Shown piece after piece: positions 1-59,292 of a stretch of DNA of 59,292 nucleotides. The notes beneath the pieces are model-generated. The model did no database searches. It saw only the letters and a list, made by a program, of their open reading frames with translations, and was not told where the DNA came from. Position 1 is the stretch's first letter, and every line of letters begins with the position of its first letter. This stretch comes from Caecitellus pseudoparvulus (lineage: Eukaryota; Protista; Bigyra: Bicosoecida): assembly GCA_965644315.1 (NCBI GenBank), contig CBFFRQ010000005.1:1-59292 (forward strand), given 5' to 3'. Made by a program: the position numbers and the translations under genes.

Positions 1-262
1 TAACCCTAACCCTAACCCTAACCCTAACCCTAACCCTAACTCTAACTCTAACCCTAACCCTAACCCTAACCCTAACCCTAACCCTAACCCTAACCCTAAC
101 CCTAACCCTAACCCTAACCCTAACCCTAACCCTAACCCTAACCCTAACCCTAACCCTAACCCTAACCCTAACCCTAACCCTAACCCTAACCCTAACCCTA
201 ACCCTAACCCTAACCCTAACCCTAACCCTAACCCTAACCCTAACCCTAACCCTAACCCTAAC
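1..262 (+). repeat. Terminal telomere, (CCCTAA)n / TTAGGG type
   Basis: Near-perfect CCCTAA array from base 1, with two CTCTAA variants near 40-51. The C-rich strand at the 5' end marks a left chromosome end. Confidence 0.98.
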
Positions 263-483
263 TTTCCAAATGTCAACCTAATCATAAGTTGTGCAGTGCT
301 AACAATGCCTAATCCAGGCGCTCATGCACCCAAGTGTGGTGTTGCACAGCGCTAGTGCAGTGCATTGGGTGCGCGGGTGAGCAGCAGTGCGATTTCCGGC
401 ACGCCACGCTCCCCACGCAGTGCTAAGTGCGGCTCCGGCTGGACGCTGCACCACTGCGTGCCCGAAACCATTGCTTCATCATC

Positions 484-2590
484 ATGTCATCCAAGGCCAG
501 CCAAGTCCTCGGCGTGCTCTTCGCGAGACCATGCGCCTGGAGCAGCGTGCTGTCGGGGCGGCCACGAACAGGCGTGCTGACCGGACATGTCACGCCGAGG
601 GGCAGCCCGGACTTTCCAGCTCGGCGGCATGGACATTGACTGCACGGATGGCCAAGATGCATCATTTTTCGTCCGCAAGTGGCTTGGCATCTTCGGAGAT
701 GAGCTGGAGGCCGAGTTTCCTGGAGCTGCTCCTGTGATGGTGCGCGCTAATTCCGCGCTGAAACAATCCGCACCAGGGCAGACCATTCTCCTTGTCACGC
801 TGCCGAGTGACGGTGAGAGGCCCCGCCATTGCCAAGTCCCTGCGCGTTGCTGCTGCTGTGCGAGAAGACTTCATCATCATGTTGAAGGGGGCGGCTCTGT
901 GGGCGTGGTGTACTCCAACACGCGGCAGTTCACGTCAGAGCGCGCCAGGGTCAGCGTGATCGCCCCTCCCTCTGTAGTGAAGGTTGCTCAAAAGATCTCT
1001 GAGGCAGCAACCAACATTGCCTGTGAGAGTGGGGATGTGTCCAAGATCTTGAAGCTTGTCCATGCCCATGTCACCAACACTCACTCCATCGCCAAGCGTG
1101 CTCCAAAGCCTGTCGGACACTCCGTCTCTCCAGAAGATGACGCCTCTGTCGACAAGCTGCCAAGCACACTGCCAAAGCCCCTTGCTGAAGGCGGTCCCAA
1201 GAAGAAGAAGACACGGAGGGGCAAACGCAAGCCATCGACAAAGAGCTCTCCTCCTCGGCGCTTTGCTGAACTGTTCAAGGAGGGCGTCGTGACTACTCGC
1301 CCCACAGCGCCCTCCCCTCCATCTGCACCCGCCGAGTCGTCAGGCCAAGCTGCTCCTTCCCCTGAACATGTCCCTCTTCCGTCCACCAGAGTCAAGCGCC
1401 CGACCTTCAGCAGATGGGACTCGCCCAGCCCACGCAAGAGACCTCCTCCCGTGTCCCCGACAGCTGCGGCACTATCGGGCAGCGGGGCCAGCCACCTCTT
1501 GCAAGTCCTGCAAACACGGCACCCACTACGCTGCTAAAACTTGCTGACTGCAGTCGCCGACCAGCACGGCTTGGACAGGCAAACCTTGACTTGGGTTCCC
1601 CCTTGCAGCAACTCCTCGCCTCTGCGCACGCGTTCCGCAATAAGGACCAACGACACTGTGTCCAGGCCTGCTTTGAAACAGCAGCAGGAGAGCCACTCTT
1701 CAATGACGATGACCTTGTCCTTCTTCAACACGCAGCCACCATCCAAGCGGCGCAGACATCCTTCTGTGCTGTGTTGAAGAAGAGCAGCGCGCGTCATCCT
1801 GGCACACCAGACTCGGAGGTCCATGCTGTCTGTGAAACAGAACCTTCCATGCCGACCACCGAGCAAGACAAGCTTGACCTCTTTCAATCGTTCCTGTACC
1901 GACATGCGCCTGATGATGCAGCACTCACCAGTGCCTGTCCACCTGTGCTCCTCCCTGGTCTTCATCTCTTGCTCACGCGTATCAACGAGGGCCATCGGGA
2001 ACTTGAAGGCGGCCAGTGTCTGGACACTGCCTGGCTGATGGTCAAGGCAGAGAAGAGATGACCTCCGAGGCAAAAGTCTTTGCTGGGGTGTACTTCGCGT
2101 TTGCTCTCAGCTTGGTTGACACTGGAGGTGTCTCCCACCTTCAGCTCATTGTCGTCAACGCTGAGAAGTCCACACTTGTACTGTGGAACCTGACGAACCC
2201 TTCAAGAGCACCAACATTCCAATCGACGGCTGCCTGAACACACTCGACACGATGGGCATTGAGTCTGTGTACCGTGTCACATCCTCCCCGCTGAGTGGCA
2301 AGCCGATTCCCTTCAAAGACAGAGTGCGGCTGGCCATGCTGTCCCTCCAGGTCTGACTTTCCCCCACTCCCGTTCGTAGCTGAGGACGAGACTGTCTACC
2401 CAAAGACTCTCATCACTGGCAAGACAACACGGGTGTACCTCCCTGTAGGCCGCACCACGCGCCAACAAGCAGCTGCCGATGAGAGAGCCAAGACGGTTGA
2501 CCCCATACTGTCACTCATCCCAACATCTGTACAAGTCGCCGACCAGATCAGTAGCGATGCACCGCCACACTGTCGGCCGCGGAAGACACA
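484..2590 (+). pseudogene. Element A ORF1-like N-terminal region (frameshifted)
   Basis: ORF pieces 427-639, 587-1537, 1414-2061, 2016-2237 and 2295-2756 are colinear with the intact 7917-9962 ORF (RRGAARTF, KKKKTRRGKR, CVQAC.ETAAGE, HLQLI, DFPPLP). Confidence 0.85.
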
Positions 2591-5500
2591 TGACACTCGC
2601 ACTTGCTGCTTGGAATGTGCACGGCTCCTGCGGCCAGTGTGTCCACGATGTCGTCACCTGTGTCCAGTCTGTGTGCAGTGCGTCGTCCATGTTGGCACTC
2701 TGTGTCACAGAGCCTGGGGGGCACGGCCTGCTCGACACGGAAGTCATGGGCCTTGAATGCTCCGCCCAAGCCCGCCTGATCGGCCTGTCGGGCGGAGTGA
2801 GGTTGCCTTGCTGCTTGATCGAAGACTCAATGGCTCAGTGATCCCGGGCCTCGACGTTGATGGTCGCTGCATAATTGCTTGCTCGATCCCTGCAAGCCCA
2901 CAACCCATCGCCATCATAGCCACGTACGTACCCAACTGGCACTCTTGGCAGCGAAAGAAGCCAGTCGCTGATCCGGACACAGCGCTTCCGTACCGGCAAG
3001 AGGTTTGGCGGCAGCTTGAGTCTGCTGTTCAACAGCTCCGCCTCACCCACATGATTGTCATCATGGGTGACTTGAACACTCATCCAGGTGACGAAGGGGT
3101 AGGCACGTGGGGAGCAGATCACTGGGAGAACCGGACCGGCATTCCCGAGCCCACTGAAGACATGCCTGCAGATGCAGCTCCTCTGCGAGCAAGGCCCACT
3201 GATCCCCAGCCGGACTTGGTGGCCTGCCAACGCACAGGTATGGTCGGGCTCTGGACCACATCCTGATGACTGAGGACCTCCACAGTATGTTGAGCAGACC
3301 ACTGCACATCACAACAACGTTCTCCAGCGGGACGAAAAAGAGTGCCGCTCGACTAGTCCTCAGTGACCATCATCTTGTTGCAGCAGAAGTCCGAGTGAAG
3401 CCTGCCAAGCGAGTGTGGACATCATCCAAGAGCCCCCATGTACAGGCGGTGCCACCCTGGTGGACCTCAGCGACAGAGGCTGGGCTGGCAGCGCAAGCGA
3501 TGTTCGCAGGATCCCTCAGCTCGCGGGCCACCGCGCTCCAGACAGGCAGCGCCGCCCCGAGCCTATCCTTTCTCAACGGTGCTATCGAAGCTGCGGCTAT
3601 GGACACACATCGCAAGGCCAAGACCCCACGTGACCCTCTGCCCCAGCTGAAGATGGACATCAAGGCGGCCAGCGGGCTCAAGAAGTCCATGACTGCACGC
3701 GTGTCCAAGCTGCGGAAGACCATTGCCAAGCTGCACCGGAAGCTCGCACTTGCCACCGGTCGGCATCCTGCAGCCAGACCACGCCCGTGCCATCCGAGAG
3801 GAATCTCCATGGCCACTGAAGAGCTCACGCCACGCTTCAATGCCGCAAGGACGCGATGCGGAAGTGCACGAGGCTTGTGAAGAAGAAGCGACATGTCACT
3901 CTGTCCAGGATCCGGAGCACGCTTGAGGGAACTCGCTGTCACGGATCCCTTCACTCGCGCCACCAACACATCAAGCGCCTGTCAGGTCGAGGTCGTCGAG
4001 CCCGTCGAGCTCCCATCAGGTCCGTGAAGTCCATGCAGGGAGTGCTCATCTCCTCCCCTGATCTGGTGAAGGAGGAGGTTGCCAAGCAGATGTCTGGCAT
4101 CCTGAGTCACAACAAGCCCAGGCCAACATCGCTGAAGTACGGGCTGGCAAGGTTCCTTCCCTCAGCCCAAGAGTCCTTCACCCCGCCAGTGACATGGCTT
4201 CCCTCCGAGAAGCAAGTCAAAGTCCTCATGGGATCACTCAGCTTGCATCGACACCCAGGCTCTGGCAAGTTCCAATCAGAGCACATCAAGTATGCTGGGG
4301 CCAGGCTTCCAAGACATCTACTCCCAAGCCGTCATCCAAGCGTTGCAACACGGCACCTGCCCGCCAGACTACCATGCAGGCATTGGGTCACTCATCCCCA
4401 AGAAGACGAGTGAAGCTGGGCGGCCTCGCACATACCGCTTGATTGTATGCCGCCCCCTCCTGCGAAGCTCTTCTTCTCAGTGGCCGCTGCATGCCTGGAG
4501 TCCTGGATGCAAACATGGGTGTCGAAGGAGCAGGCTGGCTTCACTGACACCGCAACACGCATGAGCACATCTTGGCTCTCCAAGAGGTGATCAGAGGGCC
4601 ACCTGCGACAGTCAACAGCGCCAGTGCAAGTCCTGGTACTCTTCGTGGACTTCCGGGGAGCATTCGACTCTGTGAGCCACGCAGCCATCACAGAGATCCT
4701 TGAGGCTGCCTCCTCCCTGCGCCACTCCTGGCCGTCATCAAGGAGTACATGTCCAAGGCGACGGTCTCCATCAACACGCGCCATGGTCTTTGTCGCCCCC
4801 TTCCTGTCAGCAATGGTGTCCCCCAAGGAGGAGCTCTGTCCCCCTCCTCTTCAAGGTTGCGATAGATGTGCTGTCGCAAAGGCTCCACGAGATGCCCCTC
4901 CAAGGCATCCAGGGAGTGGGCATCCCAACACCAGCAGGCCATGTCACCCACACCCTGTATGCAGACGACCTGGCCTGCATCGCAACGTCTGCCACGGCCT
5001 TGCACCGAATCTTCGTAGAGGTGAAGGCCATCGCTTGCCCGGGTTGGCCTTGCCATCAACCCGTCGAAGTCCGGGGTCACGATCCTTGCCAACTCCGTGC
5101 GAGGCAGCCGGACACCAGTCAGTGAAAGGAAGAAGTTGGTGTGGCGCTCGGCTGCCCTCAAAGCGGGCAGCATGCTGAAGGTTGGCACCAAGTCCATCCA
5201 ACGGGTGGCCGAGTACACCTACTTGGGTGTGCCGATGTCCGAACATCCTGCCAAGACCCGTGCACTTACCCTGCAACAAGCTGGGCTTGCTTGCATCCAA
5301 GCCGGAGTTCACTGCGGGCGCGCTGCTCAGTGCCACCTGGCTCGATGTGCAGCAGCGGCACCTGGTTGGGTATGCCACTGTCACGTCAGCCGCCGACTAC
5401 ATGCTGTCCACCCAAGCCAGCAGTTCCCTGCTTCCGCTGCGCGATGTTGACCGCGGCGTCGCCCTCGCCTTGGACAGGACCCAAGTCGGCTCGCAGAGTG

Positions 5501-7134
5501 CACTCATGCGCCCCCACAGCTACGCCAAGCTGGCTCTATGCGGAGTCCTGCCTGCCCACATCCGCTCCACGCAACTGCGGACTGGGATGTTTGTCAAGGC
5601 TCTCCGGATGCTGCACTCGGACACCCCTCTTGCCCGAGCTCTGTGCCTGACCATCCCGCAGGCCCTTGACCTTATGCCTGCTTCGATGTCGACGACCTTC
5701 ATCGTCGACACCATTGCTGATGGAGGTCGACTCCGGGCTGCCAGTGTCCCTGCTCCGTGGGCACTGCATGCCCTCTTGGACCTCTGGCTCATGGGCTGCA
5801 TGCCAGACCTTGCACAGCTTCGGCTTGCATGTGCACCTGGCTCTGAGCATGCTGCCACAGCCCTTGCCCAAGTCCTTGCCGGACTTAAGACCACCCCGGG
5901 CCTCCACAGGTCTGCGGTGGTTGGGGTGGCTGCCAGCGAGACGTCGTCCATGGCCGAACCCCGGCCTTCACGGCAGACACCCCCTGGGCCCTGCGTCGCC
6001 AAGTCCTCGCGTCGTATCTTCATGTAGCCCAGGCAGTGCCGAGTGCAGCTGCCCACTACACCACCGACAGCCGAATCCCCCAAGTGCAGAAGCCCAGGCC
6101 GCATCATCTTGGGCCTGGTGCGCAGCGCTTCGTGTGGCTACATCCACTGCCACACGGGGTGAACCCCCTCTTCTGGGTCTGTCCTGATGACAGGCCCACC
6201 AGAGTGATGGTCCATCACTTCCAGACCTTACAGCTTCTTCATGGGGGGGACAGTGCCACTCTGTACGAGTGCTGTCCGAGTTGCGGACTCAACACCGATG
6301 TACAGCTGCACGTGCACATCCTGCTGCACTGCACCCACCACGAACTCACCATGGCACGCCAACACACGATGACCAAGTTCAGAGAACTGGCCAACAGGTC
6401 AGCTGTGCCCGAGTCCCGCGGCGGGCCAAGTGCAGTGCCTGCCCATCCCCCCCAAGATCTGCCACGCCCTCCTTCGTGCCCCTGACCCAGAGCCTGCGAA
6501 GCCTGCGGGACCTCGAGGTCCTCCACAGGCTCCTGCTCTGCGGGCAGTGGCCTCACCGGTGGGGGCTGGCCGACGAAGAGCAGCTTGTCTCTATGAAAGA
6601 GGCGGCTGTCCTCTCCCACCCCCACCTCGTCCACCGTGCTGGTCCTTGCCGTGTCCGTGCCCCAGCTGTATGGCAAGACATCCTGCGCAGCGCGGTTGAG
6701 TTCACAGCAAAGGCGTGGCGGGTCACAGTCACTTACATGTTGCGTATGACCGATGCCCACCACCTTGCTGTCCAGAGGCATGCTGAGTACCTGTGGTGGG
6801 CAGTACATGGGCGCGGGGCGCCGCTGCCTGGCCGCACGCAGCCAGTGCGGTCAGCGGCCACGCGGCACACGCGCAGGCCCCGCACTCGCCGCAGGGCACG
6901 CACCTTTTCCCTGCCAAGGCTGGCCAAGTGCCGTCCACGGAGGGCAAGGTCCAGAGGACGCTGCAGCACTTCATGGGGCCTCAGCCAGCCCATGCAGACA
7001 CTGATGGTGAGGGGGAAGGGCCCGATGGTTCCCGTGAAGAGAGGCGAGGTAGTGGCGGAACGCAGGCGTGCGGGCGGGGAGTGGAACAGCCACGCTTGTG
7101 GCCGCGTCTACCCTCCACGAGTGTCCTGACGTGA
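2590..7134 (+). pseudogene. Element A pol: APE endonuclease, reverse transcriptase and zinc knuckle (frameshifted; 3' end approximate)
   Basis: Canonical APE and non-LTR RT motifs split across many frames. The C-terminal part is colinear with the element C ORF (AADY, PWA, LHP, HILL.C, LCGQWP). Confidence 0.88.
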
Positions 7135-7895
7135 TGAACCTGTGTGAAGCGTGGTGATAACCACGGTAGCCCGAAGCAGATGCCCAAGACCTTACCTTTT
7201 ACTTACTACATAGCCTGCGAGTAGCAGTGGAGTGAGCGGGAGCGTGCCTCGGGCCGCGGCGCGTGTGCAGCCGCAGTGCTGCACGGCCGCGGCCCGGATG
7301 GCGGCTGACGATGAAGCAAGCTCACTCACCACGAAACCAGGGCGTGACGGGTTGAAGAAGAAGGTCCTTTTCCTTTCTGTATCCCCCTTGATGCGCGCGA
7401 TGCGCTCTGTGGCGCGGGCGCGTGTGTGCGCACGGGTGCTGGTGTGCGCGATCGAATTCCGCACCACGCACCCGGCCGAGTTCCCGCGCAGAGGCGGAGC
7501 ACACACCTCATGAAGGGCGCAGAGAGGCCTATGAGGGCCACAGAGGAGGTGGGTGAGGAATTTGGATTATGATCTGTTGTCAAGACTGCGCGGATGCCTG
7601 GGTGTGCTCTGGTGTGCCCCAGGTGTCTGGCGCTGGCGGGCAAGGGATGAAGTGTAGCGGAGGAGGGCCAAGATGATGAATTGGAGCGGGCAGGGACCTG
7701 CCCTAGCAAGTGGCGGCAGATATAACGGGTGCAAGCCTGTGTTTGTTGCGAATCCGCGCCAAGCGGTAGCCGCTGTGGCGTCCTACATGTGCAGAGGTGC
7801 ATTGTGGGGCGCCCGTGTGACGCTCAAGCTGTACGGTGCCAAGCTGTGCCGAGGTGAAATGCATTGTGAGTTGCTAACCATTGAGTAGCTAACCC

Positions 7896-9962
7896 CAAGT
7901 CCTGGGGGTCCTCTTCGTGGAGGGGTGCCTGAAGCGCAAGCAAGTGCTCGGCCCCAGAACAGGTGTCTTCACTGACATGCCACGTCGGGGTGCCGCACGC
8001 ACCTTCGAGCTTGGAGGACCCCTGCCCAAGACTGATCATGATAGTTCATCTTCGGCACGGGACATGTGGCTCGAGGTCTATGGGGAAGCCGCCGAACGGC
8101 TGATCCCAGGGCTGAGTGCGGAATTCGGCAACGCCAATGCGGCCCTGCGCCAGGGACCCACCGGATCGCCAACCATCCTCGTCACGCTCGGAAGTGAGGG
8201 TGATTCACCAACAGTGGCACGTCAACTTCGCATTCTTGCTGCTCAAGAGGACGACTTCGCCATTCGAGTCGGCCAAGGTGGGTTCGTCGCCGTGGCCTAC
8301 ACCAACACCAAGCAGTTCGCATCGGCGAAGGCGAAAGTGAAGGTGAAGGCCCACCCCACCGCCATCCAAGTGGCCCACCAAGTGACCAAGGAAGCAACCG
8401 AAATCGCCTGCCAGTCAGGTGATGTTGCCAAGGTCATGTGCCTCGTTAGGTCCCACTTCGACCATGGCCCCGTGCCAGCCCAAGCCGTCCGTCCCAGTGT
8501 CAGACAATCCGTCCCCTCCGAGGGTGATGCACCTGTCGACACCAAGACACCATCGACCTGGACTGACACTCAGCTCGACAAGGCACCGAAGAAGAAGAAG
8601 ACCCGTCGAGGCAAGCGAGGAAAGGGCAAGTCAGCCGGACGATCCCTCACCTTCGAGGACGTCTTCATCAAGAACGTCCGGCCACCTGCACCTCGACCAA
8701 CCTCACCACCTGCCACCCAAGGCTCACCCAAAGATACCGTCACCACCCCTGTGGTGCATGCCATGTTGCCTTCATCAAGGGTGCAGCGGGGCGTCGACCG
8801 CAAGTGGCCGTCCCCCACCCCGTCGGGCGAGGCAAGCCCCGAGGTGCACCGGTATCGGCCGTCTGCAGCAGCAGCATGGGAGGTGATCACAAGGGTGGTG
8901 CCTCTTCATGACAGTGTGCGGACACCCGAGCACCTGGCCGAGTACCCCATCAAGCCTGGCCCTCTGGCCGACCTGCTGTCATCGACCCACGTGTACTCTA
9001 ACGTGGGGGGGCGGGCCTGTGTCCAGGCCTGTCTCGAGACGGCAGCAGGGGAGAGGGTCTTCGAGGCTGGGGACCTCCTCCTACTCCAGCATGCAGCCAC
9101 CATCAACGCTGCCCAGCTTGCCTTCAAGCACATGGTCAGGCAGCTGGAGGGGGTGGTCAGTGACTCGTCCAGCTCGGACATCATGGACGTCGGCCAGAAG
9201 CCACCCTCCCCCTTCCGCTCAGACGGGCAACGGGTGGCCGTCTTCCGCAACATGCTGCACCAGCACTCGCCGGATGACACCTTCCTGGCCCCAGGTACAC
9301 CACCAGTCCTGCTTCCCGGCCTGCACCTGCTCATCGACCGCATCAACCAAGGGTACCGTGCCCCAGCCGGGCATGATGACCTTGGCCAGGCCGGCGTCGA
9401 CCCCAGCCAGGTTGATGAAGAGGGTGACCAAGAGGGGCACCTCGACGGAGTGCTGTATGCCTTCGCACTTCGAGAGGTGTGGACCGACAACACGGCCCAT
9501 CTGCAGCTCATCCTCGTCGACCATGATCGAGGCAAGCTGGTGCTGTGGAACCCCGACATCCCTGACCTCCATGACGAGCTGCCCCTGCACAAGTGCATGA
9601 CCCGGCTGGCAGCCGAAGGCATCAACGTCTTGTACCGGATCTGGACCACACCCGAGGCGGGCAGTCCAGCACCCTTCCGGGACAGGCTTCGAGGGGCACT
9701 CCAGTCTCTCCGAGATGACTTCCCCCCCCTGCCTCACAAGGCCACCGACGGCACCGTGCACCCCCAGACCCTCATCGCTGGCAAGGGCACAAGGGTGGCC
9801 ATGCCTCATGGGCGGATGACCCGACAGCAGGCCGCCACCCTGGAGGCTGAGGTCAAGGACCCCCTCAAGCGGCTGGTGCCTGAAGACGGCGAGGGTCGCC
9901 TGCCCAAGGTCAAGGATGTGCCCCACATCTCGATCGGGCAGATGGGTGGACGCCTGATGTAA
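7896..9962 (+). CDS. Element B ORF1 protein (~690 codons; basic patch, Pro-rich linker, possible Cys-His-Asn protease-like domain)
   Basis: Open frame QVLGVLF...GGRLM*, with the first in-frame ATG at 7977. Homologous to A's ORF1 along its length. Confidence 0.8.
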   Translation, partial: QVLGVLFVEGCLKRKQVLGPRTGVFTDMPRRGAARTFELGGPLPKTDHDSSSSARDMWLEVYGEAAERLIPGLSAEFGNANAALRQGPTGSPTILVTLGSEGDSPTVARQLRILAAQEDDFAIRVGQGGFVAVAYTNTKQFASAKAKVKVKAHPTAIQVAHQVTKEATEIACQSGDVAKVMCLVRSHFDHGPVPAQAVRPSVRQSVPSEGDAPVDTKTPSTWTDTQLDKAPKKKKTRRGKRGKGKSAGRSLTFEDVFIKNVRPPAPRPTSPPATQGSPKDTVTTPVVHAMLPSSRVQRGVDRKWPSPTPSGEASPEVHRYRPSAAAAWEVITRVVPLHDSVRTPEHLAEYPIKPGPLADLLSSTHVYSNVGGRACVQACLETAAGERVFEAGDLLLLQHAATINAAQLAFKHMVRQLEGVVSDSSSSDIMDVGQKPPSPFRSDGQRVAVFRNMLHQHSPDDTFLAPGTPPVLLPGLHLLIDRINQGYRAPAGHDDLGQAGVDPSQVDEEGDQEGHLDGVLYAFALREVWTDNTAHLQLILVDHDRGKLVLWNPDIPDLHDELPLHKCMTRLAAEGINVLYRIWTTPEAGSPAPFRDRLRGALQSLRDDFPPLPHKATDGTVHPQTLIAGKGTRVAMPHGRMTRQQAATLEAEVKDPLKRLVPEDGEGRLPKVKDVPHISIGQMGGRLM

Positions 9963-10577
9963 GTCACCTGTGGGGGCATACTCCCTGTGCCACACATGAC
10001 TGAAGCTTTGTGTCGCGACCGACGCACATAGCTGACATCGGACATTGGAAAGTCCAACCCAACCTCACCATCACCAACCCAACATCGATACCAACACATC
10101 AGGACTCGGCTCAGTGGAAGGGGAAGGCACTTGCAGCAAGATCTGTGAGGCCGCCCCCAAACCTGAGCCGAAGGGACAGCCGGGCTGGGTCGTGTGCTTG
10201 CATCTCAGCAACACCCAGTCCGTGTCGAGTCCATATCCTCCAGCCCACACCGCCACCCAAGCCAAGCAAGTCGGGTCTCCACCCCTGGACATCGGACCGA
10301 GACGGACGAGACTGGACTGGACGGACAAGACAAGAGTGGACCGAGACCTGGACCTACACCTCAAGACCATCCCACCGGGGCGGGCGCTGAAGCGCCAAGA
10401 CAGACGGCGACTTATACAACGGACACGAGTCTGTGCTAGTCGCAAAGCCGTGCAAGCGGTGCCGTCGTGGTGTCTGTGTCACTGCATTCTGTTGTGGCGC
10501 AGGTGGCACCACATGTCCAAGCCCAAGCTGTACCATGATGTAGCCTGCATGGAGGCAATCTGCAATGCATTGAGTAG
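7896..10577 (+). mobile_element. Element B: ORF1-only (RT-less) relative of element A, slightly 5'-truncated
   Basis: Begins at CAAGTCCTG, corresponding to codon 7 of A's ORF1. One intact ORF is followed by ~600 nt without APE/RT motifs, then the family 3' end CAAGCTGTAC..TGCAATGCATTGAGTAG-CTAACCC. Confidence 0.85.
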
Positions 10578-10999
10578 CTAACCCTAACCCTAACCCTAAC
10601 CCTAACCCTAACCCTAACCCTAACCCTAACCCTAACCCTAACCCTAACCCTAACCCTAACCCTAACCCTAACCCTAACCCTAACCCTAACCCTAACCCTA
10701 ACCCTAACCCTAACCCTAACCCTAACCCTAACCCTAACCCTAACCCTAACCCTAACCCTAACCCTAACCCTAACCCTAACCCTAACCCTAACCCTAACCC
10801 TAACCCTAACCCTAACCTAACCCTAACCCTAACCCTAACCCTAACCCTAACCCTAACCCTAACCCTAACCCTAACCCTAACCCTAACCCTAACCCTAACC
10901 CTAACCCTAACCCTAACCCTAACCCTAACCCTAACCCTAACCCTAACCCTAACCCTAACCCTAACCCTAACCCTAACCCTAACCCTAACCCTAACCTAA
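10578..10999 (+). repeat. Interstitial telomeric tract (CCCTAA)n, ~420 bp
   Basis: Same orientation as the terminal telomere, with a single CCTAA slip near 10811-10820 and another at the proximal end. Confidence 0.97.
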
Positions 11000-11640
11000 A
11001 GAGCTCCAGTGAAAATCCTGTGACGGGGCGCGCGGAATTTGGCAGGGTGAACACGCGGGCGCGCGGGGAAACGTCGCAGGCGGGGCGCACCGGTCCTCAG
11101 GGCCTTGATTGATGAATCAGCTGGATGTTCTGTGAAGAGGGGGAGGTGTTCTTGGTGTTCTTGGTCGCGGGGGGCGTTGTTCCGGCGGTGCGCGCTGCTA
11201 CCACCTGCGTGGTGCAGTGCAACACCGTCGTGAAACGCCACCCCGAAGGCGGCCACTGCGGCTCAGGGCAGCGCGCAGTGGCCCCAGGCACGTGTGCAGT
11301 GCCTGGCGAGGGCCAGGAGATGCGGGGGGTTTCTGAATTATGAAGCGAAGTGTGGACTGGGACGAAGTAGGAGTGGGCCCGGCCCTCTCTGGCTCAGCCG
11401 ACTGAGCCGAGAGGGCGCGGGCGGGGCAGTTCGACACGTATGGGCGGGCGCGGGCGCGCCCTAGCAAGCGGCGGCTCATACAACGGACGTATGTCCGTGA
11501 TGGCTGCAGACCCACGAGAGTGGGAGCCGCTGTGGCGCTCCTGCTGTGCCTAGTGCACAGCAGCGTGCGCCACACGTGACGCCCAAGCTGTACCACGTGC
11601 AAGCGTGAAGGCAAGTTGCAATGCATTGAATTGGCTAACC
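11000..11640 (+). mobile_element. Element D: 3'-UTR-only fragment of a related retroelement
   Basis: Shares motifs with A's 3' UTR: CCCTAGCAAG.GGCGGC...ATAYAACGG, AGCCGCTGTGGCG, GTGACGC.CAAGCTGTAC and AATGCATTG..GCTAACC. Confidence 0.75.
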
Positions 11641-11740
11641 CTGCTGTGCCTAGTGCACAGCAGCGTGCGCCACACGTGACGCCCAAGCTGTACCACGTGC
11701 AAGCGTGAAGGCAAGTTGCAATGCATTGAATTGGCTAACC
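11541..11740 (+). repeat. Exact 100-bp tandem duplication of element D's 3' terminus
   Basis: 11541-11640 is identical to 11641-11740. Confidence 0.97.
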
Positions 11741-11747
11741 CTAACCC

Positions 11748-11837
11748 TGCAGAGGTGCATTGTGGGGCGCCCGTGTGACGCTCAAGCTGTACGGTGCCAA
11801 GCTGTGCCGAGGTGAAATGCATTGTGAGTTGCTAACC
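11748..11837 (+). repeat. Exact 90-bp copy of element A's 3' terminus
   Basis: Identical to 7790-7879 and flanked on both sides by short CTAACC(C) runs. Confidence 0.97.
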
Positions 11838-11843
11838 CTAACC

Positions 11844-14273
11844 GTCTGCATCGACACGGAACACGGCATGACCGAGGCCATTCACGCGACCAGTGGCGTA
11901 GCGCAAGGAAGCGTCCTCTCGCCCCTCCTATTCAAGATCGCGGTCGACCTGGTGTCCCGTGCGCTCTCCTTGAACCACATTCCCGGGGAGGGAACGGGGG
12001 AAAAACCGACACTGGGGGTCAAGCTACTGCATTCAAAGGGGGACCCAGTCCACACTGGACCCCGATTCAGCCATGCGCTGTACGCAGACGACCTGGGACT
12101 CGTCGTAGACAGCGCGGACGCCGTGATCCGTGCGATCACCATCGTCAGGCGGGTCGGGGCGCTGCTTGGGCTCAGAGTCAACGCCTCCAAGTCGGCCATC
12201 CTGATCATGCGACCAACACCACGACTTGCGTATCGCATGAGCCGACTCCATGTGCAGATAGTCAGCGCCAAGAAACGCCTTGCTGCGGAGTCACAGGCGC
12301 TAACAGTCGACGGAAAGCGGATCCCTCTCGTGGACGAATACGAGTACTTAGGAACACCGCTGCAAGCCAAGCTGTTCATACAGCATAAAGTAGCTCGTCG
12401 ACATGCTGCAACCACCTTGAGCATGGCTGGGCACTCTTCTGTGGCGATCTCTGCGGCCGAATGGCTCGCCCCGTCGGCAGCGCACCGCCTTTTGAGGACC
12501 TCAGTGGTCGCAGCAGCCGACTACACGCTGGCCATCACCGGCAAGCACTCGCTCATGCCCGACCGCATGTGCGACAATGCCGTTGGCAGTGTTCTGGACA
12601 AATCCGTGTTCGGTTTTCAGCTCCATCCGATGCGCGTCCAACACGGCGCGGTCCTTGCAGCGGCTGGTATTCCTCTGACGCACATGCGCACGATGCGGAG
12701 TCGCATTGGTTTCATAGTCCGCACACTCAAGCAGGCTGTGGTGGATTCGCCTGCTTTCAGAATCCTGATGGTGAGCGTGTGGCAGGGCCGAACGATGGTC
12801 GCGGACGTCCCGGACGAGAGGGTCCCTTCGGCCCTACTTTTGGAAGACGTAGCGGCATCAAAGCACACCTTTTACGGTACAGGCACTCCGTGGGCGGTCA
12901 GACCCCTACTTGAGTTGCGCCTGTTGGGGTACCACGAAGGTGTGTTCGGCGTTCTGGCCATGGCCGCGAGGTGGCACGATTTGAGCGGAAATCGGGACAC
13001 CACGGCCCTACACGAGGAGATGCGATCTCTCCAAAAGGCCTTAAAGCTGCCCATGAACACGGCCCAAAACGGCCCGAAGTTGTTCGTCGCAACAAGTGTT
13101 CCTGTGGCCTCTGCGAGGTTCGACAGGTCGGTTGACTTCCCGGCCACTTTCACGTTGAGGCAGCGTTTGGACCTCCTGGAGTCGTACTTGTTCATTGCAC
13201 GAACGCAAAGAACAGACATGTACCGGGAGACCATGTTCCTACCTGCTGAGTACCCGGGCCACTCACCTCGGGGAGAAATAGGCGACAAAAGAGTGAATCC
13301 GACGCTCTCGCCGAGGTCTCACCATTTGGACATCCGAGCGCGAACACACGCGGAACTGCATCCGATTCCGAGTGTTCCCTGTAGTGCTTGGACCGCCTGT
13401 CATCCTGACAGAAGTTGGTTGCCGAAGGTGTTCATGCTGCAGACACAGCAGCTCCTGCATCCGGGTGCACTCCTGACGCCGTATATCGCATGTCCTCTGT
13501 GTTTGGACCCCGAAATACGCGATGCGGAGTTCATTTTAGACCACATTCTGCTGGACTGCCCCTCAGTGTCTCTAGAACGTCTAGCGTTCTTCCGAGAGGC
13601 TGAGCAGAACATGCAGGACTGTGACGAAGCGGCAAAGTCAACCACTGTGCCGAGGCGGCCGACGGCCGAGGCCCTCCGGCACCCACCCCTGAGATACGTC
13701 ACCATTCCAGAAAGCCTGCACACAGCGGTGCAGGCTGGCTGTCAACTGGACACTGGAACACGTATCTCATGCCAGAACACCCGGGCGTTGCTGAAGCGGC
13801 TCGCCTTGTGTGGTCAGTGGCCCACGGGAGCACCCGAGTGTGCGGACTGGGATCACGCAACTTGTGCTGCCCTCACGGCGCCACACATGGAACGGTTGCG
13901 TGTTCCAGTCCGAAACTCGACCCATCTACTGGACCAAGACCCAGTGAAAGCCGCTGAAGCACTGGAGGCATTTGCTGGGCCCTTGCGGCAAAAGTTGCTC
14001 CCGAATTCTGGGGGTGCCGCTGACGGCAAAAGTTTCTACTGGCCCCACGAGGTGGTCGCCGCACCTCCCGGATGGATGAAAGCCCTGAAAACCTGCATCC
14101 GGTACTGTGGGGCCGTGTTTGATCACGTGGTAGAAGCCCAACTTCAGGGTGCAGGCGTGGAACGCGGGCAGCCCGCCGCGGACCTCGCGCGGCGAGCCCG
14201 CTACACGGCCGCCACGCCAAGCCACCTCGCTCCCGGGCGAGGTGGCGTGGCAGAGGAGCAAGAAAGTGAGTGA
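11844..14273 (+). CDS. Element C partial pol: C-terminal half of RT and zinc knuckle
   Basis: SGVAQGSVLSPLLF, LYADD (12081-12092), GLRVNASKS, YEYLG, CPLC-x13-H-x4-C. No native start. Confidence 0.9.
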   Translation, partial: VCIDTEHGMTEAIHATSGVAQGSVLSPLLFKIAVDLVSRALSLNHIPGEGTGEKPTLGVKLLHSKGDPVHTGPRFSHALYADDLGLVVDSADAVIRAITIVRRVGALLGLRVNASKSAILIMRPTPRLAYRMSRLHVQIVSAKKRLAAESQALTVDGKRIPLVDEYEYLGTPLQAKLFIQHKVARRHAATTLSMAGHSSVAISAAEWLAPSAAHRLLRTSVVAAADYTLAITGKHSLMPDRMCDNAVGSVLDKSVFGFQLHPMRVQHGAVLAAAGIPLTHMRTMRSRIGFIVRTLKQAVVDSPAFRILMVSVWQGRTMVADVPDERVPSALLLEDVAASKHTFYGTGTPWAVRPLLELRLLGYHEGVFGVLAMAARWHDLSGNRDTTALHEEMRSLQKALKLPMNTAQNGPKLFVATSVPVASARFDRSVDFPATFTLRQRLDLLESYLFIARTQRTDMYRETMFLPAEYPGHSPRGEIGDKRVNPTLSPRSHHLDIRARTHAELHPIPSVPCSAWTACHPDRSWLPKVFMLQTQQLLHPGALLTPYIACPLCLDPEIRDAEFILDHILLDCPSVSLERLAFFREAEQNMQDCDEAAKSTTVPRRPTAEALRHPPLRYVTIPESLHTAVQAGCQLDTGTRISCQNTRALLKRLALCGQWPTGAPECADWDHATCAALTAPHMERLRVPVRNSTHLLDQDPVKAAEALEAFAGPLRQKLLPNSGGAADGKSFYWPHEVVAAPPGWMKALKTCIRYCGAVFDHVVEAQLQGAGVERGQPAADLARRARYTAATPSHLAPGRGGVAEEQESE

Positions 14274-14645
14274 TAAAAGCTTGCTTTGGGTTGATAGTGC
14301 ATTTCAAGATGTTATTCTGAAGTTCCCGGTGTCGTAACGCGCGGCGGGGTCGTTTTGGGTCGCGGGGTGGCGAGGTGTGCGCGGGGTCGCCGCGGCGCTC
14401 CCAACACGCCAAGGCCGAAACCCGCGCCCAACTCGCCCAACAGGCGCCGAACGCCTGAAGGACGACGAAGAACATTAAAGTACCATGTTTTGAAAAGAAC
14501 AAGCTTACTTCACATGGTGACTCACCATGCTCTGTGCAAGATATGTGTACTGAGCAAGCGAGCGCCGCAGCCCGCTTCTTTCGAGGAGCAAGTGTGAGGT
14601 GAGTGTGGTTGAAAACAAGAGGTTGCAATGCATTGAACTTCCTAA
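11844..14645 (+). mobile_element. Element C: 5'-truncated non-LTR retrotransposon, diverged relative of A
   Basis: Starts mid-RT directly after CTAACCCTAACC. It stays in frame to 14273, and the 3' UTR ends TTGCAATGCATTGAACTTCCTAA. Confidence 0.9.
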
Positions 14646-14656
14646 GCTACAATGCA

Positions 14657-17600
14657 TTATTCTTTACCTTCCAAGCCTTCTTTGCGCATACTCTGCGCTC
14701 GAGCAGAGCGTGTGGTACTACCTTTTTGTTTCCTGGAGTGGTTGACAGGGGGCATTCTTTCGCAAGGGTGCTGTGGCAACCCTTCAGATGAATCCACAAT
14801 ACTCTTCCGTGCCATCCGAGATCGAGTACCAATGAGGATGTCACTTCTCTGCGGTGCTGAAGTAATCCTCATTGATGAGCGCTTTGCCGAGTTCACCATG
14901 CTTTTCCAAGCGCGAGGAGCTTCTCTTGTTTCACCGTCTCTACCTGGACAACTGGAGCTGAGTTTGCCGCTCACCTGCCCATTGATTGCACTTGACTGAC
15001 GAATCTGTGTTTGTTCAAGGGATTGAGAGCTTTCTGAGCGACGCCAGGCCGCGAAACCAAAGCTGTGCGATCTGGAAAACGATGCACTTCGTACTGCCTT
15101 CAGCCGGGTAGTCATCACAGACTTCGCTACAGCTACTTTTTCTGCGTTTTCTGATATCCAAAACTGAACTAAAAGTACCATGCATGTCCCGACAAAGAAA
15201 AGGTTAGTTGACCACATCACTGCTGTCACAGCCACACTGACACGCGATCCAGCCCTATCTGCAAGCGAAACTGAACTCTGGTTTGCAACCAACAACAAGC
15301 CAAGAAGAAGCGTCAAGACAACAAGCCAGAGGCTCGCAGATGCTAAGCTATTCAACAGCTTTGTGTGATATGGCCGTGTACTCAGCTGTAAAGTCAGGGC
15401 TGCGAGAGCAACTATTGCTCCTGTGGTTGCTTGCGAAGCGATACCTGCTGGCTGAAGCACAACCGAAACGAACGCAAGCAGAACTTTCTGTCCTTGAACC
15501 ACAGACTCCCATATTGGTATGTCACTTCGGTAGTCTGTGTACGCGAAACCAAGGGTGCGCCTCGCTGCAACATGTGCAGGATGCTTTTTGTTCACCAGAA
15601 CACTTCTTGCACCAGCCAGAAGTGCCGCCCCAAAAGCCGGAATACCAATAGCATACCCAATAAACCCTGGAATGCCGACACCGAACTGCAGTCGCTGAAC
15701 TGCCGGGTCATCACAGCTGACGCTGATATCTCCTGCGAGGACGCTTCGCCCCGCGATGGTGGCGCACGTCATCATATCCAAAGATGCACGAGTCATGGAC
15801 AAGTGAAGCATAAACCCTGAGGTAAGAAGTGCGACAACCAACTGGCTCGTGTGCTTGTGCTGGACAGCCTTGAGCGTTGCTCTTTCAAGGAATCCTCTGC
15901 AACCATTCCTTGTCGATCGAAATCTTGCTGCTGATAGTTGTGACCCTTCACGCAGTGGGTTTGTCGTTGTGCGCAAATCTTCACTCTGTTCACTTACGTT
16001 GGCACTTAGCCCTGTCTTGCGCATGAAACGCACAAGGGGAATAACAAGCAAGAAAGTCACCACAAGTCCAAGCGCAATGACAACTGGGATAAGAAGCATG
16101 TAAGCTCGTGATAACAGAAAGCGAGAGGTTGTCCCATCAGAAAAGTCTTGCGGGGGCAGTAGGCAGTCAGTTGAAATTGCCTCGCTGCCAGCAGACATGA
16201 GAAAGTCTGCTGACACAAACAACCCACTCAGTTCTGAAGGCCAGACAAAAGGAAAGCTAGAAGCAATACTCAGAAATTGTGCATGGCCCAGTAGTAGCTT
16301 GAGAACCGTCAGATTTACTTGACTCTTGTGGGCTGCCGCATTCAGAGTGCTCCATATCAGCCCAGAAAGCATTGCAGTTCCAACGATACCGATTCCAACG
16401 AGAGCGGAAACTTGGGCAGCCGCAGTTCCACAGGCTGTGCAGACTGTACCTCCTCTGCTCCCAGTATTTACCCAGCCATTTGCACACGTTGCGCAAAGTG
16501 GGCCTGTGTAGCCTGTGGCACACCCGAGAACTGTCGCGTTCCCAACCGGAGATCCGAAGGGCTCCCCAGTAGATGCGTGGCGATTCATCCAGTCGCTGAG
16601 GGCACTTGCTGCAGTACATGCTGGTGACGGCGTTGAGTTCGCATAAACAAAGCAGGCCTTGTGTCCCATGCTGGCCATTCCGGGAAGCACTTGTCTTGCA
16701 ACTACGCTGTGCAAAGGTGTGGGTGGCATGCTTCGCGGACACGCAAGGATACCACCAGGGCAAGGCAGGTAAATGGGGATGTCTTCTTCCAAGCCACCCA
16801 CTGCAGATGATGGGGGAACACGATAGTGCCCACCTTGTGGCACCACGGCCTCATAAGGAGCTCCGTTGCACTGCGCGTTTGGTGGGCAAGTGCGGCAAAG
16901 AACGCGCTGGGTTGCAGAAAGCACAGCTCCTCGGTCAACGGGTTCCCCCCCAAGAAGCGGCAGCAGCAGAGGCTGGGTTGCCAAGTACTGCGTCGGTCGA
17001 CAACGTGGAAGAATCGGACCCGCAGGCACACTTGGATTTCCAACAGTGCTTCCACCTTTCGCTTGCTCAGATGTTCCTGTGGCAGCTGCCACTGCCACCC
17101 AAACAGGGCCTGCTGGAATCGCAACACGCGCTTGCAGTAGCTCTGCTTGGTGCTCTCTATGCAGTTGCTCTGCGCTTGTGTACAACTTAGATCCCAGTCC
17201 CCAGGCAGCCTCCACGGCGAGGGAGGGAGTCAGCACAAAGCAGGGCAGCGATGAGTTGGTTGAAACTTCCTCCGCTGCGCTTGCTTCTATGAACACTGCC
17301 CCAGGATGGGACAGTGCCTCGAACGCATTCATATCAGCGGATAGAGGGTTGGAGCTGACGACAATCCACCAGCCCCCAATACCATACAACCTTGACGCGG
17401 CATCTGCTTGCCAGCTCCAGCGCACATAACCAAACCCAGGGTCCACGTCCGGGTCTGAGCGCAGCAAACATGCACCAATGGGTGACGTTTTGGATGCCTC
17501 GGGCGATTGTTCATACTTAAAAGAAGCCACGCTCGTTGAAACAAACCCTGATGTCATGTAAAGAGTGAATGCAAACGGTTCTGGCAAATTGGACAGAATG

Positions 17601-20600
17601 GGAAGTGGAATTCTGCCCGTGCGACTAGTATCCTGCACATCCGGAAAGGGTACCACAACTTGAAGTTGGCTTGCTGTCAGCTGTGCGAACGCTGGGCACT
17701 CGAAAATGTCAAGCATCACTCTTGCCACATCACCATCCTGAGCTCCTAAGTTACTTCCTTCAAGGATTACGATGCTCCCAGGCATGCCACGCATGGGTCC
17801 CAGTGGTGCTAACACAGGTGGTCCCATGACGACTAGAGATGCTGTGTTTCGCACACGAATGTTGTAAGTACCTGCCAACGTTGGAATAGTCATGTTGATT
17901 GTCCCAGCACTTCCCGCCGCGGACGGATTCAATGCCGCTTTGTCCACGTTGACCAAGAGTAGGGACCCGTCTTGAGTATTGGGAACCACTTGGGATGCTG
18001 GAATTGATTGCCCTGCCAGTGTCACACTTGGCACAACTTCAGAAAGTAGAATGCCTGAGACTGTAAAATTGGCAAACCGACCAGCTGAGTGAAGTCTATT
18101 GTGTTGGAGAACGGTGTCAGGTGAAAAGCTCTGCACGCTGGGCTCTTGGAATGTCACCGCAGAAGTTCGAACAGCTTCAAGCCCAAACGCTGTTTGTACC
18201 CGCACAGTGGCCGCACCTGCACCACTCAGTGTTGCTGCAGTAGCTGGGGGTGCAAGGCAGGAGAGCACGCCAGACAGCCTATCCATCACAAGGCTCATGC
18301 AAGGAGCATTCCCCACAGTAATACTCACCACGTCCTCTTCGGTGAGACCGAGATCATCACCAAACACTTCGATCCTGGTGTTGCCGAGAATGCTCAAAGT
18401 TGGTGGAGAAATACGGCTGATAGTCGGACGTGCGGCGGCTCGGATAGAAACTGTGGACGTTACGGTGAGAGTTGAGGATTCTCCCGCAGCGGCGCGAAAT
18501 ACACTGAGCTGGGCCTGCAAAGGAGTTGGCACAGAAGCTAGTGCCCGACTAGCAGTGCAGTGAAACTTGCCCTCTTCAACCCGTCGAATTGTGCACGGGA
18601 TGGAGTCCATACCATTCACAAGGAATACATCAGCCGCTGCTGAGCCAAAGTTCTCTCCAGAAAGAGTAATTTCCAATCTTGAGCTGCTGTTAGACATTGC
18701 ACCCATAAACCGGGCAGGAAGGACAGACAATATTCGTGGCTGACGAAAGGCCGCCACAATAGATCGCTGGACAGTCACGTTGCCCAGACGCGCAAAGTGT
18801 AGCATGCCTACAATTCCAACGGAAGGAAGAACTGTGCACGTAAGAATCTCAGGGCTCTGGATGCGAACATTCAGGCAGGGAAGCTCGTCAAGAAACACTG
18901 TGCAGCCAGGTGTGCCAGCAACCGCCAGGTCTGTCCCCGTGATCGTCACATTTGTGGCGAACCCCGGACTGAACAAAGATGGGACTATTTCCTTTAGTTT
19001 TGGCAACTGTACCACACGAAGCAAATGGAGAAAATTGGCCACTACAGCCAGGTCTGGAGATTGTGTCACCCGGCGAACACTAAAGCTGATCGCTGGAGCA
19101 GCCGGCAAAGAGCTTGCAGGAACGCTGCACGTGACTGTTGTATTCCCAACAGCCACCACAAGACAATCTTCACCCTCAACAAGCACTGAGACAGTGAACG
19201 CTGACGAGCCACCAAACCCACCTCCAAATAGCTGCAGCAATATAGCACTGTTGTCTGCCACCCTGTTGATTGCGGGCGGCGACACATATGTTAACACTGG
19301 CATAGCATACCGTAGCAATGGCGTTAAACTCTCAGAGCCCAAGTTTCCTTGCAATCCTGTCCTGCGTCGCACAGACACGCGAAACATAGCCCCAGCTCCA
19401 GGTGGCATAAGACACCGCAATGACTGCGTTGTGTCAACAACTACTGCTAAACACTGGACATCATCGAAAAACACCTCAACGTTTGCTTCCCCAGGAGCGC
19501 CAAAGTTTTCACCTTGAAGTGACACGAAGCCACCTTCGTGCGGAAGAATGGAAGGGCTGACCACGGCGGGCACTGGCGCATCAATCACTGACAATCCATA
19601 AAAAGAAGAGGATCGAACACTACCTGTGGAGACGACGACACTGGCACTGCTGCCTTGTATACTCACTAACGAGAGTGAACATTCAATGAACTCAGTTGGC
19701 TGAGATACCACGCGCAAGATCGCGCACGGTTGCACACTTTCTCCGAAGACAAACTCCACCGCAATTTGACTTGGGTCACCGTCAGCAGCAATGCTGGTCC
19801 CCGTAATGTTAACCAGAATGCTTCTCGCACAACTGTTGCACGAGGCATTGACTCGGGAAAAGAGGGAGGGAGACACAGATGTGACAACTGGCACAAACGT
19901 AAAGTTTGCCTCGCTGAAGCTTTGAAGACCACCGTCAAGATGAACTACAACGGGCAAATCTGATCCGTATCCTACACCAATCGTGCAGGACACGGAAGTC
20001 ACAGAAAACCTTTGCGGATATTCACAGAAGAACTGACCCAGAGAAATCGCAGATACCTGTTCGGAAAATGAAGCACCCACTAGGCCAAGGTGGGAAGCCG
20101 TCACAATCAATGTCGAGCCAGCAGTTGCAATACTGGGGAGTGCACTTGACACTACTGGCTCAGCATCGACCCACACTTTATGTGCCACTGTGTGTCCTCC
20201 CACAGAGATGTTCACGAACCTCGTGCCACCACCTTGAGGTGCCTGCAGTTGGACCCGCGGGAGACCCTGGCACTCGATTTCGGTCGGACCTCGCCATACA
20301 ATGTAAGCGGGTGCGGAACAATTTGCACCTGCTACCATCAGCGTGGCGTTTGACGCGAAGAAAAGGTCCTCACTTGGCGCAAGGTTTGCACCGACCAGCC
20401 TGACGTTCACAGACTGTTCGAAGGTCGGCGATGACCTTGCAGAGATCAACGGCTGCGGAAGAACAGCAGCAACAACAGGTAGGGCATAGCTCACAGCAAC
20501 TGGACTTAATACATCCGAAGCGACACCATGCATAACGACTGAGACTCTGAGGGATGCCCCGAAGCCTGGGAGCGTGGTGCAGGCAACCCCACTATCGTCT

Positions 20601-23600
20601 GAAAGGACCACTGCATCAATACAAGCAATATGATTGAGCCAAACTTGAACGTCCCAGTCCCCTGACAAAACATTATCGGTCTTGATCACAATGGTACTCC
20701 CACCCGACTGCTGTAGGTGGGCACTCGTCACACCAAGTGTTACTGGTGCGAAAGCACTGATGTTTGTTGAAACATCTTGCGGAGGCGTCAGAATATGCGA
20801 TAAAATGCCACGTGCAAATACACGTGACCCCACTAGGCCACCAGGAAAGACACAAGTAAAGTCACTGGCTCCAGAAGGAACTAGAACGGTGCATCTAACT
20901 TGTTTGCCACTCTTACCTCGAATAGGGTCAGCTCGGAGGGAGACCTGAAGGCCAGCAGAGAGGAGCAACATTGGATCGGACATTGCTGAAAAGTGAACAG
21001 TCACATTCGTTTCACCATGCACTTGAAGGAAGGCATTATCAAGCAGACCAACTGCTTCCAACTCCGGAACCTTGTGGTCGACCTCCAGCCACGTGTCGTG
21101 ATCCTCAACTCCGCTAAGAAAACGCAGCTTCCCCTTCCCTATACCCCCTGGAAGTAAACATGACAATGTGGTGGCATTTATGACAAATGCGTGTTTGCAC
21201 TCCAGCTCTGGGGCGTCAAGCCAACCATCAAGTTGCAGTTGCACGGACACAAAGTGATGGCCAGTTTGCCCAAATCCTGACCCTTGCAAAATCGCGAGTG
21301 CCTCAACATTCGGAAGCTGCATGTGAGACGATCCTACGTCAATAGCAACTCCAGACATCACTGGATTTGGGTACTTGAGCTCAAACTGTGAACGCTGCCA
21401 CAAGTTGCAAGTGTATACCCATACATCTTGATGCAAAGAAGATCTGTCCCACTCAGGGACACTGCACGTTGCGTTAAACTCTACACGACCTGCAATTGGC
21501 GATTGCCCGACACTGAGGAGGGTGCAAATACTACTCTGGGCACCAATACGTAACACAGGAGCACTACCATTCCAACAGGATGCGTGCGTTGACCCGCGCA
21601 CAAACACGTGGGTGTCGCTGAACGACAATTCAAGCGGGACAACATTCTGCAGCCCAGATGGCATCAAACATGCCAGACCGCGTCCAGGTGCCATCTGAGT
21701 TATCGAAGACATGAATGCTGGTGGGCCAATCTCATCACAAAAGGTGTGATTCGATGCAGGATTACCGTCAAGCATAAGGGAATGCAAATCACTTGCGTGT
21801 GTGTCAACAAAATCGAACTCTCCAAGCGCACTAAACACTGTCCAACTCTGAAGCGCCTCTTCAACAAGAAACGGAATAAGGTTATCCCGAAGGTCCACAA
21901 ACTGGACCTCTCCCGGAGGCAACGTTGCCATTCCGTCAGTCGCATCAACTATCCCAAGACCACGCAGGTCAACTGCACCTCCTCTGTGGCTCGAACAGTC
22001 AGTAACGTACACTCCGTCAACCCTATCCTCCAAAATACAACCATGAGGAATCGTTGCTGCAGTAACCCTGAGAGACACCTCAGACATTCCACTGTGTCGG
22101 CGGCCTTCTTCACCAAGCAAGCTGTTGGCCGCTGGAATACAGAGCACACGGTTATTGTTCAAGCTACACAGCGTATCGGTTGCGGAAGAAGGTTCTAGAG
22201 TTGCGGCCCACGATTGCGACACATTGCGGACGTACGTAGGCAGGTACGCACTCACTACTTCCCTTGTGGTGCTGAGTGCGTTCGGGATTGTTCGGTCTGG
22301 TAATCGGCCCCACCAAAGAGCACTGCCATTTCTCGTTACAGCACGTGTCATCAGCACACCGCAGTCGACGCTCACAATGTCCTCATGGGCGCCAGGAACA
22401 GGCGTCGGAGTTCGGAAGTTGTACGAACGGACGTAGGGTGCCACCTCACCCTGCCAGTTCTGCCCCCAGCAGAATACCCCTCCCTCCGAAACGGCACACG
22501 AATGGCGAGAACCCGCGCACATACTTGTGACATTTGACAGCCCGACATCTCTGGGATTTCCGCGTCCACCGCCACCGGCTGCGCCGTACGTAGTTTCCCC
22601 CCAGCAGTGCACACGATGATGTGAAGACAGAACACATGCATGAGCTGAACCCACGACCAAGTCAACGAGTTGTTCTGCACCAGACACTGTCAACGCTCTT
22701 GGGCCAACGTGATTGCTGGAGGATCCCAAAAAGTCTCTGGATATTCCCCAACACCACACTTTGTTCCCCGTCAATGGCAAAGCGCAGGTCGCAGGCCGGT
22801 GCGAGGTCGCAACTTTAACAATGGGTGGCAGTCTCTCCAGGAAGAGTGGTGCGTGCAGAGTGCCAACACTCGTCCCAAGATTTGGTCCAAGGCGGTGATT
22901 GTCACCTCGACCGAAGCAAGCTACGGACCCGTTGGTCACTGCACATGTGTGGGATGAGCAAGTGGAAAATTGATCCACAGGGGGAAGGGGCAGAACCCCA
23001 CTTCCCCATTGTCGGACATGCGGACCATCGAATCCCGAAAATGGTGACCCAGAGCACCACAACTTTCTTGACTCGGTGAGCATGCAAGCAGCATGCAGCT
23101 GAGTCCCACTTTGCCCATTGTGGTGAAAAGCTACAATTGACTCTCCCAATATGCTGCGCATTGCAGAAAAAGAACCCCCTAGGGATGAAACTGCACTCAA
23201 CGTTTCGTGAAGTTGCACAGTGCACTGCGTAGCAACTGAGCTACCCTTTCCAACAGTGGATCGTCCAGGCGGACACCAGTCACATGCAGTCGCTCCACTC
23301 AATGAACTCTGATAACGCCCATAGGGGCACTTCAAGCACTGCGAACATGGCGGATTGAACATGTCGCGTCTGGTGCGTCAAAGACCTCCCCATGCTTCCA
23401 CGATACTCACCGTGGCCGAGAGTGTCCTCTCACCTCGCTCGTTGTTGGTCACGGCATGTGTCGTGCGGCGACCACCAGCTGCGCTAGCATCGAAAGGCCC
23501 CATTGAATCAAACCCTAGCAGCCCACCATCCTGAAAAACATTTGTGTCCACACCGTTGTAAATCGGTGAGGATCCCCCAAGTTCTCGGCGCGAACATGAG

Positions 23601-23824
23601 CCTGATCCCAAGTACCTTCCTGGTGCACCTGTGCGTTGAAGGCTTTGAACATAGCAAAAGACTTTCAGTGGGCTGAGAGCGCATGCCTTTGCACACTCAC
23701 AGCAAGCGACTCCAAAACAAGGTGAAGCAAGAAGAAGTAGCCCAATAACCCACAAGTGATGGTGAGAGGGCCAGAGCTGTGCAAGGAACCCAGGCTTGGC
23801 CTGCCCACTGTCGTTTCCGTGCAT
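14657..23824 (-). CDS. Giant (~3000 aa) surface protein: signal peptide, Cys-rich ephrin-receptor-like repeat, RCC1-like repeats, short LRR-like stretch, many IPT/TIG domains, Cys-rich region, multi-TM C-terminus
   Basis: 2901-aa ORF plus inferred upstream exons (GTGAGT donors near 23700 and 23410). Motifs: CPYGRYQ..CPPG, HACVL..VHCWG, HSCAV..FCWG, P.I..VSP...G.NFG, CATGYTGPLCATC, and multiple hydrophobic helices. Confidence 0.85.
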
Positions 23825-24720
23825 CCTTCTCGGCAAGCTGAACTTTCCAAAACTACGGAACAAATCTAGAACAACTAGATTGCCGAAATCTTTGACACTG
23901 GTCCAGAAGAAAACCTTGGTTCAGGTTGCACTGCGACCCAACGTTTCTCAACTTCAACGATGTCGAAGCTGCGAGAGCCAGTCCCTTGCGCAGCTGCCAC
24001 AGCTCAGAAACGTGGCACAACACCTTAAAGGCCTGTGATAAGCGAACAGCAGGCGGTGCATGGCAGGCTCCCGCCTGCGTTGCAACTGCCCTGGCTCTTC
24101 TCTGCGGTGGTTGCAGAAAGAGCTCCCCAACGCGAGATCACGAACCAAGTTTACTGTTGCCACAAGAGGTGGCGAAATGTACCCAATCAAGCAGAATGTT
24201 GGAACATGCGAGCAGACTTGTTCAGGTTTTCTCTCCTTCTCCATCAGTATGAGTAGTTCCTGACGTGCAATGAAAGTAAGCAGCTCACAGAAGACGTGCG
24301 CAGGCGAATCGAGAGGAGCGAGGAGAGGGGGCGTATCGACCGATTTGTACCCCCCTCCAGAAAAACCACCCCAACGCTGCCTTCCAGCAAGGCGCCAAGT
24401 TGTGCACCACCAGCATTCCCTCATAGCCTCTTTTCGAGCACTTTTTTTCTGTTCACACGGAGGACCATGGAGCATAGGTATAATCGATTTCCGCAAGCAT
24501 GTACACGTCCCGCACCATTGCCGTTCTCAGACAAGAGCATCACAACGAGATACATATCTCAGAGCCATGAGAAAAGGTATTCTTCTGGTAGCTTGATCTT
24601 TGTGCACAACCTTGAAACTCTGGCGAGGTCAGGTGCCTGAAGGTTGGCACCCGAGATCACCAAAGAATGCTACGTGGTTGATATGAGTAACCCTCCAAAG
24701 CGGCTGCGTTTTCTGGCTCT

Positions 24721-25682
24721 GTGGGGCCAGTGCTGGACATGTTCATGGCGTCTACTGCGCAGCCTGTGACCCGAAGCGTGCCTGGATCAGCTGTCATGAC
24801 CACCTGTGCAGCGCTGAGTCGGGCTTGGCCTCCCCTTCAGCATGGAGAGGGGGTGCTGATGGCCTTTCCTGACAACCCTGCTAAGCTGGGGGTCGCGTCG
24901 GCGCTGCGAGATGGGCAAGGCTCCGTGGACGCCGCACTGAGGAAGGATGCGACTGAGAAGCAAGGCAACATGCTGTACAGGTGCATCGAGCCGTGTGGGG
25001 GTATGGAGAGCAAGGCAGGCACCCTGGCAGGCACGATACACGACGTCAAAAGGGACTCCTGGGCTTTGCAGCCTGCTGCTAATGCTGCACTGGCAGGCTC
25101 ACTGTACGAGCACTACATCCCCACCCGCAAGCAGCCCGTCACCCTGGTCGTCCAACCAGTGGGCCTCGCTGCAACCCACCCAGCCTATGGCGAGCAGTTA
25201 CCCTTCCTCCCTCGCCCTCCTGGCCCATGCCCCAGCAAGACTGTGCCGTGGAGCCCAGACGGCCATAGCCTGCCAGCCAGTGAAGCATACCAAGCAGCGG
25301 CAGCCGCAGGACGGTTGCGCTTCGAAGTCGCAGTGGCCGCACAAGCTGGCAGGCCGGCCCAGGTGGGTGACCGACCCATCCCCCCAGAAGTCCATGCTGG
25401 CCCGGAGCGCACCACAAACGTGCTGGGTGTAAGAATGGGTCGATGCGCAGTGAGTGACCCCGTTTGAGAGATGCAAGTCAAGGTTGGAGAGAAATTTGGA
25501 GGTTGAGAGGAGTGAGAAACATCCGCCCCTCTGAAGTTCTCACCGCAAAAACGGATCCCCAACCCGATTCGGTGCCTTCCAAGGTCCAAATCCATTACCC
25601 TTACGTACCTGCACGATTGTTGATGGTTCCTACCGCGGCGGTCTCACAGGGCGCCATCTGCAGTGCCAGCTGCGGTATTTGA
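24721..25682 (+). CDS. Hypothetical protein (structure uncertain)
   Basis: 248-aa GC-rich ORF with a possible further exon at 25464-25682. No motif recognised. Confidence 0.35.
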
Positions 25683-26272
25683 CACGAAACGCCGACCCTC
25701 AGCTTCTGCTGTCTATGCCTCCAGCAGACCCATGCCTGTCAGCCTCCAAATGCACCAGTTTGCTCAACCATCAGAGTTCACGTTGCCTGTCGGTATTTTG
25801 TTGGGAAACCATTGCGGTCTTTCACGACAGAACTGAGTTACGTAAACTGCTACATCTGTATATCCGTTTGTTTGGGCAAGTTCGATAGAGATCCTTGAAC
25901 TCAGCAGTTTCTATGCCGCACTACACCTTGACACGTTCCATCCAGATCCAAATTTTGGCATGCCAGCACCCACACCTCCCTCAACCTCGCATAGTTGTGT
26001 TCAATTTTTCCACGCTCAGCAGCAAAGCCAAGCTTGTTACCTGCTGGAGCGCAGCATCACTTTTCCAGTGCATGCGCCCGCTTTCCGCCCAAAGCGGCTC
26101 ACTCGTGCATACCTCATAATCGATCACCATGTCTGCAGCTGGATCAACACACGGTACGCTTGCTCTGCCCCAGCTCTGCGTTCTGTCGTGCTTGCGTTCA
26201 TGCGTGTATTTCGTTCGATTTCCGCACAGCGCCAGGCGCTCCTTCCGACTCTTCCGACGAGGTCCCAGAGGG

Positions 26273-27879
26273 ATGGTGCGTTGATTGCTACATAGTATAC
26301 AATTACAGACACCCCATTCTCCACTTTCCACTCTGCCTAACTTCACAGGACATTCGTGGAGCTGCAGTTGTTGCAGAAGCGGCAGCAGACGGCGGCTGCC
26401 AAGACTGGTCAAGGCAAGGTGCCCGAGTCTTTCTTGGTTGAGACGCAGTATGGCCGAGCCGTTCTGGAGGAGCTTCGGGAGCGGGTAGTGGATGGTGTGC
26501 CCGTGTTTGACATCAAGGCAGCGCTCCCTTACGGGACTGGGTATCTCTCCCCAGACGCGATCTCCGGCACCCCCATCAGGTTCAAGGCAGGGGACCGCGT
26601 GACCACGCCGTTTGGCCCTGGCGTCGTGACAGGCATGCTGTGCGTGGTCCTGGGCCGCAAGACTTTGACTTTCCCGCCCACCCTTACTTCACACACCCCG
26701 CCTGCTCCTCCGCAGTCTCGATCGCCAGCGCAAGGTGTACGAGGTGGACCTCGTGGCCTGGAAGCTGTCTGACGGCTCCTTCCCTCATGCAACTTTGAAC
26801 GTACGTCATAGCAGCACTGCCTTTTCCATGGCTACACTGCACTCGATTCACCCGTTTTCCCACAGCACGCGGATGTGCGGCGTCGTTGGGAGCGGACTTT
26901 TGAGGAAATGGTGCAGTATGGCGGCGAGCTCAAGGCAGAGGGGAACGTGCACATGAAGGCGGGGGAGTGGGCCAAGGCCAGGGCCGCGTACATGCAGGCA
27001 GTGGAGATGGCCGACACGTGGCTGACAGCAAACAACCAGAGTCTGGAGCGCGTCGTGCCTTCCGAGTGGCCGGGCCTGTTTCACATGTTGGCGCTGTGCC
27101 GTTCCAACTGCGCCCAAGCACTGCTGAAGCTGGAACCTGTGGATGGGGAAGCCGTCGTGGTGCAGGCTCAGACAGCTCGGGAGTTTATCGATCGGCGTGT
27201 GGTGCCGCACTTCAAGCAGGCACATGCAGACGCCAAGGCGGAGCTGGACGCTGCTCTTGCCGCAGCCAAGGAGGCCGGAGTGAGTGCTGCCTCTTCATCA
27301 GGGGATGCAGCAGCCCCCCAGCCCCTCCTTGAGGCTGTTCGAGCTGCGAAGGCCAAGTGGGACGTTGCGAAGGACGAGTACGCCAAGGTGAAGCGCTTCG
27401 CCCAGCGGACGCTGTTTCGATTGGGCCGGGGGCTCATCCTCATGCAGGAGTTCCAGGCCGCCTTGCGAGTGCTGACGCATGCAGACCTCGTGGGGGACCG
27501 TCAGGCGCTGGCTCTCGCACACTCTGCGAAGAAGCAGTTCGACGCACAGCAGAGCAAGTCGCGGGCAATGTGGAAGGGAGCTCTGCAGCGCATGAGTTCT
27601 GAGGATGGCAGGGAGGGAGCAGACCCAACACCCGCCGAGGAGTCCAAGCCACAGCAGGCGCTGGCCAGCCCGGAGCCCAGTGCACAGACACAGCTCATGG
27701 CTGAGCACAGTGACGAGGAGGAGGAAGAGGAGATCGAAGCTGGCACGTTTCTGGGCCTGTCTGCCAGCACTTGGGGCTACGTTGGCCTTGCTGCTGGGGC
27801 AGCTGCACTGGCCGGTGCAGCTGCTTACGGTGCTGGGGTGTTCCAGCGGGCGTCCAAGAAGCGCCGGGGGGACCTGTGA
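26273..27879 (+). CDS. TPR-domain protein with N-terminal TP(F/Y)G motifs and a C-terminal TM anchor (spliced)
   Basis: TPR co-chaperone-type helices: LKAEGN..KAGEW..A..AY, SNCAQALLKL, LFRLGRGL. Also VTTPFGPGVV and a hydrophobic tail followed by a basic end. The start is approximate. Confidence 0.75.
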
Positions 27880-28524
27880 GGCGCCCTGGCATCCAGCATG
27901 GCACCGCAGACTCAATGTATTCGAATAGATTTCCACGCTCAAGCTCACGCCATGTGGCCCGAATCACATATATGTTGCTGCATTTCAGCAGCTAACTCTG
28001 GCCAGTCGCACCACAGGCTGCATTCGATCGACTCCTCGGCCCGCTCCCATTCCAGGCCTCTGCATTGGCTCGCTTTCCACGCAACTCTCATTTCTCGTCA
28101 TATTCATTTGCAGGCATTAACACCGCCTTACTTCCAACGCAATCCAACGAAGCTGCGAGGCAAGGCCCGCGTTCGCCACTTCTCTTTGCCAGCTCTCTGA
28201 CCCTCAAGCTGTTGACCAGTGGAACAAAGTTGCAAACGCCAGTGCGCCACCTTGATCACCTCGCATTGGAAGGCAATGAGCGCAAGTCAACCACTTCAGC
28301 CGTTCACCTTCATCGCTCACCAACTGACAACACTAGGCGCACATCAACCACTTCAGCCACCCGCTTGCATTGCTCAACAAGCTTGCAACAAGTGGCAAGC
28401 AACCCAACAACAGTCCCCTCCCTTCACAGCCCAGAAAATGATGACTCTTGGTGCGTTCCGCCTACTTCAGGAGGCCACCAAGAGTGCCCAGACAAAGTGG
28501 GTCACTTGAGACGTCCTTCCCATT

Positions 28525-31500
28525 TCAGCTCGCCTCTACACAAGACTGCAGCCATTCCAGCACCGTCGCATGCCACTTGATGGAGTTAGTTGGTCGCAAC
28601 ACCCAGTGGTTCTCCTTGGGAAATAACAGGAGCTTGGACTTGACGCCTGCGCGTTGCAAGGCAGTAAATGCGGCCAGGCCCTCCACGTCAGGGAGGCGGT
28701 AGTCCTTGCTTCCGTGCACGAACAGCGTGGGAGTGCACCACTTGGCCACTTGGCTGCAGGGCGATGTGGCCTGGTACAAGGCATCGGTGCTGTCTGGGTC
28801 TCCCAGCTGAGGAAAGGCTGGGTCTTGTTGCCTGGCGGCCTCGGCTTCGGCTTGTGGCGACCCTGCACAATGGGGCGCACCCCCAAACTCCCACTGGGGG
28901 AACCAGATCTCTTCCGTGCCAAAGTATGTCGCACGCGTGTCAAAGATGCCATCGTGGCAGAACAGGCCCTTGAACAGGCGGGTGTGTCCGTTGAGCCAGT
29001 TGATGCTGTAGCCGCCAAACGACGCACCAGCAGCCACCATGCGAGCTGGGTCGCCGCCGAACTTTCGGACAGCAGCTCGGAGGCCCAAGAGGTTGTCCAG
29101 CTGTGGTGCACCGCCCCAGTCTCCCGACACAGCGTCCATGAACGCTTGCCCGTACGACGCGGAGCCGTGGAAGTTCACTGCAACAGTCAGGAATCCTGCT
29201 GCAGCGTAAAATTGAGGGTGCCAGCGGTAGTGCCATGTGTCGCCCCAGGCACCCTGTGGGCCCCCGTGGATGAGCAACAGCACTGGGAGTGTCCCTGTCC
29301 CTGCAGACGCACCCGGCGGCCGCAACACCCAGGCATGCACCAGCTCTCCGCTCTGCGACCCGGCCTTGTCCAGCGTCTGTTCTTCTTCAAACAGCGAGTC
29401 TTGCCACACATTCACGTCTCCATCCAGGGCAGGCTCTGGTCGCCAGGCCCCGCTTGCATCTCGCCGGCCATTCCCACTGCCGCCCACAAACCACAGCTCC
29501 TCAACTTCGCCCAGTTCCAGTTTCTCCGTGTGCTGCTGCGTCAGGAACGTCGCTCGGTCACAGAGGGGGACATCCAGGGAAGGCAGTGCGTGACCTGGAA
29601 TGCCAAAGGGCCACTCTGCGCAGGGACTTGCCCCGGTGCCGTTGAAGCGCAGCGCAGTTTCCTGGCAAGCCGGCACACCGCCAGGCGCGAGGGCGGCCAG
29701 CGCCTCTTGACTGAGCAGAGCAGCCCTTGAGATGGCAGAGTCAGACAAACACCCTGCTTCTGGCAGGGTGGCGAACGGGTGCACGTCAGGAGGGCACGTG
29801 TCATCCGCTTCGGGGGGCAGCGTCAGCATGGCACTGTGAAGTTCATGCGCGCTGCGCATGCTGCAGCCCAGGAATGCCAGGCGCAGAGTAACACCTGCCT
29901 TGACTAGATGAGCCACGGGTTGCTGCAGGGGGTTCTGCGGCGTCGGCTGGGCAGGCGCCGCGCCCATCGCTTGCAGTGCCTCCACCTCGCCTGGTAGTGC
30001 ATCTCGCAGCGTGGCTGAGTGCACCGTGCTCGAGGCGCTGGTCGCACTGCAGGGCAGGCGCAGCCAGTGGTACGAAATTGACACGTCAGTGCCCGCCACA
30101 CCGGCCAGGCGAATGCCGATTACACAGAGGCGCACCTTTGCATGGTGCATGGCAGTGGCCAGCAACCAGTGCGTGGCGGCAGTCCGCCCATCCGCTGTGT
30201 CGCAGGTGCAGGCGAGGGGTTGCAGGTCGGAGAAGGACACATCCACGTCCACGCTGCGGTACAGCACTTGCTGGCTCTGCACATGGTACACTACGAGCCG
30301 CATGCAGTCGCTCTCAAAACCTGGCCGCTGCATGGCCGTCCACACGAGCAGGCTGGGCTCTGATGCGCTCCGCAGAGCCGCGCCGGCCAGCTCTTGCCCT
30401 GACACAGACGCTGCTGCCGCTTGGCTGGCATCCACGGACTGAAGCAGGGATGCAGCAGGCACTGCAGCTGGCTCCGTCAGCCAGAGGGGGCTGGCATGGA
30501 ATGAGAGGTGGCTTTGCGTCAGGTGCCTCCACCCACCCATGTGCAGATGAGTCACGTCAGTGACTTGCTCTGGCTCCAGTGCCAGCGCAGCACCGGAGCG
30601 GGGTGGCACAGCCTGCCGAAACACGTCTTGCAGCGGGATTTGGCACGTGTGCACGCCCGTGGCTGTTGTCGCCATCATGCCGAAGCCTGACGTGTATCCC
30701 TGCACACGAAACACTGCCGCCACGTTGAGGCAGGCAGCGCCACCCGCGCCCTGCACCCGGACACAGCTGGTGTCTGCCAGACTGTACCAGGTCTTGCCTG
30801 GGCAGTCACGCTGTGACAGGCCTGCCATGGTGTCCAGGCACGCGCCAAGGCGCCAGGGTTCGCCGATTCCAGAGCGCACGAGCACAAGAAGCATGAGGTG
30901 CGTGCGGGTGGCGTAGGCGTCTGTTGTGTCCCAGTGGCGCACTGGCAGAGTTTCCATCTCCACCCAGTCCTCCCCCTTTTCTGCAGCGCTCTTCAAACCG
31001 CTGTGGAAACTCCCGGTCCTGGCGAGCAGGCCGGGGGATGTGGAAGCAGCCACCACGCCTTCCGCTGCGCCGGTGGCTGCGGGCGCAGGCGCTGCGTCGC
31101 CCCCAGGCCGAGATGAAACACAGTGCTCGTGTTCACGAATATCCATGGCGGCAGTGAGCAGCTGCACTTCGGCGCCTGGCACGGCTCCAGCCAAGGACTG
31201 GGAGGGCACGCTGGCGATTTCCGCAGCTCCTCCGCAGCCTTTGGGGAACCTGGACACTTGCACCGGGGCACCACCTTCGCGGAGTGGCATGCACCATACT
31301 TGGCTCACACCCGTGCTGTCTGCCTCAAGGAAGAAACACGTGTCGCCGTCGTCGCTCCACACGGCTCCGTGCGGCGAGCCAGTGTGTGTCAACAAGCGAG
31401 TGGTGGGCTTCACCTGGCTCACATCAGTCAGCGCCAAGTGTGAGCTTGACACGCCTTCGGCGGGCTTGACAAACTTTACCCCATGGATGACCTGCTGCTT

Positions 31501-31557
31501 GTCGTTGATGGGCCCGGGGGACACCCGCGGGGTGGAGAGCAGTTGCTCCGGTGTCAT
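28525..31557 (-). CDS. S9 family serine peptidase (dipeptidyl-peptidase V / acylaminoacyl peptidase-like)
   Basis: IHGGPQGAW, GASFGG nucleophile, HGSKDYR, ENHW. Confidence 0.92.
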   Translation of the reverse strand: MTPEQLLSTPRVSPGPINDKQQVIHGVKFVKPAEGVSSSHLALTDVSQVKPTTRLLTHTGSPHGAVWSDDGDTCFFLEADSTGVSQVWCMPLREGGAPVQVSRFPKGCGGAAEIASVPSQSLAGAVPGAEVQLLTAAMDIREHEHCVSSRPGGDAAPAPAATGAAEGVVAASTSPGLLARTGSFHSGLKSAAEKGEDWVEMETLPVRHWDTTDAYATRTHLMLLVLVRSGIGEPWRLGACLDTMAGLSQRDCPGKTWYSLADTSCVRVQGAGGAACLNVAAVFRVQGYTSGFGMMATTATGVHTCQIPLQDVFRQAVPPRSGAALALEPEQVTDVTHLHMGGWRHLTQSHLSFHASPLWLTEPAAVPAASLLQSVDASQAAAASVSGQELAGAALRSASEPSLLVWTAMQRPGFESDCMRLVVYHVQSQQVLYRSVDVDVSFSDLQPLACTCDTADGRTAATHWLLATAMHHAKVRLCVIGIRLAGVAGTDVSISYHWLRLPCSATSASSTVHSATLRDALPGEVEALQAMGAAPAQPTPQNPLQQPVAHLVKAGVTLRLAFLGCSMRSAHELHSAMLTLPPEADDTCPPDVHPFATLPEAGCLSDSAISRAALLSQEALAALAPGGVPACQETALRFNGTGASPCAEWPFGIPGHALPSLDVPLCDRATFLTQQHTEKLELGEVEELWFVGGSGNGRRDASGAWRPEPALDGDVNVWQDSLFEEEQTLDKAGSQSGELVHAWVLRPPGASAGTGTLPVLLLIHGGPQGAWGDTWHYRWHPQFYAAAGFLTVAVNFHGSASYGQAFMDAVSGDWGGAPQLDNLLGLRAAVRKFGGDPARMVAAGASFGGYSINWLNGHTRLFKGLFCHDGIFDTRATYFGTEEIWFPQWEFGGAPHCAGSPQAEAEAARQQDPAFPQLGDPDSTDALYQATSPCSQVAKWCTPTLFVHGSKDYRLPDVEGLAAFTALQRAGVKSKLLLFPKENHWVLRPTNSIKWHATVLEWLQSCVEAS

Positions 31558-31935
31558 GCTTGACTTGCCTCAACAAAAGCCTTGCAGCAGTCACGCAAGC
31601 CAAAGCTTTGGATCCGGGGAGTTGGGGAATGCAGAAGGGACTCTACCCAAGGTGTCGCACAAACTGGAACTCGCTGACCTTGTCCTGGAGTTTGTAGTTT
31701 TGACACTTCCCACCAACTGCAACGCACCCACTATCCGTACCGAGCTTCAGCCAGGCCGCGGACCAATCCAGCGCATGTTCCCGGTTCCCCAATCGGTACA
31801 CGAACTAGGTCTCCCACCTAACCGTCCTGTCATACTGCTCTTCCGCCTGTGCTGCAAGGAGCACTGCTCAGCAATTCACAACTCCCCACACACCCCCTGC
31901 TCCGTCAGAGCTGACACCAACCTGCGGAGCCCAGC

Positions 31936-33332
31936 ATGGCTGCAGCAGATCAAGACGCAGTGGCTGACGGGCCCACTGCCTCGTCCCCGGCAGCGGTCTT
32001 GGCGGAGGATCGCTCCCACATCACAGCCGCTGAAGTGCAGGCCAGCGCCACGTCCAGCGACCAAGATGCTGTAGACACGCCAGTGCAGCACACCGAGACT
32101 GAGGCGTTCTGCGGAAGGTGGTCATGTGGCACTTCATGTGCTCGGCGACTGCAAACTGCGGCAGTGCTGCTGCTGAACTGGCCAGCAAGCTTGCTGGCAG
32201 GTGTGTGGCTCCGCGTTTCGCGTTGAAACACCGTGCCGCCCATCACCTATTCACGCCTTTCTGCAGGCCTGACAACCATGGGGCTGCTGCTGTATCTGGG
32301 CGGGTGGTTCCGCATTTTCATCTGCGTTTACGTTGGCTGGATCGTGTTCGTTGACGACCAGCCGCACAAGGGCGATCGGGCGTGGTGCGTGGGCGCGGTC
32401 GCTGGGCGCAAAAATTCCGACACGTCAGGCATCACCGCGGCCCCGCACTTGCCCCCGCTGCAGGCCTGCGCTGAAGCGATTCACGGCGCCCATGTATGCC
32501 TGGCTGCGGGATTTCTTCCCTGTGGAGCTCGTGAAGACGACGGAGCTGGACCCTTCGCGGCGATACGTGTTTGGGTATCACCCTCACGGCATCCTGTCTG
32601 TCGGCGCCTTCATCAACTTTGCGTCGGATGCGACGGGCTTCACGTCCCTCTTCCCTGGTGTGGACCTACGCCTGCTCACACTGGCCGGGAACATGCTGGT
32701 GCCGTTCCACCGCGAGTGGGCCATGGCTCACGGCGCCGCAGTGGCTTCGCGCCAATGTTGCCTGTACAACCTGCGCAAAGGCCGCAGTGTGCTGCTGGTG
32801 CTGGGCGGCGCACAGGAATCCCTGGATGCCCAGGAAGGCACCATCAACTTGACGTTGCTGAAGCGCAAGGGCTTCGTGCGCATCGCTCTCAGCACCGGCG
32901 CTAGCCTTGGTGCGTGGGCAAAGACCACACCTAGCCCCCAGCACTGCTGCACCACATGCCCCCCTCTTCCTTCCTTTTGCAGTGCCGTGCTTGAGCTTTG
33001 GAGAGAACGACGTGCTGACGCAGTGGGGCGAGGCGGGCTCCAGCCTGCGCGCCTGGCAGGAGTTCGCCAAGGCGTGGATGGGGTTCGCACCCCCCTGCCC
33101 CAAGGGACGAGGCATTTGGAACCTGGACGGCATGGATGTGGCTGTGGTGCCACACCGCCGCCGCATTGTGACTGTGGTGGGGCGCCCTTTGCACGTGGAA
33201 GCCCCCAACAGCACCCCTACTGAGGAGCAGGTGACTGCCCTGCACACAGCTTACGTTGAGGAGCTGGCGAGGCTGTTCCACGAGTATGGCCCCAAGTACG
33301 CGCCAGGTGTGGAGTTGAATTTCGTCGCGTGA
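31936..33332 (+). CDS. DGAT2: Diacylglycerol O-acyltransferase 2 family (spliced)
   Basis: DFFP, YVFGYHPHG, VLGGAQE, RKGFVRIAL, SFGEND, TVVGRP, YVEELARLF. Confidence 0.9.
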
Positions 33333-33374
33333 AATGCACTGCCGCAGGTAGCCACTCAAGATCCCCCGTGGTCA

Positions 33375-34895
33375 TCACTGCATGGAGCTCTGCGACACGC
33401 CCAGCGTCGTGGACCGGTCGCCAGCTGCCTGCCCCGGAAACTGGGCGGGGGACGCCACTTCGCCCGCACCTGCCTCCACCAGGTGTGAGCCCTGCAGCAG
33501 TACTTCGCCAGAAGCTTGCGAAGGCAGCTGCAGTGTGTCGTCTGCAGCCGCTGCCGCCGCTGAGGGCGGCAGTGGGGCTTGTGAAGGCGGCGGGGCGGTG
33601 GTGGACGAGGCTGGAAGGGGGGTGGATGAGGGGGCTGCCTGAGACGGCGTGCTGGCTGCCCTGGCATCGACTACAGGTTCCCGCGTGGCCAGGACGAGGT
33701 CTGCGTAATACGCCCGTGACCGCGTCTGGTCGGTGCTTAGTAGGGCTGGGTGCCCCGCCGCACTGCAGTACAGCGCCACCTCGTCGCACCGCACCACGCC
33801 AGACTCCGCAAACAGCAACAGGGCACGCAGCGGCGCACTGCGCAAGATGAACGCGACACTGTCCACTGCTTCCTCCGGCGCGTCAGCCTGTCCTTCTGGT
33901 GCCAGGTTCATGAGGAACTTGTCAAACTCTTGGGGCGGCAGGTGCAGCTGGGTGTTCACGTGCAGCCGGTCAGAGGTCGTGCCTCCACTGCGCGCGGCAG
34001 GGTCCTGCACTCCAAACTCGCTTTGAAGACGCATGCCATCGCTGGTCTGCAGTGCCAAGCTCAGGTCGGCTGCTGCCCCCACCAGCTCCACAGCTCGCAG
34101 CAGGCGCTGAGGCGCGATGGAGACCCTGTGCAGGGGGGCGTAATTGGCATGCAAAGTCAGCTGCCCAAACTCATGCAGATACAACGCCACGCACATGTGG
34201 GGAGCTCGCTGCCTGTCAAAGACTGCCTGAACGATTGTCGTCGACTCAAACGAGAAGGTGTGTGTCTTGATCAGTCCTGCGCTTGGTGAGCGGCGTGCAC
34301 ACCGCTGCTTCGCAGAGACACGAGCACACATGCTGCAGTCACGCACCAGAGTTGGCGTGGTTCTGGAACAGCAAGAAGTGGGTCGCCCCCATTTGCGTGG
34401 GCCGCATGACCAGGCGCTCGGCTGAGCGGATGCTGCGCAGCGCTTGCTGAATGCACTGTGCAGGGGAGCAAGTAAGGGCTGCAACACAAGGAAACCACGA
34501 CATCCCACTGAGTATATCGTACGTACTTTTGTCTCGATTCGGATTTGCAGGGGTCTGGACCCTTCAGGTGGCACGTATGAGGCAAAGAAGGCTGCGAGAG
34601 TTTCGGCGGCGTTTCAGAGTGACATAAGCTGCCGAAGTGCCACGATTCTGCGACGCACCTGGTTCGAAGTAGAAAGCGATGAAGGCGCTTTGACTCTCAT
34701 CCAGCGCACGCAAAATGATCTGGGCAGAAGGGAGCTTGATAGGCTCAACAGGGCATAGCTGGTGCGCCTCAAACGCGTAGCACGCACGCCTGAAGCAGAT
34801 GCTTCCCACTGCACTTTGCTGGGCTCGATGCGCGCTAGGCACTGGATTGCATTGGCGAACACGCGCAGGTTCTTGCTGGTGATTTCCGCATGCAT
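33375..34895 (-). CDS. RAD9: 9-1-1 checkpoint clamp subunit Rad9 (spliced)
   Basis: NLRVFANAIQCLARI, LRALDESQSAFIAFYF, GLIKTHTF, LRALLLFAES..G.P, DLVLAT, then a disordered tail. Confidence 0.75.
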
Positions 34896-35110
34896 GCTTG
34901 CGCGACGTGTGCCTTCAATGCAGCACGATTCAAAGCGGACTCCAACTTGTATGGTCCGACGGCGTTCACGCCAGCTTTGGCGACAGCAAGCAACCTCATC
35001 AATGGCTCATGCAGGGACCGACACAGCAATCCAGGCAAACCTATGAATGTCTTGAACCGCATTTGAGAAAATTGCCCAGCAAACACATCTTGCACAGTGC
35101 CCCGCAAACC

Positions 35111-35779
35111 TCAAGCGCGCATCCACAACTGCCCGCCGAGCTCCATGACTGTGCTGCCTTGGGGGATGCTGACGCCTTCCTGCAGGGGGATATCACTGTT
35201 CGTGACGTGCGGCCACGCCTGTACGCTCAGCTCTGTAGGCTCCGTGAAATAGGGGAAGCCAATGGCCAGAGTGCCCACGGCTGGAGACTCGTCGCTTGCT
35301 GAAGCAGAGGTCCACCCAGCTGGCGCCTTGCCGGACTTGCCATCCAAGTCAGTGTACTCGCATACCTGCTAAGGGCGCGGCTCTAGCAGTGCGGGCACGC
35401 AACTGTGCTCGAGGCGTCAGCAGCACGTACGCCCATGGAGTTGAAACGCAGGCGGGAGCCGCCGTCCGCAGAGTACCACGTCCCGACGATGACTCCTTTC
35501 ACAGGCTCTGGCTGGGAGCGCAGTGCGATGTAACCCGCATACGCAAAGGCGGGTGCTGGAAATGCAGGAGCGTGGCGTGGAAAGGTAAGGCCTTTGCACA
35601 CAGCGTATTGCTAATCAAGTCGCACCTGCCACCAGCAAAGCCACCACCCCACCTCGTCCAATGACTTCCTTTTGCTTCTGGGTGGGCTCGACCTTGGCAC
35701 TGCTGCAGAGACGGTGCTGCACACGCAGCATCCCGTGCATAACACGCGTTTGGGCCCGAGTCGCAAAGGAGAAAGCCAT
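35111..35779 (-). CDS. Small hypothetical protein, possibly mitochondrial (spliced)
   Basis: Presequence-like start MAFSFATRAQTRVMHGMLRVQHRLCSS. Downstream exons fall in ORFs 35383-35601 and 35111-35347. Confidence 0.5.
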
Positions 35780-35971
35780 GGTGCGCAACCTGCGGAAATT
35801 GCCTTCAGCCAGGCCAGTGTTTGCGTCACAACCACCAAAATCACGGAAAGTTGAAGTTGATCAGGTACAGCACAAGAGACCAATCCCTCGGCAACATGTT
35901 CATCAACTGTGAATTGGGCAGCGCCCCACCCCTCAGCTTGCCTGGCAGCCACTGGGTCCCACGCGGCGCAG

Positions 35972-38900
35972 TCAACTCTCCGCTGCGCCACCCGCCTCTT
36001 TGCTACCCCACTGGCGCTGAGTGACCGCCTTCAAGGCACCTTGCACGACGTCCAGGGTAAGAACACACTCTTCTGTCGCATACACGCTGCCTTGCATGCT
36101 GAGAATGGCCTTGGACAGCTGCCTGCCGGACCAGCCCTCGCTGTCCACCACCAACTGCTCCAAGGCCTTCACAGTCACCGAGGGGTCAATGTGAATGGGT
36201 GGCGGAGTGCCTTGGCACGTAATGCCACGAGGCTGGGCGCCCCCCACGGTGAGCGAGCCAGCTCCAGCGGCACTCATGGCCTCTGCCAGGCGAACGGCCG
36301 TGTCATCGCTCGGCTCACACCTCGACAACAGGTGCTCCTGGAAGTACTGCCACAGGATGCGGCGACGCGCCTCCTTGCCAGGTCGAGGGAAGAGGAACGC
36401 CAAGTCCACACGGTCCAGCACTGCGCTGTCCAGGTCCCCGGGCCGGTTGGTGGCCAGCACCAGCATGAACTTGGTGCTCTGCGTGCCAGTGTGGAAGAGG
36501 AGCGCAGACAACACGTTGCGCAGGTGCTCAGACAGCCCGCCCCGGGACCTGGAACCAAGGAACGCCTCCGCTTCATCGATGAACAGGAGCAGTCCGCGAG
36601 GGGACGCCTTGGCCCACGCAAACAACTTGTGCAGCTCGTCGACTGCCTGCGCCCCCAGCGGCGCCACGTCACCCCCAGACATGATGGCAAAGTCAATGCC
36701 ACAGTTGCGCGCCAGCAACTGAGCTGCCATGGTCTTCCCTGTACCAGGGGGGCCGTGGAACATCATGTGGCGCAAGGGTGCGTGGTTGCGCCGTGCGTTG
36801 GCAATGCTGCGGGCGGCAGCGCTGAGCGCAGACTGCAGCTCGGGCTCCACAACCAGCCCCTTGAAGGCTGGACTTGCCCGGCCTGTGCAGCACGGCATGT
36901 GCCATAGCGGTGCCAGCACGCTCACCGCTGCCCCAAGCACGCCACCCGCCACGCTGCTCTCGCGCACCAGTGACGGCGTGCCCAGCGCACGCTTCAGCTC
37001 CTCGGCAAAGACCGTCATGAACGACTTTGCCGCAAAGTACCCTGCAATGATCGCCGCCAGGGCACTCAGCGTACGCAGAAGGTACGTCGTCATGAGCGCC
37101 TCCACGCCGCCCTGCAGCTCACGGAACACGGCATGCACCGCGGATAGCCACCTGTCCTTCTCAGCAGCGGCTTCCGCAGCAGCCAGGCGAGCCTTTACGT
37201 CCTCGTTGACTCGCTCGGCCTCCATGGCCGCTGCCGCCTCCACCTCCGCTCGTGCACGGGCTGCCTGCACTGCCGTCTTGGCTTTCTCCCCCTCAATGGC
37301 CAGCTCAGTCGCGCGCCGGGCCTCCTCCAGTCGGGAAGCACTGGCCTCCTTCTCCGCGAGCAGCACCCGCTCTCGTGCCAGCACCACCTCGCTCTCAGCC
37401 TCGGCAGCCAGCTTGGCTTTTTCCTCTGCGCTGTGCAGCTCCTCCTCGCGCTCCAGGCGCCGTGCACCTTCCGCACGCAGCGCCTCGGCGGCAGTGGCAG
37501 CTTGCAGGTCAAGGGCAAGCTGCGCAGCGCGCTCTGCTGCACTTGCCGCCTCTGCTTCAGATGCCGCACGCTCCGCGTCAGCGACGGCCGCAGCAGCAGC
37601 ATCTGCCGCAGCAGCGGCTTGCTCCCGCACCACGCTTGCCTCTGCCAAATGAGCCTCCCGCTCAGCGACGAAGGAGGAGCTTCGCTGCCGTTCCAACTCC
37701 AGCAGGGCCTCGGCCTGCTTTCTGGCTTCTACAGCTGCCTGTGCGTCGGCCTTGGCAGCTTCCATTTTCGCCCGCCACAGCTCGGTATCGGCGGCAGCCG
37801 TCAAGTTCTGCCGAGCAGCTGCTTCAGCATGGTAGGCAGCGAGGCGTGCTTCCGCATCCACTGCAGCCACGTGTGCGGCTGCTGTACTTGCGCTGGATGC
37901 GGCTGTCGCCTGTTCGGCACGGGCGCGCTCCAACGCCGCAACTGCTGCAGCCGCTTTCGATGCCTCTGTCGCTGCCTGTGCCTGCACGGCTTCCAACTGC
38001 ATGCGCATGGCATCGGCGGCAGCTTGTGCGGCTTGCGCCTCGGCAGCTGCCACTGCAGCACGCTGTGCCAGGCCAGCTTGCTTCGCCTCTTCCACGGCCG
38101 CTGCCTGGCTGGCAGCTGCCGCGCTGTGCCGAGCCTCCGCAGCTGCGGCTTCTGCCGCCTGAACTTCAAGTTCGCGCGCGCGGACGGCAGCCTTCCCCTC
38201 CAGCAGGGCAGCTTCTGCAGCGTGAGCCTCCGCCTCTGCTGTCTGTGCGGCAGCCCGTGCAGCCTCCAGCTCGGCAACCAAGCCCGCCGCCTGCTGCGCG
38301 CTGGCCTCCACTTGCGCCTGCACCAGTAGCTTGTGCGCCTCCAGCACCGACGCAGACGCACCTGCTTGGTCAACAGCAAGCCTGTCCACCACACCTTGCA
38401 GTGTCGCATTCAGGCTCCGCTCCAGAGCTTCCTGCCGCTGCGCTGACATGGCCAAGGCAAAGGAAGTCGCGTTTGCCGCTTGCAGCATCTGGGCATCGCG
38501 GGCAGCGGCGGCTGCTGCGGCAGCAGTTGTCGAAGAGTTCACAGCTTCGACTGCTCGGGTGACGGCGGCCTCCAGACGCTGCACGTCTGCTTGCGACAGA
38601 CTGACGTTCTGCCGAGACGCGCGCAGGAGGCGCTCTTGGCGCTGCAGCATGTCCGCCTCCGCCGCCACTCGCGCCTTCTCAGCAGCCTCCGCTGCTTCTG
38701 CGGCCCGCGCTTTATCAGCTGCTTCCTGCGCCGCTGCTCTCGCCGCCTCTGCTTCCGCTTGCGCTTGCTGCAGGTGCAGGGTCAGTGCCGTCGCGTTGGC
38801 TTCAGCTGCTGCCCGCGCGTCCTCCAGCTGCCGAGCCACCGCTTCCTGCAGGGAGGCAGACGCCGCCCACTCGGCAGCCCTGGACGCAGCAAGCTGCTCT

Positions 38901-39349
38901 TCGGCCTTCACTCGCGCTGTCTCGTTGGCTGCCAGCGCCGCGCGCATTTGCAGGGATGCTGCCTCCACCTCTGCCTTGCGGCGGGCCTCGCGCATGGCAG
39001 TGGCGTTGGCGGCAGCAGCTTCCGCGGCAGCTGCAGAGGCGTTCGCCTGGGCTAGGACCTGCTGCCGCTGGGCCTCCATGGCCTTCGCATTTGCCTCCTG
39101 GGCCTGTGCGTGTGCCCGTGCCTTCTGCAGCTCAGCCTCGGCCAGCTTGGCCTTCATGCTCAGCGCAGTGGGGTCCACAGACTTGGCAGCTTCTCGCAGC
39201 TTGGCTAGCTCTGCTTCTGCTGCTTCATGTTTGGTCTGCAAGGCTGCCAGCTGCTTCAGCAGGGCCGCGTTGCGGGCCCCCTGCACGGGTGTGCTGCGCA
39301 GGGACAGGCACAGAAACGCAACACTGCACAGCGCTACCCAACGACGCAT
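35972..39349 (-). CDS. ATAD3-like AAA ATPase with an apparent signal peptide and long coiled coil
   Basis: GPPGTGKT, MSGGDVAPLG, LLFIDEAEAFL, LVLATNRPGDLDSAVLDR and ERVNEDV are ATAD3 signatures. Confidence 0.88.
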   Translation of the reverse strand: MRRWVALCSVAFLCLSLRSTPVQGARNAALLKQLAALQTKHEAAEAELAKLREAAKSVDPTALSMKAKLAEAELQKARAHAQAQEANAKAMEAQRQQVLAQANASAAAAEAAAANATAMREARRKAEVEAASLQMRAALAANETARVKAEEQLAASRAAEWAASASLQEAVARQLEDARAAAEANATALTLHLQQAQAEAEAARAAAQEAADKARAAEAAEAAEKARVAAEADMLQRQERLLRASRQNVSLSQADVQRLEAAVTRAVEAVNSSTTAAAAAAAARDAQMLQAANATSFALAMSAQRQEALERSLNATLQGVVDRLAVDQAGASASVLEAHKLLVQAQVEASAQQAAGLVAELEAARAAAQTAEAEAHAAEAALLEGKAAVRARELEVQAAEAAAAEARHSAAAASQAAAVEEAKQAGLAQRAAVAAAEAQAAQAAADAMRMQLEAVQAQAATEASKAAAAVAALERARAEQATAASSASTAAAHVAAVDAEARLAAYHAEAAARQNLTAAADTELWRAKMEAAKADAQAAVEARKQAEALLELERQRSSSFVAEREAHLAEASVVREQAAAAADAAAAAVADAERAASEAEAASAAERAAQLALDLQAATAAEALRAEGARRLEREEELHSAEEKAKLAAEAESEVVLARERVLLAEKEASASRLEEARRATELAIEGEKAKTAVQAARARAEVEAAAAMEAERVNEDVKARLAAAEAAAEKDRWLSAVHAVFRELQGGVEALMTTYLLRTLSALAAIIAGYFAAKSFMTVFAEELKRALGTPSLVRESSVAGGVLGAAVSVLAPLWHMPCCTGRASPAFKGLVVEPELQSALSAAARSIANARRNHAPLRHMMFHGPPGTGKTMAAQLLARNCGIDFAIMSGGDVAPLGAQAVDELHKLFAWAKASPRGLLLFIDEAEAFLGSRSRGGLSEHLRNVLSALLFHTGTQSTKFMLVLATNRPGDLDSAVLDRVDLAFLFPRPGKEARRRILWQYFQEHLLSRCEPSDDTAVRLAEAMSAAGAGSLTVGGAQPRGITCQGTPPPIHIDPSVTVKALEQLVVDSEGWSGRQLSKAILSMQGSVYATEECVLTLDVVQGALKAVTQRQWGSKEAGGAAES

Positions 39350-39857
39350 GCCTGCGAAAGCTCTGCGGTTGAAAGGCCAAGTTCCAGACTCGTGCACACA
39401 ATGCACGCCTGTACGCTGGTTGCAGCGCTGGGTTGATGCGGTTCGGCGCCTGTGTGTGGCTTTTGAAGCCTTCCGTGCGTTTCAGCACACGTGTGCCAGG
39501 CACTGCCGAGCAAAGCCTGCGGTGCAGGCTCACAGCTGGCTGGATGATGGCATGGAGGCAAGGGATACTGTGTGTCAAAGCTGATAAATGAACGGGGCAT
39601 TTCAATTTGGCTTGTAACTTTCGGCTGTGCAGGCGGCGGCCCTGCTGCAGCGAGGCAAACAGTGCTGTCTTTTGGCGGCGGTGGAACGAGACTGCTCAAT
39701 GCACGCCGGCCAGCACTGCCAAAAACACGCACCCACGTGTTGCATCGCAACGATTACAGTCTTCTGAGTGGTGTGCAGTGCTAGATGACCACCCTGCCGG
39801 CGCGCCGCCGTTCTCCAACACCTTGCGCCAGTCCAACGTCGTGTTCAGCAGCACAGC

Positions 39858-42800
39858 ATGGAGGAAGAGGCGTGGGGCGACGACCCCTTCGGCACGGCTG
39901 ACATGGGTGCTGGCGACGATGGTGGCTTTGGCGGCATGACAGACCTGCCCAGTGTTGCCGCTGTGTGCGTGCCGTGCGCTGTGCACGCCTGCCTGCCGCG
40001 CTGCACGGCCTGCTGCGCCACCCCGAACCCACAGGCAAAACGTCGCTGAAACGCGGGCAGACAGCGGCAGCGCACTGGACGAAACGTGGCTGAACGCACA
40101 CAATGCGGCTGCATCAGGGGGTTCTGCCCCTACTCCTGCTACTCACTCCATCGGCGGCACGACGCGCACCGGCACGGTGCGCCGGCGGGCGGGACGTGGC
40201 GGCACCTTCGACAGCTTGGGTCTGAGCAAGGACGTGCTCGCCGGCCTCAAGCGCCAGAACTACAAGCTGCCCACGCCCATCCAGCGCCAGACACTGCCAC
40301 TGTCCCTCGCTGGCAAGGACCTTGTGGCCATGGCCCGCACAGGTGCGTGGTGCCTGCCGCGGCAAGTGCCCACTCCCCCACCACACCGCTCCCCTCCTCC
40401 CACCTCCCACACAGGCTCTGGCAAGACGGCCGCCTTCCTGATCCCCATGCTGCAGGCGCTGGGAGAACACAGCACCGTCGTCGGCGCCCGTGGCGTGGTG
40501 CTGTCCCCCACCCGTGAACTGGCGGCGCAGACACACCGCTTCGCCAAGCAGATCGGCCGCTTCACCTCCCTGCGCTTCGCCCTGCTGGTGGGCGGTGACT
40601 CGCTAGAGGGCCAGTTCGAGGCACTGGCTGCCAACCCCGACATCATCATCGCCACGCCCGGCCGCCTCATGCACCTGCTGGCTGAGGTGCGGGAGCTGTC
40701 CCTGGCACGCGTGTCGCACTTGGTGTTCGACGAGGCGGACCGCCTATTCGAGATGGGCTTCGCTGACCAGCTGCACGCGACGCTGAAGGCGGTGCCGGAT
40801 GAGCGCCAGACCCTGCTGTTCAGTGCCACGCTGCCGGCTGCCGTGGTGCAGTTCGCGCGAGCAGGGCTCACGGACCCTGAGATCGTGCGCCTGGACACCG
40901 ACACCAAGATCTCAGATGCACTGTGCCTGGGGTTCCTGCAGCTGCGCCCTGCAGACAAGACGGCAGCTCTGCTGTACCTGCTGCGGGAAGTCATCCCTGA
41001 CACCTCCCAGGTGCTGGTCTTCGCAGCCACGCGCCACGCAGTGGACTACATCGTGGATGTGCTGACAGCAGCCCAGGCTGCGACGGTGGCGGCCGTGTAC
41101 GGCGTGATGGACCCTCTGGCTCGCCGAACACACCTGAGCCGCTTCCGGGCCGGCGCCTCTGTCTGCCGTGTGCTGGTGGTCACCGACGTCGCGGCTCGTG
41201 GACTGGACATTCCCCTGCTGGATGCCGTCATCAACTTCGACTTCCCCGACACCGCCAAGACGTTCGTGCACCGCTGTGGGCGTGTGGCGCGTGCAGGGCG
41301 CCGAGGCGTCGCCCTGTCCCTCGTCACACGCACTGACGCAGGGTACATGATGGATGTGCACTCATACCTTGGTAGGCCCGCCTCCACTGGTGCTACGGGG
41401 GATGTGCCGGTGGCAGTGCACCGGCCTGGGGAGGCACCCCCCGCGGGGCAGCCACTGGGGCCCCCCGCTGACCTCGTGCAGGATGCGTCCTACACGCTGC
41501 AGGACATGACGGCGGCGTCAGTGCACTACGGCACCATCCCGCGATCTCTCATCGCGGCCGACGTGGAGATCTCCACTCGCCTCGTCGGCGGCGACCCCGA
41601 GCTGGCGCAGCGTGCCAAGAGCATGCTGAACGCAGCGGATAAATTCCTCCGCATGCGCGCAGAAGCCAGCCGGCGTGCCGTGACGGCAGGCAAGCACCTG
41701 TCGTGGAACGTGGCACACCCCCTGCTGGCTGGGCGCGTGGGGGATGGGGGGCGTGACCGCGCCGCCTTCGTCAGCTCCCTCTCCACCTTCCGCCCAGCCG
41801 CCACCATCATGGAGGTGGACGGCTCCCGCTCCAAGCGCGACGCGGCCGCCACCCTCATGGCCCGTAAGCGAGCTGAACGCAAGGCTGGCTCCATCATGGC
41901 GGCAGACGTCGGGCTCAGCCTGACGGGGGAGCTGCCGGCACCAGAGGCAGAGGCAGAGGCGCCCACTGCACAGGCGCCACCACCCACCATCAAGCACAAG
42001 GCGTACGACCCCAAGGCCCGTGCAGCAGCCAAGAAAGCCAAGGCCAAGGCCAGGGCAGCCCGCAAGCGGGTGCTGGCGCAGGGGGGGACGCACGCTGAGG
42101 CGGCCGCAGCGGCAGCAGCGGTGGCAGGCAGCACGCAGACGGGGACACCCCGACCACCACCGTCCCTCGCCTCCTTCGCTGTGCCGGGTGTCAGTGTGTC
42201 AGGGCTGGACGATGATGAGGGGGGCGATGTGGAGCTTGCCGGGGCAGGGGGGGGCCAGGGGGGTGCGCCCCCCCCCTCCCGAGGCACAAAGCGCCCCCGC
42301 ACGACAGCTGCTGACTTCAGAGATGCCAAGCACTTCATCTCAGCCCTGCCTGAGGCTGGCGTGGATGCGGCGGAGCAGCACTTGGCGCTGTATGCGGGTG
42401 AGCGGGGCGGCCCCGATGGCATCGGGGAGCTGGGCCTGTCTCGCGCTGAGGAGGCCATCATCGCGACAGCGGGGGATGAGGAGCTGACTCGCGCCGCCAA
42501 GGCACGCCGCGTGGCCTTCTGGGACCCCCGCAAGAAGCGGTACGTGAAGATCTCTGCGGAGGAGGCGGGGGTGCGTGCTGGGCGGCTGGCCAAGGGGCGC
42601 GTGGAGCGCAACGAGGCTGGTGTGGTGGTGCGGCGAGATGGCAAGAGCCACGGTGAGCTGTATGCCAAGTGGACCGCACGCACCAAGCGCAGTGTGGGGG
42701 CAGCAGGGGATGCCGAGGGCGGCGGCGGGGGGGGGGACGCCACTGGCCCCGCCATTGACTGGCGCAAGGGCAGCCGTGACCCACGACAGCGTAAGGCTGC

Positions 42801-43191
42801 TCTCGCCGTGGCGGCACAGCGCAGGGAGGAGAGCGGCGAGGGCGACTCTGGTCCGGGTGCCCGGCGCCCAGGCAAGGGCGGGCGGGGTGGCGGCGTGCCG
42901 TCGGAGCTCCGCAGTGCTGCGGACATGGCCAAGGCCCGCGGCAGCCGCACCCTGCACAAACTCGAGAACGTGGCGGGGGGGCTGAAGAAGACCGGCGACC
43001 TGGTGCGCAAGCTCAAGGCAGACGCCAAGGCCAAGCGCGCCAAGCTCGCCCGCGGCTCGGGCGCGCGGCGGGGCAGGAGCAGACCAGGCACCTTTGCGCC
43101 AGGCAAACCGGGCGAGACAGGCGCGCCGAAAGTCGTCACGGTGCGGGCCAGGGGCGGCAAGGCGCCACGTGGCCGGCGTGGCAGGCGTTGA
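39858..43191 (+). CDS. DDX54: DEAD-box RNA helicase DDX54/Dbp10 (spliced)
   Basis: PTPIQR, MARTG/SGKT, SPTRELA, DEADRLFEMGF, FSAT, HRCGRVARAG, and C-terminal WDPRKKRYV and ELYAKW. Confidence 0.92.
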
Positions 43192-43306
43192 CATGGCCAC
43201 GCGGTGTAATGCATTCCACCCACGACCCCAGGCCTCGGCTGCACGCAGGCAGCGGGCTGCGGCTGGCGCAGGCGTTTCTGGGCGCGGAAATCGGTGCCAA
43301 CAAACA

Positions 43307-43618
43307 TCACGCCTTGAACATCAGCACAGCCTTGTCGTCCAGGTAAAAGAAGCAGAATCGACGGGACTCGTGGGTCACCTCCGACCCGAAGTTCCGCCCC
43401 ACCACCACATGCCAGTTTGGCTCCCAAGCCGCGTCCATGTCCGCCTTGATCGCTGCCACAGCGGCGTCCCCGTCTTCCTGCCACTTTTCCACTGCGTTGA
43501 TGTGCTTCGTGGCGCTGTAAATGGCCGCCTCCAGACAGTCATCCGGCATGTCTGCGGGCCACTGCACCATGGCGCCATGCAGCGCCTTCCAGCCGTCTGA
43601 GGAGCTCTCGCCGGCCAT
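43307..43618 (-). CDS. Dynein light chain, LC8/type 1 family
   Basis: ADMP, IKADMD..W..NWHVVVGRNFGSEVTHE, VLMFK. Confidence 0.92.
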   Translation of the reverse strand: MAGESSSDGWKALHGAMVQWPADMPDDCLEAAIYSATKHINAVEKWQEDGDAAVAAIKADMDAAWEPNWHVVVGRNFGSEVTHESRRFCFFYLDDKAVLMFKA

Positions 43619-43922
43619 CTCGCGTAACGACGCTGAAACGCTTGCTCTGTCGAGCAGCCCGACTGCCGGCGGTGTTCTTGAGACGCCCACGCACAGGGAT
43701 AAGTTACAGCATGTGACACTTTGACGTTTGGCTGGGATGGTGTCGGCTTGAGGGCGTGAATTTGCCTTGTGCCGGCGGGTGAAATCAGTCTCCCGGCAGT
43801 CGCTCCAGCTCGCGAGCAGCCCAATGCCGCAAATCTCACACGCACTGAAAAGGCCATCTTGCGCATGGCGTCCATGTTGGATCAAGTGCAGTGGTTCTGC
43901 GCATCCAGCACTGCCGAGCACC

Positions 43923-44729
43923 ATGGTACGGCGCCACCCGATGCGAATGGGAGCAGCGCTGCTGTGCGCGATGGCGGCCCTCACGCTGGCCCCTGCCGTG
44001 CTCGCTGCGCCCAAGAGCCGCTTTAACCGGCACATTGACACACACAAGCTGGACGAGCAGCTGAAGAAGGGCGACAGGGACGACGCGGACTGGCACGAGG
44101 ACACGTGGGACTGGTACGGCACCAATTTCCGCCACCACGCCGTGGAATGCGGCGGCATCTGCGCCTGCCTGCTCGCACGCTTTCCCCACGACGCCGCAGG
44201 AAGGAGAAGCGCAAGCGTCGCTTTGACCCCGATGACCCCGAGTCCCTGCTGCGGGCCGCTCGGTCCGGCGGACAGATGGAGGTGCGCTGGCCTGGCACAG
44301 CAGCACCCACCTTCCCCTCGCTGCAGCCCACACCCACCCCCTGCCAACAGATGTTGTTCGTGCACTTCAAGGACGGCACACACACCACCGACGAAGAGAC
44401 TAGCCAGCTGTCCTCCCAGTGGGCGGCCATGATGCGCACCGGCGGCGTGTCGGCGGCAGCCTACCCCGTGAAAGCCAACCAGGTCATCTTCACATCCCCT
44501 GACGGCCAGCTGGGCGACGTGCGTGGCGTACCACTCCTGCGGCCCGCACTGCCCCACGCACCCCCCCTGCCTTCCCCCCCCCCAGGTCATGGACTTTGTG
44601 CAGGAGCAGCCCGAGACCAAGAAGATGACGCTGAAGGGACAGGACTACTTCCCCAAGAAACGCCTGTCCAAGAAGGCGCGCAGGAAACGCCGCAACCGCC
44701 AGCGGGCCGCCCAGCGGGGGGAGCTCTGA
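43923..44729 (+). CDS. MESD-like ER chaperone (spliced)
   Basis: Signal peptide, FDPDDPESLL, MLFV, ETSQLSSQW, VIF..PDG, VMDFVQEQPE..KMTLKGQDYFP, and C-terminal RGEL. Confidence 0.75.
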
Positions 44730-44868
44730 CTTGTGCTGCAGAGCACCATGCTCGCTTGCATTGCGTCGCGCAGGGCGGTCACGCCTGCCGTGTGCCACGC
44801 GCCCGCTCACGTCTGCAGGCCGCAGCCGCCCCACAGCTGCTTAAGCTGACAGGCCAGCGCAATGCACT

Positions 44869-45510
44869 TCACTTCTTCACCAGTGCGTCCAGCGACATGG
44901 CCAGGCGCTGCGAGATGGGCGCCACCGCCGATCCAGCAGACTTCGCGCTTCGTTTCTGCTGCTTCTGGTGCTTTCCTGCCGCTGCAGCTTTGCTGGAATC
45001 CTTCTTGCTAGGAGTGCTTCTCCTCCGCACAGGTTTGGTCGGCTTCGACTGCTGGGCCTGGCCCAGCGTCACCGTCAAAGTGCCCCGGCCGCCAGCGGAA
45101 ATCGATACTGGCCCGTCACCCCGCCTGCGCCGCTTGCCGTCGCTACGGGGCACGCCCAAGGAAGAAACCAAGACATCCACCCTTTCCGTGCGCCTCTTCT
45201 TGCCGCGCTTGCGCTTCCTCACCTGGATGCCCACCTCCACCTCCTTCGACGCAGGCGTTTCAGGCAGCGGTTGAGGCGAAGGCAGGTCCCCTCTCGCAGC
45301 AATGTTGGCTGTAGCCTGTGCCAGCATGGCCTCTTGCTGCGCAGTCAGCGCGTGGCCCTCTGCGAGGCGCTTGTTCAGGAAGCGCACCGTCACATCGTCC
45401 TTGTTGGAGTACACCTTCCCGCTCCAAGCCTTGCGCGGCGCTGGCTTGGCAGGCGCAGGTGCTGGCGCCAGCACGCTGCTCAGGTCAATCACGCGCCCCT
45501 TGCTGGCCAT
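44869..45510 (-). CDS. Basic low-complexity protein with C-terminal RLAMSLDALV motif
   Basis: Open K/R-rich frame from MASKGRVIDL. The tail resembles UAP56-binding motifs. Confidence 0.6.
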   Translation of the reverse strand: MASKGRVIDLSSVLAPAPAPAKPAPRKAWSGKVYSNKDDVTVRFLNKRLAEGHALTAQQEAMLAQATANIAARGDLPSPQPLPETPASKEVEVGIQVRKRKRGKKRRTERVDVLVSSLGVPRSDGKRRRRGDGPVSISAGGRGTLTVTLGQAQQSKPTKPVRRRSTPSKKDSSKAAAAGKHQKQQKRSAKSAGSAVAPISQRLAMSLDALVKK

Positions 45511-45736
45511 GCTGCAGGGGCGAGCGCAGACCACAACCCACGGAATACTTCTCAGCGGTAGCCTTGGCCCCCAGTCTGCCTTGCCCGCCCGGCTGCACCA
45601 CTGTGTCCACAGCTGAGTGTGCCGCTGGCCTGTGCGATGGGGTGCTGCGACGGAAACCCGTCGCACTGTGCCAGTCAACCAAGTCGCCCCCCAGGCAGCC
45701 AAGCGCAGTCAGTTGAATTGTTCAGTCCCGCCGTCC

Positions 45737-46613
45737 TCACTCTGCCGCGGCACCTTGAGCCCCCCCCTCACCCCCCTCGCCTACTCCTCGCACCACGTGA
45801 GCTGCCAAGAAGTCACAGATGCGACTGGCCTTGAAGCCGTCGTAGGCAGGATCCTCCAGTTCAAAGTGCCCCTTGCCCGGGACAATGTACACGTCGTTCA
45901 CCTTCCCCTGGCACTCCGCCACCGCCTCGCCCAGCTGCACAGGGGAGGTGAAGCCGTCCTCAGACCCCATCAGGAACAGCTTGGGCACGGGGGAAGCCTT
46001 GATGCGGGGGAAGTGCCCGCTGAAGAGAATGCCTGCCCACCAGCCGAAAGTGTACCCCATGCTCACACTGCCCACCACACCGTCCTCATCCAGCGCTGAC
46101 CCCGCCACTGGCGCCCCAGCCGAGTCCCCCACCAACACCAGGGACAGGCCGTCCGCCGGAGGGGGCTGTGCTGCGCCACCCCCTGCGCCACTGAACATGC
46201 CATCCACGTCCCTGCGCACCCACCTGCACACTCCCCGCACATCCGCCACCTCTGCCTCGCACGTCAGCGAGCAAGCACCGCTGGAGCCTCCCACGCCTGG
46301 GCAGGGAGTGAGCAGGCGACGCGTGGGGGTGATACAGCAGCGCTGCGGCATCCGCGCACCACACACCTCGCAGGTTCACCACGACGACGGAATACCCCGC
46401 CTTGGCCAGCGTCGCTGCCAGACCCCACATCATCTGCCCGCAGCCGCCCATGATGCCAAAAGGGTGCACCAGCACCAGCACTGGCAGCCGTGCATCGGCG
46501 ACATACACCTTACGGCCCTGCACTTGTTCAGGGTTGTCAGGTTGAAATACTTGCACGATGATGTCCACGCCCTCCTCCACGGAGGGCACTGCAGTCTCAG
46601 CCACAAACGCCAT
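45737..46613 (-). CDS. Alpha/beta-hydrolase family protein (spliced)
   Basis: VLVHP..MGG, NLRG, GDSAG nucleophile elbow, MGSEDGFT, GHF. Confidence 0.85.
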
Positions 46614-46910
46614 GTTTGCGGGATCCAATTTCCGCACTGAATCCACACGCCCCGGTGCCCTGTACCTTTCACAATGTGAAAAAGGATGCACAGCACTCCA
46701 CATGAGATTTTCAAGACATTAGACACCTTGCCTTGACTTGTTTTGTCTTTGCGTAGCTTCTGCCCGGTCACCGCTTGCTTGGAGTCCTCAGGTAGATTGA
46801 TGGCAAAGTCTGATTGCTGCATTGCAAGTGCTGCAGTGCACAGGCAGAGTGGGCCCAACACGACAGGCGTGGACAGAGTGCCCCCCCCCCGTGCAAGAAA
46901 GGAACACTCC

Positions 46911-46985
46911 ATCCAAGTCCGCCGACGTTTCAGCAGGGGTGCCCAGCAGAGCTGTTTGCCACCCCAGCGTCGTTTGGTTGGACCA
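46911..46985 (-). promoter_or_regulatory. SECIS element (type II) in the msrA 3' UTR
   Basis: Minus strand reads ACGAC-GCTGGGGTGGC-AAA-CAGC TCT GCTG-GGCACCCCTGC-TGAA. It has an 11-nt stem (9 pairs), an AAA bulge, an apical ministem and a GA/GA quartet. Confidence 0.8.
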
Positions 46986-47040
46986 ACCCCACACTGCACG
47001 CATCAAGCACACCTGCAGCACGGTGCCGCACCCAGCACCA

Positions 47041-48113
47041 TCACATGAGCAGGCAACCCTTGCCCCCTTGCCCCCCACTCCCAGCTGCAGCTGCTGCGGC
47101 GGCCGTGGCTGTCTCAAGGGTGGGCGCAGCAGATGCAGCCTCGGGCAAGTTCGCCTTGAGTGCGCTCGCGACGTCCTCAGGCAAGCCATGCTCCGCGGCG
47201 ACCTCATCCACGAGGGCCTGGTCGCCATGGCCACCCACAAACCCACACAGGCGTGCGGCAAGCGTGCTCTTCAGCAGCAGCTCGTCAGTGGTCAGGCCAG
47301 CCGCCGCGACCAGCCTGGAGCGGTTCCGCAGGTAGTACCTGCGAGGCGCGGGCAGCGAGGGGGCATGCAGTAGAATGCGGGACTGCATAGCCGTGCTCAG
47401 TATTTACTTCTGATGGTAGTCCTCAGCCACGAAGAAGGTGGTGAGGGGTGTCACGACGGTTGTCGGCTTGGCACCCACGGCCTGTGTGACAGCCTTCACG
47501 CTCTTGGCAGCGACAGCTGCCTGGTCGTCACCCAGTGTGAACAACGCCTTCATGTACTGTCGTGAGCGCTGCGCGCCTCGTGGGTTGTGGGCTGCGGGGC
47601 GCAGGAAGGCAGGTCTTTGGACGGCTGCGACGTGCAACGCCACTGCGCCCGCTCACATGTCCAGAACCAAGCCAACAGGTCCTCATACGACAGTACAGAC
47701 GGATCGAACTCCACTGCAACAGTCTCGGTGTGGTCCCCCATGGACCTGTACGTGACGCCTTTGACTTTGCTACCGCCTGGGAGCAGAGAGAAGGAGTGCT
47801 TCGGGTGGAATTCTGCAGCCACGCCGGCACATCGAGGGCCCAAACCACCCACATGACGCAAACAGCACAGGCGCAACACTCACCAGCATACCCAGCACGG
47901 GTTGAAACGACTCCTCGCATGCCACCCTGTGGGGACGCCGTGGAGGTGACATGTGGGGTGACGGAGCACCACGCGGAAATTGGTTGCGCTTGCATCCGCT
48001 TGCGGGAACTTGGCGCGCACCAGCTCAGAGTCGGGGCCCCAGAATCAGGACAGTGCGATAAAGGCCCAGTCATTGCCCTCCCCCTTGTCCTCCAAGTTCA
48101 GCGGCTCACACAT
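47041..48113 (-). CDS. msrA: Selenoprotein methionine sulfoxide reductase A (spliced; Sec codon at 48045-48047)
   Basis: MCEPL...AFIALS-TGA-FWGPDSEL, then GVVSTRAGYAGG, TYRSMGDHTE..VEFDP, QY, and AEDYHQKYYL. Confidence 0.9.
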
Positions 48114-48462
48114 GGTGCGTGTGGTGTGGGCTTAGTTAGCTGCGAGTTGAGATGGAAGCCAGCGCTGCTTGGAGCAGAAAGTGCAGCCTTGCAACGGATG
48201 GCAGATCATAAGAAGTGGCCTGAGTGGAAATGAGTTATCTGGTCACAGACTTAGCGTGCCCGCAGCATGTGCAGCCCCCCCTTCCGCGTATACCGGGCGC
48301 GTGTCCGGAGTGGACAGTCGCCTTCACACAGCAGAGCGTCCATCAGACACTCCCCCACGCCGTGGCGCAAGCGACACTGGCGCTCCGAACTCATTACCCC
48401 CAGCTCAGCCCATTCCTCACGCTGAAGTCGCTCCACCCCACCTCTGCCTTATCGTGGGCAGC

Positions 48463-51400
48463 ATGGAGCACTCCCACTCCGCCCCTGTGCCGGGTGGTGG
48501 TGCAGCGGAGCAACCCCTTTCGCAGGGCGACGGCAAAGGGGTGCCAACGCCTGAGCCACGGGGCCATGTCCGCTCCCCGGGAAGCTCTGGCAGCACAGAG
48601 TACAACATGCACCTTCGCAGTATGTCTGAGGGCTCCGCAGCCAGCACCAGCATGGCCACGGTGGCGTCAACCGCAAAGCATGGACGACGCCACCGGCGGC
48701 GCAAAAGCCGCATGACAACTGCCCAGCTCGTGCAAGCCAAGCGCGCCGCAACATCTGAGGTGCACTTCGACATCCCGGAAGACGATGGCACTACAGAGCA
48801 TGTTACCATGCACCAGTATGACATCGGCCTCATCGAGACGTTCCAGACGCGTATGTTGCAGCTGCCGTACCACGTTCTGCCGTGTGCTTTTCCACTTCAC
48901 ACACTCTGGGCTCACCTGCATGAACACACCACAGGAGCTCGCTTCTTCATGTACTTCACGCACAAGCGCCGGCACTACTTCCGTCGCCACTGTGACAAGT
49001 GCGTGCGGCGGGCGCTGGGCTCGCAGCACAAGTGCTTGTCGCACACTCCGATCCTGATGCTCCTCAGGCTGCTCTACTACGTTGGCTTCCTCTGCTTCTT
49101 CGTGGCTGCTCAAGTGTCTGTGTTTCAGAATCGGTGCGTGGCCGCGGCGCCCTAGCCCCAGCGGCTGCAAGCAGACCTTGGCACACCCCTCATGTCGCTC
49201 CGTTCCCTTTCAGCCTCATCTTCCAGATGGGTGCTGGCACGGCTGACGCGTTGCTGGAAGAGGAGTTCCCGGACTCCATCACACACGTAAGGCGCCTTGA
49301 GCACACGAATGCCCCCCTCCCCGCCTTGCCACGCCCCTGCTTCCACCTTGCTGCCTGCAGATCCAGAAAACCTTCTGGGACATCGGCACTGCAGGGGAAA
49401 TGAACCAGTGGATGCAGGGTGTCTTGGTGCCTCAATTCTACACCTCTGAGACTGGGTTCAACGATGGCGACGTTGGCAAGCTGTTTGGTCAGAACGCAGT
49501 CATTGGAGGCATCCGCATCGGCCAGCTGCGCAGCCGCCCCACCGCGCAGTGCAACGGCATTAGCTCCAAGTTCCCCTCTCGAGACGGCCAAATTCTGCGC
49601 CTGCCTTGCTGGGCCGCTGGAGACAGCTGGGACAGCGACTTTGAAGCCACTGGCGACCTCCGACGCGGAGACACCTCCATCGTCTTCCACTACAACGGCG
49701 GCCTGTCTGGTGCTGGGCCCGATGCTGTGCCGGGCACTTCGTTCTACTCCGTGAAAGGCGAGCGGGCCTTCTTCAGCAACTCAGCAGGCATCCTGACTGA
49801 CCAAAACATTGCATACCCAAGTCCTGCCTACGGTGAGTGTGTAGGTGGGCGCCGCCACTTGAGCTTCCAGCTGCACTCCGCGACCTCCTCGCCACACAGG
49901 AATCGTACTGCCGCACCCGACGGACGTGAATGCCTCAGCACGTGCGGAGGCCCTCGTAGCTGCAGTGGAGGCTGGGCAGTATGTGGATGCAGACACCCGT
50001 CTCGTGACGGTGCAGTTCTCCCTGTACAACGAAAACGTCGACCAGTTCGCCATCTACACGCTGTACATTGAGTTCCCCGTCACCGGCGGCGTCAACGTCG
50101 GCAGCAAGAACAACATCGTGCGCCTGTTCACTGTCACCACTGCTCGCAGCTGGTCCGACATTGTGCTGGAGACCATCGTCGCTCTGTACTTCCTGGGCTT
50201 CCTGGTGAACGAAGTGTTCCAGGTGCTGCGACACGGACTGAACGCGCTGCTGGCCACCCACAACATCCTGCACAACGCCAACATCTTCCTCTACGCTGGC
50301 ACGTGGATTTGCCGCATCGCAGCTACCTACGCCACCATCCGCCAGGATGAGTTGGAGTGGAACGCTTCCGTGTACTACGGCTTGCAAGCTGCTGGCAGCT
50401 TGCGCACGCTGGCAGTGTCCTTTGCCGCAGTCAACGCCTTCTTGGTCTGGTTCAAGCTAGCACACTACTTGTCCGCGCTGCCCCAGTTTGCTCTGGTCAC
50501 GGGAACCCTGTACCGTGCTATCAAGCCGTGTGTCTCGGTACGTGCACGGCTCTACCGCGACCTGCGCCCAGCCCCCGACTGCCACTCCCAACACTACCCC
50601 CGCAGTTCCTCGTCGTCTTTGGAGTCGTGTACTTCGGGTGAGTAGCTGTTCATGTGCGTGCGACCCACGGCAGCGACTGCCACCGCAACGCTGCCCCCTT
50701 GCAGGTTCGCAAGTGCCCACATGCTGGTGTTTGGGCAGGAGCTGGAAGGGTACCAGAACCTGCGCGAGACCTCATACTCCCTCCTCATGTCCCTCGTCGG
50801 AGATCTGCAGCTGTTTGAACTTGAGCGGGTGAATGCCTGGTGGGGCCCACTCTTCGTCATCTGCTTCACTCTGGTGCGTAGCGATTGAAGTTGCTCACTC
50901 CCTGCAACACCGCACCCACCCATGCCACCTGCTGCGCCTGCTCAGATTGCAAGCTTCATCGTCCTGAACGTGTTCATTGCCATCGTGACTGAAGGTGTGT
51001 CGCATGCCGAGTGCCCTGCTGCTGCTGCAGGGGTGCCTTCAGCTTCACCCCTCTCTGCGCCGCACAGGGTACGAGGAGATCCGCGACGAGCTGGCACGCT
51101 CCAACAAGTACAACCTGCAGAACGAGGCAGGGTGGTACATTGTGGACAAGCTGCGCCAGCTGCCCTACTGCGGCAAGTGGCTGGACCAGAAGGCACGGTA
51201 CTACTTCTCCACCGCCCGCCTGAAACGCCGGGTGAACCGCCAGAGCGAGCGCCTCAAGGCAGTGCTGCGCCGCCGAGGCGTCAAGATCAGCTCCTCTGGC
51301 GCTGCTGCCGGCATCCATGGCAGCAACATGTACGAGCCCGAGCTCAGCAGCATGGGCGAAGCCACCGAGCCCGACCTTCCGCAGGAGGAGAGCACATGCA

Positions 51401-51990
51401 GCAAGATGTGCTGGCCCTTCAAGCCACTCATCCGGTACCTGGAATCGGGCGACACGGCCCGTGGCCTGCCAGACAATACCGTGTATGGCCAGTATGGCCA
51501 GCGCATCCTGCGCCAAGTGTACCCCCCTGACGACCAGCCGTTGGCGCGGCGCCGGGTGGCTCAGGTCGCTGCAGACCCAAACCAACTGCCGGCAGCTCCC
51601 CCGCCAGGAGTCTCCGCGGCAGTGGGCCCCGCTGAAGTGGAAGATAAGCCCACCGCTGCGCAGCCCACAGGGCCGCAGGTCAGCACTGTGGACGAGGTGT
51701 CCGAGGTGGAGCTGCCGCCTCTCGGCTCAGCTGTCGGCTCCGGGGGTGCGAGTGACTCAGATGCCGAGGGCCAGGCACCTGCCCCAGCCACCGGCGCCGA
51801 TGCTGATGCAGGGACGACGTCTGAAGTGCACCTGGCAGTCGGAAGCGGGTCTAAGGAGGAGGGCGCAGGTGAGAGTGAAGGGTCTCCCATGGTCTTTGCC
51901 GCTGCTGATTCTGACGAGGCTGAGCCCGAAGCAAAGGAGGACGGAGGGGACCGCTACGCAGTCGAAGACACTAAGAGCGCTGGAGATTGA
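48463..51990 (+). CDS. Polycystin-2 (PKD2/TRPP)-like cation channel (spliced)
   Basis: IGGIRIGQLR..C, DADTRLVTVQFSLYNENV, IEFPVTGGV, WFKL, VFG pore region, FIVLNVFIAIV.EGY. Confidence 0.88.
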
Positions 51991-52253
51991 GGTCCGGGTT
52001 GCTGCCTGCAGTACCTGCACTTGGGCAGGCTCCGCAATGCACCAATGTCAGGAAGCAGTAGTGCTGCCGCCATTCCGCTTCCCAGGCCATAATATCAACA
52101 GGTCAACTAAAATTGCAAGGCCCTCTGGGATGTTTAATGATCTCCGTGCACGCTGGCTGTTCAGCCTGGTGCTGGTGCACGTTGAAAGGAATTTGCCCAG
52201 CGAGCAAAGGTTTCACGGGGACCAGCCATGGTGAGGGTGCTGCGCAAGTCGCC

Positions 52254-53131
52254 ATGGTACACACCGATGCCGCACTGCCTTCACGTTTCTAATGACAGGG
52301 CTTGCTGACAATTCTTAAGAAGATCAAGCAGAAGGAGAAGGAGGTCCGCATGCTCATTCTGTACGGTGCCGAAAGCTGGCAGAGCACAGTGGGCGTTTCA
52401 CGCGTAACGTCATTTCCCCACCCCTGCGCTCACAGTGGCCTGGATAACGCAGGCAAGACAACCATCGTAAAGAAGTTCAATGGCGAGGATATTGATACCA
52501 TTTCCCCCACCCTTGGCTTCCAAATCAAGACGCTGGAGTACGCTGGGTGCGTGTCGCTGCGAGGAATGTGCGCGATGAGCTGCGGCGCACACAGAGGCCA
52601 TTCTGCGGACTCCAGGTACAAGCTGAACATCTGGGACGTGGGCGGGCAGAAAACCATTCGATCTTATTGGCGAAACTACTTCGAGGAGGTGCGATGCGCT
52701 GCGCCCGCTGCAGCCACTGTGTGCCACGCCGCGCTTGCACCTTGTCCAGACGGATGGACTGATTTGGGTCGTGGACTCCTCAGACCGACGCAGACTGCGA
52801 GACTGCAAGGAAGAGCTGTTCAAGGTGCTGAAGCAGGAGGTGCGTGCTCCGCAGCCTGCGCTTCAGAGGCGCAGCGTCCTCACCTGCTGCGCTGCCGCCG
52901 CTGCCCCAGAAACTTGCGGGCGCTTCTCTGCTCATCTTCGCGAACAAACAAGACCTGGAAGGCGCGCTGTCCTGCGAGGAGATCGCGACGGTGCTGGAGC
53001 TGGAAGGGGAGCAGTTCGCCTCCCGGCACTGGAGCATCACACCCTGCAGCGCCGTGACTGGGGACGGACTGGTCACGGGCGTGGACTGGCTGGTGGAGGA
53101 CATCGCCGGCCGCATCTTCGTCGGGGAGTGA
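52254..53131 (+). CDS. ARL2: ADP-ribosylation factor-like protein 2 (spliced)
   Basis: M|[56 protein letters not shown]. Confidence 0.95.
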
Positions 53132-53393
53132 GGGTGCAGTGTGTGTCTGGCAAAGGCGCCCCTTTCTTTCCAGCCCGAGCTTGCAAACGGCCGAAGGGAT
53201 CCACAGGTCAGCACAGCGCACGTGCGTGATACCCCTCCTTGCGCTTGGGTGTGGACTTGCAGGTCGTCACATCTTCCAAATTCAACCACCCGTTGCACTA
53301 TGCTGTCATCGTGTGCTGCCCTGCACCTCTGCGTCCCACCCTGCAGCCCGCGAGCCAGCCAGGTCCGCCTCTCGCCACACCTCCCCTTCCACC

Positions 53394-54005
53394 ATGTCCA
53401 GCGGTGCCGCCTCAGCCGGAGGCGCGCGGGAGAAGCAGCAGGCTCTCCTTGAGAAGTTCAGGGATCTTCAGTCAGGTACGGTGTCTGCCCTGTCGCCGCG
53501 GCCTGGTCACGCGCGATTGCAGGCCGCAGCAAGCCAACGCCAATCTGGTCAGTAGCAACCCTGCTGAGCGATCCCCCGCCCCACTCACAGAGCTCCAGGA
53601 CCTCATGCTCAAGCAGCAACAAATGGAGGCGCAGATCAACGAGAACACCATGGTGAAATCTGTGAGCTCTCTCCAGCAAGCGCTGCGGCACGTCTGTTTT
53701 GGCAGCGCCGTAACGCTACTGAAACGCCCGACAATGCGCAGGAGTTCGACAAGCTTGGGGACGACGATGAGGTGCACAAGCTGGTTGGCCCGGTGCTGGT
53801 CAAGACCCCCGTCGCAGAGGCAAAGACTGCCATTTCTTCCCGGCTGCAGTTCATTGAGGAGCAGATGAAGTCAGTGTCCCGCACACTGGAGGCCAAGCAA
53901 GCAGAGCAGGATGCGCTGAGGGCAGACATCGTCAAGTTCCAGCAGGAGCATGCTGCTGAGCTGGCCGCAGCTGCCAGCAGGCCCGCCCCTCAGGGCAGCG
54001 CCTGA
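53394..54005 (+). CDS. PFDN6: Prefoldin subunit 6 (spliced)
   Basis: EAQINENTMVK.EF, VHKLVGPVLVK, EAK...RLQFI. Confidence 0.88.
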
Positions 54006-54033
54006 GCTCCACGAAATGCACAGTGTCCAGCCC

Positions 54034-54985
54034 CTACACCAGACCTCGCTCAGCCCACCCCAACACATGCACTGGGGCCGGTGCAAACCGCAGACGAGAG
54101 CGCAGGCTGGCCAGGTCCTCCTCCCATAGCTCTTCGTACGGCACTGCCATCAACGGCGCACACGCAGAGCCCACACGCACTGCCCAGGGGGCAAGGTGCC
54201 TGGTCAGAGCTCGGCGCTGGGCGCTGGGCAGGCGCGCTGGCGCCACGAGGGCAGACAGCGCCGCCATGGGCAGGCCAGTGTGCACCATCTCCAGCCACTT
54301 GAGGGCCACCTCCCCCACAACAGTGGGCGGCAAGCCAGACAGCACGTGCCAGAAATCGTGCACCTCCCTGTACCGCTGCATGACGTACCGCAGGTGCGGC
54401 TCGTCCACGAACCGGCACACCTTGCGCTCTGTCGGGTCGAAGCCGTTGGAAGTGAGGTACTCGGCATAGCCCCTGCCGAACGTGCCGGGGGGCAGAGTGG
54501 CCAGGCGCGCCACGTCTGCCGCACTCAGGCGAATGCGAGGCTGCTCTCGCAGCAGCCGTGCCCCGTCGACGTCGCTGGCCATGCTATCATACATGCGTTG
54601 CAGTGCAAGTGGTCCTGAGTGCAACAAGGTGTGTGAAGGTGCGCGTTCGGCAGCCCAGGGCGCACCGCATCGCTTTCAATCCTTGCTCACCTGTCACTTC
54701 GCCGAGTGTTGCGATGGCATCATCCCGTTCAGGGTCCAGGAAAGCTGTGAAAGCCGCCTCCACACCAAGGCGCACCTTTTCACATGCAGACGTCGGCACG
54801 TGGGCTGCTGCAAGTTCGGCACCTGCCTGGAGGGTGCCATCTGCAACGGCACTTGATGCGGAAGTTGGAGCTGATCCAAATTCCGCGGCGACGCCAACTG
54901 GCGACGTCAGCCCGGTCCGCGATCCGAAACGGTGCAGAGGAGCAAAGGTTCGACGTGAGAGGACTCTGGATAACTGTCCAAGCAT
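54034..54985 (-). CDS. COQ4: Ubiquinone biosynthesis protein COQ4 (spliced)
   Basis: AFLDPERDDAIATLGEVTG, YVMQRYREVHDFWHVL, GEVALKWLE..HTGLPM. Confidence 0.93.
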
Positions 54986-55277
54986 GCTTGGTCGGCTGCT
55001 GAGCCAAGAGCTCACAGAGTGAAACGCACGCGTCGAAACACGCTCGCCTGGATCAGTTTTTGATGCACGGTGATGTACCAGCCAGCCAATGCACTCTGTG
55101 CGAAGCTTATCAGGGAGAGAAAGAGCGCACGAAAAGGTGATGCACGGGAAAATGGATGTGGTGGCACACAAGGAATGTGCTCTGAAGCTCTGTGATTTCT
55201 GAGAGTGGAAAAGTGCAGTGCAGCGACCGCCACCGCATCAACTAAACACAGCAGCCGTCAAATGAGGAAACAATGAT

Positions 55278-55293
55278 GGTGTTGAGTAACACC
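55278..55293 (-). promoter_or_regulatory. Histone 3' stem-loop (H2B)
   Basis: GGTGTT-ACTC-AACACC, flanked by CCAAC and ATCA. Confidence 0.85.
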
Positions 55294-55370
55294 GTTGGGG
55301 GTGGTGGGTGTGCAGGAAAGGGGGGGGTGACTTGCTCCCCCCACTCCACTGCACAGGGAAGTCCAGACGC

Positions 55371-55724
55371 TTAGGCGGAGGTGAACTTGGTCACAGCCTT
55401 GGTGCCCTCGGACACGGCGTGCTTGGCCAGCTCACCAGGCAGCACCAGGCGCACGGCAGTCTGCACCTCGCGGGAGGACAGGGTGGCCTTCTTGTTGTAG
55501 CGGGCCAGGGAAGCGGCCTCGGCGCACACGCGGTCAAAGACGTCGTTGATGAAGGAGTTCATGATGCCCATGCCCTTCTTGGAGATGCCGATCTCGGGGT
55601 GCACCTGCTTCAGCACGCGGTAGATGTAGGTGGAGTAGCTCTCCACGCGCTTCTTCTTGGAGCCAGTGGAGGTGGAGGACTTGCCGGCCTTCTTGGCGGA
55701 CTTCTTGGAAGGGGTCTTGGCCAT
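55371..55724 (-). CDS. H2B: Histone H2B
   Basis: [16 protein letters not shown]...[12 protein letters not shown]; intronless. Confidence 0.99.
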
Positions 55725-56183
55725 GGTGATGGGTGGGGGTGTGTGACACGGGGAAGTGAGCACTGGGGTGCTGGGAAGCGTGTGTGATGGAGGTGGGAGT
55801 GTAGAGTGATGTGGGGGCAAGCGAGGGAGTGTGGGTGGAGGTGGGCGGGAGTGTGCTGTGTGCACTGCGCCACACGCACTGCTCGGTCACTGACATGCAT
55901 GCACACCAGGCGCATCGGCCACTCGTGTTCTGGAGCTCATGTACAATGTTGACATGTGTAACTGGCATGCAATATCCAGTGAGCGCATCACACAGTCTGG
56001 GCTAGTCCCGTGCATATGCTTCAGCAGTACACATGCACACCCCGCCAGCCCCGTCAGCTGCGCGGCCAGTCGCCGCACGCAGCACACTTGCCCCGCCCAA
56101 GCCACTATCAATCATCCCCACCAACTCACCACGCATCATCAGCATCGTCACGTTGTGACCACCGCACACACATCTCATCCAAC

Positions 56184-56555
56184 ATGTCTGGCAAGGGCAA
56201 GGGCGGCCGCGGCAAGGGCAAGGGTGGCAAGTCCACCTCCCGCTCCGCCAAGGCTGGTCTGCAGTTCCCCGTGGGCCGTGTCGCTCGGTACATGCGCAAC
56301 CAGCGTGTGGCCTCCCGCATCGGCGCGGGTGCCCCCGTGTACCTGGCCGCTGTCCTGGAGTACCTGGCCGCTGAGATCCTGGAGCTGGCTGGCAACGCCG
56401 CTCGTGACAACAAGAAGAGCCGCATCATCCCCCGCCACGTGCAGCTGGCTGTGCGCAACGACGAGGAGCTGAACAAGCTGCTGGCTGGCGTCACCATCGC
56501 GTCTGGTGGTGTGCTGCCCAACATCCACTCTCAGCTGCTGCCCAAGAAGAAGTAA
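56184..56555 (+). CDS. H2A: Histone H2A
   Basis: [14 protein letters not shown]...GGVLPNIH; intronless. Confidence 0.99.
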
Positions 56556-56628
56556 GCGAGCAGGCTGCTTCGTGCTGTGGCGTCGGCAGGGTGCATCCTG
56601 TCGTATGTGCACAGCAACCACCCCCAAC

Positions 56629-56644
56629 GGTGTTACTCAACACC
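56629..56644 (+). promoter_or_regulatory. Histone 3' stem-loop (H2A)
   Basis: CCAAC-GGTGTT-ACTC-AACACC-ACCA. Confidence 0.85.
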
Positions 56645-56846
56645 ACCAGTATGACGATGTGGGTAGTTGTGCGATCTTTGAAATGAATTGCGGTTGTTTG
56701 CGTGGGGCCCGGCTGTGCATGATGCGTTGGGGTCACAGCCAGGCAGGGTTGAGCGCTTGCAGCGATGTACAAGCGCGCACCACGTGCAGGGTGCATTGAT
56801 CCAGACCTGCCCAGCAAGCCAAGCGTGTGGTGGTGCATGTGAAGGT

Positions 56847-56862
56847 GGTGTTGAGGAACACC
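56847..56862 (-). promoter_or_regulatory. Histone 3' stem-loop (H4)
   Basis: CCAAC-GGTGTT-CCTC-AACACC-ACC. Confidence 0.85.
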
Positions 56863-56940
56863 GTTGGGGTGGTGGGGCGGCGCAGTGCCTGAGCACACAC
56901 GCCGCCTGGCAGGCAAGCCCTGCCAAGGGAAGCAGTCCGC

Positions 56941-57492
<552 letters not shown>

Positions 57493-57541
57493 TCACTGCA
57501 CACTAATCCCACGCCTCGTCGCACTCACACACCTGTTGTGA

Positions 57542-57976
<435 letters not shown>

Positions 57977-58024
57977 ATGCTGCGCAGCCTTGCGGCTCAG
58001 GCTTTGCCTGCCCACCACCCCCAC

Positions 58025-58040
58025 GGTGTTACTCAACACC
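58025..58040 (+). promoter_or_regulatory. Histone 3' stem-loop (H3)
   Basis: CCCAC-GGTGTT-ACTC-AACACC-ACCA. Confidence 0.85.
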
Positions 58041-58227
58041 ACCAACAACTCTTGCACCATGGCTTGCACTGCATCTTGTGGTCTGTGAGCGGGCAAGCGA
58101 TGGACACATGCATTTCAAGCGTCACTGAATCAAACTGCTGCAGGGCCATGTCAATCTGAGCCTGTGTGAAAGCCAAAGCATGTAACACACTGGCTCTTGA
58201 GACTTGCGGGTTGCACGTCTTGGGAAT

Positions 58228-59292
58228 TTACCCTGATGATGTGCCCCCGTCCACACTGGCGCCGCTGGTGCTCTTCTTGCACCGGGCAAAGCTAGGCGAA
58301 GCTCGAGCACGCCCAACTGCACCTGGAGCTGCCCCTCCAGCCACACTCTCCTCCTCACCACGTGCCGCAGAGTCGACCAAGGACTGGATGGAAGCGGAGC
58401 GCATCCTCTCCGAGTTTGCCGCGGCATTCCTCAGCATCAGGCTGGTTCGTCTCGAAGACTTGCGCCGTGTGGTAGCAGCAGATGACGTGGACACCTTGGT
58501 CGACTTCACCATGCTCCTCACTGCCTCCAGACTCGCACCATCTCCCTGACTTGGCTTGGCCAGCACCGTCTTGGACAGACTGCTCAGCTCAAAGCCTTCG
58601 CCCGTGCCTGCACTGGACAGCTTGCTCTTGGACAGCCCCCTGCGCCCTGTAGGCGAACGGAACACGAACGCCAGCCCTGCCGCAAGAGCCTTAGCAAGGG
58701 CACTGGTGCCTTGTAGAGCTGCGCTTGGCACAGCCAACACGAACAGCAGCCCCAACACAGGCACCCAGAAGCCGCAGTTCACGCCTGCCACCACCACGGC
58801 GTCAGCTGCTTGCAGGTCCACCTCAACTGCGCTCAAGTACGGGTTGGAGCGCCCTGCCTCGGCGAAGAAGGCGCCGCTCCTCCAAGCGTACATGGCAAAG
58901 GTAAAACCCGCCTGCACCATGACCCCGCTTTGTACCAGCACTGACAACGAGTGCAGCAGCATCGACTGTCGGTGCAGGCGTGTGATCGCTGCCAGTCGCA
59001 GGCTGTGCCCAGCTCGCTTGTCCAACTCGCTGCGCACTGCATGTTGCAACAGCGGCAAGCCCATCCAAGCTGGCGCGTCCCCCGTCATGAGTAGGGGCTG
59101 CAGCCACAGGTTGGCCGCCATGCACACGGCACACACTGCCCCCGCCATGTACGCGCGGTTGATGAGGAAGGGCGAGGCTGCCGCGGCCAGGGCGAGCGCA
59201 AAGCACTGCCCCAGCCACACGAGGCTGTACCACCACATGGAGGGACGAAAGAAGCCCCAGCTCCACCCCAGACTCGTCCACAGCCACGTCGC
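58228..59292 (-). CDS. C-terminal part of a multi-pass membrane protein (continues beyond the window)
   Basis: 336-aa ORF with several hydrophobic helices and a disordered tail. The frame appears to extend to the window edge. Confidence 0.65.
   Translation of the reverse strand, partial: ATWLWTSLGWSWGFFRPSMWWYSLVWLGQCFALALAAAASPFLINRAYMAGAVCAVCMAANLWLQPLLMTGDAPAWMGLPLLQHAVRSELDKRAGHSLRLAAITRLHRQSMLLHSLSVLVQSGVMVQAGFTFAMYAWRSGAFFAEAGRSNPYLSAVEVDLQAADAVVVAGVNCGFWVPVLGLLFVLAVPSAALQGTSALAKALAAGLAFVFRSPTGRRGLSKSKLSSAGTGEGFELSSLSKTVLAKPSQGDGASLEAVRSMVKSTKVSTSSAATTRRKSSRRTSLMLRNAAANSERMRSASIQSLVDSAARGEEESVAGGAAPGAVGRARASPSFARCKKSTSGASVDGGTSSG

Follow-up and report, generated by a model that had tools for sequence, protein, structure and literature searches.

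A terminal stack of candidate telomere-specific LINE retrotransposons at a chromosome end of Caecitellus pseudoparvulus

A seven-piece terminal retroelement stack was confirmed at one chromosome end of the marine stramenopile protist Caecitellus pseudoparvulus (contig CBFFRQ010000005.1). The window, i.e. the whole stretch of DNA that was analysed, comprises 59,292 nt, and its features are collected in Table 1. The stack probably represents a single lineage of telomere-specific non-LTR retrotransposons that coexists with telomerase and is added to chromosome ends.

Table 1. Features of the terminal stack and its immediate context in the window.
Feature	Position	Strand	Remarks
Terminal telomere tract, (CCCTAA)n	1–262	+	Two CTAACT variant units at 41–52
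Element A, full-length 7.6 kb autonomous-family copy	263–7879	+	N-terminal RRM-like and papain-like region, APE, RT, C-terminal CCHC region
B tag, terminal 15–16 nt of B	7880–7894	+	Joins A 3′ end and truncated B directly
Element B, non-autonomous partner, 5′-truncated by ~245 nt	7895–10583	+	Full length ~2.93 kb
B open frame	7917–9962	+	681 aa here; 694 aa in full-length copies
Interstitial telomere tract, ~415 nt of (CCCTAA)n	10584–11001	+	Ends ...CCTAAAG at the truncated 5′ end of D
Element D, 3′ 0.64 kb, untranslated tail	11002–11640	+	Family ~7.75 kb, autonomous; full copy L019:604-8357
D tag, exact repeat of the terminal 100 nt of D	11641–11740	+	Begins within the 3′ hairpin
A tag, terminal 90 nt of A	11748–11837	+	100% identical to 7790–7879
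Element C, 5′-truncated, distant sister family	11844–14645	+	Second half of RT, C-terminal CCHC region, 3′ UTR
First host gene, 2901-aa ORF, RCC1-like and IPT/TIG domains	14657–23362	−	Context, outside the elements

Because the window begins with 262 nt of (CCCTAA)n, it represents a left chromosome end; the telomere pattern was found 105 times in the window, with 0 expected by chance. The seven retroelement pieces, all on the + strand, fill positions 263–14645 and make up the outermost 14.6 kb of the chromosome. No host DNA was found between them, as the preliminary description of this sequence had stated, and the whole span matches other chromosome ends of the genome. Element A is joined to the terminal tract at CCCTAAC/TTTCCAAATG (slashes mark joints) and ends in ...ATGCATTGTGAGTTGCTAACC. 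The B tag, given earlier as 17 nt, is present with a length of 15–16 nt. Seven nucleotides (CTAACCC) lie between the D tag and the A tag, and six (CTAACC) between the A tag and element C, whose 3′ end, CCTAA, abuts unique DNA. From 14646 onward the DNA is unique, and the host gene ends in a stop codon (14657–14659) located 11 nt past the 3′ end of C. Terminal direct repeats (LTRs) are absent in a self-comparison of the window, and 5′ truncation is frequent (B, C and D copies, and the 3′ tags).

The order of the pieces is that given by the assembly, and the order, or the stack itself, could in principle have arisen by misassembly, if repeats near the end of the contig were collapsed or joined chimerically. 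Such an origin would fit the A copy, in which private indels and substitutions are oddly balanced at 1:1, and B, whose sole variant is a homopolymer length. However, the same architecture is found at 20 other contig starts and in an independent metagenome contig of a 3%-diverged strain, which reads telomere, B, 11 nt of telomere and then the 5′ end of a D-like element. Moreover, the joint between C and the host gene is supported by a 10-kb marine-metagenome contig, which spans the host gene into the 3′ end of C by ~23 nt, and by a 111-nt contig that covers 14616–14726 with zero mismatches. An assembly artefact is thus highly improbable.

Element matches were found on 68 of the 215 contigs, on the + strand near contig starts and on the − strand at high coordinates; the inspected set consists of the window and 20 contig starts, and the placement of the − strand copies at right contig ends is an assumption. 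(CCCTAA)n is present at 19 of the 20 contig starts examined. In the resulting 21 readable chromosome ends, all 31 element 3′ ends are on the + strand and read ATGCATT..CTAACC, in agreement with the earlier claim of a head-to-tail arrangement with 3′ ends toward the centromere. The orientation and end position of the copies, a check that the preliminary description had proposed, gave the same picture, with 1.57 Mb of co-oriented pairwise matches among the 21 ends and 0 bp in the opposite orientation. As far as could be seen, the elements are confined almost only to chromosome ends, with their 5′ ends toward the terminus. A few old internal fragments of the C family (70–86% identical) occur in both orientations (contig C30 at 254 kb, contig C89 at 61 and 73 kb, and contig C91), and a 62-nt piece of this family, 98% identical, is located on contig C18 at 155 kb.

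A search of the genome for TERT, also proposed earlier, identified an open frame with Telomerase_RBD (79 bits) and RVT_1 domains; the TERT is intact as judged by this frame, and the host is predicted to retain telomerase. The terminal TTAGGG tracts are 0.26–5.7 kb long across the ends read (median 1432 nt). The organism is found widely in marine metagenomes.

The A copy in the window is split into 12 frames of at least 150 aa by 36 private indel columns and carries many private 1-nt indels. The domain calls rest on natural uninterrupted ORFs of other copies (L009, L013 and L019) and not on joined A frames. The autonomous families A, D, E and F, and the more distant C, encode a single polyprotein with an RRM-like domain, a basic patch, a papain-like region, an APE endonuclease, a reverse transcriptase (RT) and a CCHC motif. 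In L013, a natural ORF that runs uninterrupted for at least 2058 aa carries both RVT_1 (E 6.7e-29) and Exo_endo_phos (E 1.7e-11); a second RVT_1 match has an E value of 9.6e-32. Among solved structures, the RT is nearest to R2Bm (E 5e-21) and L1 ORF2p (E 1e-14). Six sequences, from four families and two outside relatives, all carry the same APE catalytic residues (E, Y, D-N, D and S-D-H). A sequence search of solved structures with two of the APE domains matched only ExoIII (E 0.013) and sphingomyelinase (E 0.002), and no LINE endonuclease. No REL endonuclease was matched in the C-terminal region, where the CCHC motif is located; APE and RVT_1 were the only such domains found. These domain matches assign the elements to the non-LTR (LINE) type by their predicted RT, with a predicted APE-type endonuclease. 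A poly(A) or A-run 3′ tail was not found, the 3′ ends being CTAACC, which equals a single repeat of the telomeric C-strand (CCTAA for C). Target-site duplications are undefinable within the repeats.

When the RTs were placed in a tree together with the 65 best outside RTs, a single clade (SH-aLRT 99) united A, D, E, C and their metagenomic relatives, which indicates one divergent LINE lineage; its neighbours are unnamed metagenomic RTs in this tree, which was built without labelled references of the named LINE clades. The A, B and D proteins are 41–49% identical, and the first ~95 nt of these elements are more than 90% identical. A word-filtered protein search gave two weak matches for the APE-RT part and one match for B. 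A 3′ hairpin recurs at a matching position in six families (A, B, D, a second D copy, X and E); folded one sequence at a time, it has weak z-scores (+0.4 to −2.3), and because the stems also fail to align, covariation is not claimed.

Element B, the most abundant element, with at least 40 near-identical copies in the genome, contains no endonuclease or RT. Its first ~95 nt and its 3′ module are held in common with A and D, and its protein shows 41% identity with the N-terminal ~720 aa of the polyprotein of A. The earlier proposal of an autonomous APE-RT family with an RT-less partner is therefore sound, with RVT_1 and Exo_endo_phos in A-type elements and only the N-terminal protein in B. The label 'ORF1-only' given to the partner is apt as far as this N-terminal protein is kept, but the autonomous elements have one long ORF, of which B encodes the first third. 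B is not a recent deletion derivative of A, a candidate origin that was rejected because B is only 40–42% identical to every autonomous family.

The B protein contains an RRM-like domain (residues 26–129), a basic patch (KKKTRRGKR) and a papain-like region (residues 361–590), in which C372, H528 and N545 are invariant in six sequences. The best structural match of the papain-like region (model pLDDT 60–80) is Josephin-2, with a Z score of 7.2 and an rmsd of 3.7 over 131 residues; other structural matches to residues 361–590 are mostly papain-like proteases. A Foldseek search gave E values above 0.01, and this region has no Pfam match. The model of the RRM-like domain (blocks 31–130, pLDDT 71–92) ranks the RRM of human L1 ORF1p first in both searches, at weak scores (Z 5.4 over 91/99 residues; Foldseek E 0.07).

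The B copy in the window lacks the 5′ UTR, the ATG and six codons, and in the remainder matches at least 25 other copies at 100% identity. The sole variant among the B copies is a G7/G6 homopolymer difference, and a frameshifted B variant was accordingly rejected as a real subfamily; the 100% identity may in part be a polishing artefact. An environmental copy that is 97% identical differs from B by 40 synonymous and 20 non-synonymous changes (dN/dS 0.165), which shows that the B ORF is under purifying selection and functional.

The extreme similarity of the copies would also be expected if the arrays were subtelomeric repeats that now undergo little or no retrotransposition and have moved between chromosome ends by recombination or break-induced replication, and two ends (L005 and L007, on contigs C18 and C30) indeed have a common B-to-D junction and larger blocks. 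However, about 20 distinct 3′ junctions are present among 24 B copies, and these are independent insertions. Truncation points at the 5′ ends, tags and tract lengths also vary among chromosome ends, the natural long ORFs are intact, and the signature of selection on B is likewise at odds with passive spread. We therefore consider this explanation very unlikely.

The preliminary description had placed telomeric sequence of 5 to ~420 nt at every 3′ junction. CTAACC is indeed present, but most of this sequence belongs to the elements, whose own 3′ termini are CTAACC (CCTAA for C). Beyond the terminal hexamer of each element, the telomeric repeat at the seven 3′ junctions (A, B tag, B, D, D tag, A tag and C) amounts to 0, 0–1, ~415, 0–2, 7, 6 and 0 nt, so that a single substantial tract is found within the stack. 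Repeats and elements are interleaved, as implied by the suggestion that RT additions alternate with telomerase capping, but strict alternation is at most partly supported, since the remaining joints are direct or separated by 6–7 nt. With only one tract of ~415 nt, the seven pieces may derive from two or three compound events with RT template jumps, which explains the stack as well as seven events. The tags of 15, 100 and 90 nt have the appearance of copies that were aborted before the RT jumped to another template; tags of 9–100 nt are found at several ends.

Across the ends read, the median telomeric run behind an element 3′ end measures 10 nt, and the run is no longer than 30 nt at 24 of the 31 junctions; proximal tracts of 200–900 nt were found at four junctions. 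Elements lie directly on unique DNA in the window and in L002, L004, L006, L010 and L018, and in L003 a cadherin-repeat ORF is open into a 31-nt telomere tract. Repeat-free joints include B to B (GCTAAC/TTTCC), A to B tag to B, and D to D tag. The 3′ junction is mostly in register CTAACC/CTAACC, and three 3′ registers were observed (CC/CTAACC, CC/TAACCC and CC/CCTAACC), in addition to some joints without repeats; all six repeat phases are seen at the 5′ junctions. The registers differ by ±1 nt, a variation compatible with end-priming and nick models alike.

These junctions bear on a site-specific mode of insertion like that of TRAS and SART, in which the APE nicks the G-strand of duplex TTAGGG at a preferred site and primes reverse transcription there, such that nothing is added to the chromosome end itself; the stack would grow because each insertion enters the repeats distal to the previous one. 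Nicks in duplex repeats would yield the identical polarity, and the prevailing 3′ register, the four long proximal tracts, and the presence of telomerase with long distal tracts, as in Bombyx, are all consistent with this mode. Moreover, DNA nicking by the elements is the simplest explanation for an APE that is intact, with catalytic residues invariant across families and outside relatives. However, Drosophila TART and TAHRE also retain an APE domain. In addition, given a terminal median of 1.4 kb, the excess of short proximal runs has a binomial P of ~1e-30 under uniform nicking, several elements sit on unique DNA or on truncated bodies with only their own hexamer between, and the three 3′ registers and the six 5′ phases may also speak against one preferred site. 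Since the proximal runs are far shorter than the terminal tracts and some elements are placed on unique DNA, priming on eroded ends is favoured over endonuclease-made nicks, and site-specific insertion is rather unlikely, with appreciable weight nonetheless. The short telomeric runs could also be read-through RNA tails or products of RT slippage, and not remnants of short telomeres.

In the end-addition mechanism that we favour, the 3′ CUAACC of the element RNA would pair with the 3′ end of the G-strand (...GGTTAG), and the RT would then copy the RNA and extend the chromosome G-strand, as a result of which all copies would have their 3′ ends toward the centromere. The primer would usually be a telomere end eroded to few repeats or none, and not a random nick in a long tract. 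An RT that aborts, or reaches the 5′ end of the RNA, would often jump to the 3′ end of another element RNA, giving rise to direct head-to-tail joints and short 3′ tags; otherwise, telomerase would extend the new end, full-length copies being joined in the fixed register CCCTAAC/TTTCC. B would be copied in trans by the RT of an autonomous family, as HeT-A is in Drosophila. In the simplest history of this chromosome end, C, the A tag, the D tag and D would have been added onto a non-telomeric end beside the host gene, after which telomerase may have added ~415 nt. The truncated B, the B tag and the full-length A would have followed, before telomerase added the present 262 nt.

The stack resembles the Drosophila HeT-A/TART/TAHRE arrays, which are likewise terminal and head to tail with 3′ ends toward the centromere. 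In both systems the most abundant element (HeT-A; here B) has no RT, encodes a selected protein and shares its termini with autonomous elements (TAHRE; here A and D), autonomous members possess an APE domain, and elements are found directly on non-telomeric DNA, in Drosophila through the healing of terminal deletions. The Drosophila-like system proposed earlier is thus upheld in its polarity and its RT-less partner. The host differs from Drosophila in telomerase: Drosophila has none, whereas TERT is intact here and kilobase TTAGGG tracts are present. Additionally, the Drosophila elements are joined via poly(A) and have a separate Gag ORF, in contrast to the CTAACC terminus and the single polyprotein with RRM-like and papain-like domains found here, and the RT lineage is, as far as could be told, unrelated to the Jockey-clade RTs of Drosophila. 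The R1-clade elements TRAS1 and SART1 of Bombyx are also APE-type LINEs in telomeric repeats, with telomerase repeats distal to them. However, each of these Bombyx elements has two ORFs, is poly(A)-tailed and enters at one fixed TTAGG nucleotide via a sequence-specific APE, whereas the present elements have a single ORF, a telomeric-hexamer terminus, a variable register, proximal tracts of mostly 30 nt or less, and some joints directly on unique DNA. The Penelope-like Athena, Coprina and Terminons share with the present elements a 3′ terminus complementary to the G-overhang, through which the RNA can anneal to the end, as well as coexistence with telomerase and co-orientation at ends, but contain a PLE-type RT without endonuclease in place of a LINE-type RT with a conserved APE.

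MoTeR1 and MoTeR2 of Magnaporthe are an autonomous and a non-autonomous element with common termini; the MoTeR2 protein is not known to be related to that of MoTeR1, unlike the B protein, whose homologue is the N-terminal third of the polyprotein of the autonomous elements. The MoTeRs and the Fusarium FoTeRs are located within TTAGGG telomeres with the 5′ end facing the chromosome terminus, a polarity also found here, and have a C-terminal REL endonuclease of the CRE/SLACS group (PMC12857005). The present elements differ from both in carrying an APE and no REL match. Zepp of Chlorella and GilM/GilT of Giardia carry tails of the poly(A) type and differ from the present elements in their domain sets, neither comes from a stramenopile, and we know of no coding non-autonomous partner reported for them. 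Both are algal or protist LINEs stacked head to tail at chromosome ends, in terminal piles like the one described here (PMC10088271). Retrotransposons specialised for telomeres have been described from insects, Giardia, Chlorella, rotifers, the anole lizard and a few fungi (PMC10088271, PMC12857005). No telomere-specific retrotransposon system in stramenopiles was found in the literature, in line with the novelty claimed in the preliminary description.

The lineage joins features that are otherwise split among systems: an APE-type LINE with a predicted telomeric-unit RNA terminus, as in the endonuclease-less Penelope-like elements, a selected HeT-A-like coding partner, apparent healing of non-telomeric ends, and coexistence with active telomerase. 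A further-reaching reading, possible but held only tentatively, is that LINE RTs routinely extend bare 3′ ends, with no repeats left or broken within genes, in a telomerase-positive protist, that the single-unit RNA terminus is perhaps copied reiteratively, and that the elements serve as a back-up system for end healing, with B as a selected HeT-A-like specialist that supplies an RNA-binding/protease protein. If true, the lineage would represent an extant intermediate state that links ordinary LINEs with Drosophila-type retrotransposon telomeres and with telomerase. The organism is apparently in culture and could be used to test directly the sharing of chromosome ends between retrotransposons and telomerase, and to ask if the endonuclease is required for end-priming, a question that bears on the origin of Drosophila-type telomeres and perhaps of telomerase.

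The window opens with 262 nt of (CCCTAA)n and therefore represents the left end of a chromosome; its contig belongs to a 30.6-Mb assembly of 215 contigs. The pieces behind this tract were mapped by comparing the window with itself and with other ends and by searching for motifs, where A, C, D, E and F denote autonomous families, B a partner element without APE and RT, and a tag a short 3'-terminal fragment. The preliminary description of the stack was correct, apart from small adjustments in size. The first unique DNA after the stack is at position 14646. Two variant units (CTAACT) are found within the terminal telomere tract at 41–52, and host DNA far from the stack contains a 51-nt inverted repeat (86% identical, 56844–56894 and 57995–58043) with arms ~1.1 kb apart.

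Pieces of the element stack in the window and internal C-family fragments on other contigs
Feature	Contig	Positions	Strand	Remark
A	C5	263-7879	+	full length
B tag	C5	7880-7894	+	last 15-16 nt of B
B	C5	7895-10583	+	5'-truncated
Telomere tract	C5	10584-11001	+	about 415 nt
D	C5	11002-11640	+	3' fragment
D tag	C5	11641-11740	+	exact repeat of the last 100 nt of D
CTAACCC	C5	11741-11747	+	7 nt
A tag	C5	11748-11837	+	identical to 7790-7879
CTAACC	C5	11838-11843	+	6 nt
C	C5	11844-14645	+	5'-truncated
C-family fragment	C30	253726-254341	-	
C-family fragment	C89	60634-61285	+	
C-family fragment	C89	73170-73821	-	
C-family fragment	C18	155122-155183	+	62 nt, 98% identical
C-family fragment	C91	66555-66773	+	
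C-family fragment	C78	433663-433780	-	

Matches to A, B, C and D occur on 68 contigs; those near contig starts are on the + strand, those at high coordinates on the - strand. Nineteen of 20 contig starts fetched from the same genome (L-numbered below) begin with (CCCTAA)n of 0.35–5.7 kb followed by elements, and one opens within an A copy. Pairwise matches among these 20 ends and the window comprise 1.57 Mb co-oriented and none inverted, with all 31 of the conserved 3' modules on the + strand. The 3' flanks of B differ at about 20 of 24 copies, with a shared junction only between L005 and L007, and the copies thus represent separate insertions. The internal exceptions are 3'-end fragments of the C family, mostly old (70–86% identical) apart from the C18 piece. 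The pieces on C30, C89 and C18, which occur in both orientations, are internal to contigs that are known to be long; the fragments could mark former ends or be genuine internal insertions. At L008:9673-10000, ~9.7 kb from the end of contig C31, an interstitial telomere tract of 213 nt is directly followed by sequence that on visual inspection is strongly AT-rich, compared to ~60% GC in the genome; this sequence may be of foreign origin, either virus-like or organellar, and have been captured where a chromosome formerly ended.

The autonomous elements encode one polyprotein, rather than ORF1 plus ORF2. This reading is based on the frames of natural copies as they stand. An E copy (L013:3824-10000) contains a single uninterrupted frame of at least 2058 aa, with ~680 N-terminal residues, APE (679–934) and RT (1280–1550) in that order, and a break found in several A copies between RT motifs, within a C-run, is bridged in L006. 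The A copy of the window displays APE and RT signatures and is cut into 12 frames of at least 150 aa, while other copies, 98–99% identical to it, have much longer frames. It carries 39 private substitutions and 36 private indel columns (11 in homopolymers of at least 3 nt), and these indels may reflect decay or a poor consensus at the contig end. The D piece is the 3' tail of a ~7.75 kb family whose full copy (L019:604-8357) has APE and RT. The C piece contains the second half of RT and a C-terminal region with a C-x2-C...H-x4-C motif, and shares 28% identity with E.

Among 1.8 billion representatives, searched exhaustively without a profile, only two real relatives were found beyond near-identical fragments, P0005 (2150 aa, coral metagenome, 33% identical) and P0006 (3724 aa, 34% identical); the remaining matches are generic LINE RT of at most 168 bits. 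P0006 is a relative of the C sub-lineage on an 18.8-kb Logan metagenome contig from another organism. This contig starts with (CCCTAA)3, and the P0006 ORF lies 7.6 kb in and points away from the end, as in the window. A DDE_1-like transposase ORF is located between the two. In an RT phylogeny, the families of this genome form one clade with P0005 and P0006 (SH-aLRT 99), within which A, D and E constitute one group (99) and C joins P0005 and P0006 (97) in another; the neighbours of the clade are unnamed metagenomic RTs. The APE catalytic residues are invariant across the families and the outside relatives.

The partner B has a full length of ~2.93 kb, and in the window copy ~245 nt are missing, the ATG among them. 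Identity is 100% or 99.96% for at least 40 copies. The sole variant, a G7/G6 run at B position 1362 by which the ORF would be shortened to 573 aa, is present in 7 of 24 occurrences of the site in the loci read (L004, L007, L008, L011, L015 and L019) and is probably a homopolymer error of sequencing or assembly. The B protein (694 aa) aligns end to end with the polyproteins of A, D, E and F upstream of APE at 40–42% identity, which rules out a recent deletion of A and indicates an old lineage of its own. Among 5.8 billion proteins it has a single match, an ORF with 97% identity from a metagenome contig in which telomere repeats are followed by full-length B, then by 11 nt of telomere and the 5' end of a D-like element. 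Between the two genes there are 40 synonymous and 20 non-synonymous differences (dN/dS 0.165); the B protein is maintained by selection. The structure prediction is of modest quality, and the folds that it suggests are probable. Residues 26–129 have a probable RRM-like fold (blocks 31–130 of the domain model, pLDDT 71–92); two structure searches both rank the RRM of human L1 ORF1p first, but with weak scores (Z 5.4 and Foldseek E 0.07). Residues 361–590 (pLDDT 60–80) match papain-like cysteine proteases, the best being Josephin-2 (Z 7.2), and most other structure matches share this fold; the six sequences aligned all retain C372, which sits at the N-terminus of a helix, as well as H528 and N545.

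The 3' module of every family except C has the form ...AATGCATT..(3-9 nt)..CTAACC, whereas C ends in ...ATGCATTGAACTTCCTAA. A long hairpin, different in sequence, is found ~65–110 nt upstream in six families, and both the D tag and the A tag begin within it. The first ~95 nt of A, B and D are more than 90% identical, although their proteins share only 41–49% identity, and contain degenerate telomere-like units (CCTAATC, GCTAACA). The distal telomere joint of full-length copies is CCCTAAC|TTTCC in about 17 of 22, with extra As in the remainder. The 3' CUAACC of the element RNA would pair with the 3' end of the G-strand (...GGTTAG), which RT would then extend, and the polarity of the elements would follow from this. 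The three 3' junction registers (CC|CTAACC, CC|TAACCC and CC|CCTAACC) fit primers ending in ...TTAGG or ...TTAGGG with 1–2 nt of overlap.

The primer could be a nick made by APE in the telomeric duplex, as the conserved APE would suggest. However, the telomeric runs that follow the 31 element 3' ends examined are short, with a median length of 10 nt (at most 30 nt in 24 of 31), compared to 1432 nt for terminal tracts; under uniform nicking, runs of 30 nt or less are expected at 0.03 per event (binomial P about 1e-30), and we consider a nick rather unlikely. Additionally, elements in the window (C), L002, L004, L006, L010 and L018 directly adjoin unique DNA, the only repeat at the joint being that of their own terminus. 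A 1755-aa cadherin-repeat ORF (L003:4735-9999, minus strand) stays open as it enters a telomere tract of 31 nt, as the healing of a break within a gene would produce, and a 508-aa ORF without a Pfam match (L002:6570-8093, minus strand) is open up to the telomere/element junction. Telomeric sequence supplies both stop codons, and terminal breaks, healed afterwards, seem to have truncated the two genes. The short runs, the joints to unique DNA and the L003 ORF favour priming on ends that had lost most or all repeats.

Direct element joints and 3' tags of 9–100 nt without intervening repeats are best read as template jumps of RT within one event; template jumping is known for non-LTR RTs. The varied telomere phases at 5' junctions of truncated copies fit de novo addition by telomerase, and also microhomology joining. 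The search for TERT proposed earlier identified one frame in the genome, with Telomerase_RBD (79 bits) and RVT_1.

The seven alternations of RT and telomerase proposed initially would give way to two compound events and two rounds of telomerase, in view of the direct joints and of repeats of only 0–7 nt. C would have been added first, to a non-telomeric end 11 nt beyond the host stop codon. The A tag, D tag and D fragment would have come next, separated by 0–7 nt of repeats, and after them the telomere tract of about 415 nt. Truncated B, the B tag and full-length A, directly joined, would have followed, and the present 262-nt telomere would be last. The host ORF (2901 aa, RCC1-like and IPT/TIG domains) has its stop codon at 14657–14659 on the minus strand, and the 11–14 nt between C and this stop include CAATGCATT, which is the core of the 3' box of the elements. 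Since the stop falls within a stretch resembling the box, the gene may itself be truncated, its present stop perhaps derived from an old element tag rather than the natural end. A 10-kb contig from a 2019 marine metagenome extends from the host gene to about 23 nt within the 3' end of C, and a 111-nt contig (organism A) spans 14616–14726 with no mismatch; both are below or close to the 31-nt threshold, and lend weak support to a real joint between C and host DNA.

Telomere-associated retrotransposons are listed for insects, Giardia, Chlorella, Pyricularia, anole lizard and rotifers (PMC10088271), to which Fusarium has been added (PMC12857005). No report from stramenopiles was found in the literature searched, in agreement with the preliminary description. 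The closest proteins to a DBP10-type helicase encoded in the window are from stramenopiles (oomycetes, about 45–47%; Cafeteria, 57% over part of the length), with no close named relative found by protein comparison. Sequence of the region 10997–14900, which covers elements and the host gene end, occurs in at least nine metagenome studies (2015–2025) of marine and aquaculture settings; this organism, or closely related strains that carry these elements, is widespread.
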